Source: Clostridia bacterium (GTDB lineage Bacteria; Bacillota; Peptococcia; DRI-13; SM3-B62). Taken from it: DNA of 64,000 nt. The notes beneath the pieces were generated by a model, which was not told the origin of the DNA, ran no database searches, and saw only the letters and a program-made list of their open reading frames with translations. The position numbers and the translations under genes were made by a program. Location of the stretch: positions 37,413-101,412 of the forward strand of contig JAHDSQ010000017.1 of NCBI GenBank assembly GCA_018432615.1. Reading direction: 5' to 3'. Positions 1-64,000 of this stretch are shown here, one piece after another; the stretch's first letter is position 1, and each line of letters opens with the position of its first letter.

Positions 1-2
1 AC

Positions 3-764
3 AAGCTGGATTTGAAAACATTGACGGCGGAGCTTTTGGGCAGAAGCAACGGGTATAACAAAGGGAAGGCCTTCACCTTTCATATTTCTAGTAAAAAAGA
101 GCGGCTATTACCGGTTAACGGTATGTTGGGAGCAGGAATTCCTGAAGCGGTCGGGTATGCCTGGGCCTTGAAAATGGATGAGAAGGATGCGGCCGTGGTT
201 TGTGTTCTAGGTGATGGGACAACCAGCGAAGGCAATGTTCATGAAGGGATGAATATTGCTGCTATTTTAGATGCACCAATAGTATTCTTTATTGAGAATA
301 ACGGATGGGCAATATCTAATCCTGTTTCTGAGCAAACCAAAATAGAGGATCTTTCTACACGGGCGATAGCATATGGAATGCCGGGGGTAACGATTGACGG
401 GAACGATGTCATAACAGTAAAAGAAACTCTTGAAAAAGCTCTTGCCGAGGCGAGAAAAGGGCGGCCCAGCATCGTAGAAGCTAAGACTTACCGTTGGCGT
501 GGGCATTTTGAAGGAGACCCCGGCTTTTATCGTGATCCCCAAGAACACGAAGAGGCAATGAAAGATGATTGTATCAAGCGTCTTGAGAAAATCCTGTATG
601 GGCAAGGAGCAACGGACAAAGAGCTTGCCGAGATCGAGGTAAGAGTTCAACAGAGAATTGACGAGGCTTTTGCTTATGCAGAAAAGTCTCCCTTACCTAC
701 AGTTGAGGAAACACTGGATTATGATCAGGTTTATGCTACAAATCTGGGAGGTGACTTATTATGA
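3..764 (+). CDS. TPP-dependent 2-oxoacid/acetoin dehydrogenase E1 alpha subunit (5' truncated by window edge)
   Basis: GDG...N TPP-binding motif (GDGTTSEGNVHEGMN...ENNGWAIS) and YRWRGHFEGD loop; frame is open to the window start. Confidence 0.92.
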   Translation, partial: KLDLKTLTAELLGRSNGYNKGKAFTFHISSKKERLLPVNGMLGAGIPEAVGYAWALKMDEKDAAVVCVLGDGTTSEGNVHEGMNIAAILDAPIVFFIENNGWAISNPVSEQTKIEDLSTRAIAYGMPGVTIDGNDVITVKETLEKALAEARKGRPSIVEAKTYRWRGHFEGDPGFYRDPQEHEEAMKDDCIKRLEKILYGQGATDKELAEIEVRVQQRIDEAFAYAEKSPLPTVEETLDYDQVYATNLGGDLL

Positions 765-1732
765 GAGAGATTGCTTTTTCTCAGGCAATTATGGAAGCGC
801 AAATGGAAGAAATGCAAAGGGACAGCAACGTGTTTTTGATTGGTGAAGACGTTGCTAAAATGGGCAGTGCTTTTGGACAAAGCGCCGGCCTCTACGAAAA
901 GTTCGGCTCAAAGAGGGTTTTCAATATGCCGGTTGCAGAATCGGGATATGTAAATTTTGGTGTCGGTGCGGCCATGGCAGGAAAGCGACCTATCGTGGAG
1001 ATGCAGTTTGCTGATTTCATAGTTTTGGCCTTTGATGCGGTAGGGAATCAGGGACCCAAACAACGCTACATGTCTGGTGGCGAGTTGAGTGTTCCGATGA
1101 CGGTAAGGGCCCCCCAGGGCGCGGGCTTTGGAGCTGCTGCTCAACACTCCCAGTGTGTTGAGGCTTGGTTCATGAACTTCCCCGGTTTAAAAATAGTGAT
1201 GCCGTCTACCCCGTATGACGGTAAAGGATTGCTGAAAACAGCCATACGTGATAATGACACCGTCCTCTTTCTGGAACATAAAGCCTTACTAAGCATCAAG
1301 GGAGAGGTTCCGGAGGAAGAATACACTATACCCCTTGGCGAGGGCAAAATCGTCAGGGACGGCACCGATGTCACAATCATTGCCTTGCAGGCCCAGGTGT
1401 ATCAGGCTCTGGAAGCTGCGGAAGAACTGGCTAAAGAAGGTATAAGTGCAGAAATCATCGACCCCCGCACGCTAATACCGTTGGATAAAAAGCTTATCGG
1501 AGAATCCGTAAAAAAGACAGGGCGTGTTGTTATTGTTCATGAAGCTCCCAAAAGAGGCGGCTTTGGCAGTGAAATCAGTGCCGTAATAGCTGAAAACTTT
1601 TTCGACAGTTTGCGTGCTCCTATCATAAGAATCGGAGCAGCTAACATTCCGCTACCCTTTGGGATGCCGGAACAATACTGTTTACCAAACAAGAATAGTA
1701 TAGTGCAGAGTGTGAAGGAGCTTTTAAAATAG
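761..1732 (+). CDS. 2-oxoacid dehydrogenase E1 beta subunit
   Basis: GEDV, EMQFADF, AAQHSQ and FLEHK motifs; ATGA overlap with E1 alpha. Confidence 0.93.
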   Translation: MREIAFSQAIMEAQMEEMQRDSNVFLIGEDVAKMGSAFGQSAGLYEKFGSKRVFNMPVAESGYVNFGVGAAMAGKRPIVEMQFADFIVLAFDAVGNQGPKQRYMSGGELSVPMTVRAPQGAGFGAAAQHSQCVEAWFMNFPGLKIVMPSTPYDGKGLLKTAIRDNDTVLFLEHKALLSIKGEVPEEEYTIPLGEGKIVRDGTDVTIIALQAQVYQALEAAEELAKEGISAEIIDPRTLIPLDKKLIGESVKKTGRVVIVHEAPKRGGFGSEISAVIAENFFDSLRAPIIRIGAANIPLPFGMPEQYCLPNKNSIVQSVKELLK

Positions 1733-1836
1733 TTTACTAATGGAGAATAGCGGGAAAGGGGGGTTTGACTTGATTATGATTTAAGCCTGTCAAAGTCCCT
1801 TTTTCTTGTACATTAGGATGGTAGAGGGGATGGATA

Positions 1837-2763
1837 ATGGTTTATAAAAACTATCAGGAAATCATTACACATATTCAAAAGCGAAACAGACCAAGTCGAG
1901 TAGCTTTGGTTGCCGCCGAAGATGTCAATTCCCTAAGAGCGGTGCAGATGGCCGTTCAAGAAAAAATCTCCGTTCCTCTTCTTATTGGCAATAAACAAAG
2001 AATAAGGGATTTAATGAGGCAAATGGGGATTGCTCCCGAAAAGCAGCAGATTGTAGATACAGCTTCAAACGACAATTATGCTCAAGTGGCAGTGGATATC
2101 TTGCATGCCCAAGAGGCCGACTTTTTAATGAAAGGAAAGATAAAAACGACTGATTTGCTCAAGCCTGTTGTTGATAAAAAGAATGGTTTACAAAAGGGGT
2201 GTTTGATTTCCCATCTTGCTTTCTTTGAAATGCCCTCTTTTCACAAACTGTTGATTATCAGCGATGGGGGAATTGTTCCATATCCGGATCTTTGGCAAAA
2301 AAAGCAGATTATCATAAATGCTGTTGAATATCTTCGCCACAGTGGATATGAAAAACCCAAAGTTGCGGTACTGGCAGGCGTTGAACAGGTGAATGAAAAA
2401 ATGCCGGAAACCCTGGATGCCGCGGAATTGAAAAAAATGAACCGGCGAGGGGAAATTGACGGCTGTATTATTGAAGGGCCCATCTCTTATGATTTGGCTA
2501 TATGCGAAGAGGCGGCCAGAATCAAAGACTATACCTGCTCTTTGTGTGGGGATTTTGACGTTCTGATTGTTCCCAATTTGGTAGCCGGAAATATCCTTTC
2601 TAAGGCCTTAGTTTATCATGGTAAAGCGAAAATGGCCGGAATAGTTGTAGGAGCAAAAGCGCTTATTGCGCTGTCTTCTCGCGGGTCATCTGCTGAAGAA
2701 AAATACCTTTCTCTGGTTTTAGCAGCAGCGGCACATTCTGCTGTGGTAGTACAGGGAGGTTGA
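1837..2763 (+). CDS. ptb: Phosphate butyryltransferase
   Basis: LMKGKIKT, IEGPISYDLAI, GNILSK and SRGSS motifs; adjacent to buk. Confidence 0.88.
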   Translation: MVYKNYQEIITHIQKRNRPSRVALVAAEDVNSLRAVQMAVQEKISVPLLIGNKQRIRDLMRQMGIAPEKQQIVDTASNDNYAQVAVDILHAQEADFLMKGKIKTTDLLKPVVDKKNGLQKGCLISHLAFFEMPSFHKLLIISDGGIVPYPDLWQKKQIIINAVEYLRHSGYEKPKVAVLAGVEQVNEKMPETLDAAELKKMNRRGEIDGCIIEGPISYDLAICEEAARIKDYTCSLCGDFDVLIVPNLVAGNILSKALVYHGKAKMAGIVVGAKALIALSSRGSSAEEKYLSLVLAAAAHSAVVVQGG

Positions 2764-2768
2764 TTAGA

Positions 2769-3833
2769 ATGGGATATCTGATTTTAGTTATTAATCCGGG
2801 TTCAACCACAACAAAGCTTGCCGTTTATAACAATGAAAGAGAAAAGGTAAGTTCCAGCATAGAACATAATTCGCAAGAGTTGCAAGCTTTGGGGTCGATT
2901 ATTAATCAACTGTCTTTGCGTATAAAGGCAGTGGTGGATTTTCTTGATAAAAACAACATCAAGACTACCGAGCTTTCGGTAATTGCAGCTCGGGGTGGGC
3001 TCTTGCCGTCGGTAAAATCCGGCGCTTATGTGGTAAATGAGAAAATGGTAAAAACATTAATACAGGCTCCGGCAGGAGAACATGCTGCCAATTTGGGCGC
3101 TGTTATTGCCCGTGAGATTGCCAGTCCTTTGGGCCTTAAGGCGTATATCTATGATGCGGTTGCAATAGATGAGATGGAGGAGGTTGCCAAGTTCACCGGT
3201 CTTAGCGGTGTGACCAGGTCAAGCCTGGTTCATAACCTGAACATGCGAGCGGCTGCACGTGAAACCGCAGTGAAGGATAAAGTGAACTACAATCAGGCCA
3301 CCTACGTTATTGCTCATCTAGGGGGAGGAATTTCAATTGGTCTTTTAAAAAAGGGAAGGATGATAGATGTTGTTTCTGATGATGAAGGGCCTATGTCTCC
3401 GGAGAGGGCCGGGAGAATCCCTGCTTTGCAAATGTTGGGAATATGCTTAAAAAATCAAGAAGAAAAGGATGTCATGCAAAGAAAATTACGGGGACAGGGA
3501 GGTCTTGTTTCTCATTTGAATTCCAACAACGCACAAGAGGTTGAAAAAAGAATTCAGGACGGCGATATGTATGCCGCAAAAGTTTACAGGGCGATGGCTT
3601 ATCAAATCGCAAAAGGGATTGGAGAGTTGGTTGCCGCGGCAAGTGGAAAGGTCGATAAAATCATCTTAACAGGAGGGATGGCAAACTCCAAAATGTTGAC
3701 GGGATGGGTAAAAAAGCGAATTGTTTCTTTTGCTCCCGTTACAATCATTCCCGGTGAAAACGAAATGCGGGCATTGGCACAAGGTGCTTTTCGGGTATTA
3801 ACAGGCCAGGAAAAAGCTCGCCAATACAAATGA
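2769..3833 (+). CDS. buk: Butyrate kinase
   Basis: ILVINPGSTTTK, RGGLL, HLGGGIS, GPMSPERAG, ILTGG and PGENE motifs; GGAGG RBS upstream of ATG 2769. Confidence 0.93.
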   Translation: MGYLILVINPGSTTTKLAVYNNEREKVSSSIEHNSQELQALGSIINQLSLRIKAVVDFLDKNNIKTTELSVIAARGGLLPSVKSGAYVVNEKMVKTLIQAPAGEHAANLGAVIAREIASPLGLKAYIYDAVAIDEMEEVAKFTGLSGVTRSSLVHNLNMRAAARETAVKDKVNYNQATYVIAHLGGGISIGLLKKGRMIDVVSDDEGPMSPERAGRIPALQMLGICLKNQEEKDVMQRKLRGQGGLVSHLNSNNAQEVEKRIQDGDMYAAKVYRAMAYQIAKGIGELVAAASGKVDKIILTGGMANSKMLTGWVKKRIVSFAPVTIIPGENEMRALAQGAFRVLTGQEKARQYK

Positions 3834-4007
3834 AGTGAGTCAATAATTTATTTTGTCTTGCTACCCCAGCAAGAGTTATGCCAAAAAAATAAATAATACA
3901 CATAGTTGTAAATTTTAGAACAAAACAATACAATAAACGTCACATTTATGGTATTATTTCTGGTAAGAGTAAAATTATGTTTGTATGTCTTGTAGGGAGG
4001 AGTAAGA

Positions 4008-4388
4008 ATGAATAAAGAAGCTCTGAAACATTGGCGTTTTGTCATGACCATGAGATGGCTGGCCAGAATAACAAGTATTCTTTCGATGGGGACTATACTG
4101 GTGATGTTTGCTCGCGGGGAAGAGATAAAAAATCTTGCTAGCAACAGTTTCGGACAGTGGGTTATGATTTTTCTTGTACCGGGGGCTTTAATATTCGGCA
4201 TGTTGCTCGGATGGTGGAAGGAGATGCCAGGGGGGGTTATTGCCGTAGGCAGTGCTTTGATGTATACCGTGGTCAAGTTCATGGTAGAAGGCACCTGGAA
4301 CGGGGAATTTGAGTACATTTTCTTTGCGATACCGGGAATGTTGTTTGTGGCCACTTGGGCTTTGGATATTGAAGAATTGTATGATTAA
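4008..4388 (+). CDS. Hypothetical membrane protein (about 4 TM)
   Basis: GGGAGGAG RBS; four hydrophobic segments. Confidence 0.7.
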   Translation: MNKEALKHWRFVMTMRWLARITSILSMGTILVMFARGEEIKNLASNSFGQWVMIFLVPGALIFGMLLGWWKEMPGGVIAVGSALMYTVVKFMVEGTWNGEFEYIFFAIPGMLFVATWALDIEELYD

Positions 4389-4436
4389 AGAGAAATGGGC
4401 AAACTACTATTGAGAAAATAGTAGGGAGGATTTCAA

Positions 4437-4754
4437 GTGAAAAGGGTAAGCGGTAATTTGTTTGTTGCCAGGAATATGGTGTATTATATACTAGGGGTCC
4501 TGGAATTGTTGCTTGCCTTTCGTTTTATCTTTAAACTATTGGGAGCAAATCCGGGCAGCGGTTTTGTTTCCTTTATTTATTCCCTCAGCGGAGTGTTTTT
4601 ATCACCTTTTCAAGGTATATTCAGATCGGTGGTAACGAAGGGGATAGAGGCCAGGGCAGTATTTGAACCGGCTACGTTGATAGCCATGGCTGTTTATGCT
4701 CTGGCTGCTTATGGCATTGCGAAGCTTATGGAGATAAAAAAAACCTCCCCATAA
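4437..4754 (+). CDS. YggT-family membrane protein
   Basis: RFIFKLLGANP...FVSFIY.LS....PF.GIF pattern; GGGAGG RBS. Confidence 0.75.
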   Translation: MKRVSGNLFVARNMVYYILGVLELLLAFRFIFKLLGANPGSGFVSFIYSLSGVFLSPFQGIFRSVVTKGIEARAVFEPATLIAMAVYALAAYGIAKLMEIKKTSP

Positions 4755-4784
4755 ATGTTTGTTAAATAGATGGAGGTGTTAATT

Positions 4785-5714
4785 ATGTCAGCGTATCAAT
4801 TTGTTTATGGGCCAGTTCCTTCCAGGAGGATGGGACTTTCTCTTGGCATCAGTCCTATACCCAAGAAGGTATGTAATTACTCGTGTGTTTATTGCCAATT
4901 AGGAAGGACACGGGGAATGACTAACGAGCGGCGGTCGTTTTACCAGGTGGAGGCGCTTGTTAAGGAATTCAAGGATTATATTAAGAAAGGCGGAGTGTTT
5001 GATATTGTGACGCTCGTCGGCGAGGGAGAACCGACCTTATTTGCCGATATGCACGATCTTATTAAGGAACTCAAAAAAAACACTACAAAACCGATTGCAG
5101 TGATTACCAATGGTGCACTTTTGTACGAAGAGGAGGTAAAAGCCGGGCTGAAGGAAGCAGACCTCGTTTTGCCTTCGCTTGATGCTTATGATGAAGAGAC
5201 CTTTATAAAAATAAACCGCCCTTACGGTACAATTAGATTCGACGATGTTTTCCGGGGACTTAAGGATTTCTCCCATGAGTATGAAGGTGAATTATGGATC
5301 GAAACTATGCTGGTCAAGGGAATCAATGACAGCGAAGAGGGTTTACAGAAAATGAAGGAACTATTAACGGAGGTTTCATACGACAGACTATTTATCAATA
5401 GTCCGGTTCGGCCTCCGGCGGAGAAATGGGTCGAACAGCCATCAGAGGGGACCATGGCCAGAGCCCAGGAGATTTTGGGAGGTACACTCATAAATGTTTT
5501 GGCCTCTGAGGGATTTGCCAGTGGGGTAGAGGACCATTATGAGGCGGTGTTAAGCATTATCGGCAGGCACCCCATGAATCAGCATGAAGTCAGAAGCTTC
5601 TTAAATTCAAGAAGTTGTGATAATATAGAGGAAATATTCAAGAGACTGACACGGGACGACGGTGTAGAGACTATAGAATACAAAGGATATAAAACCTTTA
5701 GGCTGAAGTATTGA
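4785..5714 (+). CDS. Radical SAM protein (YGPVPSRR.G.SLG family)
   Basis: CNYSCVYC CxxxCxxC motif, GEGEPTL, ITNG. Confidence 0.88.
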   Translation: MSAYQFVYGPVPSRRMGLSLGISPIPKKVCNYSCVYCQLGRTRGMTNERRSFYQVEALVKEFKDYIKKGGVFDIVTLVGEGEPTLFADMHDLIKELKKNTTKPIAVITNGALLYEEEVKAGLKEADLVLPSLDAYDEETFIKINRPYGTIRFDDVFRGLKDFSHEYEGELWIETMLVKGINDSEEGLQKMKELLTEVSYDRLFINSPVRPPAEKWVEQPSEGTMARAQEILGGTLINVLASEGFASGVEDHYEAVLSIIGRHPMNQHEVRSFLNSRSCDNIEEIFKRLTRDDGVETIEYKGYKTFRLKY

Positions 5715-5729
5715 TAAGGAAGAAGGCTA

Positions 5730-6611
5730 ATGATAATGAAAAGACCGGTCAACAGGGTAGCGGCAATTCATGATTTATCCGGCTTTGGCAGGACGTCCCT
5801 TTCCGTGGTCATTCCTATTCTATCGACCATGGGGGTTCAGGTATGTTCCCTTCCCACTGCCGTCTTGTCAACGCACACAGGAGGTTTCAAAGAATATAGC
5901 TTAGTGGATTTAACAGACTCCATGGAAGGATTTATTTCACACTGGCACAAGCTGGGATTGGAATTTGATTGTATTTACAGTGGTTTTCTTGGATCAGCCC
6001 GGCAAATAGAAATAATCACCGGTTTTATCAATGCCTTTTCGGGGAACTCTCCCCTAGTCGTCATTGATCCGGTTATGGGGGATAATGGTAAACTCTATCA
6101 GACGATGGACAAGGAAATGGTTAAAAACATGAAAGGATTCATAAAAAAGGGTGATGTAATCACTCCGAACTATACGGAGGCAGCTTACCTTCTGGATGAA
6201 AAGTACAGCGACCGTATTAACGAAAAAACCGTAAAAGAATGGTTGATAAGGCTTTCCGAAATGGGACCTCGTATCGTGATAATCACCAGCGTTCCTGAGG
6301 ACGAAAGTAAGAACAAAACAAGTGTGATGGCTTATGACCGAGAGGACGAACGTTTCTGGAAGGTCAGCTGTGTTTATATACCGGCCCATTTCCCCGGGAC
6401 GGGCGATTGTTTTACAAGCGTTATTGTCGGTAGTCTGCTACAGGGAGATAGTTTGCCTATCGCCCTGGACAGAGGGGTACAGTTTATCACCGCGGCAATC
6501 AGAGCCAGTTACGGTTTTAAATACCCGGAAAGGGAAGGAATCCTGCTGGAGAGGGTCCTGGAAAATCTCAATATCCCGGTCATTACAAGCAGTTATGAAC
6601 TCCTAGAGTGA
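5730..6611 (+). CDS. pdxK: Pyridoxal/pyridoxamine kinase
   Basis: AIHDLSGFGR, LSTHTGG, DPVMGDNG, TPNYTEA and PGTGD motifs. Confidence 0.88.
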   Translation: MIMKRPVNRVAAIHDLSGFGRTSLSVVIPILSTMGVQVCSLPTAVLSTHTGGFKEYSLVDLTDSMEGFISHWHKLGLEFDCIYSGFLGSARQIEIITGFINAFSGNSPLVVIDPVMGDNGKLYQTMDKEMVKNMKGFIKKGDVITPNYTEAAYLLDEKYSDRINEKTVKEWLIRLSEMGPRIVIITSVPEDESKNKTSVMAYDREDERFWKVSCVYIPAHFPGTGDCFTSVIVGSLLQGDSLPIALDRGVQFITAAIRASYGFKYPEREGILLERVLENLNIPVITSSYELLE

Positions 6612-6629
6612 CGCAAAAATTTTGTTAGA

Positions 6630-7718
6630 TCAATTATTTTTTTGGAAGGAAAGCATGAAATCACGCAAAGCCAAACAGTTTTCGTAAGTCACAGCGTTAT
6701 AAGCGGAAGCCCGGCAGCCTCCAACAGAACGGTGGCCGTTTAATCCGACGAAACCGGCGTTCTTGGCTTCGGCTAAAAACTTTTTCTCCAGCTCCTCGTT
6801 GGCCAGGCGGAAGGCGATATTCATGTAAGAACGGCTTTCTTTTTCAGCGTGACCTTGATAAAAACCATTGCTCTGGTCGATTGCATCGTAGATCAGAGCT
6901 GCTTTTTTAACATTGAGCTCTTTCAGCCCTTCAAGGCCGCCGTTGTCCTTAGCCCAGGAAAGCACATTTTTCAGCATATAGATCCCGTAAGCCGGGGGTG
7001 TGTTGTAGAGGGAATTCTTGTCAGCATGTATATCGTAACGAAGCATGGTGGGAATGTCCTTCCTTGCTTCTTCGATTGAGTCCTTGCGAATGATGACAAC
7101 GGTGACTCCCGAAGGACCGAGGTTTTTTTGAGCACCCGCGTAGATGAGGGCAAACTTACTAATATCAACGGGTCTGGATAGAATATCGCTTGACATATCT
7201 GCAACGAGCGGAATATTTCCGGTTTCGGGAAAAGAATGCCATTGGGTACCGTGGATGGTGTTGTTGCTGGTAATATGCAGATAAGCGGTATCGGGGGAAA
7301 GCGTTAACTCTTTTATATCAGGGATACTGCGGTATTTTTCGTTTTTTGTGCTTGCCGCTTCGTAAGCCTCCCCAAGTTTTTTTGCTTCAGCCAAGGCTTT
7401 TTCCGACCAAGCACCGGTCATGAGGTAGGCGGCCTTTTTTCCCTCCTTAAGGAAATTCATAGGAACCATGGTAAACTGTAGGCTTGCGCCGCCCTGAAGG
7501 AAAAGGACATCATATTCTGTAGGAATATTAAGCAGCTCAAACAGAAGGGATTTTGCGTCGTTATGAATTGCTTCATATTCCTTGCTCCGATGGCTCATTT
7601 CCATAACGGACATGCCGGAACCCTGGTAATTAACGAGCTCTTCTGCGGCCTTTTGCAATACGGAAAGGGGAAGGGCTGACGGCCCGGCATTAAAGTTTTT
7701 TGCACGTGTTAAGGACAT
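6630..7718 (-). CDS. serC: Phosphoserine aminotransferase
   Basis: NFNAGPSALP, EMSHRS, GAQKNLGP (PLP Lys), GHRSVGGCRAS; GGAGTG RBS before ATG 7718. Confidence 0.96.
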   Translation of the reverse strand: MSLTRAKNFNAGPSALPLSVLQKAAEELVNYQGSGMSVMEMSHRSKEYEAIHNDAKSLLFELLNIPTEYDVLFLQGGASLQFTMVPMNFLKEGKKAAYLMTGAWSEKALAEAKKLGEAYEAASTKNEKYRSIPDIKELTLSPDTAYLHITSNNTIHGTQWHSFPETGNIPLVADMSSDILSRPVDISKFALIYAGAQKNLGPSGVTVVIIRKDSIEEARKDIPTMLRYDIHADKNSLYNTPPAYGIYMLKNVLSWAKDNGGLEGLKELNVKKAALIYDAIDQSNGFYQGHAEKESRSYMNIAFRLANEELEKKFLAEAKNAGFVGLNGHRSVGGCRASAYNAVTYENCLALRDFMLSFQKNN

Positions 7719-7850
7719 TAATATCACTCCCTGTATCTATTAAATAATAATAGTAATTTGATTTACGAATAAACATATATTACATTTAAAAATGCAGTAT
7801 TGTCAATGAGGAAGAACTGTTTTATTCACAAAAAAGGTGCTTGCATGGCG

Positions 7851-7866
7851 GGTTTCACGTGAAACC
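7851..7866. promoter_or_regulatory. parS (ParB/Spo0J binding) palindrome
   Basis: Perfect 16-bp palindrome GGTTTCACGTGAAACC; inner 14 bp equal the parS consensus TGTTTCACGTGAAACA. Confidence 0.75.
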
Positions 7867-7896
7867 AAGGCTAAGAAAATGAGACGGGGTGAATTA

Positions 7897-9084
7897 TTGG
7901 AAACGAGATTTAATGGGTTGTGGATTCTTTTGTTACTGACAGCGGGATTATTTTGCCTTCTCTATCTTTGGTTTGCGATTTTCCCGGGGCAAGTAGCCCC
8001 TGAAACGTTCCAATATTTCAGTGAGAAACAGGTTAATGCGGGAAGGGATTACCAACGCTTGCCGCGGATTATTTCTATTCTTGGCTTTATCCTGCAAATA
8101 GGGGTGCTTATTTGGTTTGCCTTTGGCAAAGAGAAAAACGGTATCGACGGTGGAGCGAGGAGTCCTTTGGGGTATGTCGTGCTGTTATGGCTTGTGCTTA
8201 GATTAGCGGACTTGCCTTTTCAGTATTTTAGGGGTTATTACTGGCAAAAAAAGTGGGGGTTTTCAACTCAGTCGCTTTTTGCGTGGTGGAAGGACTATTT
8301 TTTAGAAGCAGGAATTGAGTTGGTCCTGTTTGCGGCAGGTTTGCTGATTCTATATTTTGTAATCGGACATTGGTCAAAAACTTGGTGGATAATTATAACA
8401 GGCTTGTTTGCCTTGTGGCTTCTAATCCAGACTTACCTGTGGCCTGTTGCGATTTCGCCTCTTTTTAATGAATTTACACGCGTTGATGATCCGGCCATTA
8501 CCGAAATGGTGGGAGAGTTAGCTGAAAGAGCGGGCATAGAGGTAGACGAGGTTCTCATGATGGACGCGGGGCGCCGTACCACTAAGGCGAATGCTTACTT
8601 CACCGGTTTGGGAAGAACAAAGCGGATCGTATTGTATGATACCCTTTTGCAAAACTATCCTCCCAAACAGGTTAAGGCAGTTGTCGCCCATGAAATGGGG
8701 CATTGGAAACTGGGGCACATTGCTAAAGGGGTAGGACTTGGCATCTTAGGAAGTTTTATTCTTTGGTGGTTGGCCGGGATCATGTTAAGCAGGACGATTC
8801 CGTTTGGTTTTAGGTACGGACCGGAAGTTATGGGGATGGTTGTGCTGTTCATATTACTGAGTTCATTTATTAGTAGTCCACTGCAAAACGGGATATCCCG
8901 TCACATGGAAAGAGAAGCCGATAGGTTTGCGATAATGCTTACGGAAGATGTCCAATCGTCGGTGGATTTACAGGTAAACATATCCCGGAAAAACCTATCC
9001 GACCTTGCGCCGGCACCTTTTATCGAATGGTTTGGTTACTCCCATCCGTCGGCGGTAAAAAGAATAGAGCAGATGAATTATTAG
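7897..9084 (+). CDS. M48 (Ste24-like) membrane zinc metalloprotease
   Basis: NAYFTG, HEMGH (HExxH), EREAD and HP motifs; start uncertain (TTG 7897 after GGGGTG). Confidence 0.9.
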   Translation: METRFNGLWILLLLTAGLFCLLYLWFAIFPGQVAPETFQYFSEKQVNAGRDYQRLPRIISILGFILQIGVLIWFAFGKEKNGIDGGARSPLGYVVLLWLVLRLADLPFQYFRGYYWQKKWGFSTQSLFAWWKDYFLEAGIELVLFAAGLLILYFVIGHWSKTWWIIITGLFALWLLIQTYLWPVAISPLFNEFTRVDDPAITEMVGELAERAGIEVDEVLMMDAGRRTTKANAYFTGLGRTKRIVLYDTLLQNYPPKQVKAVVAHEMGHWKLGHIAKGVGLGILGSFILWWLAGIMLSRTIPFGFRYGPEVMGMVVLFILLSSFISSPLQNGISRHMEREADRFAIMLTEDVQSSVDLQVNISRKNLSDLAPAPFIEWFGYSHPSAVKRIEQMNY

Positions 9085-9099
9085 ACACTGAATTTATTA

Positions 9100-9171
9100 T
9101 TGACAGCATCGCTTTGACTCTAGTATAATATATATTCATATTTGACAAGCCTAGTCACCTAGTGCTATAAT
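9100..9171 (+). promoter_or_regulatory. Two tandem consensus sigma-A promoters of veg
   Basis: TTGACA(9100)-18-TATAAT(9124) and TTGACA(9142)-18-TATAAT(9166); the second has an extended TG. Confidence 0.8.
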
Positions 9172-9202
9172 GATATAGTAATCCTGGAAGGAAGGTGATT
9201 GG

Positions 9203-9478
9203 TTGTCTGCGAGAAGAGTTTTGGCCGATATAAAACGAGATTTAGAACCTTATGTTGGATACAAGATTAAGTTAAGAGCTAATAAAGGCAGAAAAAAAGT
9301 CATCGAAAAAACAGGTATTCTTGAAAGCACTTACCCTAATATTTTTGTAGTGCGGCTTGAAGAAAAGCAAATTGAGCGGAGAGTATCTTATAGTTACGCC
9401 GATATTTTAACGGATGCGGTTCAGCTTACCTTCTTTCGTGACGAGCAAGATATAATATTTACAGCACGAAGCTGCTAG
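9203..9478 (+). CDS. veg: Veg family protein
   Basis: ANKGRKK, G.LESTYPNIFVV and SYSYADILT motifs. Confidence 0.92.
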   Translation: MSARRVLADIKRDLEPYVGYKIKLRANKGRKKVIEKTGILESTYPNIFVVRLEEKQIERRVSYSYADILTDAVQLTFFRDEQDIIFTARSC

Positions 9479-9499
9479 CACAAAGCAGCTTATTTTTTT
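9469..9499 (+). terminator. Intrinsic terminator after veg
   Basis: AAGCTGCT/AGCAGCTT stem followed by a T tract. Confidence 0.75.
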
Positions 9500-9676
9500 G
9501 CCCTTTTTTAGGGACAAAATACCATTTCCGTTTAATATTAAATAAGCGGGAAATACATCAAATGCCATAAATACCATAAGCCCAGAAAGTGGTCAAGGGC
9601 GAATTAGCAGATTTGTAGTAATAACACCAAAAAGATACAATCTTAGTATCAAATGTTATATTATAGGAGGGAGTTT

Positions 9677-10834
9677 ATGAAAGGGTCCAGAGATAAGAGA
9701 AGAAGGAAGACTCCATTATTGATGCCGGTATTGATGTTTTTTCTGTTTTTATGCATTTGTATCCCGGCCTATGCTCAGGAAGATGGAGACAGTGGAGAGA
9801 ACGCGACCGCTACCGTTATACATACCTTTCAGGTGCGAAGCATGGAAGAGAATGAGGAGACCTACGAGCTTTTAATCAATGATAACGTAGTTGTCAGATA
9901 CAGAACGATGCATATGGGTTTCAGTGCCCGAGAAAGGGCTATGATAATATTAGAACGAGTTAAAAAGCTGGGCAGTACTTTGCAGAATGCAAACATTGCG
10001 GCGGGTCAAATAAACGGAAGTCCTGTTATTATGGCAGGAGAAAATCTTTTAATAACCGTAACTGAAGCCGACTATAAGGCGAATAATTCCAGTGGCGAAG
10101 GTCTGGCCGGTGTATGGTTGAATAATATCCGCAAAACGCTTGAGGAGCGGGAAAAGGAAGCTTTGCAAAACGCAAACGAGGAAAGCGGGGGCAGCGGACA
10201 AGGCGGACAAGTAGGTAAACTCACAGAAGATATTATCAGAGAAACCGAAGATACCAACAGTGAACCAGGCGGGGAAGTTGAAAGAGAGACAGAAAATGAA
10301 ACCGGAAGAGAACCGGAAGCCGAGAGAGAAGAAGATGAGACGGAATATGAAACAGAAAATGAGCCAGACAAAGAACCCAAAGGAGAAAGTGAAAACGAAC
10401 CCGCAGAAGAGGTAGAACAAGGGCAAGACGGGAGCATGACAGACACCACGGTTAGCTCCGAGGAAAACGAAATGTTGAGATTAATCAATCAGGAGCGGGT
10501 AAAGGCAGGAATACCCGAATTGGCAATGGACACCGACTTGGTAGGAGTTGCCCGCCTTAAATCCCAGGATATGATAAACAATAACTATTTTGCTCACACC
10601 TCACCGACGTATGGTGACCCCTTTAGAATGATGAGCAGTTTTGACATTGAATATCAATATGCGGGAGAGAACTTAAGCGGCAGTCCAGACGTGGAATTGG
10701 CACACAACTCCCTCATGAATTCGCCGGGACACAGAAAAAACATTCTTAATTCCAATTACACTCATGTTGGGATAGGTATAGTTGACGGCGGGCCGTATGG
10801 TAAGATGTTTACACAACTCTTCGTAGGCAGATGA
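9677..10834 (+). CDS. Exported CAP/SCP-domain protein (YkwD-like C-terminus) with acidic linker
   Basis: Signal peptide; Glu-rich linker; INQER...KSQDM...YFAHTSP.YG...GENL...MNSPGHRKNIL CAP signature. Confidence 0.85.
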   Translation: MKGSRDKRRRKTPLLMPVLMFFLFLCICIPAYAQEDGDSGENATATVIHTFQVRSMEENEETYELLINDNVVVRYRTMHMGFSARERAMIILERVKKLGSTLQNANIAAGQINGSPVIMAGENLLITVTEADYKANNSSGEGLAGVWLNNIRKTLEEREKEALQNANEESGGSGQGGQVGKLTEDIIRETEDTNSEPGGEVERETENETGREPEAEREEDETEYETENEPDKEPKGESENEPAEEVEQGQDGSMTDTTVSSEENEMLRLINQERVKAGIPELAMDTDLVGVARLKSQDMINNNYFAHTSPTYGDPFRMMSSFDIEYQYAGENLSGSPDVELAHNSLMNSPGHRKNILNSNYTHVGIGIVDGGPYGKMFTQLFVGR

Positions 10835-10852
10835 ACCAGGAAATATTTTAGG

Positions 10853-10881
10853 CACAAAATCCTCATAACGGCATATACTTA
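10853..10881 (+). promoter_or_regulatory. Putative sigmaE/sigmaK mother-cell promoter of sipL
   Basis: AC-N16-CATATACTT upstream of a coat morphogenetic gene. Confidence 0.55.
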
Positions 10882-10920
10882 AATGAATTAATATGCCTTA
10901 GAGAGGAGGAAGTGTAGATC

Positions 10921-12465
10921 ATGTCCATTAATGTCACCACTAGAAGGATAAAGGTGGAAAACGTTATCGGTGAAGCGGTGAAGCAGGCAAACATTATTCG
11001 CGACATTACACTACCTGTGCCGGCTAAAAAAATAGAAAGCATCGATACTCAGATTCGAGACGTGAAAAGCAAAGTTATTGAGAACAAAGTAATTGTTGAG
11101 GCGATTCTGCATAAGCAAATATATTATGTGGAGTGCGTGACCGGCGATGTGCAGGAATACACAGTACCGGACGAAAAAATTACAGAGTTTGTCCATTTGG
11201 ATGGTGTTGAGCCGGGAATGGATGTCAGGACGGTCGTCGATATTGAGTATTGCGATGTCGAAGCCATTGATATGGTAGGAGACAATAACTGCCATACCAG
11301 ATTTCAACAGACTTGTATAGTAAGGATAAAAGTAAAGGTTATTGAAATGCTGGAATTTGAAGTAGTTACGGATGTCTCAGGTGTAGGTATCATCCCGACT
11401 TATCAGACAGTCGTTATTGACAATGTCATCGGTGCCGCCTGTGAGCAATATAACCTGAGTGACAGTTTTATTGAACTACCGGATGCTGCTGTTAAGATCA
11501 AGTCTGTAGATGCTGAGATTCAGGAGACGGAAGAGACGATTTTGCCTGACAAGGTAATCATCAAAGGGAAACTTCATAAGCAGATCTACTATGTTGTGGA
11601 GCCCGGCAGGGAAGTGAGAGAAACCCATGCGGATGTGCCATTCAGCGTTTTTGTCCATATTCCCGGAGCCAAAAAGGGAGCCATGGTAACCACAGATGTG
11701 CGTATCGAATACATCGATAATGAGCTGGTTGTCAGAAACGGAAGAAAGTATGTCAAGGAAACTGTTGTGCTGCAGATTTGTGCAAAGGTCACGGAACCAA
11801 TTACTATCTGCATTGTCACGGCGGTTGCGGGCGCAGAATATGAAACCAGGACGCTGAGTATTGAAAATGCCGTTGGAGAAGGGCGCCGTCAGGTTAACAT
11901 TTTGGCGAATTTTGTTACACCAACGGAGGCGCGCAAGGTAGCCAAGGTAGATGCCGAGGTGCGAGATTTAGAAGGCAAAGCTATTCCCAACAAAGTTATC
12001 ATTAAAGGAGTACTGCATAAACAAATATACTACGTTTCGGCAGTGGATGATCAGTTGCGGGAAATATCCCTTAATGAGCCGTTTACTGAATTTATTCATA
12101 TTGACGGTGTTCGTGAAAACGACATGGTTGATGTCACTGCCCGTATAGAATATGTCAATGTAGAAGCGGCAGCACCGACACCTACAACCAACTGGCGACA
12201 GACAGCAGTTTTGGAAATCATTGCGAATGTAACACAGACAGAAGAACTTACAGTTGTGGTAGCAGTGAAAGAAGCTGATTTTTGTGAGCCCGGGGAATCC
12301 TTTGACTACGTTATTCAAAAAGGAGATACTCTTATGGCGATAGCAATCAGGTTCAACAAGCCGCTTAAGGCAATACTGGAAGCGAATCCGCAAATCAAGG
12401 ATCCTAATATAATTTTTGTCGGCATGACAATAAAAATACCCTGTACCATCAAAGGTATGGGATAA
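10921..12465 (+). CDS. sipL: SipL-like spore coat morphogenetic protein (3x SPOCS/DUF3794 + LysM)
   Basis: Three repeats of KVII.G.LHKQIYYV...F..F.HI.G; C-terminal LysM YVIQKGDTL..IA. Confidence 0.82.
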   Translation: MSINVTTRRIKVENVIGEAVKQANIIRDITLPVPAKKIESIDTQIRDVKSKVIENKVIVEAILHKQIYYVECVTGDVQEYTVPDEKITEFVHLDGVEPGMDVRTVVDIEYCDVEAIDMVGDNNCHTRFQQTCIVRIKVKVIEMLEFEVVTDVSGVGIIPTYQTVVIDNVIGAACEQYNLSDSFIELPDAAVKIKSVDAEIQETEETILPDKVIIKGKLHKQIYYVVEPGREVRETHADVPFSVFVHIPGAKKGAMVTTDVRIEYIDNELVVRNGRKYVKETVVLQICAKVTEPITICIVTAVAGAEYETRTLSIENAVGEGRRQVNILANFVTPTEARKVAKVDAEVRDLEGKAIPNKVIIKGVLHKQIYYVSAVDDQLREISLNEPFTEFIHIDGVRENDMVDVTARIEYVNVEAAAPTPTTNWRQTAVLEIIANVTQTEELTVVVAVKEADFCEPGESFDYVIQKGDTLMAIAIRFNKPLKAILEANPQIKDPNIIFVGMTIKIPCTIKGMG

Positions 12466-12483
12466 ATATTTAAACATGGGGTC

Positions 12484-12526
12484 AGGCTTGAAATATTCAC
12501 TTATTGTGAATTTTTCAAGCCTTTTT
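12484..12526 (+). terminator. Intrinsic terminator after sipL
   Basis: AGGCTTGAAA...TTTCAAGCCT long stem plus T tract. Confidence 0.75.
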
Positions 12527-12547
12527 GTTTGTTGCTCTATGAGTAAT

Positions 12548-12577
12548 GTTTAAAAAAGCCTTTCAATGTTAATACTT
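12548..12577 (+). promoter_or_regulatory. Putative sigmaF promoter of spoIIR
   Basis: GTTTA-N15-GTTAATACTT resembles the sigmaF consensus; spoIIR is a known sigmaF target. Confidence 0.55.
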
Positions 12578-12605
12578 TTAGTAGAAACATGGGGAGGTAT
12601 TAAGC

Positions 12606-13214
12606 GTGAAAATTAACAAGCAAATATTATCCTTTATATTAGTCGGTCTATTGTTAATGTTTCTTTTTCAATGTATCAGCATTCAAGAAAGGGTTCCTTC
12701 TTTAATTAGACTCCACATACTTGCTAACAGTGATAATGCTTATGATCAAGACATGAAGTATAGGGTGAGGGATAAGGTGGTACAGGCAGTACGAGAGGAG
12801 TTTGCCAATTCTCGCAGTTTGGAGGAGTCGCGTACGATTCTTCTTAACAAGCTGAATGTACTAGAGGATTTGGCAGAGGAAGAGTTGCGGGAACTGGGAT
12901 GTACTGCCGATGTTAAAGCATATTATGGTGAATACAGATTCCCCGTTAGGTATTACAGGACATTTTCTTTGCCTGCAGGCAGGTACGAAGCGGTGAGATT
13001 AGTGATAGGAGAAGGCCAGGGGGCAAATTGGTGGTGTGTGTTGTTTCCTCCCCTATGTTTTGTTGATGGACAGACAACTGTTGAGGGTGAAGAAGAGGAG
13101 GTCTCACAACAAATAGAAGAAGCACTGAACGTGGGGAAGGAAGTCAAAATAAAGCCGGCACTTAAAGTTGTTGAATTATGGGAAAAAATCAAGCCGGATC
13201 CTTCAGACACATGA
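12606..13214 (+). CDS. spoIIR: Stage II sporulation protein R
   Basis: IRLHILANSD, LPAGRYEA.R.VIGEG.G.NWWCVLFPPLCF. Confidence 0.95.
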   Translation: MKINKQILSFILVGLLLMFLFQCISIQERVPSLIRLHILANSDNAYDQDMKYRVRDKVVQAVREEFANSRSLEESRTILLNKLNVLEDLAEEELRELGCTADVKAYYGEYRFPVRYYRTFSLPAGRYEAVRLVIGEGQGANWWCVLFPPLCFVDGQTTVEGEEEEVSQQIEEALNVGKEVKIKPALKVVELWEKIKPDPSDT

Positions 13215-13398
13215 TTATCCGGTATTTTTACCGTATCAGGCAAAGAGGAGTACACATTGTTGGTGAAAAGCAGCATTGGTATTCCTTGTTTTATTTTTTG
13301 ATAGAACTTACAATAGGGTTAAAGAATGCAAGCAGAGGTTAAGGATGTATGTAAGCAGTTAATGCTGGTGGATAGATAGATGTTGTGGAGGAGGGTAT

Positions 13399-14796
13399 GT
13401 GATGTCGGATAAAAAGTCGAATGAGTCATTGCGAAGACTTCCTGCGATGCATAAGATTTTAAATGCTGAGAAGGGAAGGGAATTAACAGAACAGTACGGT
13501 CGTCAACTGGTAGTGACGGCTGTTGACGAGGTGCTTGATGAAGTAAGAAAAAGCCTCTTATCTCTTGAGAAGAAAGAAAAGACCGGTGCTTCTTTAGACA
13601 TGGTGCTGGATAGAGTTGAAAATCATTTGGCGGGATTAGCTCAGACCTCCCTGAGGAGAGTAATTAACGCGACAGGAGTGCTTCTGCATACAAATATGGG
13701 AAGAGCAGTTCTGAGCAAAAAGGCACAGGAGGCCTTACTTGTGGCTGCAAGTGGCTATACTAACCTCGAATATGACCTGGAACGGGGAGAACGGGGCTCG
13801 CGTTATGAACATGTGGAAAAGCTTTTGCTTCGTTTAACTAAAGCAGAAAGCGCATTGGTGGTAAATAACAATGCCGGTGCCGTCTTATTGGCGATTAATA
13901 CCCTTGCAAAGGGAAAAGAGGCTATAGTATCCAGAGGCGAATTGGTGGAAATAGGCGGGTCCTTTCGAGTTCCTGAGGTTATGAAACTGGGAGGAGCGAA
14001 ACTGGTTGAGGTAGGGACTACGAATAGGACGCATTTGGCCGATTACAAGCAAGCGATTAGTGATGATACGGCGGCTATTCTCAAGGTTCACACCAGTAAT
14101 TTCCGCATCGTAGGTTTCTCAAAGTCGGTTGAGAGAAAGGAATTGCTTGAACTTGCGCATAGTAAGGAACTTCCCTTGATTGAAGATTTAGGGAGCGGCT
14201 CGTTCTTAGATTTTTCCCAGGAGGAAGCAACCGTTTTTGAGGTGATTGCCACAGGTGTTGATGTAGTGACCTTTAGCGGTGACAAGCTTTTGGGTGGCCC
14301 GCAGGCCGGTATTTTGCTGGGGAAGAAAGAATATATTGAGGCTATGAAAAAGAATCAACTGGCAAGGGCTCTGCGTGTTGATAAATTCACTCTTGCAGCT
14401 TTGGAAGCAACCCTTTTGGAATACTTGTCTCCGGAAAAGGCGATGGAGAACGTTCCTCTTTACAGAATGTTGAACGCCCCGGTTGAAATGCTTCGTGAAA
14501 AGGCAGAAGCCATAGCCACGGAAGTGAATCGGGGCCGGGAAAGGATTAAGGTTATTCCTATTCCGACAAAGGCGCAAATGGGAGGAGGAAGTATTCCCGG
14601 GCAGGAGTTCCCTTCGTATGGGCTGGATATAAGCTGTGAAGGGAAAAGTCCCATGGAGTTGGAAGGGCATTTTCGCAGTCTTCCGATTCCCATTATCGGC
14701 TATATTGAGCGTGAACGATATATCATGGATTTGCGTACCGTTTTACCCGGCGAGGAAGAAGTAATCATTAACGGGATTAGACTGGCAGGTGGATGA
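13399..14796 (+). CDS. selA: L-seryl-tRNA(Sec) selenium transferase
   Basis: VINATGVLLHTN.GRA, VNNNA, SRGELVEIGGSFR, EVGTTNRT, FSGDKLLGGPQAG. Confidence 0.96.
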   Translation: MMSDKKSNESLRRLPAMHKILNAEKGRELTEQYGRQLVVTAVDEVLDEVRKSLLSLEKKEKTGASLDMVLDRVENHLAGLAQTSLRRVINATGVLLHTNMGRAVLSKKAQEALLVAASGYTNLEYDLERGERGSRYEHVEKLLLRLTKAESALVVNNNAGAVLLAINTLAKGKEAIVSRGELVEIGGSFRVPEVMKLGGAKLVEVGTTNRTHLADYKQAISDDTAAILKVHTSNFRIVGFSKSVERKELLELAHSKELPLIEDLGSGSFLDFSQEEATVFEVIATGVDVVTFSGDKLLGGPQAGILLGKKEYIEAMKKNQLARALRVDKFTLAALEATLLEYLSPEKAMENVPLYRMLNAPVEMLREKAEAIATEVNRGRERIKVIPIPTKAQMGGGSIPGQEFPSYGLDISCEGKSPMELEGHFRSLPIPIIGYIERERYIMDLRTVLPGEEEVIINGIRLAGG

Positions 14797-15277
14797 TGTC
14801 TCCCGGGAAAATCAGGTCCGGATTAATATGTGGGTTTAGTCTGATGATTTCGTTTGCGCTTGTGCCGTGCATGCGTGCTATTGACCAGAGTGTATCACCT
14901 TTTCTTACGGTATAGCTTTTTCCGCCGTGCTGTTGCCCCTGGGCTCCCCTTGAGATTTCAACGCTTGTTCCAATAGGTATGAGGGGGAAAATTCCTTCGA
15001 CGTCGTTATTATACATTCTGATACATCCCAGGGATACAGCTTTACCGATAGCACTGGGGTTGTTGTTGCCATGTATGCCGTAAGAGTCATTGTTTAGACC
15101 CATCCAACGGGTACCAAAGACAGTGCCCTTTGTAAGTATTTTTTTATTAATGATTTTCCAATTTCCGATAGGCGATGGTGTAGCGGGCTTGCCGATGGCT
15201 ATTCTATAAGAGCCGTATAAGCCGTTCCCTTTGTATAAGTGCAAGTATCGGCTGTTGAGATCAATTTTTATCGACAT
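14777..15277 (-). CDS. YkuD-type L,D-transpeptidase with C-terminal LysM
   Basis: YGIHG...IGKAVSLGCIRM catalytic motif; LysM YTVRKGDTLWSIA. Confidence 0.9.
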   Translation of the reverse strand: MSIKIDLNSRYLHLYKGNGLYGSYRIAIGKPATPSPIGNWKIINKKILTKGTVFGTRWMGLNNDSYGIHGNNNPSAIGKAVSLGCIRMYNNDVEGIFPLIPIGTSVEISRGAQGQQHGGKSYTVRKGDTLWSIARMHGTSANEIIRLNPHINPDLIFPGDIIHLPV

Positions 15278-15362
15278 TCCACCTGACGACAATTTGAACA
15301 TCCTTTCTGAACGATGACTAATTTATAAATGATATGCTGAATCAAAAGAGTTTAAAACCGAT

Positions 15363-15412
15363 TGTTAAGGGCATGTTAAGAAATTGTTAAGAGATGCTTA
15401 ATCACCTGTTAA
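15363..15412. promoter_or_regulatory. Pho-box array (PhoP/PhoB-type direct repeats)
   Basis: TGTTAA at 15363, 15374, 15385 and 15407, and GCTTAA at 15396: exact 11-bp period; reverse complement TTAACA is the PhoP consensus; lies upstream of a phosphate transporter. Confidence 0.78.
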
Positions 15413-15479
15413 ATTTATTGAAAAAAGAGTAGTATATCAGCGTAGGTACAAACACAAAGCACAGGCATAATGAAAGGAA

Positions 15480-17156
15480 ATGGCAATCATGGAAATAACT
15501 GCTCAGCAAATCATCTTTTACTTTTCAGGCGGATTGGCATTTTTCTTGTTTGGGATAAGGCAGATGTCGGACGGTTTAAAAGGCTTGGCAGGTGATAAAT
15601 TACGAGCGTTGCTGGAAAAAGGTACAAAAACACCGCTGAGGGGAGTTATTACCGGAATGCTGGTAACAGCGTTGATCCAGAGCAGTTCGGGAACTACCGT
15701 ATTAACTGTTGGTCTGGTAAACTCAGGTTTACTTACACTGCGACAGGCGGTCGGTATTGTCATGGGAGCCAATATAGGGACAACCATTACCGCTTATTTG
15801 ATTGGATTCAAATTGGAATATTATGCTTTACCAATACTGGCGACGGGTGCTTTGCTGATGCTGTTTAGCAAGAACAAAAAAGTCAGTACAATCGGTAAGG
15901 TCTTATTTGGTTTTGGGATGCTTTTTCACGGCATGCAGACCATGGGAAGCGGGTTGAAGCCCTTGCGGAACATGCCATTCTTTGTTAACGCCATGACAGG
16001 GATTGAGTCCCATGCCTTGATGGGGGTACTGGTTGGAACGGCATTTACCGGGATAGTACAAAGCAGTAGTGCAACTATCGGTGTTTTGCAGGAACTTGCT
16101 TACCAAGGAGCTATTACATACACTCAGGCCGTGCCTATCTTGTTTGGCGATAACATCGGAACGACCATTACTGCCTTGCTGGCTTCAATAGGGACATCAG
16201 TGGCGGCAAAAAGGACAGCCTTATCCCATTGTATCTTTAATTTATTGGGTACTCTTATTTTCTTGCCGCTTTTTGTTTTAGGAATATTTCCGGAGATAGT
16301 GCGATTATTTACAGACTATATATACGTACTGCTACCGGGTGCTGAAGGAACCTGGCAGACTTTAAACATAAAAATGCAATTGGCGCAAACTCACGGTGTC
16401 TTCAATATTAGCAATGCACTGATACAGTTGCCCTTTGTAGCAGTGTTAACAGCTATTGTGAGTAAGATTATTACGGGAGAGGATATCATCGTTGAATTTG
16501 AACCAAAGTACTTGGAACCGAGATTTTTAGACAATCCCTCGGTTGCTTTGGCTCAAGCCGGTAGAGAGGTTCTAAGGATGGGGGACGTGGCCAAACAATC
16601 ATTTGAGCATGCTATCACCTATTTCTTCACAGGTCTGGAAAATGAGGCGGAACAAACGGATAGTTTGGAAGAGGTAGTTGATAATTTACAAAACAGGATT
16701 ACGGATTATATCGTAAAGTTATCGGAGAAGCAGTTGTCGATTGAAGAGTCAAACTATGCATATATGTATATTCAGGCAGTAAATGATATTGAAAGGGTCG
16801 GAGATCACGTTGAGAATATTGTTGAACTGACCCATGCCAGGAAAGAGCGTGGGGTTCGTTTTTCCATTGATGCCATGGCCGATATGAGGAAAATGATCGA
16901 TAAGACTATGGAGACGTACCAGTGGGCCTTGGAAAGCTTGAAAAACAAGGATTTAAAGCTGGCGCAAAAAGTTGTTGAAAACGATGACAGCATTGATGAA
17001 ATGGAGAGGGATTTCCGCAGGGGCCACATTGATAGGCTGAATGCAGGTACTTGCAGTGGTGATGCCGGAGCCATCTATATAGACATTTTGAGCAATTTGG
17101 AGCGTATCGGGGATCATTCGGTCAATATTGCTCAGTACGTGATGGGGGCACGTTAG
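15480..17156 (+). CDS. Na+/phosphate cotransporter with PhoU-like C-terminal domains
   Basis: Two QSSS motifs, GANIGTT/GDNIGTT, ERVGDH/ERIGDH. Confidence 0.93.
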   Translation: MAIMEITAQQIIFYFSGGLAFFLFGIRQMSDGLKGLAGDKLRALLEKGTKTPLRGVITGMLVTALIQSSSGTTVLTVGLVNSGLLTLRQAVGIVMGANIGTTITAYLIGFKLEYYALPILATGALLMLFSKNKKVSTIGKVLFGFGMLFHGMQTMGSGLKPLRNMPFFVNAMTGIESHALMGVLVGTAFTGIVQSSSATIGVLQELAYQGAITYTQAVPILFGDNIGTTITALLASIGTSVAAKRTALSHCIFNLLGTLIFLPLFVLGIFPEIVRLFTDYIYVLLPGAEGTWQTLNIKMQLAQTHGVFNISNALIQLPFVAVLTAIVSKIITGEDIIVEFEPKYLEPRFLDNPSVALAQAGREVLRMGDVAKQSFEHAITYFFTGLENEAEQTDSLEEVVDNLQNRITDYIVKLSEKQLSIEESNYAYMYIQAVNDIERVGDHVENIVELTHARKERGVRFSIDAMADMRKMIDKTMETYQWALESLKNKDLKLAQKVVENDDSIDEMERDFRRGHIDRLNAGTCSGDAGAIYIDILSNLERIGDHSVNIAQYVMGAR

Positions 17157-17176
17157 AATGTTTTAAAGAGCGAGGT

Positions 17177-17935
17177 ATGAAGTTTATGGATTTTTGTGGG
17201 AAAAGTGTTGTTATCACAGGTGCCGCAAGCGGCTTGGGAAGAGCAATCACTAAGGTATTCGCCACATACAAAGCTGAACTCGCGCTACTGGATATAAATA
17301 TGGAGGGATTGCGGCAAATCAAGAACGAGTTGCAAACGCAGAAGGTTTTAACGTATGAAGTTGATGTGACAGACTATGAGAAGGTACAAAAAGCCGGCAA
17401 GAGAATTGTCAGTGATAATGGGCGGATTGATGTCTTGGTTAATTGTGCCGGCGGTGGGAAGGAATTTTTGCTCGGTTTTAGAGAATTGGATGAAATAACG
17501 TGGAACAAGCAAATAAACTTAAATTTAAACAGTATGTTTTATTGTTGTAAAATGGTTCTGGAACAGATGATAAAACAAAGGAGCGGAAAAATCATTAATG
17601 TTTCCTCTGTAGCCGGATTGCGGGGCGGAGGTTTATTAGGCCGGGGCGCATACGCTACGGCCAAGGCGGGTGTATTGGGTTTGACCAAAGCGTTAGCGCG
17701 GGAGGTGGGGGAATACGGTATTAATGTTAATACCGTCGCTCCGGGATTGCATTTAACGCCTCTAACAGGTGATGCACCTGCTGAGAAAATAGAACTAATA
17801 AAAAACCAGCTGCCGCTCAAGTCTTGTGGCGATCCGGAAGAATTGGGTGAGTTGGTGGCCTTTCTTGCTTCGGAAAATGCCCAGTTTATAACAGGTGCGG
17901 TAATAACTGTAGACGGTGGATACGCCATGCATTGA
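17177..17935 (+). CDS. Short-chain dehydrogenase/reductase (FabG-like)
   Basis: TGAASGLG, NCAG, YATAK (YxxxK), VAPG. Confidence 0.9.
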   Translation: MKFMDFCGKSVVITGAASGLGRAITKVFATYKAELALLDINMEGLRQIKNELQTQKVLTYEVDVTDYEKVQKAGKRIVSDNGRIDVLVNCAGGGKEFLLGFRELDEITWNKQINLNLNSMFYCCKMVLEQMIKQRSGKIINVSSVAGLRGGGLLGRGAYATAKAGVLGLTKALAREVGEYGINVNTVAPGLHLTPLTGDAPAEKIELIKNQLPLKSCGDPEELGELVAFLASENAQFITGAVITVDGGYAMH

Positions 17936-18186
17936 TTAAAAATGCATATCGTAAAAATAGATACAAAAAAATGTGCTAAATATGTGTTAAAATATCAATT
18001 TACATAGAAAAAAGCATTTAAAGTATGTTAGAATATAACTGTTGTGACGAGGGACATATGTCCAGGCGGTTTTTTATGAGAGTTTGAGTCGAATGAGAAT
18101 GCTTTCGGACAAAGACGGTAGAGCAATCATAAATATAGAGACGGAGGGATATAGGGAATAATTATACTCCAAAGTAAATAGGTGGT

Positions 18187-18771
18187 ATGGTTATGAACAC
18201 AACTTCTGCTGGTAAAACAAAAACCAAACGTTATTCTTACTTCAAGCATTTTTGTGCTCTGTTTTTGATTTTGTTTCTTTTTTGGACAACTCTTTCCGGC
18301 AAACTGGATGTTAAGCATTTGACCATTGGCGCTGTTACTTCTCTGGTTGTTGCTTGGGTGACACTTTCTTTATTGCGTTTGCCGTCGGGAGAAAATAAGG
18401 ATGATTATTATTTAGCCTTCGATATTCCTATTCGAAGGCTTTTGGCGTATGTCCCTTGGCTGATTTGGGAAGTTGTTAAAGCCAATGTTCACGTGGCGCT
18501 GATAGTACTCAATCCGAAGATGCCGATTGAACCCAAAATGTTTAAGTTCACAAAGAAAATGGACAGTCCTGTTGCCCAGGTATTGCTGGCAAACTCGATA
18601 ACATTGACACCGGGTACAATCACAGTAGATTTGCAGGACAATGTTTATATTGTCCATGCTCTTGACGAGGATTCGGAAAAGGCGCTGACTCCGGATGAAG
18701 GAGAAGCTGTCATGCCTGAAAAGGTTGCCCGCCTTTTTCAGGAAAATGTGGTCGGGGGAAGGGGTGATTAG
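18187..18771 (+). CDS. mrpE: Mrp/Mnh Na+/H+ antiporter subunit E
   Basis: LANSITLTPGTIT motif. Confidence 0.9.
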   Translation: MVMNTTSAGKTKTKRYSYFKHFCALFLILFLFWTTLSGKLDVKHLTIGAVTSLVVAWVTLSLLRLPSGENKDDYYLAFDIPIRRLLAYVPWLIWEVVKANVHVALIVLNPKMPIEPKMFKFTKKMDSPVAQVLLANSITLTPGTITVDLQDNVYIVHALDEDSEKALTPDEGEAVMPEKVARLFQENVVGGRGD

Positions 18772-18774
18772 CAA

Positions 18775-19053
18775 ATGGATTTCACTTATGTCTTTATGGC
18801 CCTTATTATCGGCTTGGCGGTAATTGCTGTTTTGATGCTTTATAGGGTACTGCACGGACCTACAGTGTTTGACCGTTTGAACGGACTTGCGGTTATCGGG
18901 ACAGATGCGATTTTACTGTTAGTATTGCTCGGCGTCCTTAGCGGACGAGTCGATATGTTTGTAGATGTGGCCATTGCTTACTCCATCTTAGGGTTTATCA
19001 GTATGGTAATATTTGCGAAATACCTGGAGGGGAAAGGAGATGCTGACGGATGA
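18775..19053 (+). CDS. mrpF: Mrp antiporter subunit F
   Basis: YR...GPTVFDR motif; 3 TM. Confidence 0.9.
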   Translation: MDFTYVFMALIIGLAVIAVLMLYRVLHGPTVFDRLNGLAVIGTDAILLLVLLGVLSGRVDMFVDVAIAYSILGFISMVIFAKYLEGKGDADG

Positions 19054-19361
19054 AATATCTTGCCCTGCTATTTCTTTTAGGCGGATTCTTTTTCACTTTT
19101 GTTGCAGCCCTCGGCGTGATTCGCTTCCCCGATTTTTATACCCGCATGCATGCCTCCGGTAAAGGGGATACTCTTGGTGTTGCTTTGTCCCTTATTGGTT
19201 TGATATTCTATCTTGCCATTGAGGACGGGTTTACGTTAACCAGTGTAAAACTTTTGTTTATTTCAGTATTTATTTTCCTGGCTAACCCTATCGGTACACA
19301 TGCCATTTGCCGGGCAGCTTACAAGTGCGGCTTAAAGCCATGGACCAGGGGGGGGGAATAG
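19050..19361 (+). CDS. mrpG: Mrp antiporter subunit G
   Basis: RFPDFYTRMHA.GK.DTLG, NPIGTHAI. Confidence 0.9.
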   Translation: MKYLALLFLLGGFFFTFVAALGVIRFPDFYTRMHASGKGDTLGVALSLIGLIFYLAIEDGFTLTSVKLLFISVFIFLANPIGTHAICRAAYKCGLKPWTRGGE

Positions 19362-19366
19362 CTTTG

Positions 19367-19612
19367 ATGGAGTTGTATTTACTGGCAGGGATCTTGGTTT
19401 TGATGGTGATAACCGGGATTGGAGCCCTATTTGTCGATGATTTGTTGGCAGCAATAATCATGTTTAGCGCCTTTAGCTTCTTTGCTGTGTTATTGTATCT
19501 GACTCTGGGAGCGCCGGATGTGGCCTTCACAGAAGCAGTGGTGGGAGTTGTTTCGACGACTTTCTTTATCATAGCTTTGAACGGTTTGCGTAGGAGGTGT
19601 TCGAAAAGGTGA
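19367..19612 (+). CDS. Mrp subunit, DUF4040 / MbhD-like
   Basis: L.APDVAFTEA.VG motif. Confidence 0.85.
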   Translation: MELYLLAGILVLMVITGIGALFVDDLLAAIIMFSAFSFFAVLLYLTLGAPDVAFTEAVVGVVSTTFFIIALNGLRRRCSKR

Positions 19613-19911
19613 GAAAACTTTCTTATGTGAGCCTGCTGATCATGGTCTTTATCTTCCTTGCTACTGCTACCGGGCTACCGGTGTTGTTTGACAGCGAATC
19701 TCCGGCAGCCGTAAATGTCTCGCCCCGGTATATTGAAAAAAGCCATGAGGAAACGGGCTCTCTAAATTTTGTGACTGCCGTGCTGGCTGATTACAGGGGA
19801 TATGATACCTTAGGTGAAACAACGGTTATTTTTACAGCCGGGGTAGCTGTGGTGCTCTTGCTTCGTGCCGGCAAGAAAAACGGGAACGACAGTGAGGTGG
19901 ATGGAGAGTGA
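19609..19911 (+). CDS. Mrp subunit, MbhE-like
   Basis: N.VTAVLADYRGYDTLGET motif. Confidence 0.85.
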   Translation: MRKLSYVSLLIMVFIFLATATGLPVLFDSESPAAVNVSPRYIEKSHEETGSLNFVTAVLADYRGYDTLGETTVIFTAGVAVVLLLRAGKKNGNDSEVDGE

Positions 19912-20342
19912 ATAAAAGATTCGGCAGTGTAATACTGGATACAACCTTCAGATATCTTGTGCCCTTTATTTTGGTTTACGCCGTTTATGTTCTTTTCCAT
20001 GGTGAGTACAGTCCCGGCGGTGGATTTCAGGCGGGAGCGCTCTTTGCGATAGCGATTGTTTTGGACCGTCTTGTTCAAGGTGATAAGGCGCCGTTGAATA
20101 TACATGGCAATTGGGCAGTTATCATCGCCGGAATAGGGGCTATGATTTATGCTCTGGTCGGCATAACTAGCATTTTAGCAGGGGGGAACATGCTTGAGTA
20201 CGGGATGTTGCCTTTTGTGCACGATGTTGTGGAAAGACATGTCTTAGGGATACTTGTCATTGAGATAGGTGTTACCGTTTGTGTGATGGCGACAATCGTT
20301 GCAATTTTTGATGCTCTGGCCAGAAGGGAAGATCTATTATGA
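19908..20342 (+). CDS. mrpB: Mrp antiporter subunit B
   Basis: HGEYSPGGGFQAG motif. Confidence 0.88.
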   Translation: MNKRFGSVILDTTFRYLVPFILVYAVYVLFHGEYSPGGGFQAGALFAIAIVLDRLVQGDKAPLNIHGNWAVIIAGIGAMIYALVGITSILAGGNMLEYGMLPFVHDVVERHVLGILVIEIGVTVCVMATIVAIFDALARREDLL

Positions 20343-20707
20343 TTAAGGAAATGTTATCAAGCCGTGTTATCTACTGGCTTATTCTTGTCATGTTTATGTT
20401 GGGACCTTTTGGTATGATCCTCCAGAAAAACCTGGTGAAGAAAATTATGGCTATGAATGTTATGCAGGTAGCTGTAATTGCTTTTTTCTTGGTTCTGGGT
20501 CAGAAGGAGGGTGCAACGCTGCCAATTGAGATTCAAGGGTTGATGGGCGCTGTCAATTATATCAACCCCTTGCCCCACGCCCTTATGCTTACGGCTATCG
20601 TTGTAAGCCTCAGTATTACAGGGGTGGCACTGGCTTTGTTGTTACTCGTACAAAAACAGTATGGGGAGCTAGAAGAAGATGAATTGATACGGAGGATGAA
20701 TCAATGA
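20339..20707 (+). CDS. mrpC: Mrp antiporter subunit C
   Basis: NLVKKIMA, NPLPHALMLTAIVV. Confidence 0.9.
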   Translation: MIKEMLSSRVIYWLILVMFMLGPFGMILQKNLVKKIMAMNVMQVAVIAFFLVLGQKEGATLPIEIQGLMGAVNYINPLPHALMLTAIVVSLSITGVALALLLLVQKQYGELEEDELIRRMNQ

Positions 20708-22203
20708 TGGAACAACTCCCAGCACTATTAATTTTGATTCCCTTGTTGACGGCTCTGGCAAGTCCCCTCCTTTCCTATCTTTCAGGGCGCTTGGTGCGGT
20801 GTACGGCACTGGCGGCACTTCTTGCGGCAGTATTTTGTGCGGTAGGGATTTTGACTCGAGTGCTGTCTGAAGGGACGTGGCACTATAGGTTTGGCGGTTG
20901 GGAACCTCCCTGGGGAATTGAGTATGCTGTTGACCCCTTAGCAGGTGCTTTAGCTGTATTGATTACTTTTATCAATTTTATGGCTTTGATATATGCCAAA
21001 ACCGAGATGGAAGATGCTACCCGGACAAAAAAAGGTGTCTTTTATGCCCTGTTTTTGTTAACTACTGCCGGACTCTTGGGTATGACAGTAACCGGGGACG
21101 TCTTTAACCTCTACGTATTTCTTGAAATATCGTCTTTATCCACCTACGCTTTGATTGCTTCCGGTGGGAAAAGAGCTATTTTTGCCGCTTTTCGCTATCT
21201 GATTATCGGCACGGTGGGCGGAACCTTTTATCTCCTTGGTGTTGGTTATTTATATGCGGTGACAGGGACCTTGAACATGGCCGACATGGCTGTTAAGATT
21301 CAACCCTTGTTGAACACACCGGCCGTAATTGTTGCCATAGCCTCAATTGTGGCAGGTATGGGAATCAAAATGGCGCTTTTCCCCTTGCACGGCTGGCTTC
21401 CTGATGCTCATACCTACGCACCCACCCCTATATCAGCCATCATATCAGGGATAATGATTAAGGTGCCTGCCTACGTTATCTTCCGGATGTTATATTTCGT
21501 GATAGGTGCGGGTGAAGGACCGGTGCAACAAGCTTTGACGGTAATAGGCTGTATCGGCGCGGCTGGCATTATCCACGGTTCTATCATGGCTATTGCTCAA
21601 AAAGAATTCAAGAGGATTCTGGCTTATTCCAGCATGGCGCAAATCGGCTATGTTGCAGTGGGTCTTTCCATAGGGAATGTCTATGGACTAATCGGTGCTT
21701 TATTTCACGTCTTAAATCATGCCGTTATGAAAAGTTGCCTGTTTATGGTGGCAGGTGCGGTTAAGTGGCGGACGGGTGAATATAGGATTGATAAGATAAT
21801 GCAGGTCAGCAAGAAGTTGCCTTTAACCATGTTTGCTTTTCTTGTGGCGGCTTTTTCCATGGTCGGGTTACCGCCCACCGCCGGGTTCTTCAGTAAGTGG
21901 TATTTGGTTCTGGGTGCCTTTGAGGCGGGGAAATGGCCCTTTATTGTCGTCATTATCTTAAGCGGGCTTTTGAATGCCGTTTACTTCTTCCGTATTATAG
22001 AGAACACTTTCCTGAGGAAAAAAGAAGGGGCAGAAGCAGAAGCAGAAGAGAAGGAAATACAAACAGCCACCGGTTTGGAGCTGCCCCTTACAATGCTGGT
22101 GCCTATTCTGATTCTAGGAGCCGGTGTACTGATAATCGGTGTATCAAACCAGCAGATTATTTCTCAGGTCATACAATATGCCTTACCGGGAGGTGGTTTT
22201 TAG
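20704..22203 (+). CDS. mrpD: Mrp antiporter subunit D-like (proton-conducting membrane transporter)
   Basis: GD.FNLYVFLE, IK..LFPLH.WLPDAH, LAYSS. Confidence 0.88.
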   Translation: MMEQLPALLILIPLLTALASPLLSYLSGRLVRCTALAALLAAVFCAVGILTRVLSEGTWHYRFGGWEPPWGIEYAVDPLAGALAVLITFINFMALIYAKTEMEDATRTKKGVFYALFLLTTAGLLGMTVTGDVFNLYVFLEISSLSTYALIASGGKRAIFAAFRYLIIGTVGGTFYLLGVGYLYAVTGTLNMADMAVKIQPLLNTPAVIVAIASIVAGMGIKMALFPLHGWLPDAHTYAPTPISAIISGIMIKVPAYVIFRMLYFVIGAGEGPVQQALTVIGCIGAAGIIHGSIMAIAQKEFKRILAYSSMAQIGYVAVGLSIGNVYGLIGALFHVLNHAVMKSCLFMVAGAVKWRTGEYRIDKIMQVSKKLPLTMFAFLVAAFSMVGLPPTAGFFSKWYLVLGAFEAGKWPFIVVIILSGLLNAVYFFRIIENTFLRKKEGAEAEAEEKEIQTATGLELPLTMLVPILILGAGVLIIGVSNQQIISQVIQYALPGGGF

Positions 22204-23745
22204 ATGACGCCGGAGGTTTTATTAGATTATCGTCCCTTATGGGCAGTTTTGATATCACTTATTGCCGCAGTCCTGATAATGTTTCACGGCAAAAGACCTA
22301 ACCTGCGGGAAGCCTGGACTATTATGGCCGCTTTCGGGAAGGCGATTATCGTTTTTTCCATGATTCCTGCGGTGCTTGCAGGTAAAATCCCGGCAATAGA
22401 GCCGATCCACATAGCTAAAGGTATAACCTTGCATTTGCAGGCGGATCCCACGGGGATGGTGTTTGCGGTCCTGGCTTCGGTTTTGTGGATATTGACTTCC
22501 TTTTATTCAATCGGCTATGTGCGCAAGCTGGAGGAAAAACATCAGACAGGATATTTTGCCAGCTTTGCCGTTTGCCTTTCCGCAACAATGGGTATTGCCT
22601 TTGCGGGGAACCTTTTAACATTCTTTATTTTTTACGAGATATTGACTATCGCCACCTATCCTTTGGTAGTCCATAAAAGGAACAAGGAGGCTATCGACGG
22701 TGGCCGCAAATATCTAGCCTATACGTTGATTGCCGGGCAACTGCTTTTGATAGGTATTGTGTGGTCATACGTTCTTGCCGGAACAGGTGATTTCCAGCCG
22801 GGAGGATTTCTGGCCGGTGCAGCTGCGTCTGATACGGTTTTAAAGGTAATATTCTTCCTAATGATAGTAGGGACAGCTGTTAAAGCGGGTGTTATGCCGT
22901 TGCACGGTTGGCTTCCCACCGCCATGGTGGCTCCCACGCCGGTCAGTGCCTTGTTACACGCGGTTGCGGTCGTCAAAGCCGGTGCTTTTGGAGTAGTGAG
23001 AATTGTCGGGTTTGTATTCGGACCGGAACTCTTGGGAGAGCTAGGTGTTGCTGCAATTTTGGCCGGTGTGGCCGGTTTCACGATAGTTTGTTCTTCGGTT
23101 ATTGCCATGAATCAGGATAATTTAAAGAGAAGGCTGGCTTTTTCAACCATAGGTCAGTTGTCTTATGTGGTTTTAGGAGCCGCTCTTTTAACACCGTTAA
23201 GTATGATAGGTGCCATCTTTCAAATAGTGGCTCATGCCTTTATGAAGATAACCCTGTTTATGGTTGCCGGAGCAATTCACGCTACGGCCCATCTTGATAA
23301 TGTCAGTCAACTTGACGGGATAGGACGGAAAATGCCTTTTACCATGGGTGCTTTTACTGTAGGGGCTCTCGGTATAACAGGGATGCCTTTAATAGCGGGA
23401 TTTATCGGCAAATGGAACCTGGCGCTGGGTGCGCTGGAAGCGGGGAAACCGATCTATGTAGCGATTTTGATTATCAGTGCGATGTTAAGCTCGGCTTATT
23501 TATTGCCGATAGTATATAAGGCATTCTTTAAGAAACCGTCGCTCGTGTCACATCATGATTCTCATGGAGAAGGTCATCACGACCATGGCGAGGCAAACAA
23601 GGCTATGCTAATACCATTGGTTATGACGGCAATCATATCTATCGTGCTGGGCGTGTATCCTAATGCCGGTGCACACCTTTATGACTTTGCGGTTATGGCG
23701 GTTCAGGGCATTGTATCAGGGCAAGTGATAGGAGGGGGATGGTAG
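22204..23745 (+). CDS. Mrp antiporter subunit D-like, second paralog
   Basis: FFIFYE, VKAGVMPLHGWLP, LKRRLAFST. Confidence 0.88.
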   Translation: MTPEVLLDYRPLWAVLISLIAAVLIMFHGKRPNLREAWTIMAAFGKAIIVFSMIPAVLAGKIPAIEPIHIAKGITLHLQADPTGMVFAVLASVLWILTSFYSIGYVRKLEEKHQTGYFASFAVCLSATMGIAFAGNLLTFFIFYEILTIATYPLVVHKRNKEAIDGGRKYLAYTLIAGQLLLIGIVWSYVLAGTGDFQPGGFLAGAAASDTVLKVIFFLMIVGTAVKAGVMPLHGWLPTAMVAPTPVSALLHAVAVVKAGAFGVVRIVGFVFGPELLGELGVAAILAGVAGFTIVCSSVIAMNQDNLKRRLAFSTIGQLSYVVLGAALLTPLSMIGAIFQIVAHAFMKITLFMVAGAIHATAHLDNVSQLDGIGRKMPFTMGAFTVGALGITGMPLIAGFIGKWNLALGALEAGKPIYVAILIISAMLSSAYLLPIVYKAFFKKPSLVSHHDSHGEGHHDHGEANKAMLIPLVMTAIISIVLGVYPNAGAHLYDFAVMAVQGIVSGQVIGGGW

Positions 23746-23746
23746 A

Positions 23747-23992
23747 ATGATGAAAGACGGGAACAAGAAGGTTTTGATTATAAGCGGAGTGATGATGGCG
23801 CTTGTTTTCCTCCTGGAGATACTTTTTGTCCATCCCCATGGTTACTTCTGGTGGCACGAACTTCTTGCTTTTGATTTGTTATTTGGTCTGGTCGGTTGCC
23901 TGGTTCTTATTTTTGCTGCCAAGGTAGTTGTAAGAACCATTGTTGAAAGAAACGAGGATTATTACGATGGAGGTGGCAGCGACGATGCTTGA
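23747..23992 (+). CDS. Small membrane protein within the mrp operon
   Basis: Two TM segments, C-terminal R.EDYY; translationally coupled. Confidence 0.75.
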   Translation: MMKDGNKKVLIISGVMMALVFLLEILFVHPHGYFWWHELLAFDLLFGLVGCLVLIFAAKVVVRTIVERNEDYYDGGGSDDA

Positions 23993-25724
23993 TTTTCACC
24001 CGGGGTTTATCTTGATAATAGCAGGGCTGCTGGCTTGTTTCTTGCCTAATCGTGCCCGTCAGGTAATCATGGTCGGTGCTCCTTTGCTGGCACTTGCGGC
24101 TGTCTTTAGCCTTGAGCCGGGCATGACTCGGTCCGTCCCCTTTATCAATGGGATAGAACTGGTTTGGCTGAAGGTAGATAAACTGTCGTTAGTTTTTGCC
24201 ATCATTTTTGGCATCGTTGCTTTGTTGGGCAATATATACTCATTGCATATTAATCAAGCCGGAGAAACTGCCGCGGCAATGTTTTATGCCGGTGGTTCCC
24301 TTGGTACTGTTTTAGCTGGGGATTGGCTGACTTTCATTTTCTTTTGGGAGTCTTTAGCGATATCCTCTACCTTTTTAATTTGGAACAAGAAGGAGCCTCA
24401 AGCGATAGCCGCAGGGTTCAGATATCTTTTGGTACACATGCTGGGTGGTAATTTGCTGTTGGCCGGTATATTCCTGAAAGTATCAGGCGGTGAGTTTGCT
24501 GTTACCGCATTAACGGGTGGGATTCCGGATGCCGCTTATTGGCTCATATTATTGGGTGTGGCAGTAAATGCCGCCATTCCTCCGTTGCATGCTTGGTTAA
24601 CCGATGCTTATCCTGAGGGGACGATAACCGGGGGCGTTTTCCTGTGTTCTTTCACGACCAAGGTTGCCGTATATGCCTTAATCAGGATTTTCCCGGGAGC
24701 CCAGATTTTAGTGTGGGCCGGGGTTATCATGGCCATATATGGGGTAATCTTTGCGGTGTTAGAAAACGACGTTAGACGTTTGTTATCTTACCACATCATC
24801 AGTCAGGTCGGATTTATGGTGGCCGGGGCCGGGATAGGCACGGAAATGGCTATCAACGGTGCCGCAGCCCATGCTTTTTGCCACATTATATACAAGTCAC
24901 TTCTTTTTATGGGTGCGGGAGCCGTAATTTATGCCACCGGATTAAGAAAGCTTACTCAGTTGGGTGGACTTTTCCGGAAAATGCTGCTGGTGGCCATCTT
25001 TTTTGAAATAGGGGCCTTCGCTATTGCCGGTGTGCCTTATACAGCCGGGTTTATCAGTAAGTCGTTGATTCTTAGTGGTGCTGCCGCCAATGGTATGCCC
25101 ACTGTGGAGATATTGCTTTATCTGGCCGGAGTGGGGACTTTCTTATCAATAGCTCTAAAACTTTTCTATTTGACATTCTGTGGTGAGGAGAAAGATATTG
25201 AAGTAAAAAGAATTCCTAAAAACATGTATGTAGCCATGGTCGGTGGTTCGTTCCTGTGCATACTTTTTGGAGTGCTTCCGGATCTTCTTTATTCAAGGCT
25301 TCCCTTTGTAGTTGCCTACCAACCATATACTCTGGATCATGTTGTTTCTATGATACAGCTTGTCTTGGGAACCTTTGTGATATTTTGGGTTTTTCTCCCG
25401 AAGTTGCATCCCCACGATCTTATTTCAATAGACACGGATTGGTTTTATCGCAAGCCTTTTGCGGCGCTTGTCCGAGTTACGGTCAAAGTGGTTTGTAATA
25501 TCAGGGATTGGTTTGGAGAGAGATGCTGGGATATTCTCCATGGGACAACTCCGTTATTTGCCAACCCCCTCAAATGGTGTTACCAATACGGTGTGGCTCC
25601 AAAAGCCCAAAAACCGGCGCCGGACGTGTACCATGAAGACAAGTATCGTTTTCCTCTGGGACTGACTGTATTGATGAGTGTCTTGGTATTTTCCGTTACA
25701 GTGGCATATATCTGGCTGTATTGA
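23985..25724 (+). CDS. Mrp antiporter subunit A/D-like, third paralog
   Basis: FIFFWE, PPLHAWLTDAYPE, RRLLSYHIISQVG; GGAGG RBS before ATG 23985. Confidence 0.88.
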   Translation: MLDFHPGFILIIAGLLACFLPNRARQVIMVGAPLLALAAVFSLEPGMTRSVPFINGIELVWLKVDKLSLVFAIIFGIVALLGNIYSLHINQAGETAAAMFYAGGSLGTVLAGDWLTFIFFWESLAISSTFLIWNKKEPQAIAAGFRYLLVHMLGGNLLLAGIFLKVSGGEFAVTALTGGIPDAAYWLILLGVAVNAAIPPLHAWLTDAYPEGTITGGVFLCSFTTKVAVYALIRIFPGAQILVWAGVIMAIYGVIFAVLENDVRRLLSYHIISQVGFMVAGAGIGTEMAINGAAAHAFCHIIYKSLLFMGAGAVIYATGLRKLTQLGGLFRKMLLVAIFFEIGAFAIAGVPYTAGFISKSLILSGAAANGMPTVEILLYLAGVGTFLSIALKLFYLTFCGEEKDIEVKRIPKNMYVAMVGGSFLCILFGVLPDLLYSRLPFVVAYQPYTLDHVVSMIQLVLGTFVIFWVFLPKLHPHDLISIDTDWFYRKPFAALVRVTVKVVCNIRDWFGERCWDILHGTTPLFANPLKWCYQYGVAPKAQKPAPDVYHEDKYRFPLGLTVLMSVLVFSVTVAYIWLY

Positions 25725-25922
25725 CTTAAAAGAGCGACGGACTTAAGCCCTGCCGGCGGCTCATTCTCTCCGAATTCGTAGTAACGGTGAGATGAGTTTG
25801 ATAAGCGGGGCTTTTCATTATTCATAAAGGAGTTATTGCGGAAGAGTTATTGATAAAGAGGGTTGCCTGTGCTTCACAGGAAGGTTATTATTAGCATGGA
25901 GTGGAAAACCTGAGTTCGGGGG

Positions 25923-26957
25923 ATGAGCCTGATGAAAAGGATAGTAGTGTCGGTTGTGTTTATTGTGTTGCTGTCGTTGGTGTTTGCCGGCTGTACAAAG
26001 GAAGAGGAGAAGGATGAGACGGCTCTCCAGCCGCCGGCAGGCGGAGAAATGACAGGGGAGGAAATAACAGGCGAAAAAGAAGAAAAAGAATTGCTGCCGC
26101 CGGAGCTTCCCGGGGCCGTGATAGTCATGATCGATAATTTTTCCAAAGCCCGTCCGCAAATCGGTCTGGATAAAGCCGATATTGTCTATGAAATGATGGC
26201 GGAAGGCGGGATTACGAGATATATGGCGATATTCTACAGCAAAGGGGCAGATAAGATCGGACCTGTTCGCAGTGCCCGTTATTACTTTGTGGAGCTGGCC
26301 AAGGGCTATGATGCGCCTTTGGCACATGCCGGCGGCAGTCAGGAAGCCCTGTCCTTGGTATATCAGTTAAAGTTAAAGGACTTAGATGAAATATATAATG
26401 CCGGCAGTTATTTTTGGCGTGATAAGTCACGGAAGATGCCGCATAATCTTTATACCAGCACGGATGAATTAATCAGAGGGGCCAAAGCCAAAGGATATGA
26501 ATTGATACCGTTGGAAGCCTTGCCGCTGAGCGAAGATTTCAGAGGGGAAAAACTGGAGCAAGGAGATGAAATCACCCTGGATTATTCGACTAACCAGTAC
26601 AAAAATGTGGTCAGTTGGCAGTACAACGGACAAGAATATGAAAGATACGTAAACGGGAAGAAGTATGAGACGGCAGATAATATAACTATCACTGCAGATA
26701 ATCTATTAATTATTACTGCTAAGACCAAGACCAAGGTGGTGGATGGGGTACCGCTGTCGGAAATTGATATCATCGGGGCGGGTGAGGTTCGTTATTACAA
26801 CGGTGAGGTGTTGTCAACGGGTACCTGGGAAAAGACTTCTGCCTCTTCAAACATTGTCTTCTATAATGAACAGGGAGAAAAAGCTTGCTTCAAGCCCGGG
26901 CAGACCTGGATACAGGTTGTTTCAGACTGGGGTAAGGTAGGTACGACGGGAGATTGA
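25923..26957 (+). CDS. DUF3048 (YerB-like) lipoprotein
   Basis: Lipobox VFAGC; VMIDN...ARPQ.GL..AD.VYE...EGGITR, GPVRSAR, R.MPHNLY. Confidence 0.85.
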   Translation: MSLMKRIVVSVVFIVLLSLVFAGCTKEEEKDETALQPPAGGEMTGEEITGEKEEKELLPPELPGAVIVMIDNFSKARPQIGLDKADIVYEMMAEGGITRYMAIFYSKGADKIGPVRSARYYFVELAKGYDAPLAHAGGSQEALSLVYQLKLKDLDEIYNAGSYFWRDKSRKMPHNLYTSTDELIRGAKAKGYELIPLEALPLSEDFRGEKLEQGDEITLDYSTNQYKNVVSWQYNGQEYERYVNGKKYETADNITITADNLLIITAKTKTKVVDGVPLSEIDIIGAGEVRYYNGEVLSTGTWEKTSASSNIVFYNEQGEKACFKPGQTWIQVVSDWGKVGTTGD

Positions 26958-27026
26958 AGCAGATAAAAGATTATACGAGAAAAAGGGAGATTTTCGATAG
27001 AAGACGCTGAAAGCGGGTGAGTCAAG

Positions 27027-27485
27027 ATGAGCGAAGCGGTACAAGTGCAAATATATACCGACGGTGCCTGTAAAGGGAACCCGGGACCCGGGGGTTGGGG
27101 GACAATTCTTTTGTTCAAGGGAAAAGAGAAGGAAATTTCCGGCGGTGAGAAGCTGACCACTAATAATAGGATGGAACTGCAAGCGGCCATCGAGGGTTTA
27201 AAAGTCCTTAAGTATCCGTGCGGTGTGCAGCTTTTTAGCGATAGTGCTTATTTGGTCAACGCCTTTCAAAAGGGCTGGCTTAAAAAGTGGCAAATGAACG
27301 GTTGGAAAACCTCAAAAAAAGAGCCAGTGGAAAACCAGGATCTTTGGCAGAAACTCCTGGAATTATCGGGTATCCACCGGATTGAATGGATAAAGGTAAA
27401 GGGACATGCTGATAACGAATACAACAATCGTTGTGACAGACTGGCGGTAGAAGCGGCTGAAAAAGCGGCTGTCAGTGAAGAGTAG
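27027..27485 (+). CDS. rnhA: Ribonuclease HI
   Basis: IYTDGACKGNPGPGGWG, TTNNRMEL, W.KVKGH..N..N.RCD. Confidence 0.96.
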   Translation: MSEAVQVQIYTDGACKGNPGPGGWGTILLFKGKEKEISGGEKLTTNNRMELQAAIEGLKVLKYPCGVQLFSDSAYLVNAFQKGWLKKWQMNGWKTSKKEPVENQDLWQKLLELSGIHRIEWIKVKGHADNEYNNRCDRLAVEAAEKAAVSEE

Positions 27486-27517
27486 GTCATGGAACGAAGG
27501 GATGAGGTGGAGATAGA

Positions 27518-28075
27518 ATGCGTTATGTGAAGGGTGTGGCGATGGTTTTAGCCGTAATAGTGATTATTGTATCGTTGTATGGGTGGGCTGCGTTTTATCT
27601 TGATTCCTGGCATGAAGGGATTTCGCTGGATACACAGCATGATGCCGATCACTATGAAGAGATAATGCAAGTGACTGTTGCCGGACTTGCCGACGGCTCA
27701 TTAGAGTCCTCTGCCGTAAACTTGTCCGATAAGGAATACGAAGAAATATTGAAGCACCTGGTAAAGAGCAATGCGGATTTTGTTGCTCTTATCAAGGGGT
27801 TAAGCGTTGATAATGAGGGCGACAAGGTAATCTTTAAAGTCAACGTTAGTGTGAAAAGCTGGAAAAAGGCGATATTACTGGGCTTGAAGCCCCATTATGA
27901 CGCGACACAAAAAGAACTTCTCTTAGAGGTGGAATCATTTAAACTGGGAAGATTCTCTTTACCGACCTTTCCCGCTCTTTATATGGCGGAAAAGATTGGT
28001 AAGCAGCAGAATCTTTTTGGGGTTGATGAGAATAGGATGGTTTTCAAGCTCGAGGATATACCTGTTGAGTTTTGA
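27518..28075 (+). CDS. Hypothetical membrane-anchored protein
   Basis: GAGGTGG RBS; N-terminal TM segment. Confidence 0.65.
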   Translation: MRYVKGVAMVLAVIVIIVSLYGWAAFYLDSWHEGISLDTQHDADHYEEIMQVTVAGLADGSLESSAVNLSDKEYEEILKHLVKSNADFVALIKGLSVDNEGDKVIFKVNVSVKSWKKAILLGLKPHYDATQKELLLEVESFKLGRFSLPTFPALYMAEKIGKQQNLFGVDENRMVFKLEDIPVEF

Positions 28076-28125
28076 ACCGGCTAACCAGGCATAGTATTTA
28101 AGACATGAAAGGGAGGGATGCATAT

Positions 28126-29181
28126 ATGGCATATTTATATTCGGAGATAAAGGTCAAGGATCGGGTGATTAAAAACAGAATAGTTCTACCGCCGGTTGTC
28201 CGTTTTGGTTGGAGTGACGATAATGGCTTTGTAAGTGCAAGACACATCGAGCATTACGAAAAAATAGCAAAAAGCGGTACAGGGCTCATTATTCTCGAGG
28301 CAACCGCTATCAGAAAAGAAGGCAGGCTTGCCCTTTCACAACTCGGCATCTGGTCAGATGAACAAATTGAGGGCTTAAGCAAAATTGTTGCGGCTTGCCG
28401 CAAGCATGGGGCAGAGATGCTTATTCAGATTCATGATGCCGGGATGAAGACAGCCCAGGGTGTTACCGAAGATATAGTCGGCCCTTCCGACACAACTCGG
28501 AAGGGAGTAACGGCAAGGGCTTTGACCAAGGAAGAAATATATGAGATTAAGAATCGGTTTGTTGAAGCAGCGAAGAGAGCCGAAAAGGCCGGATTCGGCG
28601 GGATTGAAATACATGGAGCACATAATTACCTGCTTGATCAGTTCATGTCGCCGATTACCAACAAGAGGGAAGATGAATACGGCGGGTCATTAGAAAATAG
28701 GATGAGATTTGCCCTGGAAGTTATTGAAGGAATTAAAGAAGCAGTCTCGCCGGAATTCATTATCGGCTACCGGTTTGGAGGTAATGCCCCAACCCTTGGA
28801 GAAGGAAGAATAATAGCCAAGGCTTTGGAAAACAAGGGAGTCGACCTTTTGCATGTATCTTGGGGTATCTTCGATGAAATAACAACAGAAGTTCCCGCAG
28901 GATTTCAATATAACTGGATCGTTTATCTCGGAACTGAAATAAAAAAAGAGATCGGGATTCCTGTTATAGTGGTAAACGGGATCAGGACACCAAAAGAGGC
29001 GAGTTACCTGATAGAAAACGATCTGGCAGATTTTGTTGCCTTAGCAAGGGCACACTTGGCAGATCCTGAATGGGCCCACAAAGCCCTCAACGGAGGGGAG
29101 ATAAAAACCTGTCTTCACTGTCGAAGATGCCAATGGTATGTAGACGGTGATAAATGCCCCAGAAATATAAACGGCGGGTAG
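28126..29181 (+). CDS. NADH:flavin oxidoreductase (Old Yellow Enzyme family)
   Basis: KNRIV.PP, GF.GIEIHGAHNYLLDQF.SP..N.R.DEYGGSLENR; C-terminal CLHCRRC. Confidence 0.92.
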   Translation: MAYLYSEIKVKDRVIKNRIVLPPVVRFGWSDDNGFVSARHIEHYEKIAKSGTGLIILEATAIRKEGRLALSQLGIWSDEQIEGLSKIVAACRKHGAEMLIQIHDAGMKTAQGVTEDIVGPSDTTRKGVTARALTKEEIYEIKNRFVEAAKRAEKAGFGGIEIHGAHNYLLDQFMSPITNKREDEYGGSLENRMRFALEVIEGIKEAVSPEFIIGYRFGGNAPTLGEGRIIAKALENKGVDLLHVSWGIFDEITTEVPAGFQYNWIVYLGTEIKKEIGIPVIVVNGIRTPKEASYLIENDLADFVALARAHLADPEWAHKALNGGEIKTCLHCRRCQWYVDGDKCPRNINGG

Positions 29182-29215
29182 CTAGCGAATTAATTGTTGA
29201 GAAATTGATTTTAGG

Positions 29216-29242
29216 AGACCTTAAAGGTCTTCTTTTTTTTTT
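29216..29242 (+). terminator. Intrinsic terminator after the OYE gene
   Basis: AGACCT/AGGTCT stem followed by 10 T. Confidence 0.65.
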
Positions 29243-29261
29243 GTGTTTTTTAAGAATTGTG

Positions 29262-29289
29262 ACGGCATGTCTGTTGGCTGCATATATTA
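29262..29289 (+). promoter_or_regulatory. Putative sigmaK/sigmaE promoter of the cotJ operon
   Basis: AC-N17-CATATATTA matches the sigmaK consensus AC-N17-CATANNNTA. Confidence 0.65.
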
Positions 29290-29319
29290 GAGTGAACCTT
29301 GTTTTTAGGAGGAAAGCCA

Positions 29320-29742
29320 ATGCGAAATTATACGTTTAAGGTAAGACCCAGGCCTGAAAAACCGGAGAATAAAGAAGTAAAAGAAGAAGCCGGACCGCAG
29401 GGGCCAATGCAATTTCCTTTTGGTGGGCCTTGCCCGCCAAAGCCCGTCATGCCGAAACCGGAACCTCCGCAGATTCCGTGCCCAGAACCCCCACAGATTC
29501 CGTGCCCGGAAATGCCGTATTATCAGCCGAGCCCTATGCCCTACCAACCATACATGGAATATCCGTATATGCCGGAATACCAGATGTGTCCGGAGAGACT
29601 GGCACATGCTTATGTACCCTGGCAATACTACAACGTAATTTATTCTCCAGGCGAGGGCTTGGAAAAAGGAACAATATTCCCTGAACTATTTATGCCCAAA
29701 GGAGTTTACGGATACGGAGGTGCCCCCTATGCATACAGATAG
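29320..29742 (+). CDS. cotJA: Spore coat protein CotJA with Pro-rich N-terminal extension
   Basis: LAHAYVPWQYY...Y.P.EGLEKGTIFPEL motif; upstream of cotJB. Confidence 0.85.
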   Translation: MRNYTFKVRPRPEKPENKEVKEEAGPQGPMQFPFGGPCPPKPVMPKPEPPQIPCPEPPQIPCPEMPYYQPSPMPYQPYMEYPYMPEYQMCPERLAHAYVPWQYYNVIYSPGEGLEKGTIFPELFMPKGVYGYGGAPYAYR

Positions 29743-29989
29743 AAGACGGATGGAGATGTTAAAGGAAATACAAGAATATGCGTTTACCGCTTTGGAGTTA
29801 AATCTCTACCTCGACACCCATCCGGGAGACAACAGGGCATTGGAGCAATTCAACCAAGTGAGTGGTGAACTCACAAGGAAAGTAGAAAAATATGAAGAAT
29901 GTTACGGGCCGCTACTGAATTATGGTTATTCAGGCGGTTCAGGCTCTCACTGGCGTTGGGTCGAAGAACCCTGGCCCTGGGAAATGTAG
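29729..29989 (+). CDS. cotJB: Spore coat protein CotJB
   Basis: F.ALELNLYLDTHP.D, YGPL, W.W...PWPWE. Confidence 0.92.
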   Translation: MHTDRRRMEMLKEIQEYAFTALELNLYLDTHPGDNRALEQFNQVSGELTRKVEKYEECYGPLLNYGYSGGSGSHWRWVEEPWPWEM

Positions 29990-30004
29990 GAAGGGGGAAA
30001 AACG

Positions 30005-30199
30005 ATGTGGATTTATGAGAAAAGGCTCCAGTATCCTGTACGAGTGGACGGCTGCAATGTTAAGTTAGCAAAATACCTAATCACCCAGTATGGAGGGCCG
30101 GATGGGGAACTTGCTGCGGCACTGCGTTATCTTAACCAGCGTTATACCATGCCAACGGGTAAAACAAAGGCCTTGCTGACAGATATCGGCACCGAGGAA
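30005..30199 (+). pseudogene. cotJC: 5' fragment of cotJC (Mn-catalase-family spore coat protein) interrupted by the prophage
   Basis: MWIYEKRLQYPV...QYGGPDGEL.AALRYLNQRY...LLTDIGTEE matches the CotJC N-terminus; similarity stops before the expected xAH.E, and the frame ends at 30250 in phage DNA. Confidence 0.9.
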
Positions 30200-30225
30200 C
30201 AAGTACCACGATGTTATCAATCATC
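30175..30225. other. Left prophage junction (hybrid att site)
   Basis: Point where cotJC homology is lost, next to the recombinase stop; GGCAC-N4-GA-N4-GTACC dyad centred on 30197-30198. Confidence 0.7.
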
Positions 30226-31764
30226 AATATGCTTAGGAAGTTTGGGGTAAAGCTTGAGCTCGAAATCGTCCATGGAATTCTTGTTATATCTTCCATCAAC
30301 AGTTTTCATATAAACAACTTTATCTAATACTTCTTTTAACATCTTATTTTTACTCTCTGGTGTTTTTAAATCCCAATACGATCGAACAATCTTCTTCATG
30401 GCCGGCACGATTTTTTTCTTCTGTGCTTCTGTTGTCGCTATATTTTCAATTCTTTTTTCTACCGCAGCCTTATCGAGATTTGCTTGATTAAGTTTATCCT
30501 TCAAAAGTGTAGATCGCTCCAGGAATATATCAACGGAATAAATACCCTGTTCCAATAGATCATGGAGGTTATTCATCTGTTCGGTTAAAATGTTAATTTC
30601 CTTAATAAGTCTTTTCTGAGATTTCTCTAACAGTTCTTTGTCACTAGTTTTTTCTTCTGGTGTTACATCAACAATATATTCATCCAACCACATTGACAAG
30701 GCTTGCAACAGTTTATCTTCCACGATATGCAAATGAGAACTTACATTAGTACAAGACGTAAGAGGACACATTAAAGTATCAGGGTACTTACCGCCGTATG
30801 GCCGTCTAACCATTTTCCGGCCGCAACAACCACAGATAATCAATCCAGAAAGCGGGTTTTTGACACCCAACTTTTTAGGGGCAGGAACGGACGGATTTTC
30901 GGCCATGATTGTTTGAGCAATGCTAAAAACTTCTTCACTAACTAATGGTTTGTGCAGCCCTTTAACTAGTGTGTACTCTTCCGCTCTTGGGCGTTCCTTT
31001 ACTACTTCACCATCTATCATTTTTTTTATGGCCGCCCGATAACCCCGCCTGATCATGCCTATATAAACAGGGTTAGTTAAAATCCCCCGGATTGTTGCCG
31101 GTACCCAAACTCCACCTTTTGCGGTTGGAACTTTCATGTCATTTAGTCGTCTGCAAATTATAGATACTCCGCTGCCGTTTATGTAAAGATCAAATATCAT
31201 TACTACTACGGGAGACTGCTCCGGATGTGGATCCAAGGTATAACCTTTATCTCCAACAATCTTGATCCTGTTGTAGCCATAAGGTGGTATATTCCCAACA
31301 TACTTGCCTTGTTTTACAGAGGACATTATACCCTGCTGCAGTCTGCGGTTAATAGTTTTGTATTCTCGGCGGCTCATAAAAAGGCCAAATTCGAAATACT
31401 CCTCATCAAATTCATTCAATGGATCATATGTTTTTACAGGAGTAATAATCTTGGTCCCGGAATATTTGAATGTCTGAGCAACCAATCCCTGATCCATTGT
31501 ATCACCGCGGGCTAATCTTTCAACTTCTACCACAAATATACCCTGCCAAAGACCCTGCTCGACCTCAGATAAGATTTGTTGCATGACAGGACGAGAAGCA
31601 ATTGTCTCTCCGGACACAACCTCCCGATAAATGGTTTTAATTGAGATGCTTAGCCGCTTAGCTGTATCCCACAATATCTTTTCATGCCGGGCAAGGGTTT
31701 CACCTTCGCCTCTGGCTTCAGCTTCAACATCTGCTCTGGACTTTCTGAGATACATGCAGTACAT
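30217..31764 (-). CDS. Large serine recombinase (phage integrase)
   Basis: YLRKSR catalytic Ser, EVVSG, ERLARGD, PPYGY recombinase domain, CGCCG...C.LTSC zinc ribbon, coiled coil. Confidence 0.95.
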   Translation of the reverse strand: MYCMYLRKSRADVEAEARGEGETLARHEKILWDTAKRLSISIKTIYREVVSGETIASRPVMQQILSEVEQGLWQGIFVVEVERLARGDTMDQGLVAQTFKYSGTKIITPVKTYDPLNEFDEEYFEFGLFMSRREYKTINRRLQQGIMSSVKQGKYVGNIPPYGYNRIKIVGDKGYTLDPHPEQSPVVVMIFDLYINGSGVSIICRRLNDMKVPTAKGGVWVPATIRGILTNPVYIGMIRRGYRAAIKKMIDGEVVKERPRAEEYTLVKGLHKPLVSEEVFSIAQTIMAENPSVPAPKKLGVKNPLSGLIICGCCGRKMVRRPYGGKYPDTLMCPLTSCTNVSSHLHIVEDKLLQALSMWLDEYIVDVTPEEKTSDKELLEKSQKRLIKEINILTEQMNNLHDLLEQGIYSVDIFLERSTLLKDKLNQANLDKAAVEKRIENIATTEAQKKKIVPAMKKIVRSYWDLKTPESKNKMLKEVLDKVVYMKTVDGRYNKNSMDDFELKLYPKLPKHIDD

Positions 31765-31765
31765 T

Positions 31766-32374
31766 TTATATCACCCGACTTTGAAAGAAAATTGCTTTTC
31801 CAAGAATACGGATTTGTTTGAAATCCTTTTCCGAATAGTAGCGTGGTTGATACTTGCAGTTTTCTGGGCGAAGAATCACGCCGCCATTATTGTGGTAAAA
31901 CCTTTTAAGTGTCACCTCATCGTCAATCATTACGGCAGCAATTTCTCCGTTTTCAACAGTAGGTTGTTGTCGTATAAAGACAGTATCGTCATTATTTATA
32001 CGGGCTTCAATCATACTATCACCATTAACTTTAATGCAAAAATCCACGTCTAAATCATAATCTACTGTAATATATGCTGTGCATTCTTCAGCGCAATAAA
32101 TTGGTTCTCCTGCGGCTATCGTGCCAAGCAGGGGGACTTTTTTTGTTCTTAGCGGCATAATGCCTTCAACTTCTTTTTTGCTTTTGGGAAAAAAGTGAGA
32201 CACCGGAACATCAAATATATCAGCCAGAATACTTATTTTGTCCATTAACGGTCTATTCTCACCCCGTTCCCATGATGATACGGTAGTCGGAGCGATGTCT
32301 AGCATTTTTGCTAATTCAGCTTGAGTTAAACCTTTTACAACTCGCATTTCTTTTATAATTTTGCCTACATTCAA
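31766..32374 (-). CDS. CI-like repressor (XRE HTH + S24 peptidase)
   Basis: LTQAELA...VSSWERG HTH; IAAG cleavage site, V.GDSM and TLKRF catalytic motifs; likely TTG start at 32374 after AAGGTGG. Confidence 0.92.
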   Translation of the reverse strand: MNVGKIIKEMRVVKGLTQAELAKMLDIAPTTVSSWERGENRPLMDKISILADIFDVPVSHFFPKSKKEVEGIMPLRTKKVPLLGTIAAGEPIYCAEECTAYITVDYDLDVDFCIKVNGDSMIEARINNDDTVFIRQQPTVENGEIAAVMIDDEVTLKRFYHNNGGVILRPENCKYQPRYYSEKDFKQIRILGKAIFFQSRVI

Positions 32375-32427
32375 CTTTAACACCACCTTGCAATTTGTAT
32401 TAGTATTATAACCTAAATCTGTTAAAA

Positions 32428-32770
32428 AGTACAGTATAAATGTAGTTATGATACACATATAAAAAGAAAATACGGAAATTCTGAAAATAACTCTTGAAAC
32501 TACGGAAAAAATGTAGTACCATAATCTCATAAGAGAGGGGGGAGGAAAATGGAAAATAGAAAATTCACTATAGAACAAGCAAGGATACTAGGAGGATATA
32601 ACCAAATTGAAATGGCTGAAGCACTTGGAATGACAGAAAAAACTTATATCAATTATGAAAAGTATCGTCAAGTATTCCGGATGCATGTCGGCTATTTATT
32701 TGCTGATTTAGTAGGTATGACTGTAGATGACATTATTTTTTTTGACCCTGAACTACGGAAAAAATGTAGC
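32428..32770. promoter_or_regulatory. CI/Cro operator set (TAC-N9-GTA dyads) and rightward promoter
   Basis: Identical 19-mer AACTACGGAAAAAATGTAG at 32498 and 32751; variants near 32428 and 32469; TTGAAA-17-TACCAT at 32494-32522. Confidence 0.7.
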
Positions 32771-32773
32771 TAA
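32549..32773 (+). CDS. Cro-like HTH protein
   Basis: AR...GYNQIEMAEALG.TEKTY.NYEK; divergent from the repressor. Confidence 0.85.
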   Translation: MENRKFTIEQARILGGYNQIEMAEALGMTEKTYINYEKYRQVFRMHVGYLFADLVGMTVDDIIFFDPELRKKCS

Positions 32774-32818
32774 GCAGAACGAACTTCGCTGCATACATTA
32801 TCCCAGGGGAGTGAGGAA

Positions 32819-32959
32819 ATGAAAACACAGGTATATACCTTGGGCAAAACAAGGGTGCAAATTTATGACGCTGCTTACAAAAACAAAACAAAAGAAGATA
32901 TAAATCAAATCCTCATAAGGTTAGCCCAAATCGTAAAAAACGAAACAGAGGAGGGATAA
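32819..32959 (+). CDS. 46-aa phage protein (not in the ORF track); candidate recombination directionality factor
   Basis: GGGGAGTGAGG RBS; MKTQVYTLGKTRVQIYDAAYKNKTKEDINQILIRLAQIVKNETEEG; the function is only inferred. Confidence 0.6.
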   Translation: MKTQVYTLGKTRVQIYDAAYKNKTKEDINQILIRLAQIVKNETEEG

Positions 32960-32962
32960 CTC

Positions 32963-33130
32963 ATGCGTATCGGTAAGAAACCAACCCGCCGGCAGAAAAT
33001 CATAATCTCGTCAAAGCGGCTCAACCCAAAAAATTGGCTAGTGCTACAGGACAAGCCTGATGAGCTGGTGGTGCTGCATCGGCACAGTATCCATCCCAGG
33101 AAAATACCGAAGAAAGCGGAGGTGCGGTAA
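32963..33130 (+). CDS. 55-aa basic phage protein (DUF6906-like; not in the ORF track)
   Basis: GAGGAGG RBS; MRIGKKPTRRQK......LNPKNWLV.......LVVLHR. Confidence 0.7.
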   Translation: MRIGKKPTRRQKIIISSKRLNPKNWLVLQDKPDELVVLHRHSIHPRKIPKKAEVR

Positions 33131-33339
33131 TGCAAAAATACTGTGATACCAAAGGTCGGCTGATATTTGTTGGTAAAGGATTAGGGGGAGATAGCTACAT
33201 GACTATGTACAAAACCGATTGGGCTGCAGCTGGCTCTCATCGACTCAAGGCAAAAGCTTTGCCGCCCCGTGAGACTGAAGCAGAAGCTCAAGCGGATCTG
33301 GATGCTTATGCAAAAGCTAAAGGTCTGGAATCGGTTTAA
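33130..33339 (+). CDS. Hypothetical phage protein
   Basis: GGAGGT RBS; TAATG coupling. Confidence 0.65.
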   Translation: MQKYCDTKGRLIFVGKGLGGDSYMTMYKTDWAAAGSHRLKAKALPPRETEAEAQADLDAYAKAKGLESV

Positions 33340-33340
33340 C

Positions 33341-33817
33341 ATGCAAAAATATTTTGCTATCCTGCTCATACTTACAAGTTTAATAGCCCCTGGAAGCCCC
33401 ATATCAAGCACACAGATGCCGAAGGAAGCAGCGCAAACACCACAGCCGGTGCAAACGCAACCGGTAATACAACAAAGCTCTATGCAAACATACACAGTGA
33501 CTGCCTATACTCTACGCCAAGAAGAGTGCGGCAAGGCTCCCGATCATCCACTATACGGAGTGACTACCAGCGGAGTCAGGGCCAAAGTAGGAGTCACGAT
33601 AGCAGCCGGGCCAGACGTGCCGATGGGCGCTAAGATATATCTTCCGGAGTTGGCATGGTTAAACGGAACGGGGTTGTTTGAGGTCCAAGACCGAGGCGGG
33701 GCTATAAAGGAAGGTTGCATCGATGTGTACTTTGGGGATCCGGAAGTGGATCCGGAATGCGTTGGACAAGCCTTGGATTTTGGGAGGCAAGAATTAGAAG
33801 GGGAGGTATTGGAATGA
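33341..33817 (+). CDS. Exported 3D-domain protein (MltA-like fold)
   Basis: Signal-like N-terminus; VTAYT, G.T.SG, IAA, VQDRGGAIK..CIDVY. Confidence 0.8.
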   Translation: MQKYFAILLILTSLIAPGSPISSTQMPKEAAQTPQPVQTQPVIQQSSMQTYTVTAYTLRQEECGKAPDHPLYGVTTSGVRAKVGVTIAAGPDVPMGAKIYLPELAWLNGTGLFEVQDRGGAIKEGCIDVYFGDPEVDPECVGQALDFGRQELEGEVLE

Positions 33818-34233
33818 ACTACTATATTGCAAGTAGCTTAGAAAATGCGCCAACAGTACAAAAACTAGCCGCAAAGCTAAACGCCCAGGGTTGGACGCAG
33901 ACATACGACTGGACAACCCATGGCGGCGTCCAAGGCTTAAACACAGAACAAATGGCTGAGATTGCCAAAAATGAAATCCAGGGTGTCCGTGATGCCGATA
34001 TTGTGATCGTATTGCTCCCCGGAGGTCGTGGTACTCACGTTGAGCTAGGAGCAGCCATTGCCATGAATAAATTGGTTTTCCTCTATGGGAAATATGAACG
34101 CGATTTTTACCGCGGCGGGGAGCTTTGTCCGTTCTATAAATACCCGGGGGTTATTGAGGCCAAAAGGGCTATTGACGAACTGCTGAAAGAAGATTGCTCA
34201 ACAGAGCGGAAGGGGGTGAACATATGCGTATAG
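33814..34233 (+). CDS. Nucleoside 2-deoxyribosyltransferase-like protein
   Basis: YYIAS, YDWT.H, E..GV..AD.VIVLLPGGRGTHVELGAAIA. Confidence 0.72.
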   Translation: MNYYIASSLENAPTVQKLAAKLNAQGWTQTYDWTTHGGVQGLNTEQMAEIAKNEIQGVRDADIVIVLLPGGRGTHVELGAAIAMNKLVFLYGKYERDFYRGGELCPFYKYPGVIEAKRAIDELLKEDCSTERKGVNICV

Positions 34234-34349
34234 CCAACATGCTGACGTTACAGCAAGCTGAAGAATTGTATGAGCAAGGCGTAGCCGTCATTGTGAACGA
34301 TGGCAAGGAAGTATTGTTTGAAAGAGAAAAAGAAAAAGCCCTTGCCTGA
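34224..34349 (+). CDS. 41-aa hypothetical phage protein (not in the ORF track)
   Basis: AAGGGGGTG RBS; MRIANMLTLQQAEELYEQGVAVIVNDGKEVLFEREKEKALA. Confidence 0.55.
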   Translation: MRIANMLTLQQAEELYEQGVAVIVNDGKEVLFEREKEKALA

Positions 34350-34412
34350 GAGCAAGGACACAAGTAAAACCACTTAATCTAATTATAACTTGTTCGGAGG
34401 TGAAAAGTAAAC

Positions 34413-34907
34413 ATGTCACTTAGCAGCACAATAAACAACACAGTAAGACAAGCCGTAAAAAAGGCTGCGATGGATATCACAAAGGATTTGGATTTGCCGC
34501 GGATTAAATCTCGCTTGGAGGATCTGCCGGGCGAGATACGCAACCAGAAAAATATTGTTCAGAATTGTAGGCAGGTCCTAAACGACTTAGCTGTTCAAAA
34601 AGAACAGGAAGAAGCTTTACTTTACTCCATGATTTCCAGCGAGATCGGCGAGAATGGTAAGACCAAATACAGCAACAAGGAAGCCAGGGACGCGGAATTG
34701 ATTCAAAGGAAGCAAACTTCTCCTACCTATCAAAAAATCGAACAAAGCTGCAAAGAAGCTGAGTCAAGATTAAATAAGGAACAGTTTGTTTTGGAATCGC
34801 TTCAAGACGAATTTAGATCTCTTAGGATAGTCGCCAAGATCACGTGTAAAGAATTATCCCTACTGGGGCTAGAAAATGATGAGGAGGATGATGTAGATGT
34901 CTACTAA
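34413..34907 (+). CDS. Coiled-coil phage protein
   Basis: GGAGGTG RBS; helical heptads, KYSNKEARDAE motif. Confidence 0.7.
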   Translation: MSLSSTINNTVRQAVKKAAMDITKDLDLPRIKSRLEDLPGEIRNQKNIVQNCRQVLNDLAVQKEQEEALLYSMISSEIGENGKTKYSNKEARDAELIQRKQTSPTYQKIEQSCKEAESRLNKEQFVLESLQDEFRSLRIVAKITCKELSLLGLENDEEDDVDVY

Positions 34908-35628
34908 TAACGAAAAATCGTTAACCACTGTCACCGAGGAAATGTTGCCAACCCTATTAGATCAAGAACTCAATAATATGATGCAGATGGATGGGTTTGA
35001 CTATCGGCCAGGGAAAATTGGTATTATGCACCGCGAGAAAAAGTTTGTCGGTACTGATGGCCAGACCTCTAGTTCCATAAAAGGGGTAGTTGTGTATTTC
35101 CACAAGGCGCGTGGATACTGGCAGGAGGAGGGGCAGCAAATTCCCACCTGCAGCTCAATGGATGGAAAGACTGGCAGTTTGCGGCTTGATAACGATACCA
35201 CAGAGCAACGTACCTGTGTAAAATGCCCGTACAATGTTTTTGGATCCGACCCAAAAGGGGGAGCGGGGAAAGCTTGTAAAGAAATGCGCCGTCTGTTTTT
35301 GGTCGAGGAAGATTCAATTCTACCGGTAATCCTCAATATCCCGCCAACAAGCTTACGTGCCTTTGACCAATATATGAGCGGCTTGCTGAGCAAAAAGAAA
35401 GCTCCTATAGCTTATTATACGGTTTTCCGTTTGGAAGGAGCAAAAGGAGCCGGCTTTGATTACTCCAAGGTTGCTTTCGAGCTGGGCGAACAGTTGCCGC
35501 ACGCCAAGATACTTGAATTGCTGCAGATGCGTGATCAGGTAGTGGCTGCCGCCGCGAAGATTGGCATTGAAGCTGATGATTATATGAACGAAGGGGAAAC
35601 CCTGAGTGACGATAAGGAAATTTACTAG
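34897..35628 (+). CDS. Putative Zn-binding ssDNA-binding/recombination protein
   Basis: CSS.DG...CVKCPYN.FGS...GKACK four Cys; acidic C-terminal tail; lies ahead of the SbcCD-like genes. Confidence 0.5.
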   Translation: MSTNNEKSLTTVTEEMLPTLLDQELNNMMQMDGFDYRPGKIGIMHREKKFVGTDGQTSSSIKGVVVYFHKARGYWQEEGQQIPTCSSMDGKTGSLRLDNDTTEQRTCVKCPYNVFGSDPKGGAGKACKEMRRLFLVEEDSILPVILNIPPTSLRAFDQYMSGLLSKKKAPIAYYTVFRLEGAKGAGFDYSKVAFELGEQLPHAKILELLQMRDQVVAAAAKIGIEADDYMNEGETLSDDKEIY

Positions 35629-35693
35629 GCAAATAACAGGCCCGGGGGAGCAATCCCCCCGGGCAAGCCTCACAGAGAGGAGGAACATAAATT

Positions 35694-37121
35694 TTGAACT
35701 ACATTGAATCGTTAACCCTAGAAAACTTCCAGTCTCATAAAAAAACAACCATTATACCGGCCCCTTCCGGACAACTTACTGTTATTGTGGGCCCATCTGA
35801 CTCAGGCAAAACGGCCATTATCCGCGGTTTAAAGCTCTTAGCGTATAACTCGCCTTCCGGAATTGACTATATCCAAGTGGGATCTCAGTCGGCAGCCGTA
35901 TCTGCCATTATGGAGGACGGCACGAAGGTGTCTCGAGAACGTTCCCGGGGCGGGGTGAATCGGTACTTGCTGGGCAAACAGAAATATGAAGGTTTTGGCG
36001 TTGGGAATCCACCGTTAGAAATCCGGCAAGCTTTGGGAATCTCCCCTATTGATATCGGCGACCAAAGCTTCAACTTAAACCTTTCGGAACAACTTGATGG
36101 CCCCTTCCTTGGCAATTCCGTGCCGGTCACAGCCAAAGCAAAGGTACTGGGCAAACTCTCCGGAGTGGAAGAGATTGATTACGCTGGAAAAACCCTAGGC
36201 ACAGACATATACCGCAAGAAGCGCGACAAGGAAGGGTATGAGAACCAAGTTAGGCACCTTACAGAAGAGATAGAAGGTTATACCTACTTGGATGAGCTGG
36301 AGCCATTAATAGATCTAATTGAAAAACAGGTTGTCCGGCTAAAAGAGAAGCAGTCAAAAAAGGAAAAGCTATCTGAATTGAAATTATGCTTGGTCAGCAC
36401 CCGGGCCGCTATTACCCAAGAAGAACAAAAAATAGCCAGCCTCTGCAACATCAATGACGCTTATACCACTCTCAATGGCACTGAGAGCAAGCAACAAAGA
36501 TTACAGAGACTGACACGTTCAAGAAATGAACTCAACTCTATTATACCTCAAATCAGGAACTCTGAGGATATAGTAGAGGCAACAAAAGATATTGATAGTA
36601 TTGCTTTGGTTGTTTCCGCTGCTTCAGAAAAGTATAACAAGTTGACCTCGCTCAGAGCGTTGCTCGGCAATAGAAACACTTACAAGGCAGAGTTGAGCTC
36701 AATACAGGTAGTTTTGGAAGCTACTCAAGGCATATCTGAAACATTAGAAACCGTTGAAAAGCTTTACGACAAATCCGAGAAATTATACGCACTGAAGTTA
36801 AAAAAGAAGTCGCTAGAATGGATACAGAAAGACATGTTGTACAATAACAAAGTCTTAGAGAACACACAAAACATTGATGACTTGCTTGCAAAAACAGAAG
36901 AATTAACTGCCAAAGTGTACAGAACTAGCGGATTAAAAGTCAGAAGAGATCTGTGCAAGCAAAAGAAAGACGAAATAGAGGAAGCAACACGTCAAATCGG
37001 TACTTTTGAAAAAACTGTCGAGAGCTTAACCAAAGACTTGACGGATCTCTTTATGGAGGCCGGGACCTGCCCGATGTGCGGTAGTGAAATGAACCTTGAA
37101 AAATTGAAGGAGGTAATTTGA
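35694..37121 (+). CDS. Rad50/SbcC-like ATPase, N-terminal half ending in a zinc hook
   Basis: LENFQSH, Walker A GPSDSGKT, Q-loop region, coiled coil, terminal CPMCG. Confidence 0.85.
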   Translation: MNYIESLTLENFQSHKKTTIIPAPSGQLTVIVGPSDSGKTAIIRGLKLLAYNSPSGIDYIQVGSQSAAVSAIMEDGTKVSRERSRGGVNRYLLGKQKYEGFGVGNPPLEIRQALGISPIDIGDQSFNLNLSEQLDGPFLGNSVPVTAKAKVLGKLSGVEEIDYAGKTLGTDIYRKKRDKEGYENQVRHLTEEIEGYTYLDELEPLIDLIEKQVVRLKEKQSKKEKLSELKLCLVSTRAAITQEEQKIASLCNINDAYTTLNGTESKQQRLQRLTRSRNELNSIIPQIRNSEDIVEATKDIDSIALVVSAASEKYNKLTSLRALLGNRNTYKAELSSIQVVLEATQGISETLETVEKLYDKSEKLYALKLKKKSLEWIQKDMLYNNKVLENTQNIDDLLAKTEELTAKVYRTSGLKVRRDLCKQKKDEIEEATRQIGTFEKTVESLTKDLTDLFMEAGTCPMCGSEMNLEKLKEVI

Positions 37122-37373
37122 GTGAGCGAATATGCTGGTAAAATAAATAGCTTAAAAGCAGCCTTGGAAAAGGCGAAAATGGATAAAGTCAAGGCAGAGC
37201 AAAACAAGGAAAACTTGGATAAACGACTCGAGGAAATCGAGACTGAAATTAAAGCCTTGGGCGTGGATCCGGCACAGTTGGAAGAAACGATTACCAATCT
37301 GGATACGGAGATACAGGCTGATTTATTAAGCGTTGAGCAGCTTATCCCGGCTCAATACAAGCAGGTGATATGA
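37122..37373 (+). CDS. Short coiled-coil protein (middle piece of the split SbcC module)
   Basis: AAGGAGG RBS; heptad pattern; lies between the two ATPase halves. Confidence 0.7.
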   Translation: MSEYAGKINSLKAALEKAKMDKVKAEQNKENLDKRLEEIETEIKALGVDPAQLEETITNLDTEIQADLLSVEQLIPAQYKQVI

Positions 37374-38017
37374 TGCTGCACAACATCGAAGCGTCCCTTT
37401 CAAGGATGCAAGAAACTTATTCAGAAGGTGTCGGGGCTCGTAATAGAGCCCTGACACAAAAAGCTGAGAATGAAAGATTGTTGTCCGAAGCAATCAATCT
37501 TATCTCCACTTGGGAGCAAGTACAACTACTCCTGACCAAGACAAGCGAGTATGCCCGGCAGCAGCTCAAAGCCCGAATCGAAGAGACAGTCACAGCAGCC
37601 CTACAAGCAGTGTTTGGGGAAGAACTGCAGTTCAGAATCATCATAAAAGAGTTCCGTGATCAATCTGCGGCCGAGTGGAAGGTGGTCTCTAAATATGGAG
37701 ATATGGAGATTGAAGCAGACCCTCAGGATGCCAGAGGCGGAGGGATAGTTGATATTGTATCTTTGGCACTCCGACTTGCAATGATGGAGCTGGCCCGGCC
37801 AAAGGTGACGGGCCCTGTGGTACTGGATGAACCCGGGAAAATGGTTAGCAAGGAGTATTCAGCTAACATGGGATATTTCCTCAAGCAGTATGCAGAGAAA
37901 ACAGGTCGTCAAGTAATCCTGGTCAGTCACAACGAGGACCTTATAGCGGCTGCCGATGTGGTATATCGGGTAAGTAAGAATAGTTTGGGTGAAAGTGTGG
38001 TGGTATTGGATGGCTAG
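37370..38017 (+). CDS. Rad50/SbcC-like ATPase, C-terminal half
   Basis: ARGGG signature, SLALRLA, Walker B VVLDEP, H-loop QVILVSH. Confidence 0.85.
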   Translation: MMLHNIEASLSRMQETYSEGVGARNRALTQKAENERLLSEAINLISTWEQVQLLLTKTSEYARQQLKARIEETVTAALQAVFGEELQFRIIIKEFRDQSAAEWKVVSKYGDMEIEADPQDARGGGIVDIVSLALRLAMMELARPKVTGPVVLDEPGKMVSKEYSANMGYFLKQYAEKTGRQVILVSHNEDLIAAADVVYRVSKNSLGESVVVLDG

Positions 38018-39002
38018 ATTTGTAATCGTTGGTGACCCACAGTTCCGTGGCGTGAATCCTATCGCCAGGAAAGATGATTTCCCTTCGGCCATCCTTGCTA
38101 AGATCGATGAAGTACATCAAATTGCCAAGCGTGTTAGTGCCGATGCTATTCTACAGCCGGGAGATCTCTTTGACAGTCCGATGGTGAGCTATAGTGTATT
38201 ACTGAGACTTATGGTTATGTTGCAGATGGCTCCTTGTCCGTGGATAACAATACCTGGGAACCATGATCTTTTTGGATCCAATGCAGATACTTATCCCCGG
38301 ACACCGATGGCGGTGCTGGAACAGGCCAAAGTAATCAATGTATTAAAAAACAATTCACTATATTTCCCTATCGATATGGAAACAGGGCATTTCACTAAAG
38401 ATGCTATCACTATTACTGGCCGTGGATTCGACTGGGAAATGGACGCTAACCATAGCACATATACTGCACCAGTAAATTCCGATATTCATATGGTCCATGG
38501 AATGTTAGTACAAGAACCCCTGCCGATTGCTGCGAAGCATACCCTTATCAAGGATGTGCAAACTCCAGCCCGTGTCACCATTTGCGGCCATGATCACCTG
38601 GGCTTCGGAATCATTCGCCGCCCGGACGGCAAGATATTCATCAACCCCGGAGCACTCTGTCGCGAAACGGCCCACACTGCAGAAATGGAACGGCAAGTCC
38701 AGGTAGCTATACTGGATATAACCAAGGATAAAGATGAATCCTGGTTGGAACCAATCACTTGCGCAAGACCGGCAGAAGAAGTCCTCTCTCGGGAGCATAT
38801 TGAAGCCCAGTCATTACGCAAGGAGCGAATGGACTATTTCCTGACCCTTTTGGGGCAAGAAAGCGAAAGCAAGTTCCTTGAGGTACGGGAAATCATTGAT
38901 GGCATAGCAAGCAAAGAAGCCTTGCCGGCAACGATCAAAGATGAAGCCATGAAACGGATTGCCGCGGCACGTGAAGAATTGGCAAGGAGGGGTGTCGCAT
39001 GA
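38010..39002 (+). CDS. Mre11/SbcD-like metallophosphoesterase nuclease
   Basis: GDPQ, GDLFD, PGNHD, VHG, CGHDH and NPGAL motifs. Confidence 0.88.
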   Translation: MARFVIVGDPQFRGVNPIARKDDFPSAILAKIDEVHQIAKRVSADAILQPGDLFDSPMVSYSVLLRLMVMLQMAPCPWITIPGNHDLFGSNADTYPRTPMAVLEQAKVINVLKNNSLYFPIDMETGHFTKDAITITGRGFDWEMDANHSTYTAPVNSDIHMVHGMLVQEPLPIAAKHTLIKDVQTPARVTICGHDHLGFGIIRRPDGKIFINPGALCRETAHTAEMERQVQVAILDITKDKDESWLEPITCARPAEEVLSREHIEAQSLRKERMDYFLTLLGQESESKFLEVREIIDGIASKEALPATIKDEAMKRIAAAREELARRGVA

Positions 39003-41209
39003 GTGTTCCGGCGAGAGCCATGAACGAAACGACAACCGAAACATTGAGAGGCGTTCTCATTCGACCCAGGTTCTATAATGCTGACAATGGCTTTGCAATC
39101 CTTTCGGTGGATCATAATGATGTAACAATAACCTGTAAGGGGTACCTGCCCAGCGTGCGGCCGGATGAAGAATATGAGTTCACCGGTGAATGGGTAAACG
39201 ACCCGAAGTGGGGAAGGCAATTCCAATTCACTAAGGCTGAGGTGCTTTTACCGAGCACAACAAATGGGGCAGTGCGGTACCTATCATCTATAGCCAAAGG
39301 GGTAGGCCCTGCAACCGCCAAGAAGATTATCGATGCTCTTGGCGGCGAAACTGCCTTGCAAAGTATCATAAGCAATCCAACTAAGCTATACTCCCTCCAA
39401 TTCCTCAAACAGTCCCAGGCTGATGATATTGTGGAATCTCTCATGCAAAACACCGTCCTGGCAGAGTTGTCATCTTTAATCTGCCGGGACGGTATCGGCC
39501 CGGGGACGGCCGCAAGGATTTATGCTAAGTACGGTCCGGAAGCTGTCAAGAAGGTCAAGGAAAATCCTTATATCATTACTGATGATGTTTTCGGGATAGG
39601 CTTCAAAAAAGCCGATGCGATTGCTCGGCAATTGGGTGTTGAACCAGACAGCCCATACCGCATAGAGGCGGCATATACATACATGCTACAAGAAGCAACT
39701 AACGAGGGACATGTCTTTCTGCGGCCCAATGACACTATCCGGAAGTTAAAAACCTTACTTGGGCCTGATTTTGGCAGTGATGAAAAAATTAGATTAATAG
39801 CTGAAGCTTGTCGGACACTACAATCCCGCGGCAAGGTGAAAAGGGAAAATTACTTAGACGAATTAACCGACAAAGAGCGCAGTGCTATATATGATACAGA
39901 ATTGTACGAAGCTGAAACAGAATTAGCCCGGAGAATAAAATATCTTTTGGCTGAAGATGAGCAGCCCTGGACAGGGATAGAGGACCGCATCACCGCCCAG
40001 GAAACTGATATGAAAATAGAGTATGCTGCGCAACAGAAAACGGCCATAGCCGTAGCTTTAAGAAATGCATTGTCGGTGATTACCGGCGGCCCCGGTACCG
40101 GTAAATCGACAGTAACAAAAGCTATATGTAATATCTACACAGAAACATATCCTCACCGGCCGATCTATTTAGCCAGCCCGACCGGCAAGGCCTCGAAACG
40201 GCTCGAAGAAGCCACCGGCAGAGAGGCTAAAACAATCCACCGGTTGCTCAGATACATTCCGGAGTGCGGATTCGAGTACAACGAGGACAACCCTCTCCCA
40301 GGGCCCGGGCTTTTGATTGTGGATGAGGTGTCAATGATGGATGTGCAGTTAGCTTGCAGCCTTTTTCGCGCCATCGATGTCGGTATGACGATCGTATTGG
40401 TTGGAGATGAGGACCAGTTGCCGAGTGTTGGTCCGGGGAAGGTTTTAGCCGATATCATCGCCTCCGGAGTAGTGCCGGTCGTGCGGTTGCAATTCAACTA
40501 TCGGCAAGCCGGTGGAAGCAAGATCGCCGAATATGCTCATTGGATAGTGACCGGACGGGTCCCTCCGTTAGTGCAAAAAGACGGTGATTATGAATGCTGT
40601 GTATGTGATGATCCGGAAGAGATCCGGAATAAGATTGCTGATATAGTCAACGATGCTTTGGCACAGGGTATGAGTATAATGGATTTCCAAGTGCTTGCCC
40701 CGATGAGACGTAACAGTATTGGTGTGCAAGCTCTGAATGAGATGGTGCGGGAAATTGCCAATCCCCCGGAGGAAGGTAAGCCGGAATACAAATACAACAA
40801 ATTCACTACTTACCGGCTTGGGGATAAAGTCATGGTAATCAAAAACGACTATCAGCTGGGCGTGTTCAATGGCGACATGGGCGTTGTTCGAGAAGTGCTT
40901 GATAATGGCATTGTTCTCGATATAGACGGGTGGGAGTATACATTCAACCACCGCGACATGGACAAGCTGATACATGCCTATGCGATCACGATCCACAAGA
41001 GCCAGGGTAGCGAATGGCCGTTAGCGATAGTGATTTGCCACACGCAAAGCTACATTATGCTGCAGCGTAACTTGATTTACACCGGAATAACGAGGGCCAA
41101 AAACCGGCTGGTGCTGTTGACCAACAATCGCGGTATAAAGCGAGCCGTGGAGAACGACAAACAAGCCGAAAGGCTGAGTTTGCTGAAAATGAGATTAAGG
41201 AGGAATTAA
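38999..41209 (+). CDS. RecD2-like SF1B helicase
   Basis: HhH GVGPATA/GIGFKKAD, GGPGTGKS, SPTGKAS, DEVSM, GDEDQLPSVG, YAITIHKSQGSE. Confidence 0.93.
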   Translation: MSVPARAMNETTTETLRGVLIRPRFYNADNGFAILSVDHNDVTITCKGYLPSVRPDEEYEFTGEWVNDPKWGRQFQFTKAEVLLPSTTNGAVRYLSSIAKGVGPATAKKIIDALGGETALQSIISNPTKLYSLQFLKQSQADDIVESLMQNTVLAELSSLICRDGIGPGTAARIYAKYGPEAVKKVKENPYIITDDVFGIGFKKADAIARQLGVEPDSPYRIEAAYTYMLQEATNEGHVFLRPNDTIRKLKTLLGPDFGSDEKIRLIAEACRTLQSRGKVKRENYLDELTDKERSAIYDTELYEAETELARRIKYLLAEDEQPWTGIEDRITAQETDMKIEYAAQQKTAIAVALRNALSVITGGPGTGKSTVTKAICNIYTETYPHRPIYLASPTGKASKRLEEATGREAKTIHRLLRYIPECGFEYNEDNPLPGPGLLIVDEVSMMDVQLACSLFRAIDVGMTIVLVGDEDQLPSVGPGKVLADIIASGVVPVVRLQFNYRQAGGSKIAEYAHWIVTGRVPPLVQKDGDYECCVCDDPEEIRNKIADIVNDALAQGMSIMDFQVLAPMRRNSIGVQALNEMVREIANPPEEGKPEYKYNKFTTYRLGDKVMVIKNDYQLGVFNGDMGVVREVLDNGIVLDIDGWEYTFNHRDMDKLIHAYAITIHKSQGSEWPLAIVICHTQSYIMLQRNLIYTGITRAKNRLVLLTNNRGIKRAVENDKQAERLSLLKMRLRRN

Positions 41210-41212
41210 CTA

Positions 41213-41752
41213 ATGGATACAAATTTTGAGGAGTCCAAACGTTTGTTTATACAAGCGGAAAGGATAGTAGCTGAATATAATGATAATTTTAGCCACTTAA
41301 TAGATCTGTTTGAAAAGAATTTAATAGGATTTTATTTCCGCAAAGATAATCCGAAATGGGCCGGAAAATGCAAAAAAACCACAGAATTTGAACGAGAAAT
41401 CACAGGGAAACTTATTTTTATCTTTGTTAATCAGAAATGGTGGAATGTAACGAATACAAAACAACATAAAGCTTTACTTGACCATGAGATGTCTCATATT
41501 GGCCGTAAAAATGATGAACCAGAGTACTGCAAGGAAATAGGAATTTTTAAACGCTGGAATCCAGCTGATAATCCATCATCCTGGTGTATCATCGAACACG
41601 ACATAGAAGAGTTTGCCGGTGTTGTGGAACGTCATGGGCTTTGGGAATTAGGAATAGAACGGATTGCTGATGCTTGCGCAATTCATGAAAGGCAAATGAC
41701 CATCAATGAACTTATTGATACTAAAGGAGCCAAAGTAGTTGCTATTTCCTAA
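41213..41752 (+). CDS. Putative phage metallopeptidase-like protein
   Basis: ALLDHEMSH (HExxH), HDIEEF..VV.RHG. Confidence 0.75.
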   Translation: MDTNFEESKRLFIQAERIVAEYNDNFSHLIDLFEKNLIGFYFRKDNPKWAGKCKKTTEFEREITGKLIFIFVNQKWWNVTNTKQHKALLDHEMSHIGRKNDEPEYCKEIGIFKRWNPADNPSSWCIIEHDIEEFAGVVERHGLWELGIERIADACAIHERQMTINELIDTKGAKVVAIS

Positions 41753-41782
41753 TCATGAAGCCCGGCAAAAGGTGGTGACAGC

Positions 41783-44674
41783 TTGAATACTCAAGACTTA
41801 GAACAAATCCTATCTCAGCTTGATAATATAAAATTCTTTGAGGCTAATGGTTTACGGCCCAAAAAGAAAACCGGCAAATCATGGCCATGCGAATGCCCTT
41901 TTTGCGGTGACAAGAAACACTTGAATTTTGACCCTAAAACAGGGCTTTGGCAGTGTTTTAAATGCAATGAATCAGGGAATGCCGTAAGTTTCTACGCGAA
42001 AAGGCACAACTGTACTAATGGAGATGCTGTCAAGGCCATAAAAGAGTTTATGGGCATTGTGGATGAGCCGCAGCCGTCAAGAAAAAATAACAAAGCTAAA
42101 AGCAAGACTAACTCCAAACAAAAAAAAGAGGATCCAAAGAACGTTGGTCCAGCCAAGCCTCAAATATATGACAGGCTCATCCAGCTAGCCCAGTTAACAC
42201 CGGAGCACCGCGAAGAGTTGCAGAAGAAACGCGGATTCAATGACAAGATCATTGACAGCCTCCGGTTCCGCTCCGGCGGAGACTACATGATCGGCGTTGT
42301 GCAGCAGATACAAGATGAATATGAGGAATCTGATTTAGTTTCAGCGGGGATCCTGGTGGACGTGAATGGTTCTACTATTATTAACGATCAACTGAAAGAT
42401 GGACGGATCCTTATCCCTTATCTTGACGCTGCCGGAAATTGTTATCACTTACGGCCGCACAAATTAGGCTTCAAGGATATTCCTCCGGAAGCATATTGCC
42501 GCTTGTTGCTGCGTAATAAACCTGAGCATGTTGTTATTACAGAGGGTGAGTTTAAAGCGGCCGCACTTTTGCAATGGGGCATCCCTGCTTTGGCTATTCC
42601 GGGTGTTTCCACTTTTGGCAAGCTCTATTTCGAGCGGTTTTTGCAATTCCTCAAGGAACATAACATCAAAAAAACGACGATCATTTTTGATTCCGAAGAG
42701 AAGGGCAATCCCGAATACCCTAACTATAAAGAAAAGGCCGAAGATCGTTACGATACGGAATATTGGTCGTATTTTATGGGATATCAACTCAGCAGACATG
42801 GAGTAAGCACAAAGATCGGATGGCTGCCGGCCGAATGGCGCGAAAACGGGAAGATTGATTTTGACGGTGCTCTGGCTCAAGGCCGAAGCAAAGAGGATAT
42901 TATCCAGGTGATCAGCAAGGCCAAAACACCTAAAGAGTACAAAAACTCGCTGGATGAGGAAGCTCATAAAATAGTTGAACGCAAGCTGGCCCGCTATTTT
43001 GCCAAGGAGAAGATCAAGCGTGATTTTAACAGATATATTGCCCTCCGGTTCACGAAGGACAAGTCTTGGGAGGAAACGATTAGTAATTTTGTTATAAATA
43101 TCAAGTCAAGTTTCTACACACCCTCCGGCGTGGTCAGGAACGTGGAACTTGTCAATCAGTACGGTGAAGCTTCAGAGACTTTTGTTTTGGAACCAGGATC
43201 CATGGCCGGCGTGAATGAGTTTAAAAAATTTTTACTCTCTAAAGGCAATTATCTCTTTTACGGCAAGGGCGATGATCTGACTAACATTTGGGAGTATGAG
43301 TTTCTGCGCGACACCGGAGAGCTGATCTGGATGCCGGAAAAAATCGGGAAGATCTCCGGAGATATATGGTTGTTTGGAAATATGGGGATCAAGGACGGTA
43401 AGTGTTACCCGCCGGATAATGACGGAATAATTTGGATTGACAAACGCGGGTACAAGCCTCAGTCGCTGCGTGTTGGGCCCGGAGGTGAGCCGTTAGAGGA
43501 TTCAATCCCGGCCCTGAGTATCCGGCATATAGACATCAAGGAAATTGCCTATAAGCTGAAACAAAGCATTGGCGGTTATGAGGCATATATGGGCATTGGT
43601 TGGGTTGTGGCTGCGATTTTTGCCGATGAGATTTTCCGGGTTTATAAATGTTCGCCTATCCTTTTCCCACATGGCAAACGGGAAAGCGGCAAATCAACCT
43701 TTATGCGTTGGTTGATGAATTTCTTCGGGATTGAAACGGAGGGAATCTCGGTCGGCCGGACAACAACACAAAACTTTGTGGCCCGGATCCTTTCCTATCG
43801 ATCATGTATCGGGGTTTGGTTTGATGAATACCGAAACGAACTCGGTGTCGTGGAAAAAGACGGGTTATTCCGCAGTGCATACAATCGGCAGGTATCAGGG
43901 AAAGGAACAGCTACGGCGTTTCAGGCAAAAGGATTTAGCGTCAACGCAGTGATGGCTATTAGTGGGGAAGAGCTGCCTAAGGATAACGGTCTATTTACAC
44001 GCTGTATCCCGTTGCAGATATCTTCCTACAAGAGAGACCGTACTTGGTACGACTGGTTGAACAAAAACTCAGTGCAGTTCTCGTCCTTTGCATATCATTT
44101 GTTGCTACATTATGAGGAATACAAAAAGAAGGTCCTGCAAAGTATTGCTGAGCTGAAACGTGCACTGATTAAGCTAGACGTTACTGATCGTACTGCTGAG
44201 AACTGGGCTATTTGTGCGGCTGCCTTTGAAGCTACGGTTATGGAAGACGATGGATTTATCCGATGGGTTGAAAAGAGCTGCCAGGAAATCAAACGCACCG
44301 GCGAAGAGGAACATATGCTTAACCAATTCTGGGAAGATGTAAACTATTTGGTGAGTAACAATGATGTCGGTTTTAAGCATATCAGGGTAAGTGGGGACAA
44401 GCTGTATGTTTGGTTAGCGGGGTTATATGAAACATGGGCCTTGCACTATAAGAAAAAAACAGGTAGAGAACCATTTGATAGACAGTCAATCATTAAATAC
44501 TTACAAGACGAGCCTTACTATATTACAGCAGAACCACGAAAAATGGGATCTGTTTCAAGAAAAGTCCATATTCTCGGTATTGAATCTGCCACGGATATTA
44601 TCAAGGAAATTTCTTGTGCACTGGATATCCAAACAGAAATTACCGAAAACTCATCAAAACTACCTGGCTATTAA
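41783..44674 (+). CDS. Primase-helicase (Zn finger + TOPRIM + P-loop)
   Basis: CPFCGD..H...WQCFKC, ITEGEFKA, IIFDS, DFD, Walker A GKRESGKST, WFDEY. Confidence 0.88.
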   Translation: MNTQDLEQILSQLDNIKFFEANGLRPKKKTGKSWPCECPFCGDKKHLNFDPKTGLWQCFKCNESGNAVSFYAKRHNCTNGDAVKAIKEFMGIVDEPQPSRKNNKAKSKTNSKQKKEDPKNVGPAKPQIYDRLIQLAQLTPEHREELQKKRGFNDKIIDSLRFRSGGDYMIGVVQQIQDEYEESDLVSAGILVDVNGSTIINDQLKDGRILIPYLDAAGNCYHLRPHKLGFKDIPPEAYCRLLLRNKPEHVVITEGEFKAAALLQWGIPALAIPGVSTFGKLYFERFLQFLKEHNIKKTTIIFDSEEKGNPEYPNYKEKAEDRYDTEYWSYFMGYQLSRHGVSTKIGWLPAEWRENGKIDFDGALAQGRSKEDIIQVISKAKTPKEYKNSLDEEAHKIVERKLARYFAKEKIKRDFNRYIALRFTKDKSWEETISNFVINIKSSFYTPSGVVRNVELVNQYGEASETFVLEPGSMAGVNEFKKFLLSKGNYLFYGKGDDLTNIWEYEFLRDTGELIWMPEKIGKISGDIWLFGNMGIKDGKCYPPDNDGIIWIDKRGYKPQSLRVGPGGEPLEDSIPALSIRHIDIKEIAYKLKQSIGGYEAYMGIGWVVAAIFADEIFRVYKCSPILFPHGKRESGKSTFMRWLMNFFGIETEGISVGRTTTQNFVARILSYRSCIGVWFDEYRNELGVVEKDGLFRSAYNRQVSGKGTATAFQAKGFSVNAVMAISGEELPKDNGLFTRCIPLQISSYKRDRTWYDWLNKNSVQFSSFAYHLLLHYEEYKKKVLQSIAELKRALIKLDVTDRTAENWAICAAAFEATVMEDDGFIRWVEKSCQEIKRTGEEEHMLNQFWEDVNYLVSNNDVGFKHIRVSGDKLYVWLAGLYETWALHYKKKTGREPFDRQSIIKYLQDEPYYITAEPRKMGSVSRKVHILGIESATDIIKEISCALDIQTEITENSSKLPGY

Positions 44675-44976
44675 CCAAAAGTAGTCGGAAAGTAGTTGCC
44701 CAGGTAGTCGGTTTAAAACATTAAGCGACAAGGGATTTGAAGGTTGCGACTACCTGACTACCTCACTTTCCCGGAAAAAATATTTTTCAAAAATACTTTT
44801 CATTATTTCAATAAGTTTTTCTTTATCTTTTAGCAGTCAACTAAAAAAATATATGCGTTTTCTAAAAACCCAGGTAGTCGAGGTAGTCGGATTCTCGTAA
44901 GCCTTGCAATAAAAGAATTATAGCGACTACCTGAGGAACTACCTAGCGACTACCTCAAAAGTAGTTCAGGTAGTCG
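44658..44976. repeat. Iteron-type replication origin: about 13 copies of (CAG)GTAGT(CG) in both orientations flanking an AT-rich core
   Basis: CAGGTAGTCG at 44701, 44871 and 44967; CGACTACCTG at 44747 and 44924; further variants; AT-rich 44775-44869. Confidence 0.8.
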
Positions 44977-44999
44977 CCAATAAAAAAGGGATGGTGAAA

Positions 45000-45434
45000 A
45001 TGGGAAGATACGATCAGCTATTAAGCAATAACACTCAGAAGGATCCCTTGCCAAAAAACAATACAGACCCTCGTCCCGATATAGTCCAAGATCATCGTTT
45101 ATGGCTCAAAATACTGGTTAACGCAAAAGAGTTGTTCAATGAATCCAACCTTTTTGAAGTTTTACACGGGATTCGCTGCGGCGGTGGAATGCTGGAAGAA
45201 ACGAAAAGAGCATTCAAACTGCATCCAGGAAATGAAGAGTGGGCGGATCCGCATGAGTGGACCAGGGTGAAACAAAAATGGCTCGACCCTGTGAAGGATG
45301 ATTTATTAAATCTTTTCCGATTATCGAAAATTGGACAAGTAACGGATCAGGAATTACCACCGGGTGTTTTCGAAGAAGAAGCCATAGAAACAAAAGAACG
45401 TAAGCAAGAGTGCTTATTTAAGGGAGGAGCTTAG
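45000..45434 (+). CDS. Hypothetical phage protein
   Basis: Open frame after the origin, coupled to the next gene. Confidence 0.7.
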   Translation: MGRYDQLLSNNTQKDPLPKNNTDPRPDIVQDHRLWLKILVNAKELFNESNLFEVLHGIRCGGGMLEETKRAFKLHPGNEEWADPHEWTRVKQKWLDPVKDDLLNLFRLSKIGQVTDQELPPGVFEEEAIETKERKQECLFKGGA

Positions 45435-45435
45435 G

Positions 45436-45810
45436 ATGAGTATAAACAGTAGAGATAAGGGTGCCCGGGGAGAACGTGAATTTGCTGCACTATGCCGGGC
45501 AGAAGGGTATGACGGCTGCCGGAGAGGTCAGCAGTATAACGGTATTGAAGGCGAAGATGTGGTTGGGTTGCCATACATGCATGTTGAAGTAAAAAGGGTT
45601 GAGAAACTCAATATTGATAAAGCTATGGCCCAATCTATGCAGGATTGTAGCGGGAAAATCCCGATTGTGGCACACCGAAAAGATAGGTGTTCTTGGCTCA
45701 TTACGATGAAGGCTGAAGATTGGTTTATGTTGTTCCGTGAATTTTGCTCAGGCGAAGTGTTGAAGGAGGTTGCCGCCAATGAAAAAACAAATAATCATCC
45801 CCAAGGGTAG
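45436..45810 (+). CDS. Putative Holliday junction resolvase (PD-(D/E)XK)
   Basis: SRDKGARGERE, D.VGLP..HVEVKR, PIVAHR. Confidence 0.75.
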   Translation: MSINSRDKGARGEREFAALCRAEGYDGCRRGQQYNGIEGEDVVGLPYMHVEVKRVEKLNIDKAMAQSMQDCSGKIPIVAHRKDRCSWLITMKAEDWFMLFREFCSGEVLKEVAANEKTNNHPQG

Positions 45811-45967
45811 CTCCCTTGAAGAGCTGGAAACCCAATTTAAAAATCCGCTTGTAGTGGTCAACATTAAGACCGGCGAAGTTGCGGTTAACCGAATACGGGA
45901 AGTATGGCAGCGGGAAGGGTGCACGGAGATTAGGCAAGGTGAAGAAAAATTAAGACGGAGTATGTAA
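45779..45967 (+). CDS. Hypothetical phage protein
   Basis: AAGGAGG RBS before ATG 45779. Confidence 0.55.
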   Translation: MKKQIIIPKGSSLEELETQFKNPLVVVNIKTGEVAVNRIREVWQREGCTEIRQGEEKLRRSM

Positions 45968-45994
45968 AAAATGCGTAACTAGGAGGTTTAAAAA

Positions 45995-46708
45995 TTGAAA
46001 CCCATTTATGAGCCGAAAGGCAGGGCGAAAGAGTACGGCGATTATGCGCTGAACATATACACTGGATGCCCGCACCGTTGTTATTACTGCTTTGCGCCGA
46101 GCGTCTTGCATAAAGACCGCGAAGCCTTCCATAGCAACGTGGAGCCAAGAAAAGGCATAGTAGAGGCAGTTAAACGGCAGTTGATATCTGAGAACATCAA
46201 AGAAAAATTGATTCATCTGTGCTTTACTTGCGACCCGTATCCAATAGGACACGACAGCGGTGTGACAAGGGAGATTATCAAGCTGATTAAAAACAGCGGG
46301 AACCACGTGCAAATACTTACCAAAAACGGCATAGGAGCACAAAGAGATTTTGATTTGCTGGATAACAAGGATTGGTTCGGCGTTACTTATGCGGGCTATA
46401 AAACAACCCCTGTCGTACCGCCTGAAGAAGAACAGAACGCAGGATGGCCAATTGATCGATTCCGGGCACTGGTGTTGGCAAAAAACAAGGGCGTAAACAC
46501 ATGGGTATCTTGCGAACCCGTCTTTGACGCAGAGGCCATTTATCGTCTGATTGAAAATGGCGCATATATTGACCTGTTTAAAATAGGGAAACTGAATTAC
46601 CATCCATCGGTGATAAACTGGGGTGCGTTCGGGCGGGAGTGTGAAAGACTGTGTAAAAAACATAACCGCCAGTATTACATCAAAGAGGATTTAAGGGCGA
46701 TGATATGA
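45995..46708 (+). CDS. Radical SAM protein (SPL-like phage family)
   Basis: ALNIYTGCPHRCYYCFA, DPYP, ILTK, WVSCEPV, KIGKLNY. Confidence 0.82.
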   Translation: MKPIYEPKGRAKEYGDYALNIYTGCPHRCYYCFAPSVLHKDREAFHSNVEPRKGIVEAVKRQLISENIKEKLIHLCFTCDPYPIGHDSGVTREIIKLIKNSGNHVQILTKNGIGAQRDFDLLDNKDWFGVTYAGYKTTPVVPPEEEQNAGWPIDRFRALVLAKNKGVNTWVSCEPVFDAEAIYRLIENGAYIDLFKIGKLNYHPSVINWGAFGRECERLCKKHNRQYYIKEDLRAMI

Positions 46709-46751
46709 CACAACACAAAATTATGTGAAGGAGTGAAAGGATGATGAATAA

Positions 46752-47015
46752 ATGAAAATTGAGATTGAAATTGATGAGAAATATATAGCCGAATTAGTAT
46801 CACAAGAAATTGCAATGCGCATTGTGGCAGAGCGTGGATATGAGGGTAGAGAAGCTAAAATAGGAATCAGAAACGGTGTAGATAAAGCAATAAAGAGTTA
46901 TATCTACTCGAAAAAAGATGAAGTAATCGAAAGGGTTGTCGGGAGAGCCTCAGCCGAGATGGTGAAAAAAGGATTGCCAAAGCTTTTAGACAGACTGGGG
47001 GAGATGAAGGAATGA
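46752..47015 (+). CDS. Hypothetical phage protein
   Basis: ORF in a co-oriented gene run. Confidence 0.65.
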   Translation: MKIEIEIDEKYIAELVSQEIAMRIVAERGYEGREAKIGIRNGVDKAIKSYIYSKKDEVIERVVGRASAEMVKKGLPKLLDRLGEMKE

Positions 47016-47350
47016 ATAAATATCAGCAAGCAATTGCCTATTTTGAAGATGCCGTAAGGGAATCGGATGAGATTATAGATGATTGTAGTCCAACCTTACA
47101 AGCAGAATTGATAGAGCAAAAAAATCATTTTGTTGTGGCTCTTGATGTCATGCGGGCAAGTCTCTGGATATCAGCATCTGAAAGGTTGCCCGAATATGGC
47201 GATACCGTACTTGCTTTTATAAAACACAATTACAACAACGATGGATGGAGAGCCTACAGAGTATATGAATACACGGATCATTGGGTAACGATGGGCAACT
47301 TATGTGAAGTTATTGCGTGGATGCCATTACCGGAAGCCCCAAAGGAGTGA
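47012..47350 (+). CDS. DUF551-like phage protein
   Basis: WIS.SERLPE...V.AWMPLPE.P. Confidence 0.75.
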   Translation: MNKYQQAIAYFEDAVRESDEIIDDCSPTLQAELIEQKNHFVVALDVMRASLWISASERLPEYGDTVLAFIKHNYNNDGWRAYRVYEYTDHWVTMGNLCEVIAWMPLPEAPKE

Positions 47351-47355
47351 AAATA

Positions 47356-47553
47356 ATGTGGAAAAAACTCAATGTGAAAGAAGTGGAAGTCTTTCTGCCT
47401 CATGACAACTATTGCAATAGCTGTCAGTTTAAGCAGTATATAAATCATCAAATAAAACACAAGTGTAACCTGTTTGGCGGACGAATTGAGCGAGACGGGG
47501 CCAATTTTATTCGATTAGAAATTTGTAAAAATGCGGAGGTACATGAAAGATGA
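47356..47553 (+). CDS. Small Cys-rich phage protein
   Basis: AAGGAG RBS; CNSC...CNLF...R...C. Confidence 0.6.
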   Translation: MWKKLNVKEVEVFLPHDNYCNSCQFKQYINHQIKHKCNLFGGRIERDGANFIRLEICKNAEVHER

Positions 47554-47984
47554 ATAGCATTAATTTTCGGGCCTGGTACCCAGAAAAACAAAAAATGTAT
47601 GAAGTGGCGAAAGTAGATATGTGGGGAGATCCAGACCAAGCTACTTGCGACTTAGCTGCCGTAGACGAAGAATTGTTTGATATCTATTTAAACGAAGTTG
47701 AAACGATGCAATATATCGGGGTTAAAGACAAACACGGTCGAGAAATATGTGAAGGGGATATTATCCAGACATATTTCAGCTTTGCACCAGGCGATGCTGG
47801 ATATGGGGTATCACAGAAACCATTTGTTGTGAAATGGGAACAAGGCAGGTCAAGCTTTAGAGCATACAAACCCAATACAGATGGTCTACATTTGCTTGAT
47901 ATTATAGATTTTTTTGAGATACAGAACGGGCTGTATGAGGTAATCGGGAACATCTATGAGAATCCTGAATTACTTAATCAGTAG
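47550..47984 (+). CDS. YopX family protein
   Basis: FRAW, MQYIG.KDK.G.EI.EGDI, EVIGNIYENPELL. Confidence 0.88.
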   Translation: MNSINFRAWYPEKQKMYEVAKVDMWGDPDQATCDLAAVDEELFDIYLNEVETMQYIGVKDKHGREICEGDIIQTYFSFAPGDAGYGVSQKPFVVKWEQGRSSFRAYKPNTDGLHLLDIIDFFEIQNGLYEVIGNIYENPELLNQ

Positions 47985-48055
47985 TTCATATTCCAAAATA
48001 AACGCGAAAAAATGAACATTATGTAAAAAATGCGAAGCACGAGAGAAGGTGAGAA

Positions 48056-48871
48056 ATGAACACGGTCCTAAAATATCCCGGTAGTAAATGGAGTTTAGCG
48101 GAATGGATTATCTCAAACTTTCCGTCCGGATACGAGAATATGACTTACCTGGAACCCTTTTTTGGCAGCGGGGCCGTCTTTTTCAATAAGAATCGAAGCG
48201 TGATCGAGACAATAAACGACCTTGACGGAAATGTAATCAATCTTTTCAAGCAGATACGAGACAATCCGGAAGTATTGGCTAAGGTGGTTAAATATACGCC
48301 TTGGTCCCGCGAGGAATACGCTCTGAGTTATCACAAGACAGGGGAAGAACTAGAGGACGCCCGCCGTTTTTTGGTCCGTATGTGGCAAGCTATAGGCGCT
48401 AAAAGTAGCGATAGAACCGGTTGGAGAAGTAATATACAGGCGCTCAACGGTAATGTGCCACAATGGGCAACAAAATTGCCAGAAAACATTATTGCTATAG
48501 CAGACCGGCTGAGGCACTCGAATAATCGGCTTGTGCAGATTGAGAACCGCCCGGCTGTAGATTGCATAAAAAGATATGCCAGAGAAAATGTATTTATCTA
48601 CGCGGATCCTCCGTATGTTCTGAGTACAAGAAGCAAAAGGATATATGCTTGCGAAATGAAAGACGCTGACCATGTAGAACTATTACAATTGCTTATTAAG
48701 CATCCGGGGCCAGTGATGATTTCCGGGTACGCGAATGACATATACACATCCATCCTGTCCGGATGGAAAACACTTACCAAGTCGGCGCATTGCGAGGGTG
48801 GATTGACAAGAGAAGAGATCTTATGGATGAACTACGAGCCACCAGCGGAACAATTAAGCATTACGTTTTAG
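48056..48871 (+). CDS. DNA adenine methyltransferase (Dam/D12 class)
   Basis: KYPGSKW, YLEPFFGSGAV, ETIND, YADPPY. Confidence 0.9.
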   Translation: MNTVLKYPGSKWSLAEWIISNFPSGYENMTYLEPFFGSGAVFFNKNRSVIETINDLDGNVINLFKQIRDNPEVLAKVVKYTPWSREEYALSYHKTGEELEDARRFLVRMWQAIGAKSSDRTGWRSNIQALNGNVPQWATKLPENIIAIADRLRHSNNRLVQIENRPAVDCIKRYARENVFIYADPPYVLSTRSKRIYACEMKDADHVELLQLLIKHPGPVMISGYANDIYTSILSGWKTLTKSAHCEGGLTREEILWMNYEPPAEQLSITF

Positions 48872-48906
48872 TGAACAACACAACAAAATTGCGAAGGAGT
48901 GAGAAT

Positions 48907-49128
48907 ATGGCTAAATGTAGAAAATGCCTACACGGCGCAAGGATAAGCATAACAGGTACTAATAAAAAGACCCTTAAAATGGACATGGGTGGTGCTGTAC
49001 TATATCTTATGCCTAAAAGCAATGGGAAAATGGAAGTAGCGCTAAATAGTGAAAACCTAAGTGAGGGCGATTATGCCTCTGCAACATGGGACGGGGAGCA
49101 ATGGTATTACGCTACCGGAAAGGAGTGA
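48907..49128 (+). CDS. Hypothetical phage protein
   Basis: AAGGAG RBS; N-terminal CRKC. Confidence 0.6.
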   Translation: MAKCRKCLHGARISITGTNKKTLKMDMGGAVLYLMPKSNGKMEVALNSENLSEGDYASATWDGEQWYYATGKE

Positions 49129-49136
49129 AACATCTT

Positions 49137-49523
49137 ATGACCAAAGAGCAGCTGCGCCAATATAGGTACCTAAAAAAAGAAATTATATTGCTGCAGGAAG
49201 AAATCCAGCAGCTAAGGACAAGCCTTCAGGCGGTTCCTCAACTGGATGGTATGCCGCATAGCAACTTTGCTGCAGATCGGACGGCGGGAGTAGTAGCCAA
49301 GATTGTTGACCTCGAAGCGCAGCTGCACAAAACACTTCGTGACATGATTGATCTGCGCGGAGAAATTGAGGAATGTATTGAGGGGCTGCCAGCTGATCAG
49401 CGGTTGTTGATGAGGCTGAGGTATATCGAGGGGCTGAGGTGGGCAGCCGTTGCGGTGGAGATGAATTATAGCTATAAACAGGTATGTAGGATTCACGGGA
49501 AAGTATTGCAAGTAATTAAATAA
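49137..49523 (+). CDS. Late transcriptional activator (DUF1492/ArpU/RinA-like)
   Basis: MT.EQL.QY, GMP, LRYIEG..W..VA.EM.YS...V.RIH; last gene before the packaging module. Confidence 0.8.
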   Translation: MTKEQLRQYRYLKKEIILLQEEIQQLRTSLQAVPQLDGMPHSNFAADRTAGVVAKIVDLEAQLHKTLRDMIDLRGEIEECIEGLPADQRLLMRLRYIEGLRWAAVAVEMNYSYKQVCRIHGKVLQVIK

Positions 49524-49525
49524 AG

Positions 49526-49560
49526 ATGTCCCAAAATGTCCTAAACATCTGTGGTATTAT
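49526..49560 (+). promoter_or_regulatory. Putative late promoter
   Basis: ATGTCC direct repeats at 49526 and 49536, then extended -10 TGGTATTAT. Confidence 0.6.
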
Positions 49561-49670
49561 GGTAGTGTAGAATTAAGCACTTGCAGATGCAGGTGCATTT
49601 TGTTTTGCAAGGCAGCCGCAAGGCGGGGAATGTACACTTTGATATAGCGGGGCGGGGGCTGAGAAGTGTA

Positions 49671-50033
49671 GTGGGGTTAAACATATACAACCAAGAAGAA
49701 GTTGGGAAATGGATACAATCTCTTATTGACGAGGATAGGATTCATGACTTTTATGTATCTAGCTATTGGCTCAATCTGCGAGCTGAAATTCTGGAAGAAG
49801 ATAAGAACGAATGCCAGCACTGCAAGAAAAGAGGATTATACAAGAAGGCTGATACAGTACACCATGTTAAGCACCTAAGGGATTATCCTATATTGGCACT
49901 AAGTAAGACATATATATTCCAGGGCAAGGAACGCAGGCAATTAGTATCGTTATGCCGGCAGTGCCACGAGGCAGAGCATCCAGACAGGATACAAAAAGAA
50001 AAGACCGAACCGTTGACGGAAGAAAGGTGGTAG
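49671..50033 (+). CDS. HNH endonuclease (terminase-associated)
   Basis: FY.S..W...R, CQHC, VHHV, L.SLCRQCHE.EH; start uncertain. Confidence 0.85.
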   Translation: MGLNIYNQEEVGKWIQSLIDEDRIHDFYVSSYWLNLRAEILEEDKNECQHCKKRGLYKKADTVHHVKHLRDYPILALSKTYIFQGKERRQLVSLCRQCHEAEHPDRIQKEKTEPLTEERW

Positions 50034-50034
50034 C

Positions 50035-50322
50035 ATGAGCTGCAGGTACAAGAATAAATGTCCCTCTTACACAGGCTGGTGTGAGGATCCAAAGCAAGAC
50101 TTCTCAAAGTGCGTACCATTTCTGATTACTGCTTACGAGAATAAGTGCATCGAGAAAGCAGAAGGTTGTACACCGCTGACTATATACATACCTGATATCT
50201 TTATTGAGACAGGGAATATAGAGCAGCTGAAAGAGTTTCTTTATGGCGTGATAGCAGACGCCATTTATAATAGGCAGGTAGAGTTGGGAATAGACCCCCG
50301 GTCAGAAAAAATAGCGTTTTAA
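50035..50322 (+). CDS. Hypothetical Cys-rich protein
   Basis: ORF between HNH and terS; AAGGTGG RBS. Confidence 0.5.
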   Translation: MSCRYKNKCPSYTGWCEDPKQDFSKCVPFLITAYENKCIEKAEGCTPLTIYIPDIFIETGNIEQLKEFLYGVIADAIYNRQVELGIDPRSEKIAF

Positions 50323-50346
50323 TCTAGGGGGGCTTGACCGAGGGGG
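50295..50346. other. Probable cos/packaging region
   Basis: CCCCCGGTCA ... TGACCG(A)GGGGG inverted repeat between HNH and terS. Confidence 0.5.
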
Positions 50347-50398
50347 ATATAAGACAGAAGAAACGCACCAAAAATCTCGCGTGACAGGGGGTGGTAAT

Positions 50399-50716
50399 GT
50401 GGCAAGGAAGAACGAAATAAAAAAAGACCTACTCGATCAGCTCGACAGAAATGGGGTGTACGGTAAGCATTACCGAGACCTCATCAATGACTATATGTCT
50501 CTTTGGGATATAAAAAACAAGCTCATCAAGGATATCAAGACCCGGGGAGTCTCTGTTCACTGGTGTAACGGAGGCGGCCAAGAGGGGTACAAGAAAAACG
50601 ACTCCATCGCCGAGCTGAACAAGACCAATGCTCAGATGCTCAAGATACTCAATGAACTTGGGCTAAAGGCTAAGAGTGAGGAACATGGCGGTGAAGGGGA
50701 TGACGAAGAAATGTAA
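50399..50716 (+). CDS. Terminase small subunit (P27-like)
   Basis: DL..DYM.LW.IK..L..DI..RGV...NGGGQ...K.N.S...L.K.N.QMLKIL..LGL. Confidence 0.85.
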   Translation: MARKNEIKKDLLDQLDRNGVYGKHYRDLINDYMSLWDIKNKLIKDIKTRGVSVHWCNGGGQEGYKKNDSIAELNKTNAQMLKILNELGLKAKSEEHGGEGDDEEM

Positions 50717-52367
50717 GTATCATCCATATATTGATTCTTACATGGACGGTGTCCGGGACGGATCCATAATTGTTGGTGAAGATATTAAGCTGGCAATGAA
50801 CTACGTTGAGTATAAACTCAGCAACCCGGATGTATATATCGACCATGAGAAGATAGATAAAGCTATTGAGTTAATGGAGAGATACTTTGAAATCAAGCTC
50901 TTTGATTGGGAGTTTTTTGTAATAGCTTGTATCCATTGCTATTACAAGTCAGACGATACTGTTGTGTTCAGCACTATATTTATCATGGAGGGCCGGGGAA
51001 ACGGGAAAAACGGGTTTATTTCTCCCCTGGCCTGGTACTTATCAACTCAATACCATGGTATAAAAGGCTATAACATTGACATAGTGGCTAATGCGGAGGA
51101 CCAAGCTAAGACATCATTCACTGATATTTATGATATGCTCGAACGGACCTGGGCTAAGTCAAAGAAATTCTTCTACAAGACCAAGGAAATTATAGTCAAT
51201 CTCAGGACTAACTCGTATATCAAGTTTAATACCTCGAACGCAAAAACGAAGGATAGCAAGAGAACCGGTTGCCTCATCTTCGATGAAGTTCACGGTTATG
51301 AAAATTATAAACAGATTAAAGTTTTTACCTCAAGCTTTGGCAAACGACCGCACGCCAGGGCTTTTTATATTACAACTAATGGGGAAGTACGTGAGGGTGT
51401 ACTCGATGATATGTTGGCCATTGCCGGTGATATTTTGAATGGTACGATAAAAGACCTCCGCTGGCTGCCATTGATATACCGGATTGATGATGAGAAGGAA
51501 GCCCTGGATCCACAGATGTGGCATAAAGCCAATCCCTCTCTAAAATATCTGGATACACTCAAGCTAGAGATGGAGCAGCATTTCATTGAAATGAAATACC
51601 AACCGGCCATGGAAGAAGAATTTTACACCAAACGGCTGAACTGGCCGAAGCAAAACAAAGAAATCATCGTTACAGAGTGGAAAAATATAGCGGCCACGAA
51701 TAAGCCTATGCCAGAACTAAGAGGCAGGAGCGCAACAGTCGGCATTGACTATGCGAAGATAACAGACTTTGCCTCTGTGAATATCCACTTCCGGGAGGGG
51801 GACCTGCGTTATGACATAAACCACTCATGGCTGTGCTTAAAATCTGCAGATATCCCCCGGTTGAAAGTACCCTGGCAACAATGGGCAGACCAGGGGTATT
51901 TGACATTGGTGGATGATGTGGAAATTAATCCTGACTTACTGACTGACTACATAGCAGAACAGGCCCAGCATTACAACTTAGTCAAGCTGGCCTTAGATAA
52001 CTTCCGGTATGCGTTAGTGTCTAAATCGCTTAAGCGTATCGGGTTTGACGCTAACGAGAGAAAAAATATTAAATTGGTGCGGCCTTCTGACATCATGAAG
52101 GTGGTACCGGTAATAGAGAGCTGCTTTGTCAATCAATATTTCATATGGGGGGACAACCCTCCGCTCCGGTGGGCGGTCAATAATACCAAGCTAATTAAAT
52201 CAGGGTACAAGACCGGCAACGATACCGGGAACTATGTATATGGAAAAATCGAGGGTAAGAGCAGAAAGACAGATCCGTTTATAGGTTTGGTAGCAGCAAT
52301 GACGATAGAGGATGAGTTAGAGACAGGCGGTAACACATATGACGATATCCCGGTGATCGTCAGCTAA
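50700..52367 (+). CDS. terL: Terminase large subunit
   Basis: GRGNGKNG Walker A, IFDEVH Walker B, ITTNG, KANP, GIDYA, RKTDP. Confidence 0.92.
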   Translation: MTKKCKYHPYIDSYMDGVRDGSIIVGEDIKLAMNYVEYKLSNPDVYIDHEKIDKAIELMERYFEIKLFDWEFFVIACIHCYYKSDDTVVFSTIFIMEGRGNGKNGFISPLAWYLSTQYHGIKGYNIDIVANAEDQAKTSFTDIYDMLERTWAKSKKFFYKTKEIIVNLRTNSYIKFNTSNAKTKDSKRTGCLIFDEVHGYENYKQIKVFTSSFGKRPHARAFYITTNGEVREGVLDDMLAIAGDILNGTIKDLRWLPLIYRIDDEKEALDPQMWHKANPSLKYLDTLKLEMEQHFIEMKYQPAMEEEFYTKRLNWPKQNKEIIVTEWKNIAATNKPMPELRGRSATVGIDYAKITDFASVNIHFREGDLRYDINHSWLCLKSADIPRLKVPWQQWADQGYLTLVDDVEINPDLLTDYIAEQAQHYNLVKLALDNFRYALVSKSLKRIGFDANERKNIKLVRPSDIMKVVPVIESCFVNQYFIWGDNPPLRWAVNNTKLIKSGYKTGNDTGNYVYGKIEGKSRKTDPFIGLVAAMTIEDELETGGNTYDDIPVIVS

Positions 52368-52383
52368 GGAGGTGATCTACTAA

Positions 52384-53559
52384 GTGGGATTAATAAGTTG
52401 GTTAATAGATAAATTTGGCGGCGAAACAGTTCCGCTATCTGGCACGGCCGAACTATTTGCAGATGATGAATACGCTGCTCTAATAGCAGACATTTACATC
52501 CGGGAAATGGCGTTCTGGTCTGCAACTAATCTTGTCGCTAACGCAGTAAGCAAATGCGAGTTTAAGACGTTTTTTAATGGCAAGGAAACAAAGGGCCGGG
52601 AATATTATCTTTGGAACTTAGAGCCAAACAAAAACCAAAATTCAAGCGGATTTATCCATAAGTGGATATCGCAACTCTACCGATATAACGAATGTCTCAT
52701 CATAGACCAAAATAAGCAGCTGGTAGTTGCCGACAGCTTCAACCGCAAGCCGTATGCCTTATTAGAGGATAGATTCACCCAAGTAACCGTGGGTGATTTT
52801 ACTTTTCAGCGATCATTTGATCAGTCAGAGGTATTGTACTTTAAACTGTCCGAATGCGATATGCGAAAAGTAACTGCTGGGCTATATGAGAGTTACTCTA
52901 AGCTAATATCCTACAGTATGAATGCCTATCAGCGGAGCAGAGGAACAAAGGGAATTTTCAAGTATGATACCTTACCGGTTACCGGGACAGCTGAAAGGGC
53001 GGCCTTTGATTCGCTGATAAATGAAAAAATCAGTAAGTGGCTTACAGGAGACAACGCCGCCTTACCATTAGGCCGGGGGCAAGAGTGGAAGGAGCTACAA
53101 CATAAAACTTACTCATCCGAGAGCACCAGGGATATCCGAGCACAGATTGACGATGTAAGTGATTTTACAGCCAAGGCGTTCGGCATTCCACCGGCATTAC
53201 TGCGCGGGGATGTGCAGGACACATCGAAGGCCATTGACCAGCTGCTTACATTTTGTGTTGACCCGCTTATCGACATGCTGCAGGAGGAAATTAACCGTAA
53301 ACGTAATGGTTATGCTGGCTACTCCACAGGAACTTATATCCAGATTGATACCAAGCAAATCAAGCACGTTGACCTCTTGAGTGTATCAACAGCCATAGAC
53401 AAACTAATAGGCTCAGGCGCGTTCTGCGTTAACGACATCCGTTTATTGGTAGGCGAACAGCCGATTGATGAGCCTTGGGCATGGTCCCATTTCATAACCA
53501 AAAATTATATGCCGTTTGAAGAAGCTTTGCGGGCCTTGGAGGGAGGTGAGAAGGATTGA
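52384..53559 (+). CDS. Portal protein (HK97-type)
   Basis: N.EPN.NQ, AFGIPP.LL.G, NDIR...G..P; follows terL. Confidence 0.9.
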   Translation: MGLISWLIDKFGGETVPLSGTAELFADDEYAALIADIYIREMAFWSATNLVANAVSKCEFKTFFNGKETKGREYYLWNLEPNKNQNSSGFIHKWISQLYRYNECLIIDQNKQLVVADSFNRKPYALLEDRFTQVTVGDFTFQRSFDQSEVLYFKLSECDMRKVTAGLYESYSKLISYSMNAYQRSRGTKGIFKYDTLPVTGTAERAAFDSLINEKISKWLTGDNAALPLGRGQEWKELQHKTYSSESTRDIRAQIDDVSDFTAKAFGIPPALLRGDVQDTSKAIDQLLTFCVDPLIDMLQEEINRKRNGYAGYSTGTYIQIDTKQIKHVDLLSVSTAIDKLIGSGAFCVNDIRLLVGEQPIDEPWAWSHFITKNYMPFEEALRALEGGEKD

Positions 53560-54401
53560 GAAAATATTATTCTTTAATGGTGAATAGCAACAAAGAAGCT
53601 GATGTGTATATTTTTGGTGATATCGTTGAACCAACAACGCAGGAGTTATTTGGAATGCCGGCTGATGTATCTGGTTTTTCTTTGGTGCAAGAAATAAAAG
53701 ACCTTGAGGTTAATGTTATAAACGTACACATTAACAGCTATGGTGGCCATGTTTCTGAGGGGTTTGCAATTTATAACGAGTTAAAAAGTCATAAAGCTTC
53801 TATCAGGACTATATGCGAAGGCTTCGCATGTTCGGCAGCGAGCGTAGTTTTTATGGCTGGCGATGAGAGAATCATGAAAGACCCTTCTGCGCTTTTTATT
53901 CATGAAGTACAAAGCGGTATTTATGGGAGCGCAGATGCGAAAAGAAAAGCCGCAGACGAAGATGAGAAACTAACTAAAATATCGATGCAGGCATATTTAT
54001 CGCAAGTTAAAATTCCACAGGAAAAACTTGCGGAAATGATGAAGGTGGAAACATGGATTTCACCTCAAGAAGCGATAGAAATGGGGTTTGCGACGTCCAT
54101 CGCAACAGACGCCGTTAGTAGCAGAGCTGCCGCAAGCGCTAAAAAAGCGCTTTTTACAATGCTTAAAAAAGGCATGAGTTCTATACAATCCGCAGAAGTG
54201 GCTGACGAAATTGTTGAAAAACTCTATGAGCGGTTAATTGCTGAACTTAAAACACAGGAAGGTCTCATAGTTAATGGAGCAGGAAACCAAGAACCGACTA
54301 CGGAACCAACCCACGAGTCAGAACCAATTTCCGAGTCAGAACCGGATCCCGAACCACAACAGAATAAACCGCAAAACCTGATAGCGGCATTGTTCCGCTA
54401 A
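53556..54401 (+). CDS. ClpP-like prohead protease
   Basis: VHINSYGG, G.ACSAAS, FIHE, ETW.S..EA...GFA. Confidence 0.9.
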   Translation: MRKYYSLMVNSNKEADVYIFGDIVEPTTQELFGMPADVSGFSLVQEIKDLEVNVINVHINSYGGHVSEGFAIYNELKSHKASIRTICEGFACSAASVVFMAGDERIMKDPSALFIHEVQSGIYGSADAKRKAADEDEKLTKISMQAYLSQVKIPQEKLAEMMKVETWISPQEAIEMGFATSIATDAVSSRAAASAKKALFTMLKKGMSSIQSAEVADEIVEKLYERLIAELKTQEGLIVNGAGNQEPTTEPTHESEPISESEPDPEPQQNKPQNLIAALFR

Positions 54402-54425
54402 TTTTAATTTAAGGAGTGAAAAACA

Positions 54426-55982
54426 TTGAAAAAGAATGAGTTTAAAATGGATCTTCAACTTTTTGCCATGAAAAATCTTGACACGATTCAACAGCAAAAA
54501 GCTGAAATTATCCAGCGTATCAACCAGGCCGTAAAGGACGGCAACGAGGAAGCCTTCGCAACGGCTTTTACTGAGTTCACTGACATGTTGCAAGAGGCAG
54601 TTTTAGCCGAAGCAAAGGGCCTTGTGCAAGCTGCGGATAATACCGTGTTGGCAGGCCGTGGTGTACGTGCCTTGACTTCTCAGGAAACGAAATACTATGA
54701 ATCGGTCATTGAGGCTATGAGGTCAAAGAATCCTCAACAAGCACTGACAATGATTGACGAGGCACTACCAACCACCGTTATAGATGCCGTGCTTGAGGAT
54801 ATCACCGAGGCGCATCCGCTTTTATCGGAGATAAACTTCCAGAACACCGGCATCCTGACAGAGATAATTGTTTCTAGTCTCGATGGCAGATTCACAGCTG
54901 TATGGGGCAAGCTCTGTGATGAGATAGTAACCGAACTGACATCCGGGCTACAGGTCATCGACCTTGAGCAGAACAAGCTGTCTGCGTTCATCCCAGTCTG
55001 TAAGGCTATGCTGGAAATCGGTCCTGCTTGGATAGACCGTTATGTCCGCGGCATACTCGTGGAAGCTATCGCCAACGGCTTAGAAGCGGCTGTCATTGAT
55101 GGTACCGGCGTTGATGAGCCTGTCGGCATGACTAAAGACCCGAATGGAATGTTTGACCCTGTGAATGGGTTCGCCGACCTCGTGCCTGTCGCTCTGGACG
55201 CAATTACCCCGGAAACTTATGGAGCGTTAATCGCAGACTTGGCAGTTGGTCCTAACCTCCTGTATCGTAACGTCACCGAAGTGCTGTTCATCTGCAATCC
55301 TGTTGACTACTACACCAAAGTAATGCCTGCTGTGATGTATCAAAACGCTGAGAAGGTGTGGGTAAGCAGATTTCCGTTCCCAACAAAAGTTATCCAGTCT
55401 GTTCATGTATCGCAGAACGAGGCTATTCTTGGCATAGGGAAGCGTTACTTCTTCGGGCTTGGCACCGGCAAGGGTGGCAAAATCGAATACTCTGATCACT
55501 ACCATTTCCTCGAGGACGAAAGAGTCTATCTAACTAAACTCTATGGCGATGGCAAACCGCTTGACAGCACATCGTTTAAGGTGCTGGATATCACTAACCT
55601 CGTTCCCGTTGTGCCTGATGTCAACGTAATCAACAATCCGCTGAATGTTGATGGCACGGTTGAAGTGACCAACGACCCGTTGAATGTATGGGGTATTGCA
55701 GACGCTAGGCTTGCAAGCCTGACAATCGGCAGTTTGACCCTATCTCCTGCATTTAATAAGTCGGTGTTCGTCTACGAAGCGGCTACCACTGACGCAACAA
55801 ACAAAATCACAGCAGTTGCCATGAATGGCGAAGCTGAAATTGATATTGACCTGAACGATGGTACTGCTGTTGCCAATGGTGCTTCGGCAACATGGGGCGA
55901 AGGTGAAAACACAGTTGAAATCACCGTAACAATCGGAGAAGCAACTGAGACTTACACAGTTATCGTGACTAAGTCTACTTAG
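54426..55982 (+). CDS. Major capsid protein (HK97 fold) with C-terminal cadherin-like beta-sandwich
   Basis: Position; P.TVID...ED....HPLL, GTG...P.G, YGDG.P.D; C-terminal L.SLTIG...L.PAF....Y...G.NT..ITVT...TYTV.VT. Confidence 0.9.
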   Translation: MKKNEFKMDLQLFAMKNLDTIQQQKAEIIQRINQAVKDGNEEAFATAFTEFTDMLQEAVLAEAKGLVQAADNTVLAGRGVRALTSQETKYYESVIEAMRSKNPQQALTMIDEALPTTVIDAVLEDITEAHPLLSEINFQNTGILTEIIVSSLDGRFTAVWGKLCDEIVTELTSGLQVIDLEQNKLSAFIPVCKAMLEIGPAWIDRYVRGILVEAIANGLEAAVIDGTGVDEPVGMTKDPNGMFDPVNGFADLVPVALDAITPETYGALIADLAVGPNLLYRNVTEVLFICNPVDYYTKVMPAVMYQNAEKVWVSRFPFPTKVIQSVHVSQNEAILGIGKRYFFGLGTGKGGKIEYSDHYHFLEDERVYLTKLYGDGKPLDSTSFKVLDITNLVPVVPDVNVINNPLNVDGTVEVTNDPLNVWGIADARLASLTIGSLTLSPAFNKSVFVYEAATTDATNKITAVAMNGEAEIDIDLNDGTAVANGASATWGEGENTVEITVTIGEATETYTVIVTKST

Positions 55983-55994
55983 GAGGCGTGAAGG

Positions 55995-56309
55995 ATGGCT
56001 GAACCTACAGCGGATGAACTGCTTCTGGCAGCCGTCCGTAATTACTTAGACATTACTTGGGAAGATGATGCCGGGGATACAAAGCTCTCCGGCATCATCA
56101 ACCGAGGCAAAAAGTATATCAATCAAGTTGCAGGAGCGGAGTTGGACTACTCAGCAGAGGACAAGCCAAGGGAATTGCTATTCGACTATTGCCGATATGC
56201 CCGCTCTAACGCCCTGGACGAGTTCCAAGGCAACTACCTCCATGAATTGTTAAGCCTCCAAATTGCCAAGGAGGTGGAAGCCTATGCCGCAGAAGACACA
56301 GACGTTTAA
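55995..56309 (+). CDS. Head-tail connector (gp6-like)
   Basis: V.NYL.ITW.D...D..L; position after the capsid gene. Confidence 0.8.
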   Translation: MAEPTADELLLAAVRNYLDITWEDDAGDTKLSGIINRGKKYINQVAGAELDYSAEDKPRELLFDYCRYARSNALDEFQGNYLHELLSLQIAKEVEAYAAEDTDV

Positions 56310-56697
56310 TGACGGTATAGTGAATATCTACTCAGTTGGCAATATCGCAGAACCGGGGAATATGCCACAAGAAGGGCTGACATTAAAACGGACGCTCCGC
56401 TATCATGAGCGGACAGTCGGACTGACACGCTTTTATACAGCTTTGCAGGCAAATGTTGAAGTAAAATACGTCCTGCGTTGCCCCCGATTACGGGATGTAT
56501 CGGCGCAGGACGTGGCAATCCCCAATGACGGAAAACAATACAAAATATCGCTGATACAGTATCCGGAGGACACTGACCCGCCTGTAATGGATATCACACT
56601 CGAAGAACTAATAGCCGTTTATGACATCTATCAACCGGAAGTCGTAGAGGAACCGGTTGAACCAGAGCCGGAAGAAGGTGATCCGGATGAGCCTTAA
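56284..56697 (+). CDS. Head closure protein
   Basis: Position; TFNDG.V.IY, Y.I..IQ; AAGGAGG RBS. Confidence 0.7.
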   Translation: MPQKTQTFNDGIVNIYSVGNIAEPGNMPQEGLTLKRTLRYHERTVGLTRFYTALQANVEVKYVLRCPRLRDVSAQDVAIPNDGKQYKISLIQYPEDTDPPVMDITLEELIAVYDIYQPEVVEEPVEPEPEEGDPDEP

Positions 56698-56998
56698 TGA
56701 ACTCAAAAATGCGCTTTTAACCGTGGGGGTACCGGTATCACACTACTACGCTGTACAACAACCGAACAAATATATAGTCTGGGCCGAGTATGGCGCGAAC
56801 GATATCAATGCAGACAATGCCCTGATTGAGCGTGCTTGGCGGGTACAAGTTGATTATTTTACCAAGACAGAATTTGACTCCAACGCCGATAAAATCACCG
56901 AACTTCTGAATTGCAATGAAATAGCTTTTGAGTACCAAGTTGACTACGAGGAAGATACCGGCTATATACACCATATATGGGATTGCGAGGTGGCGTGA
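56687..56998 (+). CDS. Tail completion/terminator-like protein
   Basis: YIVW.E, VQVDYFTK, YEEDTGY.H. Confidence 0.7.
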   Translation: MSLNELKNALLTVGVPVSHYYAVQQPNKYIVWAEYGANDINADNALIERAWRVQVDYFTKTEFDSNADKITELLNCNEIAFEYQVDYEEDTGYIHHIWDCEVA

Positions 56999-57415
56999 AT
57001 GGCCCGTTTTGACACGTCTGGAATAAATAAACTCATTGATGATGTGATTAAATTAGGAGACGTTGGGCAAGAAATTGGTGATGATATGCTTATGGCTGCC
57101 GCGGAGGAAGTAAAACAAGCATGGCAGAAAAGCGCATGGCGTAATAAGCACATAGCAACCAGCGACATGGTTAATAGTATTGGATTTCCTAATAAACCAA
57201 AAACCGTCAGTGGCATAAGGACAGTGGATATTTATCCACAAGGTAAGGATAAAAAAGGGGTAAGAAATGCTGAAAAAGCGTTCATTTTACATTACGGATC
57301 ATCAAGAATTAAAGGAACTCATTGGGTTGATGAGGCAGACGAAAATGCAGGACCAAAAGTACAGGAAGCCATGGAGAATGTTTTTGATGATTATCTACTC
57401 TCATTAGAGGTATAA
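56999..57415 (+). CDS. HK97 gp10-like neck protein
   Basis: RNAEKAFIL.YGSS motif; position. Confidence 0.72.
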   Translation: MARFDTSGINKLIDDVIKLGDVGQEIGDDMLMAAAEEVKQAWQKSAWRNKHIATSDMVNSIGFPNKPKTVSGIRTVDIYPQGKDKKGVRNAEKAFILHYGSSRIKGTHWVDEADENAGPKVQEAMENVFDDYLLSLEV

Positions 57416-57440
57416 ACACATAGAAAGGAATGATTGATAA

Positions 57441-58229
57441 ATGGCATATATCGGGTTAAAACACCCTGTTTTTGCGCCGATTACAGCTGAACCGGCGAGC
57501 AGTCTGCCGACATACGGCGCTGGGCTTGTAGTCGGTCACGCAATAGCAGCCAACGTGACGATAGAGTTGTCGGAAAGCAAGTTGCCTGCCGATGATATGA
57601 TTGTCGAGATTGACAACAGCTTTGTTTCCGGAACGATTAGCACCGGGATTGATGACCTGTCGGACGAAGTGCTGCAGGCGTGGCTTGGCAATAAAAAAGT
57701 CACAGTAGGAGGCGTGGACGTTATACGCTCGGCCGCTAATTATGAGGCCCCAGAAGGAGGTTTTGGCTACTACAGGGTACGCAAAAAGAACGGCGTACGC
57801 TCTTTCCGGGCGTATTGGTACTACAAAACCAAGTGGGGTATGCCATCAGAAGAAGCGGCAACTAAGCCTGACGGCTCCATTGAGTGGCAAACTCCCAGCA
57901 TCGAAGGAGCAATAATGACGGCTCAAGACGCAGATAACTCATGGCGAGACATGGCAACTTTCGCCACAGAGGCGGAAGCTGTTGCATGGTTAGAGGAACT
58001 TGCCAATATCGGAGAACCGGCAGATCTAACCGACCTTAATACGGCGATAACAGCGGCTCAAGTTCTGGATCCAGAAGCTTATACATCGGTATCTTGGGTA
58101 GATGTGGCTGTTGCTCTTGACGAAGCTGTTGCCGTAACTGCAATGGAAAGCCCTTCCCAAACGAGGGTTGACCAGGCCGAGAGTGTGCTTACAACCGCTA
58201 TGGCGAGTTTAGTCGAACGTGTAGTTTAA
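57441..58229 (+). CDS. Major tail (tube) protein with C-terminal FIVAR-like helical domain
   Basis: MAYIGLK.PVFA, ADD, G.GY, I.WQTP.IEG; C-terminal DL..L..AI..A...D...YT..SW.....AL..A...SQ..VD.A...L..A...LV. Confidence 0.85.
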   Translation: MAYIGLKHPVFAPITAEPASSLPTYGAGLVVGHAIAANVTIELSESKLPADDMIVEIDNSFVSGTISTGIDDLSDEVLQAWLGNKKVTVGGVDVIRSAANYEAPEGGFGYYRVRKKNGVRSFRAYWYYKTKWGMPSEEAATKPDGSIEWQTPSIEGAIMTAQDADNSWRDMATFATEAEAVAWLEELANIGEPADLTDLNTAITAAQVLDPEAYTSVSWVDVAVALDEAVAVTAMESPSQTRVDQAESVLTTAMASLVERVV

Positions 58230-58241
58230 TGAGGTGGCATT

Positions 58242-58649
58242 ATGTTTGAAGGTAGCAAGATTACGATTGGGAAAAAAGAATATCCTGCAGTTTTTAACGT
58301 GGTTGCATTGCAAGAAGTAATTAATCAATACGGAAGCCTTGAAGACTTGGGCACTGAACTTGATAAAGACTACTCAAAGGCAATCGACATATGCCTTTGG
58401 CTCTTGGAATTGCTGATCAAACAAGGGATAGACCTCGATAATTTTGAGAATGGGACGGACGCAAAAGCTCCTACAGCTGATCAGCTCAAGCTTGTAATGA
58501 AGCCGCATGAAATAAGTAAAAACCGCGAAGTGATTTTCCGCATCATCAACGATGGGATAAGCTCAGGTGAAGATAAGGAAGAAGAAGTTGATGAAGTATT
58601 AGAAGAGGTACTTTCCTCAAAAAACGTGACGGGCGCAGAGGACAAATAG
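58242..58649 (+). CDS. Tail assembly chaperone (gpG-like)
   Basis: Between the tail tube and tape measure genes; slippery A AAA AAC at 58619-58625. Confidence 0.8.
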   Translation: MFEGSKITIGKKEYPAVFNVVALQEVINQYGSLEDLGTELDKDYSKAIDICLWLLELLIKQGIDLDNFENGTDAKAPTADQLKLVMKPHEISKNREVIFRIINDGISSGEDKEEEVDEVLEEVLSSKNVTGAEDK

Positions 58650-58810
58650 AGCCTTTGCGCCTTGTATTTTTAGGGATGCGCTGTGGTATGAGTGAGAAGC
58701 AATCATGGCTCACCACTCCGGGGCGCATAATTAAGTTTTGGAAATGGACGAAGGAATACGATTATCTTTTGCACGGGATACAAGAGAGAGAAGCAGGAGG
58801 TGAGGAATAG
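58619..58810 (+). CDS. -1 frameshift extension of the tail chaperone (gpGT-like)
   Basis: The -1 frame is open from the slippery site to TAG 58808-58810, which overlaps the tape measure GTG. Confidence 0.75.
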   Translation, partial: KKRDGRRGQIEPLRLVFLGMRCGMSEKQSWLTTPGRIIKFWKWTKEYDYLLHGIQEREAGGEE

Positions 58811-60861
58811 TGGCTAAACGTGAAATAAAGACAACTTTGGCCTTGGACGGCGAGCAGAAATTTAAACAAGAACTGCAAGCTGCTTCCCGTGAACTTCGCG
58901 TATTGGGGAGTGAAACCAAGGCCAATACCTCCGCTTTTGGCACTAACGCCAAATCCATGGACGCTTTGAGAGCGAAAAATGAGGGGTTAAGCAAGCAAGC
59001 AGCCCAACAAAAAGAAATAGTTGCAGCCCTCACCAAAGCCGTAGAAGATAGTGCGAATAAATACGGGGAAGCAGATAAGCGGACAGACGGATATCGGATA
59101 AAGCTCAATAACGCTACCGCTTCTCTTAATAAAATGGAAAATGAAATTGCTCAGAATAACAAGGCAATAGATAACTATAGTAAAGAGGCTATCAAGGCGG
59201 CCAAGAATAGCGAAGAAATGAAAAAGGCCCAAGACAGCCTAAATAAGGCATTTAACACTGTAAAGGTGGCTGCTCTGGCTGTCGCCGGTGCAGTTGCTGG
59301 CATTAGTGCGGCTCTCATTGGAGCGGCTAAATGGGCTGATGATATAAACACATTGGCAACTCAAACAGGTATATCAACAGAACAATTGCAGAAGTTCCAA
59401 TATGCCGCAGAACGGATTGATGTTCCGGTTGAAACATTAACCGGCAGTATGGCAAAACTTACTAAAAATATGCAGACTGCAAAAGAGGCATCTGACCTAG
59501 GCCGCCAGCTAACCGGTTCTGCTTTGGCCTTTGAGGAACTAGGTGTAAGTGTACTGGGAGCGGACGGGCAATTGCGAAGCAACCAGGATGTTTTTGACGA
59601 GACTATTAAAAAACTAGGAGAGATGGAAAACGAGACCCAGCGTGATGCATACGCTATGCAAATCTTTGGCAAGTCAGCACAGGACTTAAACCCGCTGATA
59701 AAAGGTGGAGCTGAAGCTCTTAAACAACTTGGGGACGAAGCAGCAGCGGCAGGATTGATACTCGACCAAGAAGCGTTGGACAACCTTAACGCCGTCAATG
59801 ATGTAGTAGATGAATTTAAGGCTAAAGTCAAAGCTGGCGGTATGGCACTTATGGCCGACCTTGCGGAGCCGCTGCAGGGCTTTTTAGAAGGTCTGGATAC
59901 TCAAAAGACAATTGATGGTATACAAGGCTTTATCGATACGATTATGGAGAACAAAGACCAGATACTTGCGGCCATAGGGGCGATTGCAACCGGACTAATT
60001 GCGTGGAATGTTGTAAATATAGTGCAAGGTATGGTTGGGGCAGTAAAAGCGTGGAGAACAGCTACCCAGGGAATGACCTTGGCACAACAGGCCTTAAATC
60101 TCGTTATGGCCGCTAACCCTATTGGTCTTGTTATAACAGCGGTTGCTGCTTTGGTGGCCGGAATTATAATACTGTGGAAAACCAACGAAGACTTTCGGGA
60201 AGCAGTCAAGGAAATATGGGAGTCAATTTTAGGAGCGATACGGTTTGCAGTTGAAACGGTTGTAAACTTTTTCACCGTAACAATCCCTAATGCTTTAAGT
60301 GATGCACTGACGGCCATGAAAAATTGGATAAACAACATGATAACGACTGCAAAGGTTGAGATACCCAAGGTAATAAAGACAATTTTAACTTTCTTTGCCG
60401 AGTTGCCAAAGAAAATGGTTGATATAGGCTTTGAGGTTGTACGGGGGTTATGGGACGGTATCAAGGGAGCTGCTTCCTGGTTAAAGGATAAAATAAGTGG
60501 TTTTGCTTCTGGAATCATCAGTGGATTTAAAAGTGCATTCGGTATATCTTCACCGTCAAAAATTATGCGTGATGAAATAGGATCCATGATTGGATCTGGA
60601 ATGGCTGCCGGTATAGAAGATAGTATTGCCGAAGTGCGGAGAGCCATGGCCAGGCTAAACAGGAATATTGTTGCTGATGCTGATATAACTACCAATGCGA
60701 AAGTTAGTACAGCAGGCGGCGGGAAAAGTGCATCCGGATCCGGGCGGGTAGTAAACCAAACAATTATTTTTAATAGCCCGAAAGCCTTAGATGAGACGGA
60801 AATTGAAGAACATACACGCCGCGAAGGACAACGGCTGCAAATCTTACTGGCGGGGGTGTAA
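58810..60861 (+). CDS. Tape measure protein
   Basis: Ala-rich helical; ANPIGLV...A.LVA....LW, FGI.SPS. Confidence 0.9.
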   Translation: MAKREIKTTLALDGEQKFKQELQAASRELRVLGSETKANTSAFGTNAKSMDALRAKNEGLSKQAAQQKEIVAALTKAVEDSANKYGEADKRTDGYRIKLNNATASLNKMENEIAQNNKAIDNYSKEAIKAAKNSEEMKKAQDSLNKAFNTVKVAALAVAGAVAGISAALIGAAKWADDINTLATQTGISTEQLQKFQYAAERIDVPVETLTGSMAKLTKNMQTAKEASDLGRQLTGSALAFEELGVSVLGADGQLRSNQDVFDETIKKLGEMENETQRDAYAMQIFGKSAQDLNPLIKGGAEALKQLGDEAAAAGLILDQEALDNLNAVNDVVDEFKAKVKAGGMALMADLAEPLQGFLEGLDTQKTIDGIQGFIDTIMENKDQILAAIGAIATGLIAWNVVNIVQGMVGAVKAWRTATQGMTLAQQALNLVMAANPIGLVITAVAALVAGIIILWKTNEDFREAVKEIWESILGAIRFAVETVVNFFTVTIPNALSDALTAMKNWINNMITTAKVEIPKVIKTILTFFAELPKKMVDIGFEVVRGLWDGIKGAASWLKDKISGFASGIISGFKSAFGISSPSKIMRDEIGSMIGSGMAAGIEDSIAEVRRAMARLNRNIVADADITTNAKVSTAGGGKSASGSGRVVNQTIIFNSPKALDETEIEEHTRREGQRLQILLAGV

Positions 60862-60864
60862 CAT

Positions 60865-61731
60865 ATGCAAAAATTAACATTCTACAACTCTGCCGGCGAG
60901 TATATCACTATCGACTATCAAGGCCCGTATATCCTACAAAACCTGATCGGTATATCAGACGCGCCGGTCGAAGTGCTTAGTTCGCGAGGCTATCAGCAGG
61001 ACGGACAAACCGCTGCGGGTGATTTTATGCTAGCAAGGGCTATCAGCTTTGGTGTAGTAGTCAAGGCTGATAGTATGCAAGAGGCATATAGACTAAGGCG
61101 GGAACTGATAGCTTTTATCAAACCAAAAACCGACTATGTTGTTATATATGAAAATGACTACATTACAGTTAAATTCACCTGCCGGGTGAGTATACCGCCA
61201 TCCTTCGGCAGTGCTCAAGAGAGCATATCTAAATATAAAAGCAGTGCAATATCACTTGTCTGTGACAATCCGTACTTGGTGGACGTAACCGAAACAACCG
61301 TACCGATGGCCGTGGAAACGCCGGAGTTTGTTTTTCCGATAGTATTTAATCCGGAAATAATCCTGTCAACTCTTTCCAACCGTCGGGTAATAATTAAGAA
61401 TGCCGGAGATGTCCCGGCCCCGGTTAGAGTGGTATTTCTCGGTGGTTCGACAAACCCGATCATAACCAATGAGACAACAGGTGAGTTTATCAAAGTTAAC
61501 CGGGAAATTCTGCCGACAGACACCTTGGAAATTACTACAGAGTATGGGAATAAACGAGTTTGGATTATAGACGAAGAAGGCGAGAGAACAAACGCCTCAA
61601 ACTATATCGACCAGGATAGCACGTTCTTTTCGTTGGCAGTCGGTGAAAACGAACTGGTATACGATGCCGACAGTGGAGTTGATAGCGCTCAGGTGTTTGT
61701 CTACTACTCAAACCGCTACTTGGGGGTGTAG
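60865..61731 (+). CDS. Distal tail protein (Dit)
   Basis: Follows the tape measure gene; C.NPY, N.GDV.AP, F..L..GEN.L.Y, RYLGV. Confidence 0.82.
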   Translation: MQKLTFYNSAGEYITIDYQGPYILQNLIGISDAPVEVLSSRGYQQDGQTAAGDFMLARAISFGVVVKADSMQEAYRLRRELIAFIKPKTDYVVIYENDYITVKFTCRVSIPPSFGSAQESISKYKSSAISLVCDNPYLVDVTETTVPMAVETPEFVFPIVFNPEIILSTLSNRRVIIKNAGDVPAPVRVVFLGGSTNPIITNETTGEFIKVNREILPTDTLEITTEYGNKRVWIIDEEGERTNASNYIDQDSTFFSLAVGENELVYDADSGVDSAQVFVYYSNRYLGV

Positions 61732-61733
61732 CA

Positions 61734-62822
61734 GTGAGATTGCAAGTATATAATGCTGACTTTGTATATCAAGGCGAGATTGATGATTTTGAGAGTTGTA
61801 ATATCCACAGAAAATACAGAGGCACAGAAACATTAAGCATGACAATATCATACGAGTCCGGCAATACTCAGCTCCTGCAAAAGCATTACTGGCTATACGC
61901 CGGACCAAAGAGGATATTTGAGATACTGCATAGGGAAATCGAGACCGACAAGCCCGATACCCTCAAGATAATTGCTTATGGTGGAGGTCTGGCATGGGCG
62001 AAACGTATCACAATACCGCCGGACGGCTATGCCTATCACACGGCATCGGGTAGCCGTGATGCTATCGTCAAAGCGTACATCACAGCTAACGCAATCAATC
62101 CTCCCGTACATGCGGTTTTACGTGCAGTGCCATATTTGGCCTGTGCAACAGTGCAGTCCGGAGATAGCATAACAGACCAGACCCGGCTAAAACCTCTTGC
62201 TGATGAGGTTTCCAGGGTACTTGCTTCGGCTGACATGGGCTACTGTTTTGATTTTGCTCCTGATACTCCGGCGCTTGTGTTTGACACTTACACAGGAGCA
62301 AACAGGACGGCGAGCAACATAGATGGTCTGCCTCCGGCTATTTTCGATTTACAATTTGACAATATAATCTCCCGCCGGCACATCGACAGTTTAACTAATG
62401 CTAAAAATGCTTTGTTTGTTGGGGGCCAGGGTGAGGGAGAAACGAGGACTATCATCCTTGTAGGAGAGGCAACAGGAGCCGAAAGATATGAGGATTTTGT
62501 TGATGCTAGAGACACGGACAATACAAATGAGCTGATTAACAGAGGTTTGGCAGCTCGAAAAGAAGGTGCCCTGTCTTACGAAGCCAAAATCAATCCATAT
62601 GCTAATTTAACATATGAACATGACTATTTTTTGGGTGATATAGTGACTGTGCAGGATAGAGGTTTGGGACTCACGCTTGATACAAGGATAATGGAAATCA
62701 AAGAAATATACCAGCAGGCGCAACCAGACAGGATAGAGTGTACCTTCGGAAATACCGTTCCGACATTTTTAAATACAATCAAAGAGCAACAGAAACAGAT
62801 AAATCAACTATCAGGAAGATAG
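61734..62822 (+). CDS. Baseplate hub/Tal-like protein (ReqiPepy6 Gp37-like)
   Basis: VGGQGEG..R, RYE.FVDARD, DY.LGDIVTV. Confidence 0.8.
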   Translation: MRLQVYNADFVYQGEIDDFESCNIHRKYRGTETLSMTISYESGNTQLLQKHYWLYAGPKRIFEILHREIETDKPDTLKIIAYGGGLAWAKRITIPPDGYAYHTASGSRDAIVKAYITANAINPPVHAVLRAVPYLACATVQSGDSITDQTRLKPLADEVSRVLASADMGYCFDFAPDTPALVFDTYTGANRTASNIDGLPPAIFDLQFDNIISRRHIDSLTNAKNALFVGGQGEGETRTIILVGEATGAERYEDFVDARDTDNTNELINRGLAARKEGALSYEAKINPYANLTYEHDYFLGDIVTVQDRGLGLTLDTRIMEIKEIYQQAQPDRIECTFGNTVPTFLNTIKEQQKQINQLSGR

Positions 62823-62832
62823 GAGGGATAAG

Positions 62833-63597
62833 ATGCCATACAGAAGCGATTTTTTTACCGCCAAAGAAATAGGCGGCATATATGACCGCAAATATGGGGC
62901 GGATGCCTTCGCCCGCCGCTTTGCGAGTTATATCAGCAGCGGAATAGAGATTGTCGGCGGGGGCGTGCTCTCTGATGAGTTAGAAGTCTCTATAAGACCA
63001 GCATCGATGCAAAGTCAAATAAATCTGGGCGCAGTCTCTATCAATGGGTATCGTGGGGAAGTATACGACGATGCGGTGGTACTCACCCACTCTGGGGCTG
63101 ACCCGTTGTATCCACGAATCGACAGAGTAGTAATGGAGCTTAATTTGACTGATGATGTACGTGCGGTTGTGCCTAAGGTTGTGACAGGCACCCCGGCAAC
63201 ATCTCCGGAGCCTGAACCGCTTGCGCGCACATCGTCAATCTATCAGCTTGGTCTCGCCACTATATTAGTGCCTGCAGATGTGGCAAGCATACCCACGGAA
63301 AACGTGACGGACACAAGGTCAGATAATGAAGTATGCGGGGTTGCTAATGTCGTGCTTGGCATTACACCGCCAGACGGGAACGCAGCATCCGGTATTTCTG
63401 TGGACAACACAGAGTTAGAGGTTATATCAGGAGCAAGCCAACAAGATGTGGACGAAAGTATAGACCAAGTAATTAGTACGCATTTGTTAGAAACTATGCC
63501 ACACCAAACAACCGACCCCACAACAAGCAAAACGTACACATACGGTATCGCCATGCAAAACGGTGTGGTAGGAATACTGATGGAAGAGGTGGTATAA
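62833..63597 (+). CDS. Baseplate/tail structural protein
   Basis: FF......YDR.Y.A, RIDRVV..L, V.GTP...P..P.L.R...Y.L.LA.I, I/V.DTR.....CG. Confidence 0.75.
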   Translation: MPYRSDFFTAKEIGGIYDRKYGADAFARRFASYISSGIEIVGGGVLSDELEVSIRPASMQSQINLGAVSINGYRGEVYDDAVVLTHSGADPLYPRIDRVVMELNLTDDVRAVVPKVVTGTPATSPEPEPLARTSSIYQLGLATILVPADVASIPTENVTDTRSDNEVCGVANVVLGITPPDGNAASGISVDNTELEVISGASQQDVDESIDQVISTHLLETMPHQTTDPTTSKTYTYGIAMQNGVVGILMEEVV

Positions 63598-64000
63598 ATG
63601 GCTGAATTTTTCCCTTTAGCAAGTCCTAGTGATGTGAGGGCAGAAAGATATAACCCAGGGTTTGGTGGGGCTACGTTAAGCGGGTGTGAGATTGATAATA
63701 ATGGTAATGTTACACTTGATTTAGTTAACAGTGTGTTAATGCTAATTGATTTAACACAAACCGGGTACGTTCCATTTAGTACCAATAATGTGAGACATGC
63801 ACAATCTATATCTTTTACAGAAAATGTAGAGGTTACAAAAGTTATCTTATCATTGATTAAGCTAGCCGGAAGTCCTACTGGTACATTGACGGTAGAAATA
63901 CAAACAGACAATATAAATAAACCATCAGGTTCTGTAGTTGGTGTTGCGTCAACCCTGAATATTTCGACCATACTAGGCAGTAGAACTAATTACAATTTTG
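63598..64000 (+). CDS. Probable tail fibre/receptor-binding protein, 3' truncated (not in the ORF track)
   Basis: GAGGTGG RBS; ATG directly after the previous stop; open to the window end (MAEFFPLASPSDVRAERYNPG...AQSISF...GSPTGTLTVEIQTD). Confidence 0.65.
   Translation, partial: MAEFFPLASPSDVRAERYNPGFGGATLSGCEIDNNGNVTLDLVNSVLMLIDLTQTGYVPFSTNNVRHAQSISFTENVEVTKVILSLIKLAGSPTGTLTVEIQTDNINKPSGSVVGVASTLNISTILGSRTNYNF

Follow-up and report, generated by a model that had tools for sequence, protein, structure and literature searches.

Active lysogeny, in which phages rebuild sporulation genes, has been established for sigK, spsM, spoVFB, spoVR, and gerE, and rests on few experimental systems, mostly in Bacilli. 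One phage of this kind, SPbeta of Bacillus subtilis, is about 134 kb long, and the cotJ genes considered below are expressed in the mother cell, going by work on B. subtilis and C. difficile. In SPbeta, the small directionality factor (RDF) SprB decides the direction of recombination, and excision rebuilds spsM (PMC4191935, PMC5499854). In the skin element of C. difficile, the large serine recombinase (LSR) CD1231 is constitutive and the 72-aa RDF CD1234 is under sigmaE and SpoIIID (PMC5025042). The gin element in gerE of Bacillus cereus, with GirC and GirX, has three recombinases and restriction-modification genes (PMC5595907). Additionally, cotJC is interrupted by a skin-like element in Laceyella sacchari (Galperin et al., 10.1101/2022.02.25.481979), and a preprint on SPbeta relatives, citing Abe et al. 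2013, names it as a frequent integration target (10.1101/2021.11.22.469490). In the accessible text of these two sources we found no insertion point, recombinase clade, RDF, or excision test for cotJC, and more may be in print.

We analyzed a 64,000-nt stretch of DNA (the window) from an uncultured clostridial bacterium, in which a 38,081-bp prophage sits within the spore-coat gene cotJC. A preliminary description had proposed a developmental switch at this locus; since cotJC interruption had already been mentioned in print, this idea is less new than was implied. We regard the element as a new one of the skin/SPbeta kind. It resembles SPbeta in being a complete inducible-type siphovirus prophage with an LSR inside a mother-cell spore-envelope gene, and SPbeta SprA is the closest solved relative of its LSR. 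It differs in its size (38 kb), its target (cotJC, at the metal-ligand motif), its host (an uncultured Clostridia lineage), and its candidate RDF, which has no detectable sequence similarity to SprB; furthermore, sporulation-specific excision is a prediction for the present element. The putative logic is that of C. difficile skin, with a small protein of no known family as the switch, whereas skin is a degenerate element in the regulator gene sigK and the present element, a full phage, lies in a gene for a structural coat protein.

A complete prophage splits cotJC

The features discussed below are as follows (window coordinates, strand, identity).

29262..29289, plus: sigmaK-type promoter-like motif AC-N17-CATAtatTA, 31 nt before the cotJA ATG
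29320..29742, plus: cotJA (PF11007, E 3.2e-14), ATG 29320 behind AGGAGG
29720..29989, plus: cotJB (PF12652, E 4.4e-29, profile positions 2-76 of 76)
30005..30200, plus: cotJC 5' part, 65 codons and 1 nt (PF05067 positions 1-66, E 6.5e-23)
30197..30200, no strand: attL common core GAAC, crossover within the core
30206..30223, no strand: 18-nt phage arm, exact inverted repeat of the far-end arm at about 105663-105680 of contig C42 (outside the window)
30217..31764, minus: LSR (integrase), 515 aa, with Resolvase, Recombinase, and Zn_ribbon_recom domains
31766..32374, minus: CI/LexA-like repressor (Peptidase_S24 E 3.3e-27, HTH_3 E 1.5e-13), start codon tentative
32494-32522: cro-like sigma-70-type promoter TTGAAA-17-TACCAT, from a promoter scan
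32500..32516, plus: operator-like 17-mer, copy 1, inside the cro-like promoter
32549..32773, plus: cro-like HTH regulator (phrog_3 and phrog_8 transcriptional regulators, E about 1e-5)
32753..32769, plus: operator-like 17-mer, copy 2, 50 nt before the candidate RDF gene
32792..32800, plus: CATACATTA, resembling a -10 element of the mother-cell sigma type, 18 nt ahead of the start codon of the candidate RDF gene
32819..32959, plus: candidate RDF, 46 aa, without Pfam or PHROG family
34413..45810, plus: replication and recombination genes (SbcCD-like, exonuclease V/helicase, primase, RusA-like; PHROGs)
48056..50033, plus: DNA methyltransferase, late transcription regulator (phrog_36), HNH endonuclease
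within 50381..64000, plus: terminase small and large subunits, portal, protease, major head, connectors (PHROGs)
within 50381..64000, plus: major tail, tape measure, Dit, minor tail genes (PHROGs)
beyond the window, to window-equivalent 68281: more tail genes, holin-like genes, M23 endolysin, attR (PHROGs, ORF map, right junction)

The element splits the coding sequence of the third gene of a cotJA-cotJB-cotJC operon lying behind a sigmaK-type consensus motif. As the preliminary description had it, cotJA and cotJB are intact according to their Pfam matches, and the motif before cotJA is present, being a consensus match rather than a mapped promoter; the pattern AC-N16-17-CATAnnnTA has this single match in positions 29000-36000. 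The cotJA frame opens at TTG 29299 in the ORF listing, and we took ATG 29320 as the start. In the ORF at 30005-30250, the first 65 residues match positions 1-66 of the 284 of the Mn_catalase profile, and 16 unrelated codons and a stop follow ...DIGTEE, so that the reported switch from cotJC family sequence to phage DNA stands. The last host base is 30200 and the first phage base is 30201. The switch does lie just before the LSR stop codon (30217-30219, minus strand), at a distance of 16 nt rather than the 17 bp originally given. The cotJC 5' part stops at both Glu codons of the EExxH motif, whose residues we take, from Mn-catalase structures, to bind Mn in CotJC. The four bases left of both junction points (GAAC) are identical, and none to the right are. 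The phage arm (..GTACC..GTTATCAAT..) was also seen in relatives.

The cotJC 3' half lies on the same contig, 38,081 bp downstream at window-equivalent 68282 (outside the window), and begins L-A-H-L-E, which agrees with the earlier statements that the break separates the Glu codons from the His and that the missing half would be found at the far prophage end. On this single contig, the two halves cover Mn_catalase profile positions 1-66 and 63-195. Rejoined in silico, they form an open 190-aa ORF, equal in length to the intact gene of a sister species of the same genus, 93.2% identical to that orthologue without gaps, and carrying E-E-x-x-H at residues 64-68; the expected rejoined frame is thus open and full length. 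Both halves are free of stop codons and 90-97% identical to the sister orthologue (5' part, 96.9%). On the evidence of this sequence, precise excision would restore a full-length 190-aa cotJC.

Reversibility of the insertion is well supported. An 84,167-nt contig from sequencing run X2, representing a 98.6% identical strain from a sister sample (45 differences over 3,187 nt), runs with the host sequence up to position 30200 and continues with the first 30 nt of the cotJC 3' half. Because this closely related strain lacks the prophage, the prophage would be recent and dispensable. The genome also encodes a second Mn_catalase paralogue on contig C70 (34-40% identical), which may make the loss of cotJC tolerable. 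We had considered this paralogue as a possible second cotJ operon, and dropped the idea as neither cotJA nor cotJB lies beside it.

PHROG matches were obtained for the repressor and cro, for replication genes, and for both terminase subunits, the portal, and the protease; they further include the major head protein, connectors, the major tail protein, the tape measure, Dit, and the endolysin. The ORF map of the prophage is gap-free, and the lysogeny, replication, packaging, head, tail, and lysis modules are all complete. The head and tail genes, which the preliminary description called apparently unbroken, are indeed so, as are those for packaging and lysis, and the element is probably an intact temperate siphovirus prophage of 38,081 bp.

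One recombinase clade breaks cotJC at one codon

The LSR contains PF00239, PF07508, and PF13408, and its closest solved structure is SPbeta SprA/YokA (9dxh), matched over residues 5-487 (E 6.8e-50). Across 46 aligned homologues, the block Y-x-R-K-S-R (residues 5-10) was invariant, as were S9 and four zinc-ribbon Cys residues. The repressor stop lies 1 nt from the LSR start, so the two genes probably form one operon.

We examined the best 80 LSR homologues among genome contigs (49-61% identity), which come from Clostridia, Tissierellia, and Paenibacillus. In 63 of these best 80 loci, a cotJC half lay no more than 300 nt from the stop of the LSR, or else just upstream; among the other 17, five had too little flank and 12 were without a cotJC half. 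All 65 of the 65 junctions shown break at one identical codon of cotJC. Within the class of the host, split cotJC of this type occurred in 6 of 50 Mn_catalase-bearing genomes. Cultured carriers of the family include Alkaliphilus transvaalensis ATCC 700919, Anaeromonas frigoriresistens D2Q-11, and Paenibacillus lacisoli JX-17. In addition, many IMG/VR contigs carry palindromic attP sites of the clade type, as judged by eye. The LSR belongs to a large clade, including those of isolated and free phages, that is found nearly always at the same cotJC codon.

Some members of this family are not phages. Two loci, L098 and L084, are elements of 3.0 and 4.4 kb inside cotJC with an intact LSR and the small protein retained, and among the short elements considered, only these two have both cotJC halves. 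They recall gin with its LSR and small partner (PMC5595907), whereas the element in the window is a whole prophage. Locus L083, considered as a 2-kb minimal element, was rejected because its contig ends without a cotJC 3' half beyond the LSR.

At the other extreme is the isolated temperate Paenibacillus phage phiIBB_Pl23 (NC_021865), which differs in host class (Bacilli). It shares the order of S24 repressor then LSR (54.9% identical) and encodes a small-protein homologue (E 4e-9), and its attP has a cotJC-like, G-T-E-E-like core. Its attP suggests integration at cotJC, although its record is not annotated so. The clade-wide break at one cotJC codon, the occurrence of the same module in phiIBB_Pl23, and the candidate RDF are new here.

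A 46-aa protein is a candidate directionality factor

In 41 of the 80 genome loci, a homologue of the 46-aa protein encoded at 32819-32959 lay no more than 3 kb from the LSR, and in 31 of the 80 viral loci no more than 4 kb. When the protein was modeled with LSR residues 296-515, using alignments made in this analysis, the predicted complex received a median model score of 0.67 (runs 0.80, 0.66, and 0.67), a mark that 58 of 80 solved complexes attained, as did 2 of 110 mismatched pairs; the solved SPbeta SprA-SprB complex may have helped this score. The best of three controls scored 0.41. The runs agreed in at least 65% of contacts, with a partner pLDDT of 66-84. Predicted contacts fell on LSR residues 351-370, 457-482, and 496-514, with strand pairing to 500-507, and verified RDFs are described as binding their integrases in this mode, at the DBD2/coiled-coil junction (PMC12286644). 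We therefore consider this protein a candidate RDF on the basis of the model.

No Pfam or PHROG family was found for the protein, and a profile search of solved chains did not find SprB/YotN. This does not weigh against an RDF function, since RDFs are described as unrelated to one another in sequence (PMC12286644). Weak PDB profile matches to NDUFV2 were taken as chance.

Regulation of the candidate RDF gene

Exact TAGGACAA, which is the start of the SpoIIID consensus, stood ahead of the small gene in 17 of 43 copies of the genome set, whose 80 loci (1.07 Mb) hold only 25 occurrences in total, and in 12 of 31 copies of the viral set. The looser pattern GGACA-N10-15-[CA]ATA preceded 23 of 43 copies versus 77 of 8,626 background windows; as family members are related, such motif counts overstate independence. 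For the consensus itself, TAGGACAAGC is given in PMC11180830, and Eichenberger 2004 shows it as figure logos only. The SpoIIID consensus word WWRRACAR had no match in the literature searched.

The copy in the window differs from these relatives, as from skin. TAGGACA[AG] did not occur in the whole 38-kb prophage, which has no SpoIIID box, and the GGACA-N-CATA pattern was not found before its small gene. Scans of positions 29000-36000 for KKACA-N11-13-[CA]ATA, AC-N16-17-CATAnnnTA, and sigmaE-like sites returned the cotJA site only. All that we found ahead of the candidate RDF gene was the -10-like element CATACATTA and one of the two operator-like 17-mers. The closest LSR relative, L188, retains the 12-mer GCATACATTATC and has AC-N17 in front of it. 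SpoIIID is encoded in the host genome.

The 17-mer has two exact copies in the window versus 0.19 expected. Because an exact copy lies 50 nt upstream, the candidate RDF gene looks wired to the phage repressor. This arrangement would fit a plain induction-only phage, and the LexA-like S24 repressor appears to be of the type seen in ordinary SOS-inducible phages. The sequence evidence on mother-cell excision of the present copy is equivocal.

Competing explanations

The break is neither chance nor misassembly. A phage contig wrongly joined into cotJC might be suspected, given that the genome was binned from a metagenome as 70 contigs and that X1, the sole run with the whole stretch, may be the source of the GenBank assembly itself, but such an artefact is extremely improbable. 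The Logan contig build is independent, and its 121,591-nt contig from X1 spans positions 27000-35000 with 0 differences; both junctions are exact, with a 4-bp common core and an in-frame rejoin, and other assemblies, some of them of isolates, show the same junction at 63 of 80 loci. Contigs from X1 show the integrated form only, although contigs drop rare variants; run X3 yielded three 151-nt pieces, and run X4 no match. It is also quite unlikely that the element is a decaying cryptic prophage that has lost excision and left cotJC a permanent pseudogene. Its inducibility is predicted here, and class relatives such as G042 and G061 do carry cotJC remnants with stop codons. However, the reading frames of the LSR, the repressor, and every structural gene are open and fit their PHROG families, the cotJC halves remain stop-free and close to the sister orthologue, the core and inverted arms are perfect, and the empty site exists in the near-identical strain.

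A more serious contender is ordinary lysogeny, to which we give somewhat less than an even chance: the cotJC motif would serve as a conserved, vegetatively silent, and dispensable target, excision would be by SOS only, and spores would go without CotJC. The LexA-like S24 repressor, the operator copy directly ahead of the candidate RDF gene, and the lack of a SpoIIID box anywhere in the prophage all favor it, as does the recent acquisition suggested by the near-identical strain without the prophage. Furthermore, the genome holds a second Mn_catalase paralogue, CotJC-like proteins have been suggested to be functionally redundant in C. difficile (PMC11222575), and the clade lives as phages, with free attP forms in viral contigs and one isolated phage. 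Conversely, the 3.0- and 4.4-kb relatives, which lack structural genes of a phage, have retained both the small protein and an intact LSR in cotJC, and this is hard to explain without selection for excision. The exact SpoIIID-consensus box before the small gene in many relatives and the CATACATTA element common to the closest relative also argue against ordinary lysogeny, as does the observation that LSR elements examined in mother-cell sporulation genes excise at sporulation (PMC4191935, PMC5595907, PMC5025042).

Proposed mechanism

Taken as a whole, the explanation we prefer, with an even chance of being right, is a cotJC-specific temperate siphovirus whose excision is set by the candidate RDF. 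In this mechanism, a cotJC-specific LSR would have integrated the phage between the last Glu and the Leu codons of E-E-x-x-H (about Glu66/Leu67), with the strongly conserved DNA encoding this metal-site motif acting as attB. The LSR would be made constitutively from the repressor operon, and the 46-aa protein would set the direction by docking at the zinc-ribbon/coiled-coil junction of the LSR, like SprB on SprA. Excision would occur when the 46-aa protein is made, which presumably happens on prophage induction once the LexA-like repressor is cleaved, as an operator copy precedes the gene. Mother-cell control is more likely for relatives in which an exact SpoIIID box stands ahead of the candidate RDF gene, whereas for the present copy mother-cell excision stands at about even.

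A broader reading of these results, which we put forward tentatively as falling short of even, is that cotJC is, like sigK, a hub of developmental DNA rearrangement carried by phages, and the second of its kind. One integrase clade and a new family of RDFs of about 50 aa would be dedicated to the codon after the metal-ligand Glu, and SpoIIID would turn on the RDF in the mother cell in many members; the prophage in the window would be a young member, and the CATACATTA promoter would still drive its excision at sporulation. The clade would span Clostridia to Paenibacillus, with infectious phages at one end of its range and 3-kb domesticated remnants at the other. Another integrase clade, unrelated to the first, would target the next metal-ligand Glu (..MAAE), in which case some genomes must excise two elements per CotJC.

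Significance

The LSR and the candidate RDF, with a defined attB and attP of about 50 bp, are a possible orthogonal recombination tool. Cultured strains carry members of the family, and the idea is therefore directly testable. For active lysogeny, the cotJC locus adds a clean case in which a complete phage is found in an uncultured clostridial lineage. The follow-up of this locus exposed a large coherent family, with one integrase clade, one cotJC codon, a candidate new RDF family, and, in many of its members, an exact SpoIIID-consensus box.

The interrupted cotJC gene

The cotJ operon of the window runs into the gene of a large serine recombinase (LSR), behind which lie the regulatory genes of the element.

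Features around the left junction
29262-29289: match to the sigmaK-type consensus AC-N17-CATAtatTA, the sole one within 29000-36000 in a pattern scan
29320-29742: cotJA, from ATG (CotJA domain, E 3.2e-14)
29720-29989: cotJB (E 4.4e-29)
30005-30250: ORF with the cotJC 5' part (Mn_catalase/CotJC profile, E 6.5e-23)
30217-31764, minus strand: LSR, 515 aa (Resolvase, Recombinase and zinc-ribbon domains), converging on the cotJC ORF
Ending 1 nt upstream of the LSR start: LexA/CI-like repressor gene (HTH_3 and Peptidase_S24)
32819-32959, plus strand: candidate recombination directionality factor (RDF), 46 aa, just after a cro-like gene
32963-33130: DUF6906 protein (E 2.3e-19), in the early operon immediately 3' of the candidate RDF gene

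The first 65 residues of the cotJC ORF correspond to profile positions 1-66 of 284, ending ...DIGTEE, and are followed by 16 unrelated codons and a stop. The preliminary description of the locus was accurate, as the cotJA and cotJB domains, the break after DIGTEE, the sigmaK-type motif and the LSR were all recovered; it also placed the junction correctly beside the LSR stop codon, at a distance of 17 nt that we correct to 16. It had further proposed to look for the rest of cotJC at the far prophage end and to rejoin the halves, and both checks came out in its favour. A Mn_catalase profile search of the whole host genome (70 contigs, 3.16 Mb) gave five matches: the cotJC 5' part, a second piece at that end (profile positions 63-195; JAHDSQ010000017.1, 105681-106040, about 4.3 kb past the window end), a full-length distant paralogue on contig C70 and two weak matches on contig C32. 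Host DNA reads ...GAGGAAC up to window position 30200 and resumes with TTGCTCAT... at contig position 105694, which delimits an element of 38,081 bp. The two junctions share only GAAC as a core, and the phage arms at both ends form an exact 18-nt inverted repeat. Joined in silico, the halves yield an unbroken ORF of 190 aa with E-E-x-x-H at residues 64-68, equal in length to the intact gene of a sister species (G001) and 93.2% identical to it with zero gaps. The host genome has one cotJA and one cotJB; the C70 paralogue (26916-27467) is 34-40% identical and stands without either, and a weaker relative of 193 aa is located at C32:204778-205239. Either protein could partly stand in for the lost CotJC.

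Four public sequencing runs matched, none of them recorded as RNA and all available as contigs. In a wastewater metagenome (X1), possibly the source of this very assembly, a single 121,591-nt contig covers 27000-35000 with zero differences. In a second run of the same study (X2), an 84,167-nt contig is 98.6% identical over 27014-30200 (45 differences), and its 30 nt past 30200 are the exact start of the cotJC 3' half. Because this contig runs straight into the 3' half, it represents a near-identical strain with an uninterrupted cotJC. This empty site pins down the junction and marks the insertion as recent; as it comes from a different strain, it is no evidence of excision.

The element appears to be a complete phage, and the head and tail genes, apparently unbroken in the preliminary description, were recovered. 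No broken gene was seen in the element by PHROG assignments and the ORF map.

Gene content of the element (PHROG)
Lysogeny and regulation: repressor, cro-like regulator
Replication and recombination: SbcCD-like proteins, exonuclease V/helicase, primase, RusA-like resolvase
Other: DNA methyltransferase, late regulator, HNH endonuclease
Packaging and head: terminase small and large subunits, portal, protease, major head protein, connectors
Tail: major tail protein, tape measure, Dit, minor tail proteins
Lysis region and membrane: small membrane proteins, M23 endolysin

The recombinase clade and its target

We examined the best 80 LSR homologues (49-61% identity) in a species-representative genome collection, whose hosts were Clostridia, Tissierellia, Oscillospiraceae, Lachnospiraceae and Paenibacillus. 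A cotJC half lay beside the LSR at 63 of the 80 loci: the 5' half converged on the LSR stop, as in the window, at 30, the 3' half lay on the LSR strand (element in opposite orientation) at 32, and the 5' half was upstream only at one. Twelve loci had sufficient flank and no cotJC fragment, and five were not assessable (<250 nt of flank). Both orientations are used at one codon (L026-L105), and the break follows ...ACn-GAR-GAA in 65 of the 65 junctions listed. Judged from these junctions, the clade is dedicated to this cotJC codon. In the GTDB class of the host, 50 of 88 genomes had a Mn_catalase match (E <= 1e-5), and six of these (G000, the host itself, and G020, G032, G061, G067 and G069) were split near profile position 58-67; a further genome, G042, contained a cotJC remnant with stop codons. 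At loci L098 and L084, both cotJC halves lie close together around elements of 3.0 and 4.4 kb, respectively, with an intact LSR and no phage structural genes.

The cotJC 3' part was broken again in four genomes (L098:4582-6455; L022, G020:C97, 5956-9621; L058:4597-6470; L035:4624-4845), right after ..E-D-(M/L)-A-A-(E/D) at profile positions ~147-151, the next conserved metal-ligand Glu. In three of the four, an unrelated LSR clade adjoins this break (69-73% mutual identity, ~20% to the LSR of the window). The site is a second insertion hot spot, and these cotJC genes, being in three pieces, would need two excisions. In G032 (L019, G032:C178, 1761-3613), the cotJC 5' half is broken at the first site, and after it comes another serine recombinase that shares ~25-27% identity with either LSR clade, so the site is used by more than one recombinase lineage.

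Among phages, the isolated Paenibacillus larvae phage phiIBB_Pl23 (NC_021865) has an LSR 54.9% identical to that of the window, encoded immediately after an S24 "UmuD-like" gene. The attP of this phage (4094-4140) combines palindromic arms with a cotJC-like core, which spells G-T-E-E when read on the opposite strand; because of this core, the phage probably integrates in the cotJC of its host, a point on which the record is silent. Similar attP sites, judged by eye, occur in many IMG/VR contigs. One big cluster of these (L226-L267, many from one dataset) has LSRs ~50% identical to that of the window; its attP core, reading like cotJC T-D-E-L-A-H, mimics the target over a greater length than that of the phage in the window. 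More distant relatives (~38% identity) are the integrases of C. tetani phages and of Clostridium phage PhiS63, described as inserting in sigK (PMC3442830).

A candidate directionality factor

A protein of ~50 aa is common to the L098 and L084 elements and the prophage of the window. An iterated HMM, built from three copies, detected it no more than 3 kb from the LSR at 41 of 80 genome loci, no more than 4 kb away at 31 of 80 viral loci, and in phiIBB_Pl23 (IBBPl23_33, E 4e-9). No Pfam or PHROG family was found for it, and no similarity to SprB was detectable. A complex of this protein and residues 296-515 of the LSR was predicted from alignments of 37 and 46 sequences; the median score was 0.67 (runs 0.80, 0.66 and 0.67), and the best of three controls scored 0.41. 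Of 80 solved complexes, 58 attained this mark, as did 2 of 110 mismatched pairs, counts that apply only roughly with our own alignments; the related SprA-SprB complex of SPbeta is solved and may help the model. The runs share at least 65% of contacts (partner pLDDT 66-84), which involve LSR residues 351-370, 457-482 and 496-514; in the last stretch, residues 500-507 pair with a strand of the small protein. The prediction supports, short of showing, binding of the 46-aa protein to the LSR. Verified RDFs are reported to bind the zinc-ribbon/coiled-coil junction with beta-strand addition (PMC12286644), and the predicted contact site coincides with theirs. We regard the protein as a candidate RDF of the LSR.

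In the skin element of C. difficile, the LSR is described as constitutive and a 72-aa RDF as controlled by sigmaE together with a SpoIIID motif (PMC5025042). Upstream of the small gene in relatives, there is a conserved box followed 11-12 nt on by [C/A]ATA: GGACA-N10-15-[CA]ATA occurred in 23 of 43 upstream regions versus 77 of 8,626 background windows from the same loci. The exact 8-mer TAGGACAA was present in 17 of the 43, with only 25 occurrences in all 80 loci (1.07 Mb, both strands), and in 12 of 31 viral-set copies, several of them near-duplicates (26 distinct upstream strings). The high-affinity SpoIIID consensus is given as TAGGACAAGC (PMC11180830), and the host genome encodes SpoIIID. 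From the exact consensus box, the GGACA pattern, the skin precedent and the host SpoIIID, it is well founded to infer that the candidate RDF is under mother-cell control in many family members.

For the prophage of the window, the main rival is excision by plain induction only. TAGGACA[AG] is absent from the entire prophage, and a 17-mer, CTACGGAAAAAATGTAG, has two exact copies (32500-32516 and 32753-32769; 0.19 expected), one inside the sigma-70-type promoter of the cro-like gene and the other 50 nt before the candidate RDF gene. The 17-mer probably serves the CI-like repressor as its operator, and the second copy suggests that the candidate RDF gene is under phage-repressor control, as induction only would have it. 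The window copy retains CATACATTA (32792-32800). The 12-mer around this element, GCATACATTATC, is shared with the closest relative, L188 (LSRs 63% identical), in which it is preceded by AC-N17. Weighing these features against the boxes of the relatives, we put the chances of mother-cell excision at about even.

Relation to known elements

The preliminary description had proposed an equivalent of skin, SPbeta/spsM and gin, known elements that interrupt sporulation genes. SPbeta/spsM is of the same kind, an entire phage in a spore-envelope gene that brings its own LSR and a small RDF (a candidate here), and the regulatory layout of C. difficile skin is the one inferred for the cotJC element. Interruption of cotJC itself is already in print: it is reported for Laceyella sacchari (Galperin et al., bioRxiv 10.1101/2022.02.25.481979), and a preprint on SPbeta relatives (10.1101/2021.11.22.469490) cites Abe 2013 for it. 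Our literature searches brought up no account of where in cotJC the insertion lies, of the integrase clade, of a directionality factor or of an excision test. The prophage of the window thus adds one further case, and the family-level picture of clade, codon and candidate RDF, deduced from sequence, may be new.

Follow-up and report, generated by a model that had tools for sequence, protein, structure and literature searches.

Stop-to-start leaders at accessory-gene junctions of a clostridial prophage as candidate joints of phage mosaicism

Sites and spacers of the accessory region

Do the short, similar-looking sites that punctuate the accessory genes of a temperate phage integrated in a Clostridia genome belong to a system that shuffles gene cassettes, or is their origin more ordinary? 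The question arises in a window of 64,000 nucleotides, the whole stretch of DNA that was analysed, whose prophage has a hypervariable, early accessory region lying between the replication/resolvase genes and a sigma-like late regulator, with SbcCD-like, RecD2-like and PDDEXK/RusA-like genes in the early region. The accessory genes are all co-oriented and tightly packed on the + strand. Five 24-mers, called S1 to S5, begin at 45954, 46706, 47985, 48013 and 48872 on this same strand, and a degenerate sixth element, TGTAAAAATGCG, occupies 47524-47535, also on the + strand. A preliminary description had regarded them as one quasi-palindromic family of 5+14+5 layout, serving an integron-like array. 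A check against the sequence confirmed their placement, common orientation and setting: each of S1 to S5 overlaps or comes after a stop codon and precedes the next SD and start codon. The sites fill nearly the whole length of four spacers of 27, 43, 71 and 35 nt, which are the longer ones in an otherwise tightly packed prophage. The units bounded by them were also found as described, namely a radical SAM gene, the four-gene block orf87-DUF551-orf78-YopX, an "empty slot" of 28 bp and a D12 methyltransferase gene.

S1 (45954..45977, + strand) is a copy of a leader referred to as type A, with its core at 45961-45977 (TATGTAAAAAATGCGTA), and covers the orf65 stop codon at 45965-45967. AGGAGG lies in the spacer at 45968-45994, past which the radical SAM gene (45995..46708, + strand) starts with TTG; this gene encodes 237 aa and matches phrog_13321 and PF04055 (E 1.1e-6; 29.4 bits, just below the cut-off of 29.5). 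S2 (46706..46729, + strand) is a leader of type B, and its core at 46720-46735 (ATTATGTGAAGGAGTG) includes an SD that a mini-ORF read from the sequence, ATGATGAATAAATGA (MMNK*, 46741..46755, + strand), would use. The block that follows, all on the + strand, begins with orf87 (46752..47015), which is without a family match and is flanked by a 10-nt direct repeat, ATGAATAAAT, at 46744..46753 and 47012-47021. It continues with the DUF551 gene (47012..47350; PF04448, E 5.9e-11), with orf78 (47356..47553; 65 aa if read from its ATG at 47356, with 47317 as the start of the longest ORF), whose 3' end carries the sixth element in frame as a type A-like copy encoding a conserved C-K-N-A, and with the YopX gene (47550..47984; PF09643, E 9.9e-23).

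S3 (47985..48008, + strand) is an A-rich spacer past the yopX stop codon. A second mini-ORF, ATGAACATTATGTAA (MNIM*, 48012..48026, + strand), likewise read from the sequence, begins with ATGAACA, a copy of the methyltransferase start, and lies over S4 (48013..48036, + strand), a type A leader copy with its core at 48020-48036. The gene for the D12-class N6-adenine DNA methyltransferase (48056..48871, + strand) matches PF02086 (E 6.8e-28) and phrog_56. Past its stop codon lies the type B-like S5 (48872..48895, + strand), which ends in GAAGGAGTGA ahead of orf73 (48907..49128, + strand), encoding a small CxxC protein.

Two small families among the sites

The single family did not hold up. When each site was held out from the PWM in turn, the window positions that scored equal or better, a count that includes the training sites, numbered 1635 on the + strand and 1227 on the - strand for S2, 90 and 61 for S1, 12 and 4 for S3, 6 and 2 for S5, and 3 and 0 for S4; the ranks of S1 and S2 are poor. 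A PWM that hits random intergenic AT-rich DNA equally often had been named beforehand as evidence against an integron reading. By this test, the five-site PWM hit the genome no more often than permuted PWMs did: at the score of its weakest site it gave 12 matches, seven of them besides the five sites, whereas column-permuted PWMs gave a mean of 7.6 (range 2-13). The pattern TGAAC-N14-GCGWA was not commoner at its own spacing, with nine genome matches at spacing 14 and 6-12 at spacings 12-16. The sites were not quasi-palindromic either, as folding of the junctions was no better than that of shuffles (z -0.68, +0.11, -0.01 and +1.47) and no inverted-repeat arms were found at the sites; only S4 contains a 9-bp palindrome, ACATTATGT, the sole such site in the window.

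Leave-one-out scoring, shuffles and pairwise alignments instead support two small families. S1 and S4 make up type A (TATGTAAAAAATGCG), to which orf78 adds a weaker copy, in frame, at its 3' end, and type B (ACAACACAA..AATT..GYGAAGGAGTGA) comprises S2 and S5. In 5000 shuffles of the four junctions, no shared run as long as the exact 15-mer of S1 and S4 arose, and this 15-mer is present in these two places only in the 3.16-Mb genome; a window search with an exact 13-mer gave nothing besides the two known copies, in agreement with the earlier remark that the window holds no others. Neither type has a further copy elsewhere in the genome. The local-alignment score of S1 and S4 was reached in 2 of 1000 shuffles and that of S2 and S5 in none of 1000. 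Across types, the score of S4 and S5 was reached in 18 of 1000 shuffles, and all other pairs gave no significant alignment. For the end of orf78 and S4 the figure was 9 of 1000, so that the origin of type A as an orf78 relic has marginal alignment support; within C-K-N-A, all 8 of 8 homologues keep the C and the K, and most of them have the N and the A.

Chance likeness among A-rich, SD-bearing spacers, with neither common origin nor function, is an improbable account of the sites as a whole. It draws on the performance of the five-site PWM at the permuted level, the poor ranks of S1 and S2 and the lack of significance across types, and also on the GAAGGAG motif, which is simply an SD, and on the 15-mer, which taken alone has more than 117 matches in IMG/VR, nearly all of them coding and reading C-K-K-C-G. 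Against it stand the shuffles of the S1/S4 15-mer and of S2/S5, the alignments of S4 and of S1 with a copy in another genome, G003 (each 0 of 1000), and reversed-pattern controls that gave nothing in 34, 88 and 401 genomes. Together, the shuffles and these controls refute chance for the S1/S4 and S2/S5 pairs and for the copies in G003 and G010. Chance resemblance is the best reading for S3, of which other loci gave no homologue; neither its membership in a family nor the common GCGAA pentamer has statistical support, the pairwise shuffle tests having covered the other four sites.

Copies beside unrelated genes and breaks of homology

Prophages from other host families also carry both types, beside unrelated genes. 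Of 34 genomes of the order, three have the type A 17-mer pattern (twice in the present genome, once each in G003 and G004; reversed pattern, 0 of 34); the class level added none (still three of 88), and among 400 further genomes from the phylum a single one matched. In G004 the surroundings of the copy are non-phage and it forms one arm of a terminator-like hairpin, and the copy in G428 lies before a host gene. The copy in G003 equals S4 at 22 of 24 positions, and the leaders are homologous along their full length to the ATG at 48056 (52-column alignment); the alignment of S1 with the G003 leader extends through the start codon. What follows the G003 copy is a radical SAM protein of 275 aa, which has only the CxxxCxxC motif in common with the enzyme of the window. 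The type B 16-mer was present in three of the 34 genomes of the order (the present one, G003 and G010; control 0), each copy in a variable region and before an unrelated small gene: orf87 and the 98-aa ORF of G003 gave no alignment, and the 50-aa ORF of G010 was judged to differ on the basis of the DNA past the site.

In IMG/VR, the type B 16-mer had 17 matches, which were read as four noncoding leaders, three RecU 3' ends, seven positions within long ORFs and three ambiguous cases; the RecU assignment was tested on one locus, L262 (PF03838, E 3.9e-29). The leader types adjoin unrelated genes in G003, G010, L068 and the IMG/VR loci L258, L260, L270 and L271. Alignments and pattern searches establish that the copies within each family are homologous and that the same leaders stand beside unrelated genes. 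In the sequences searched, the leaders are low-copy and no pervasive linker. In related phage loci totalling about 0.94 Mb, 11 matches to the S4 17-mer with at most three mismatches were counted on the + strand; permuted patterns averaged 4.6 and reached 11 at the highest. The S5 15-mer gave two matches, the mean for comparison being 2.9.

The expectation that mosaic boundaries would fall inside the sites was borne out only in part, since homology breaks at a site edge in only three comparisons. Between G003 and G010 (80.7% identity), homology ends at position 10955 of the reverse complement of G003, directly left of TGAACATTATGTT and at the left edge of a type A site, and restarts at 11860. 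The window and L068 have the methyltransferase (79% aa) and both of its flanking leaders in common but not the neighbouring genes: upstream, the alignment ends left of the leader, and downstream S5 is kept in L068 as TGAACATAACAAAGATTAAGCGAAGGAGG despite unrelated genes, orf73 and the gene past the L068 site showing neither similarity nor an alignment. In the third case, the divergence of L262 and L264 from L268 starts directly past the type B site.

Against this, the nearest relatives available, metagenome contigs of 80-99% identity, have their joints at start and stop codons and carry different leaders. Homology to orf87 starts at 46751/46752 in these contigs, behind three different leaders; the gene orders orf78->orf87 and DUF551->orf87 occur, one relative is without DUF551 (joint 47002->47355), and loose ends lie at 45996 and 47974-47980. 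Neither S1 nor S2 was present in the flanks of any of 58 related radical SAM loci. The joints with other leaders and these 58 loci together indicate that gene exchange can do without the leaders of the window.

Integron arrays consist of co-oriented promoterless single-gene units with short sites between them, and integron attC sites are imperfect inverted repeats that fold and have conserved outer cores. An array of this kind, with 24-bp att-type sites at which a site-specific recombinase acting in trans would move promoterless cassettes, is very improbable here. Its resemblance to the locus lies in the co-oriented, tightly packed genes without sigma-70-type promoters, the short sites between them, the gain, loss and reordering of single genes among relatives, the 15-bp direct repeat around a 2,059-bp block and the few mosaic boundaries at sites. 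However, an IntI and an attC fold are both absent from the locus, its sites have neither conserved cores nor a crossover point in common, the repeats that flank the units vary from one to the next, and relatives have their joints at start and stop codons, where the leaders are unrelated. The PF00589 tyrosine recombinase family has eight matches in the genome but none on contig C42, which agrees with the earlier statement that no such enzyme is present here, and a Pfam scan of 32 prophage ORFs found a serine integrase and no other recombinase. Of the cassette array first proposed, the gene-by-gene flux and some boundaries at sites remain, and the integron-like site-specific system does not.

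The reading preferred here, which is considered probable on comparative sequence grounds, is that the sites are portable translation-initiation leaders or relics of gene tails, at which general or microhomology recombination joins the parts of the mosaic. They would be the stop-to-start leaders of four gene junctions, each of about 20-45 nt and composed of the last codons and stop of a former upstream gene, an unstructured A-rich stretch, an SD and a start codon. Such leaders may be retained because they provide a translation-initiation region to any gene that follows, and at least some may be 3'-end relics of a lost upstream gene: type B is the actual 3' end of RecU in some phages, and for type A a likeness to the end of orf78 is seen. 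Leaders common to several junctions would also be usable as short homologies for general, relaxed or microhomology-mediated recombination, by which single genes could be inserted, deleted or swapped by phage or host enzymes with no dedicated site-specific recombinase, the 15-bp S1/S4 repeat being an example.

Expression signals and known systems

Conservation of these leaders could have another cause, as the identity of 16-24 noncoding nucleotides across host families could reflect selection on a binding site and not recombination history. Two cis-regulatory forms were considered, and together they are regarded as unlikely: type A as a weak -16/-10 promoter (a TRTG-type extended -10) that gives the next gene its own transcript, or types A and B as operators for an RNA- or DNA-binding phage protein that times the accessory genes, in the manner of a translational operator or a stoperator. 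The 16-24 nt are kept across prophages of three host families with both flanking genes different, and every copy is co-oriented with transcription, 10-30 nt ahead of an SD. TRTGnTATAAT is the consensus of a Gram-positive motif, and both TATGtTAAAAA in G003 and TATGTAAAAAAT look like it. However, the -35 element is absent, a scan of the sites found no sigma-70-type promoter and no terminator, and type B has no -10-like hexamer following TATG. Rfam covariance models gave nothing above threshold (STnc410 on the - strand reached 20.1 bits, the gathering score being 50).

In phages, type A copies precede only genes for SAM-dependent enzymes, namely two unrelated radical SAM proteins, the D12 methyltransferase and a C5 methyltransferase in L244, but these are four instances, one of which comes from a locus retrieved through the methyltransferase itself. 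Also against a regulatory role, each type has only two copies per genome, and the rest of the prophage and of the genome contains no more. The cI-cro region shows no similar sequence, and TGAAC-N14-GCGWA has no preference for spacing 14. G001 has the sigma-like regulator in common (66% aa), yet neither motif occurs in 18 kb of G001 sequence. The passages on stoperators in Pope et al. 2011 (PMC3029335) describe, for Cluster A mycobacteriophages, 23-36 sites per genome with a 13-bp consensus, at most two departures from it and a match to the operator of the repressor. Like the present sites, these are short and asymmetric, lie in or near intergenic regions, often over gene ends, and keep one orientation to transcription; they differ in their number and in the cI-cro comparison.

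For the portable leaders preferred here, the closest known kind of element is the phage boundary sequence, whose primary literature is reportedly formed by papers on HK620 and lambdoid phages. Two of its marks are found: a short conserved junction sequence is repeated in the genome (S1/S4, S2/S5), and the same sequence lies beside unrelated genes in different phages. The lambdoid modular-evolution model and its boundary or linker sequences are summarised in passages of Pope et al. 2011 (PMC3029335), where events between short repeats delete or insert genes, and where these sequences are, as here, short, conserved and intergenic, common to unrelated modules and phages and proposed as substrates of general recombination; they are located at homology breaks, a position found here in three comparisons. 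In contrast to them, the elements described here are the translation-initiation leaders themselves (20-45 nt with the SD), two copies per genome, in a phage of a Gram-positive anaerobe from a wastewater or landfill type of sample, and most joints of near relatives lie elsewhere. As it stands, this is a clear yet ordinary case of phage mosaicism. An attractive phage-integron idea is replaced by documented movement of accessory genes in temperate phages of poorly studied anaerobes, in which genes move singly, joints lie at gene borders and a few reused leaders cross unrelated genes and host families. If the leaders are preferred crossover points or common regulatory signals, they would be landmarks for hypervariable slots, such as those of DNA-modification enzymes, in metagenomic phages.

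A second comparison is offered by the promoter-early stem-loops (PeSLs) of T4-type phages, described in passages of Arbiol et al. 2010 (PMC2839356) as numerous elements of about 100 bp with a strong sigma-70 promoter and a terminator hairpin; recombination between adjacent copies removes or adds the intervening gene, and mini-circles were physically shown. PeSLs and the present leaders are both conserved intergenic cassettes of hyperplastic regions, flanking differential ORFans, and PeSLs carry the expression signals of the gene. The leaders differ in their 20-45 nt, in lacking a promoter match and a hairpin, and in having two copies each, and their circles are hypothetical. It is conceivable, though doubtful, that types A and B represent an undescribed class of portable leader cassettes of 20-45 nt, carried by temperate phages whose hosts are anaerobic Firmicutes. 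Their role for single accessory genes would be PeSL-like: each would provide an SD as an expression signal, to which type A might add a -16/-10 promoter reserved for genes of SAM-dependent DNA modification, and would also be a preferred crossover point at which genes loop out or in. Were this true, crossing of S1 with S4 would yield a circle of 2,059 bp with rSAM-orf87-DUF551-orf78-yopX.

Relaxed homologous recombination by phage recombinases is presented in the abstract of De Paepe et al. 2014 (PMC3945230) as a source of mosaicism in temperate phages, with traces of homology predicted at the borders of exchanged fragments. Such recombination could use short diverged homologies like the leaders, and border traces are seen between G003 and G010 and between the window and L068. 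The homologies here, of 9-45 nt, are shorter than those that the abstract mentions in general terms, and no gene of the prophage was identified as a Rad52-like recombinase. The direct repeats around inserted units comprise the 15-mer, ATGAATAAAT and AAATGAACA, the last of which occurs at 48010-48018 and 48054-48062. MMNK*, whose ATGAATAAAT duplicates the start of the DUF551 gene, may be read as an insertion scar, and MNIM* in the "empty slot" as a putative deletion or fusion scar. At the same junction in L068, a direct repeat of 139 nt flanks an insertion of two genes.

Gene order of the prophage and status of the junction sites

From about 30.2 kb onward, the window carries a prophage with a serine integrase on the minus strand (30217-31764) and a CI-like S24 repressor. 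SbcCD-like genes, a RecD2-like helicase and a primase (41783-44674) are followed by a repeat-rich spacer of 316 nt (44675-44990), orf147 and then a PDDEXK/RusA-like resolvase (45436-45810). Further on lie orf65, the radical SAM gene (45995-46708), orf87, a DUF551 gene, orf78, yopX, the D12 N6-adenine methyltransferase (48056-48871), orf73, and a sigma-like regulator (49086-49523) ahead of HNH, terminase, portal, protease and capsid genes. The prophage genes mostly overlap or stand a few bases apart, and in the accessory stretch bounded by the resolvase and the late regulator the four longer spacers (27, 43, 71 and 35 nt) essentially coincide with the five 24-bp sites of the preliminary description, S1 to S5, at 45954, 46706, 47985, 48013 and 48872 of the plus strand. 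Their letters, coordinates, orientation and placement between stop codon and Shine-Dalgarno sequence (SD) were all as first given.

Two other spacers of this prophage have features of their own. The 316-nt spacer between primase and orf147 is dense with GGTAGTCG/CGACTACC copies in both orientations, carries GCGACTACCTGA at 44746 and 44923 with its complement at 44966, and contains a 36-nt inverted repeat (81%); the arrangement resembles that of an iteron-type origin of replication or of a regulator array, and primase-sharing relatives have a long spacer at the same position. The spacer 3' of the sigma-like gene (49524-49600) contains a direct repeat, ATGTCCCAAAATGTCCTA, whose DNA sequence is conserved in the genomes G003 and G010, with a terminator-like hairpin after it (49577-49596); this spacer may serve the HNH and terminase genes beyond it as a late promoter or as a region of regulator binding.

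The sites had been regarded as a single quasi-palindromic family with a 5+14+5 layout, which failed both leave-one-out scoring and comparison with permuted position weight matrices. With training sites counted, the plus-strand positions of the window that matched or beat the held-out site numbered 1635 for S2, 90 for S1, 12 for S3, 6 for S5 and 3 for S4. Across the genome, the five-site matrix gave 7 further positions at the score of the weakest site, against an average of 7.6 for column-permuted matrices, an outcome that the preliminary description had itself named as refuting. The junctions lack palindromic symmetry, their folds are no more stable than those of shuffles, and no Rfam match above threshold was obtained at the sites.

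Two pairs of homologous leaders emerge instead, and the observation is partly confirmed. S1 and S4 (type A) have in common an exact 15-mer, TATGTAAAAAATGCG, with only these two copies in the 3.16 Mb of the source genome; a shared 15-mer among four junctions arose in 0 of 5000 shuffles. S2 and S5 (type B) align over about 33 columns with a score reached by 0 of 1000 shuffles. Pairs across the families were not significant, except for a marginal S4/S5 alignment (18 of 1000 shuffles), and for S3 no support for membership of either family was found. The proposed degenerate copy at 47524-47535 reached, by pairwise local alignment with S4, a score attained by 9 of 1000 shuffles; this copy is coding sequence, the 3' end of orf78, with C and K invariant in 8/8 homologues and N and A predominating at their positions. 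For a nucleotide comparison of orf78, 0 of 42 candidate IMG/VR stretches qualified, and only the source genome's own copy was found among the 88 genomes of the class.

The 15-mer is a trap word for motif searches. In IMG/VR it returned more than 117 stretches, 80 of them with DNA, and among the matches listed nearly all were coding and therefore uninformative: TGT AAA AAA TGC GG translates as the zinc-ribbon motif C-K-K-C-G (loci L083-L162), which explains its frequency in viral contigs. Mismatch scans of the fetched phage loci gave no enrichment over permuted patterns. A copy of AGTATGTAA 5' of a methyltransferase in one locus (L200) lies inside an ORF and was set aside as chance.

Type A and type B leaders in other genomes

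The type A pattern, TATGTWAAAAATGCGWA, was found in 3 of the 34 genomes of the order (twice in the source genome, once each in G003 and G004), with no match for the reversed pattern, and still in only 3 of 88 at class level. Among 400 further genomes of the phylum, one (G428) has a copy, ahead of a host gene, which is roughly the chance expectation. The G003 copy, TGAACATTATGTTAAAAATGCGTA, is identical to S4 at 22 of 24 positions, and the whole leader aligns up to the start codon with S4 and with S1 (0 of 1000 shuffles each). It lies in a prophage, 3' of a dGTP-diphosphohydrolase-like gene and 5' of a 275-aa radical SAM protein that has only the cysteine motif in common with the window's enzyme. 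A similar, diverged leader precedes a C5 cytosine methyltransferase in L244, a locus fetched via the primase. The G004 copy stands in a non-phage context and makes up one arm of a strongly folding hairpin (z -2.95). At that locus (contig C46, 6154-6196) two convergent genes enclose a perfect 12-bp hairpin whose 5' arm overlaps the type A core, with GNAT, GrpB and cupin genes as neighbours; read on the opposite strand, it looks like a terminator stem with a T-run behind it.

In the phage instances found, type A precedes SAM-dependent enzymes only, namely two unrelated radical SAM proteins, the D12 methyltransferase and the C5 methyltransferase, the instances being few and one locus having been fetched with the methyltransferase itself. 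This association could reflect one slot that DNA-modification genes have in common, or a signal dedicated to their expression. The type A 18-mer had 8 matches in IMG/VR, none with SD and start codon placed as in S1 and G003, and these were treated as unrelated or unassignable.

Thirteen primase loci have the RecD-primase-orf147 backbone in common, two of them the resolvase too; their accessory regions differ, with no recurrent leader except the diverged one in L244. A DNA search of 61 related genomes for closer prophage relatives matched only the sigma/late region, the phage collection yielded two short matches, and the genome contig search returned three methyltransferase loci, which were without the motifs.

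Type B (ATTATGTGAAGGAGTG; control 0) was found in the source genome, G003 and G010, each time in a variable stretch and with a different small gene downstream. Its 17 matches in IMG/VR comprised, by manual reading, 4 noncoding leaders, 3 RecU 3' ends, 7 matches within long ORFs and 3 ambiguous cases. The RecU 3' end that carries the core reads ...YMNNYVKE*, and RecU was confirmed for L262 (E 3.9e-29). As real coding sequence the core occurs only in the RecU genes of L262, L264 and L268, and a RecU 3' end is a possible origin of type B. Beyond that, the idea of a 'Y-V-K' coding relic was rejected: the frames at S1, S4, S2 and the type B copies of G003 and G010 stay open for just 2-6 codons upstream.

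As in the alternative first offered, that of regulator or antitermination sites, a regulatory function may lie behind the 16-24 noncoding bases conserved across host families. An ECF-sigma-like promoter (TGAAC-N14-GCGWA) was rejected as a general motif: spacing 14 gave 9 genome matches, and spacings 12-16 gave 6-12. A palindromic operator was set aside too, with one ACATnATGT in the window and none in the cI-cro region.

Mosaic boundaries and flanking repeats

Mosaic boundaries fall at the sites in some cases: they do so in three comparisons, but not in the metagenome relatives or at 58 radical SAM loci. G003 and G010 have a common backbone, in which a block of 80.7% identity stops at 10955 (reverse-complement coordinates of the G003 locus), just to the left of the type A site, and restarts at 11860; the leader and radical SAM gene of G003 thereby replace an 84-aa ORF and an HNH_3 gene of G010. 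In the IMG/VR locus L068, the methyltransferase (79% aa identity to the window's) has a diverged type A leader on its upstream side and an S5-like one on its downstream side. This leader-methyltransferase-leader unit is all that L068 and the window have in common: the gene 3' of the S5-like leader is unrelated, and the upstream flank alignment ends left of the leader. In the third comparison, L262 and L264 part from L268 directly 3' of the type B core.

In contigs of four metagenomes, mapped on 42000-52000, many relatives of orf87, DUF551, orf78 and yopX are joined at gene borders, with other leaders. There, orf87 homology starts at 46751/46752 behind 'GGAG', 'AAATAAGGGAGGTTGCTT' or 'AGAAGCGAAAGAGGTGAATGAAAG', with orf87 downstream of orf78 or DUF551; DUF551 is passed over in one contig (47002 joined to 47355), radical SAM homology starts at 45996 with another leader in front, and yopX homology stops at 47974-47980. 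Neither S1 nor S2 was found at any of the 58 radical SAM loci. The block from orf87 to yopX (46676-48011) has many relatives at 80-99% identity (runs X2, X4, X5 and X6) in landfill, bioreactor and wastewater contigs, with permuted orders and single genes missing. Seven of the 58 radical SAM loci (L015, L017, L018, L025, L027, L051 and L059) carry about 25 nt, ATGGAGATGCTGGAGGGGATGGA, directly 5' of the ATG, and differ further upstream; they thus have a gene-linked junction segment of their own, in another group of phages.

Scars of exchange are present at the units themselves. A 10-nt repeat, ATGAATAAAT, brackets orf87 (46744-46753 and 47012-21), its left copy being a 4-codon mini-ORF behind the S2 SD and its right copy the DUF551 gene start. 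The S4 leader is bracketed by AAATGAACA (48010-18 and 48054-62), which opens the mini-ORF MNIM* on the left and forms the methyltransferase start on the right; what had been read as an empty slot therefore looks like a gene start fused to a gene tail. At the same junction in L068, a 139-nt direct repeat (3830-3968 and 4823-4961, 92% identity), the duplicated 3' end of a 315-aa gene, surrounds a two-gene insertion just 5' of the methyltransferase leader, a clear case of homologous exchange.

Probable reading as portable junction leaders

The flanking repeats differ from unit to unit and have no single core, which favours general or microhomology-mediated recombination over a site-specific enzyme with one core; the integron-like cassette array originally proposed is not supported. 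It is concluded that the sites are probably portable junction leaders. Each would run from what is left of an earlier upstream gene, its tail or its stop codon, through A-rich DNA without structure to the SD and start context, and would stay with its gene or genomic slot, we infer, through the translation initiation that it supplies. Leaders held in common would in turn offer short homologies for recombination. What the comparisons demonstrate is the homology and portability of the leaders, together with the breakpoints and the scars. They fit the phage 'boundary sequence' idea (PMC3029335) and the relaxed-recombination model (PMC3945230), as both are outlined in those sources, and resemble PeSL-mediated shuffling, as sketched in PMC2839356, in what they do, though their anatomy differs. 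In this reading they are reused leaders at mosaic joints of phages.

A tyrosine recombinase (PF00589, E 1.8e-37) is encoded in the G010 and G003 prophages (L234, 4535-5625, and L235, reverse strand). It lies in the middle of the early region, between PolA-type and VapE-type genes, behind a conserved leader of about 110 nt, an unusual position for an integrase.
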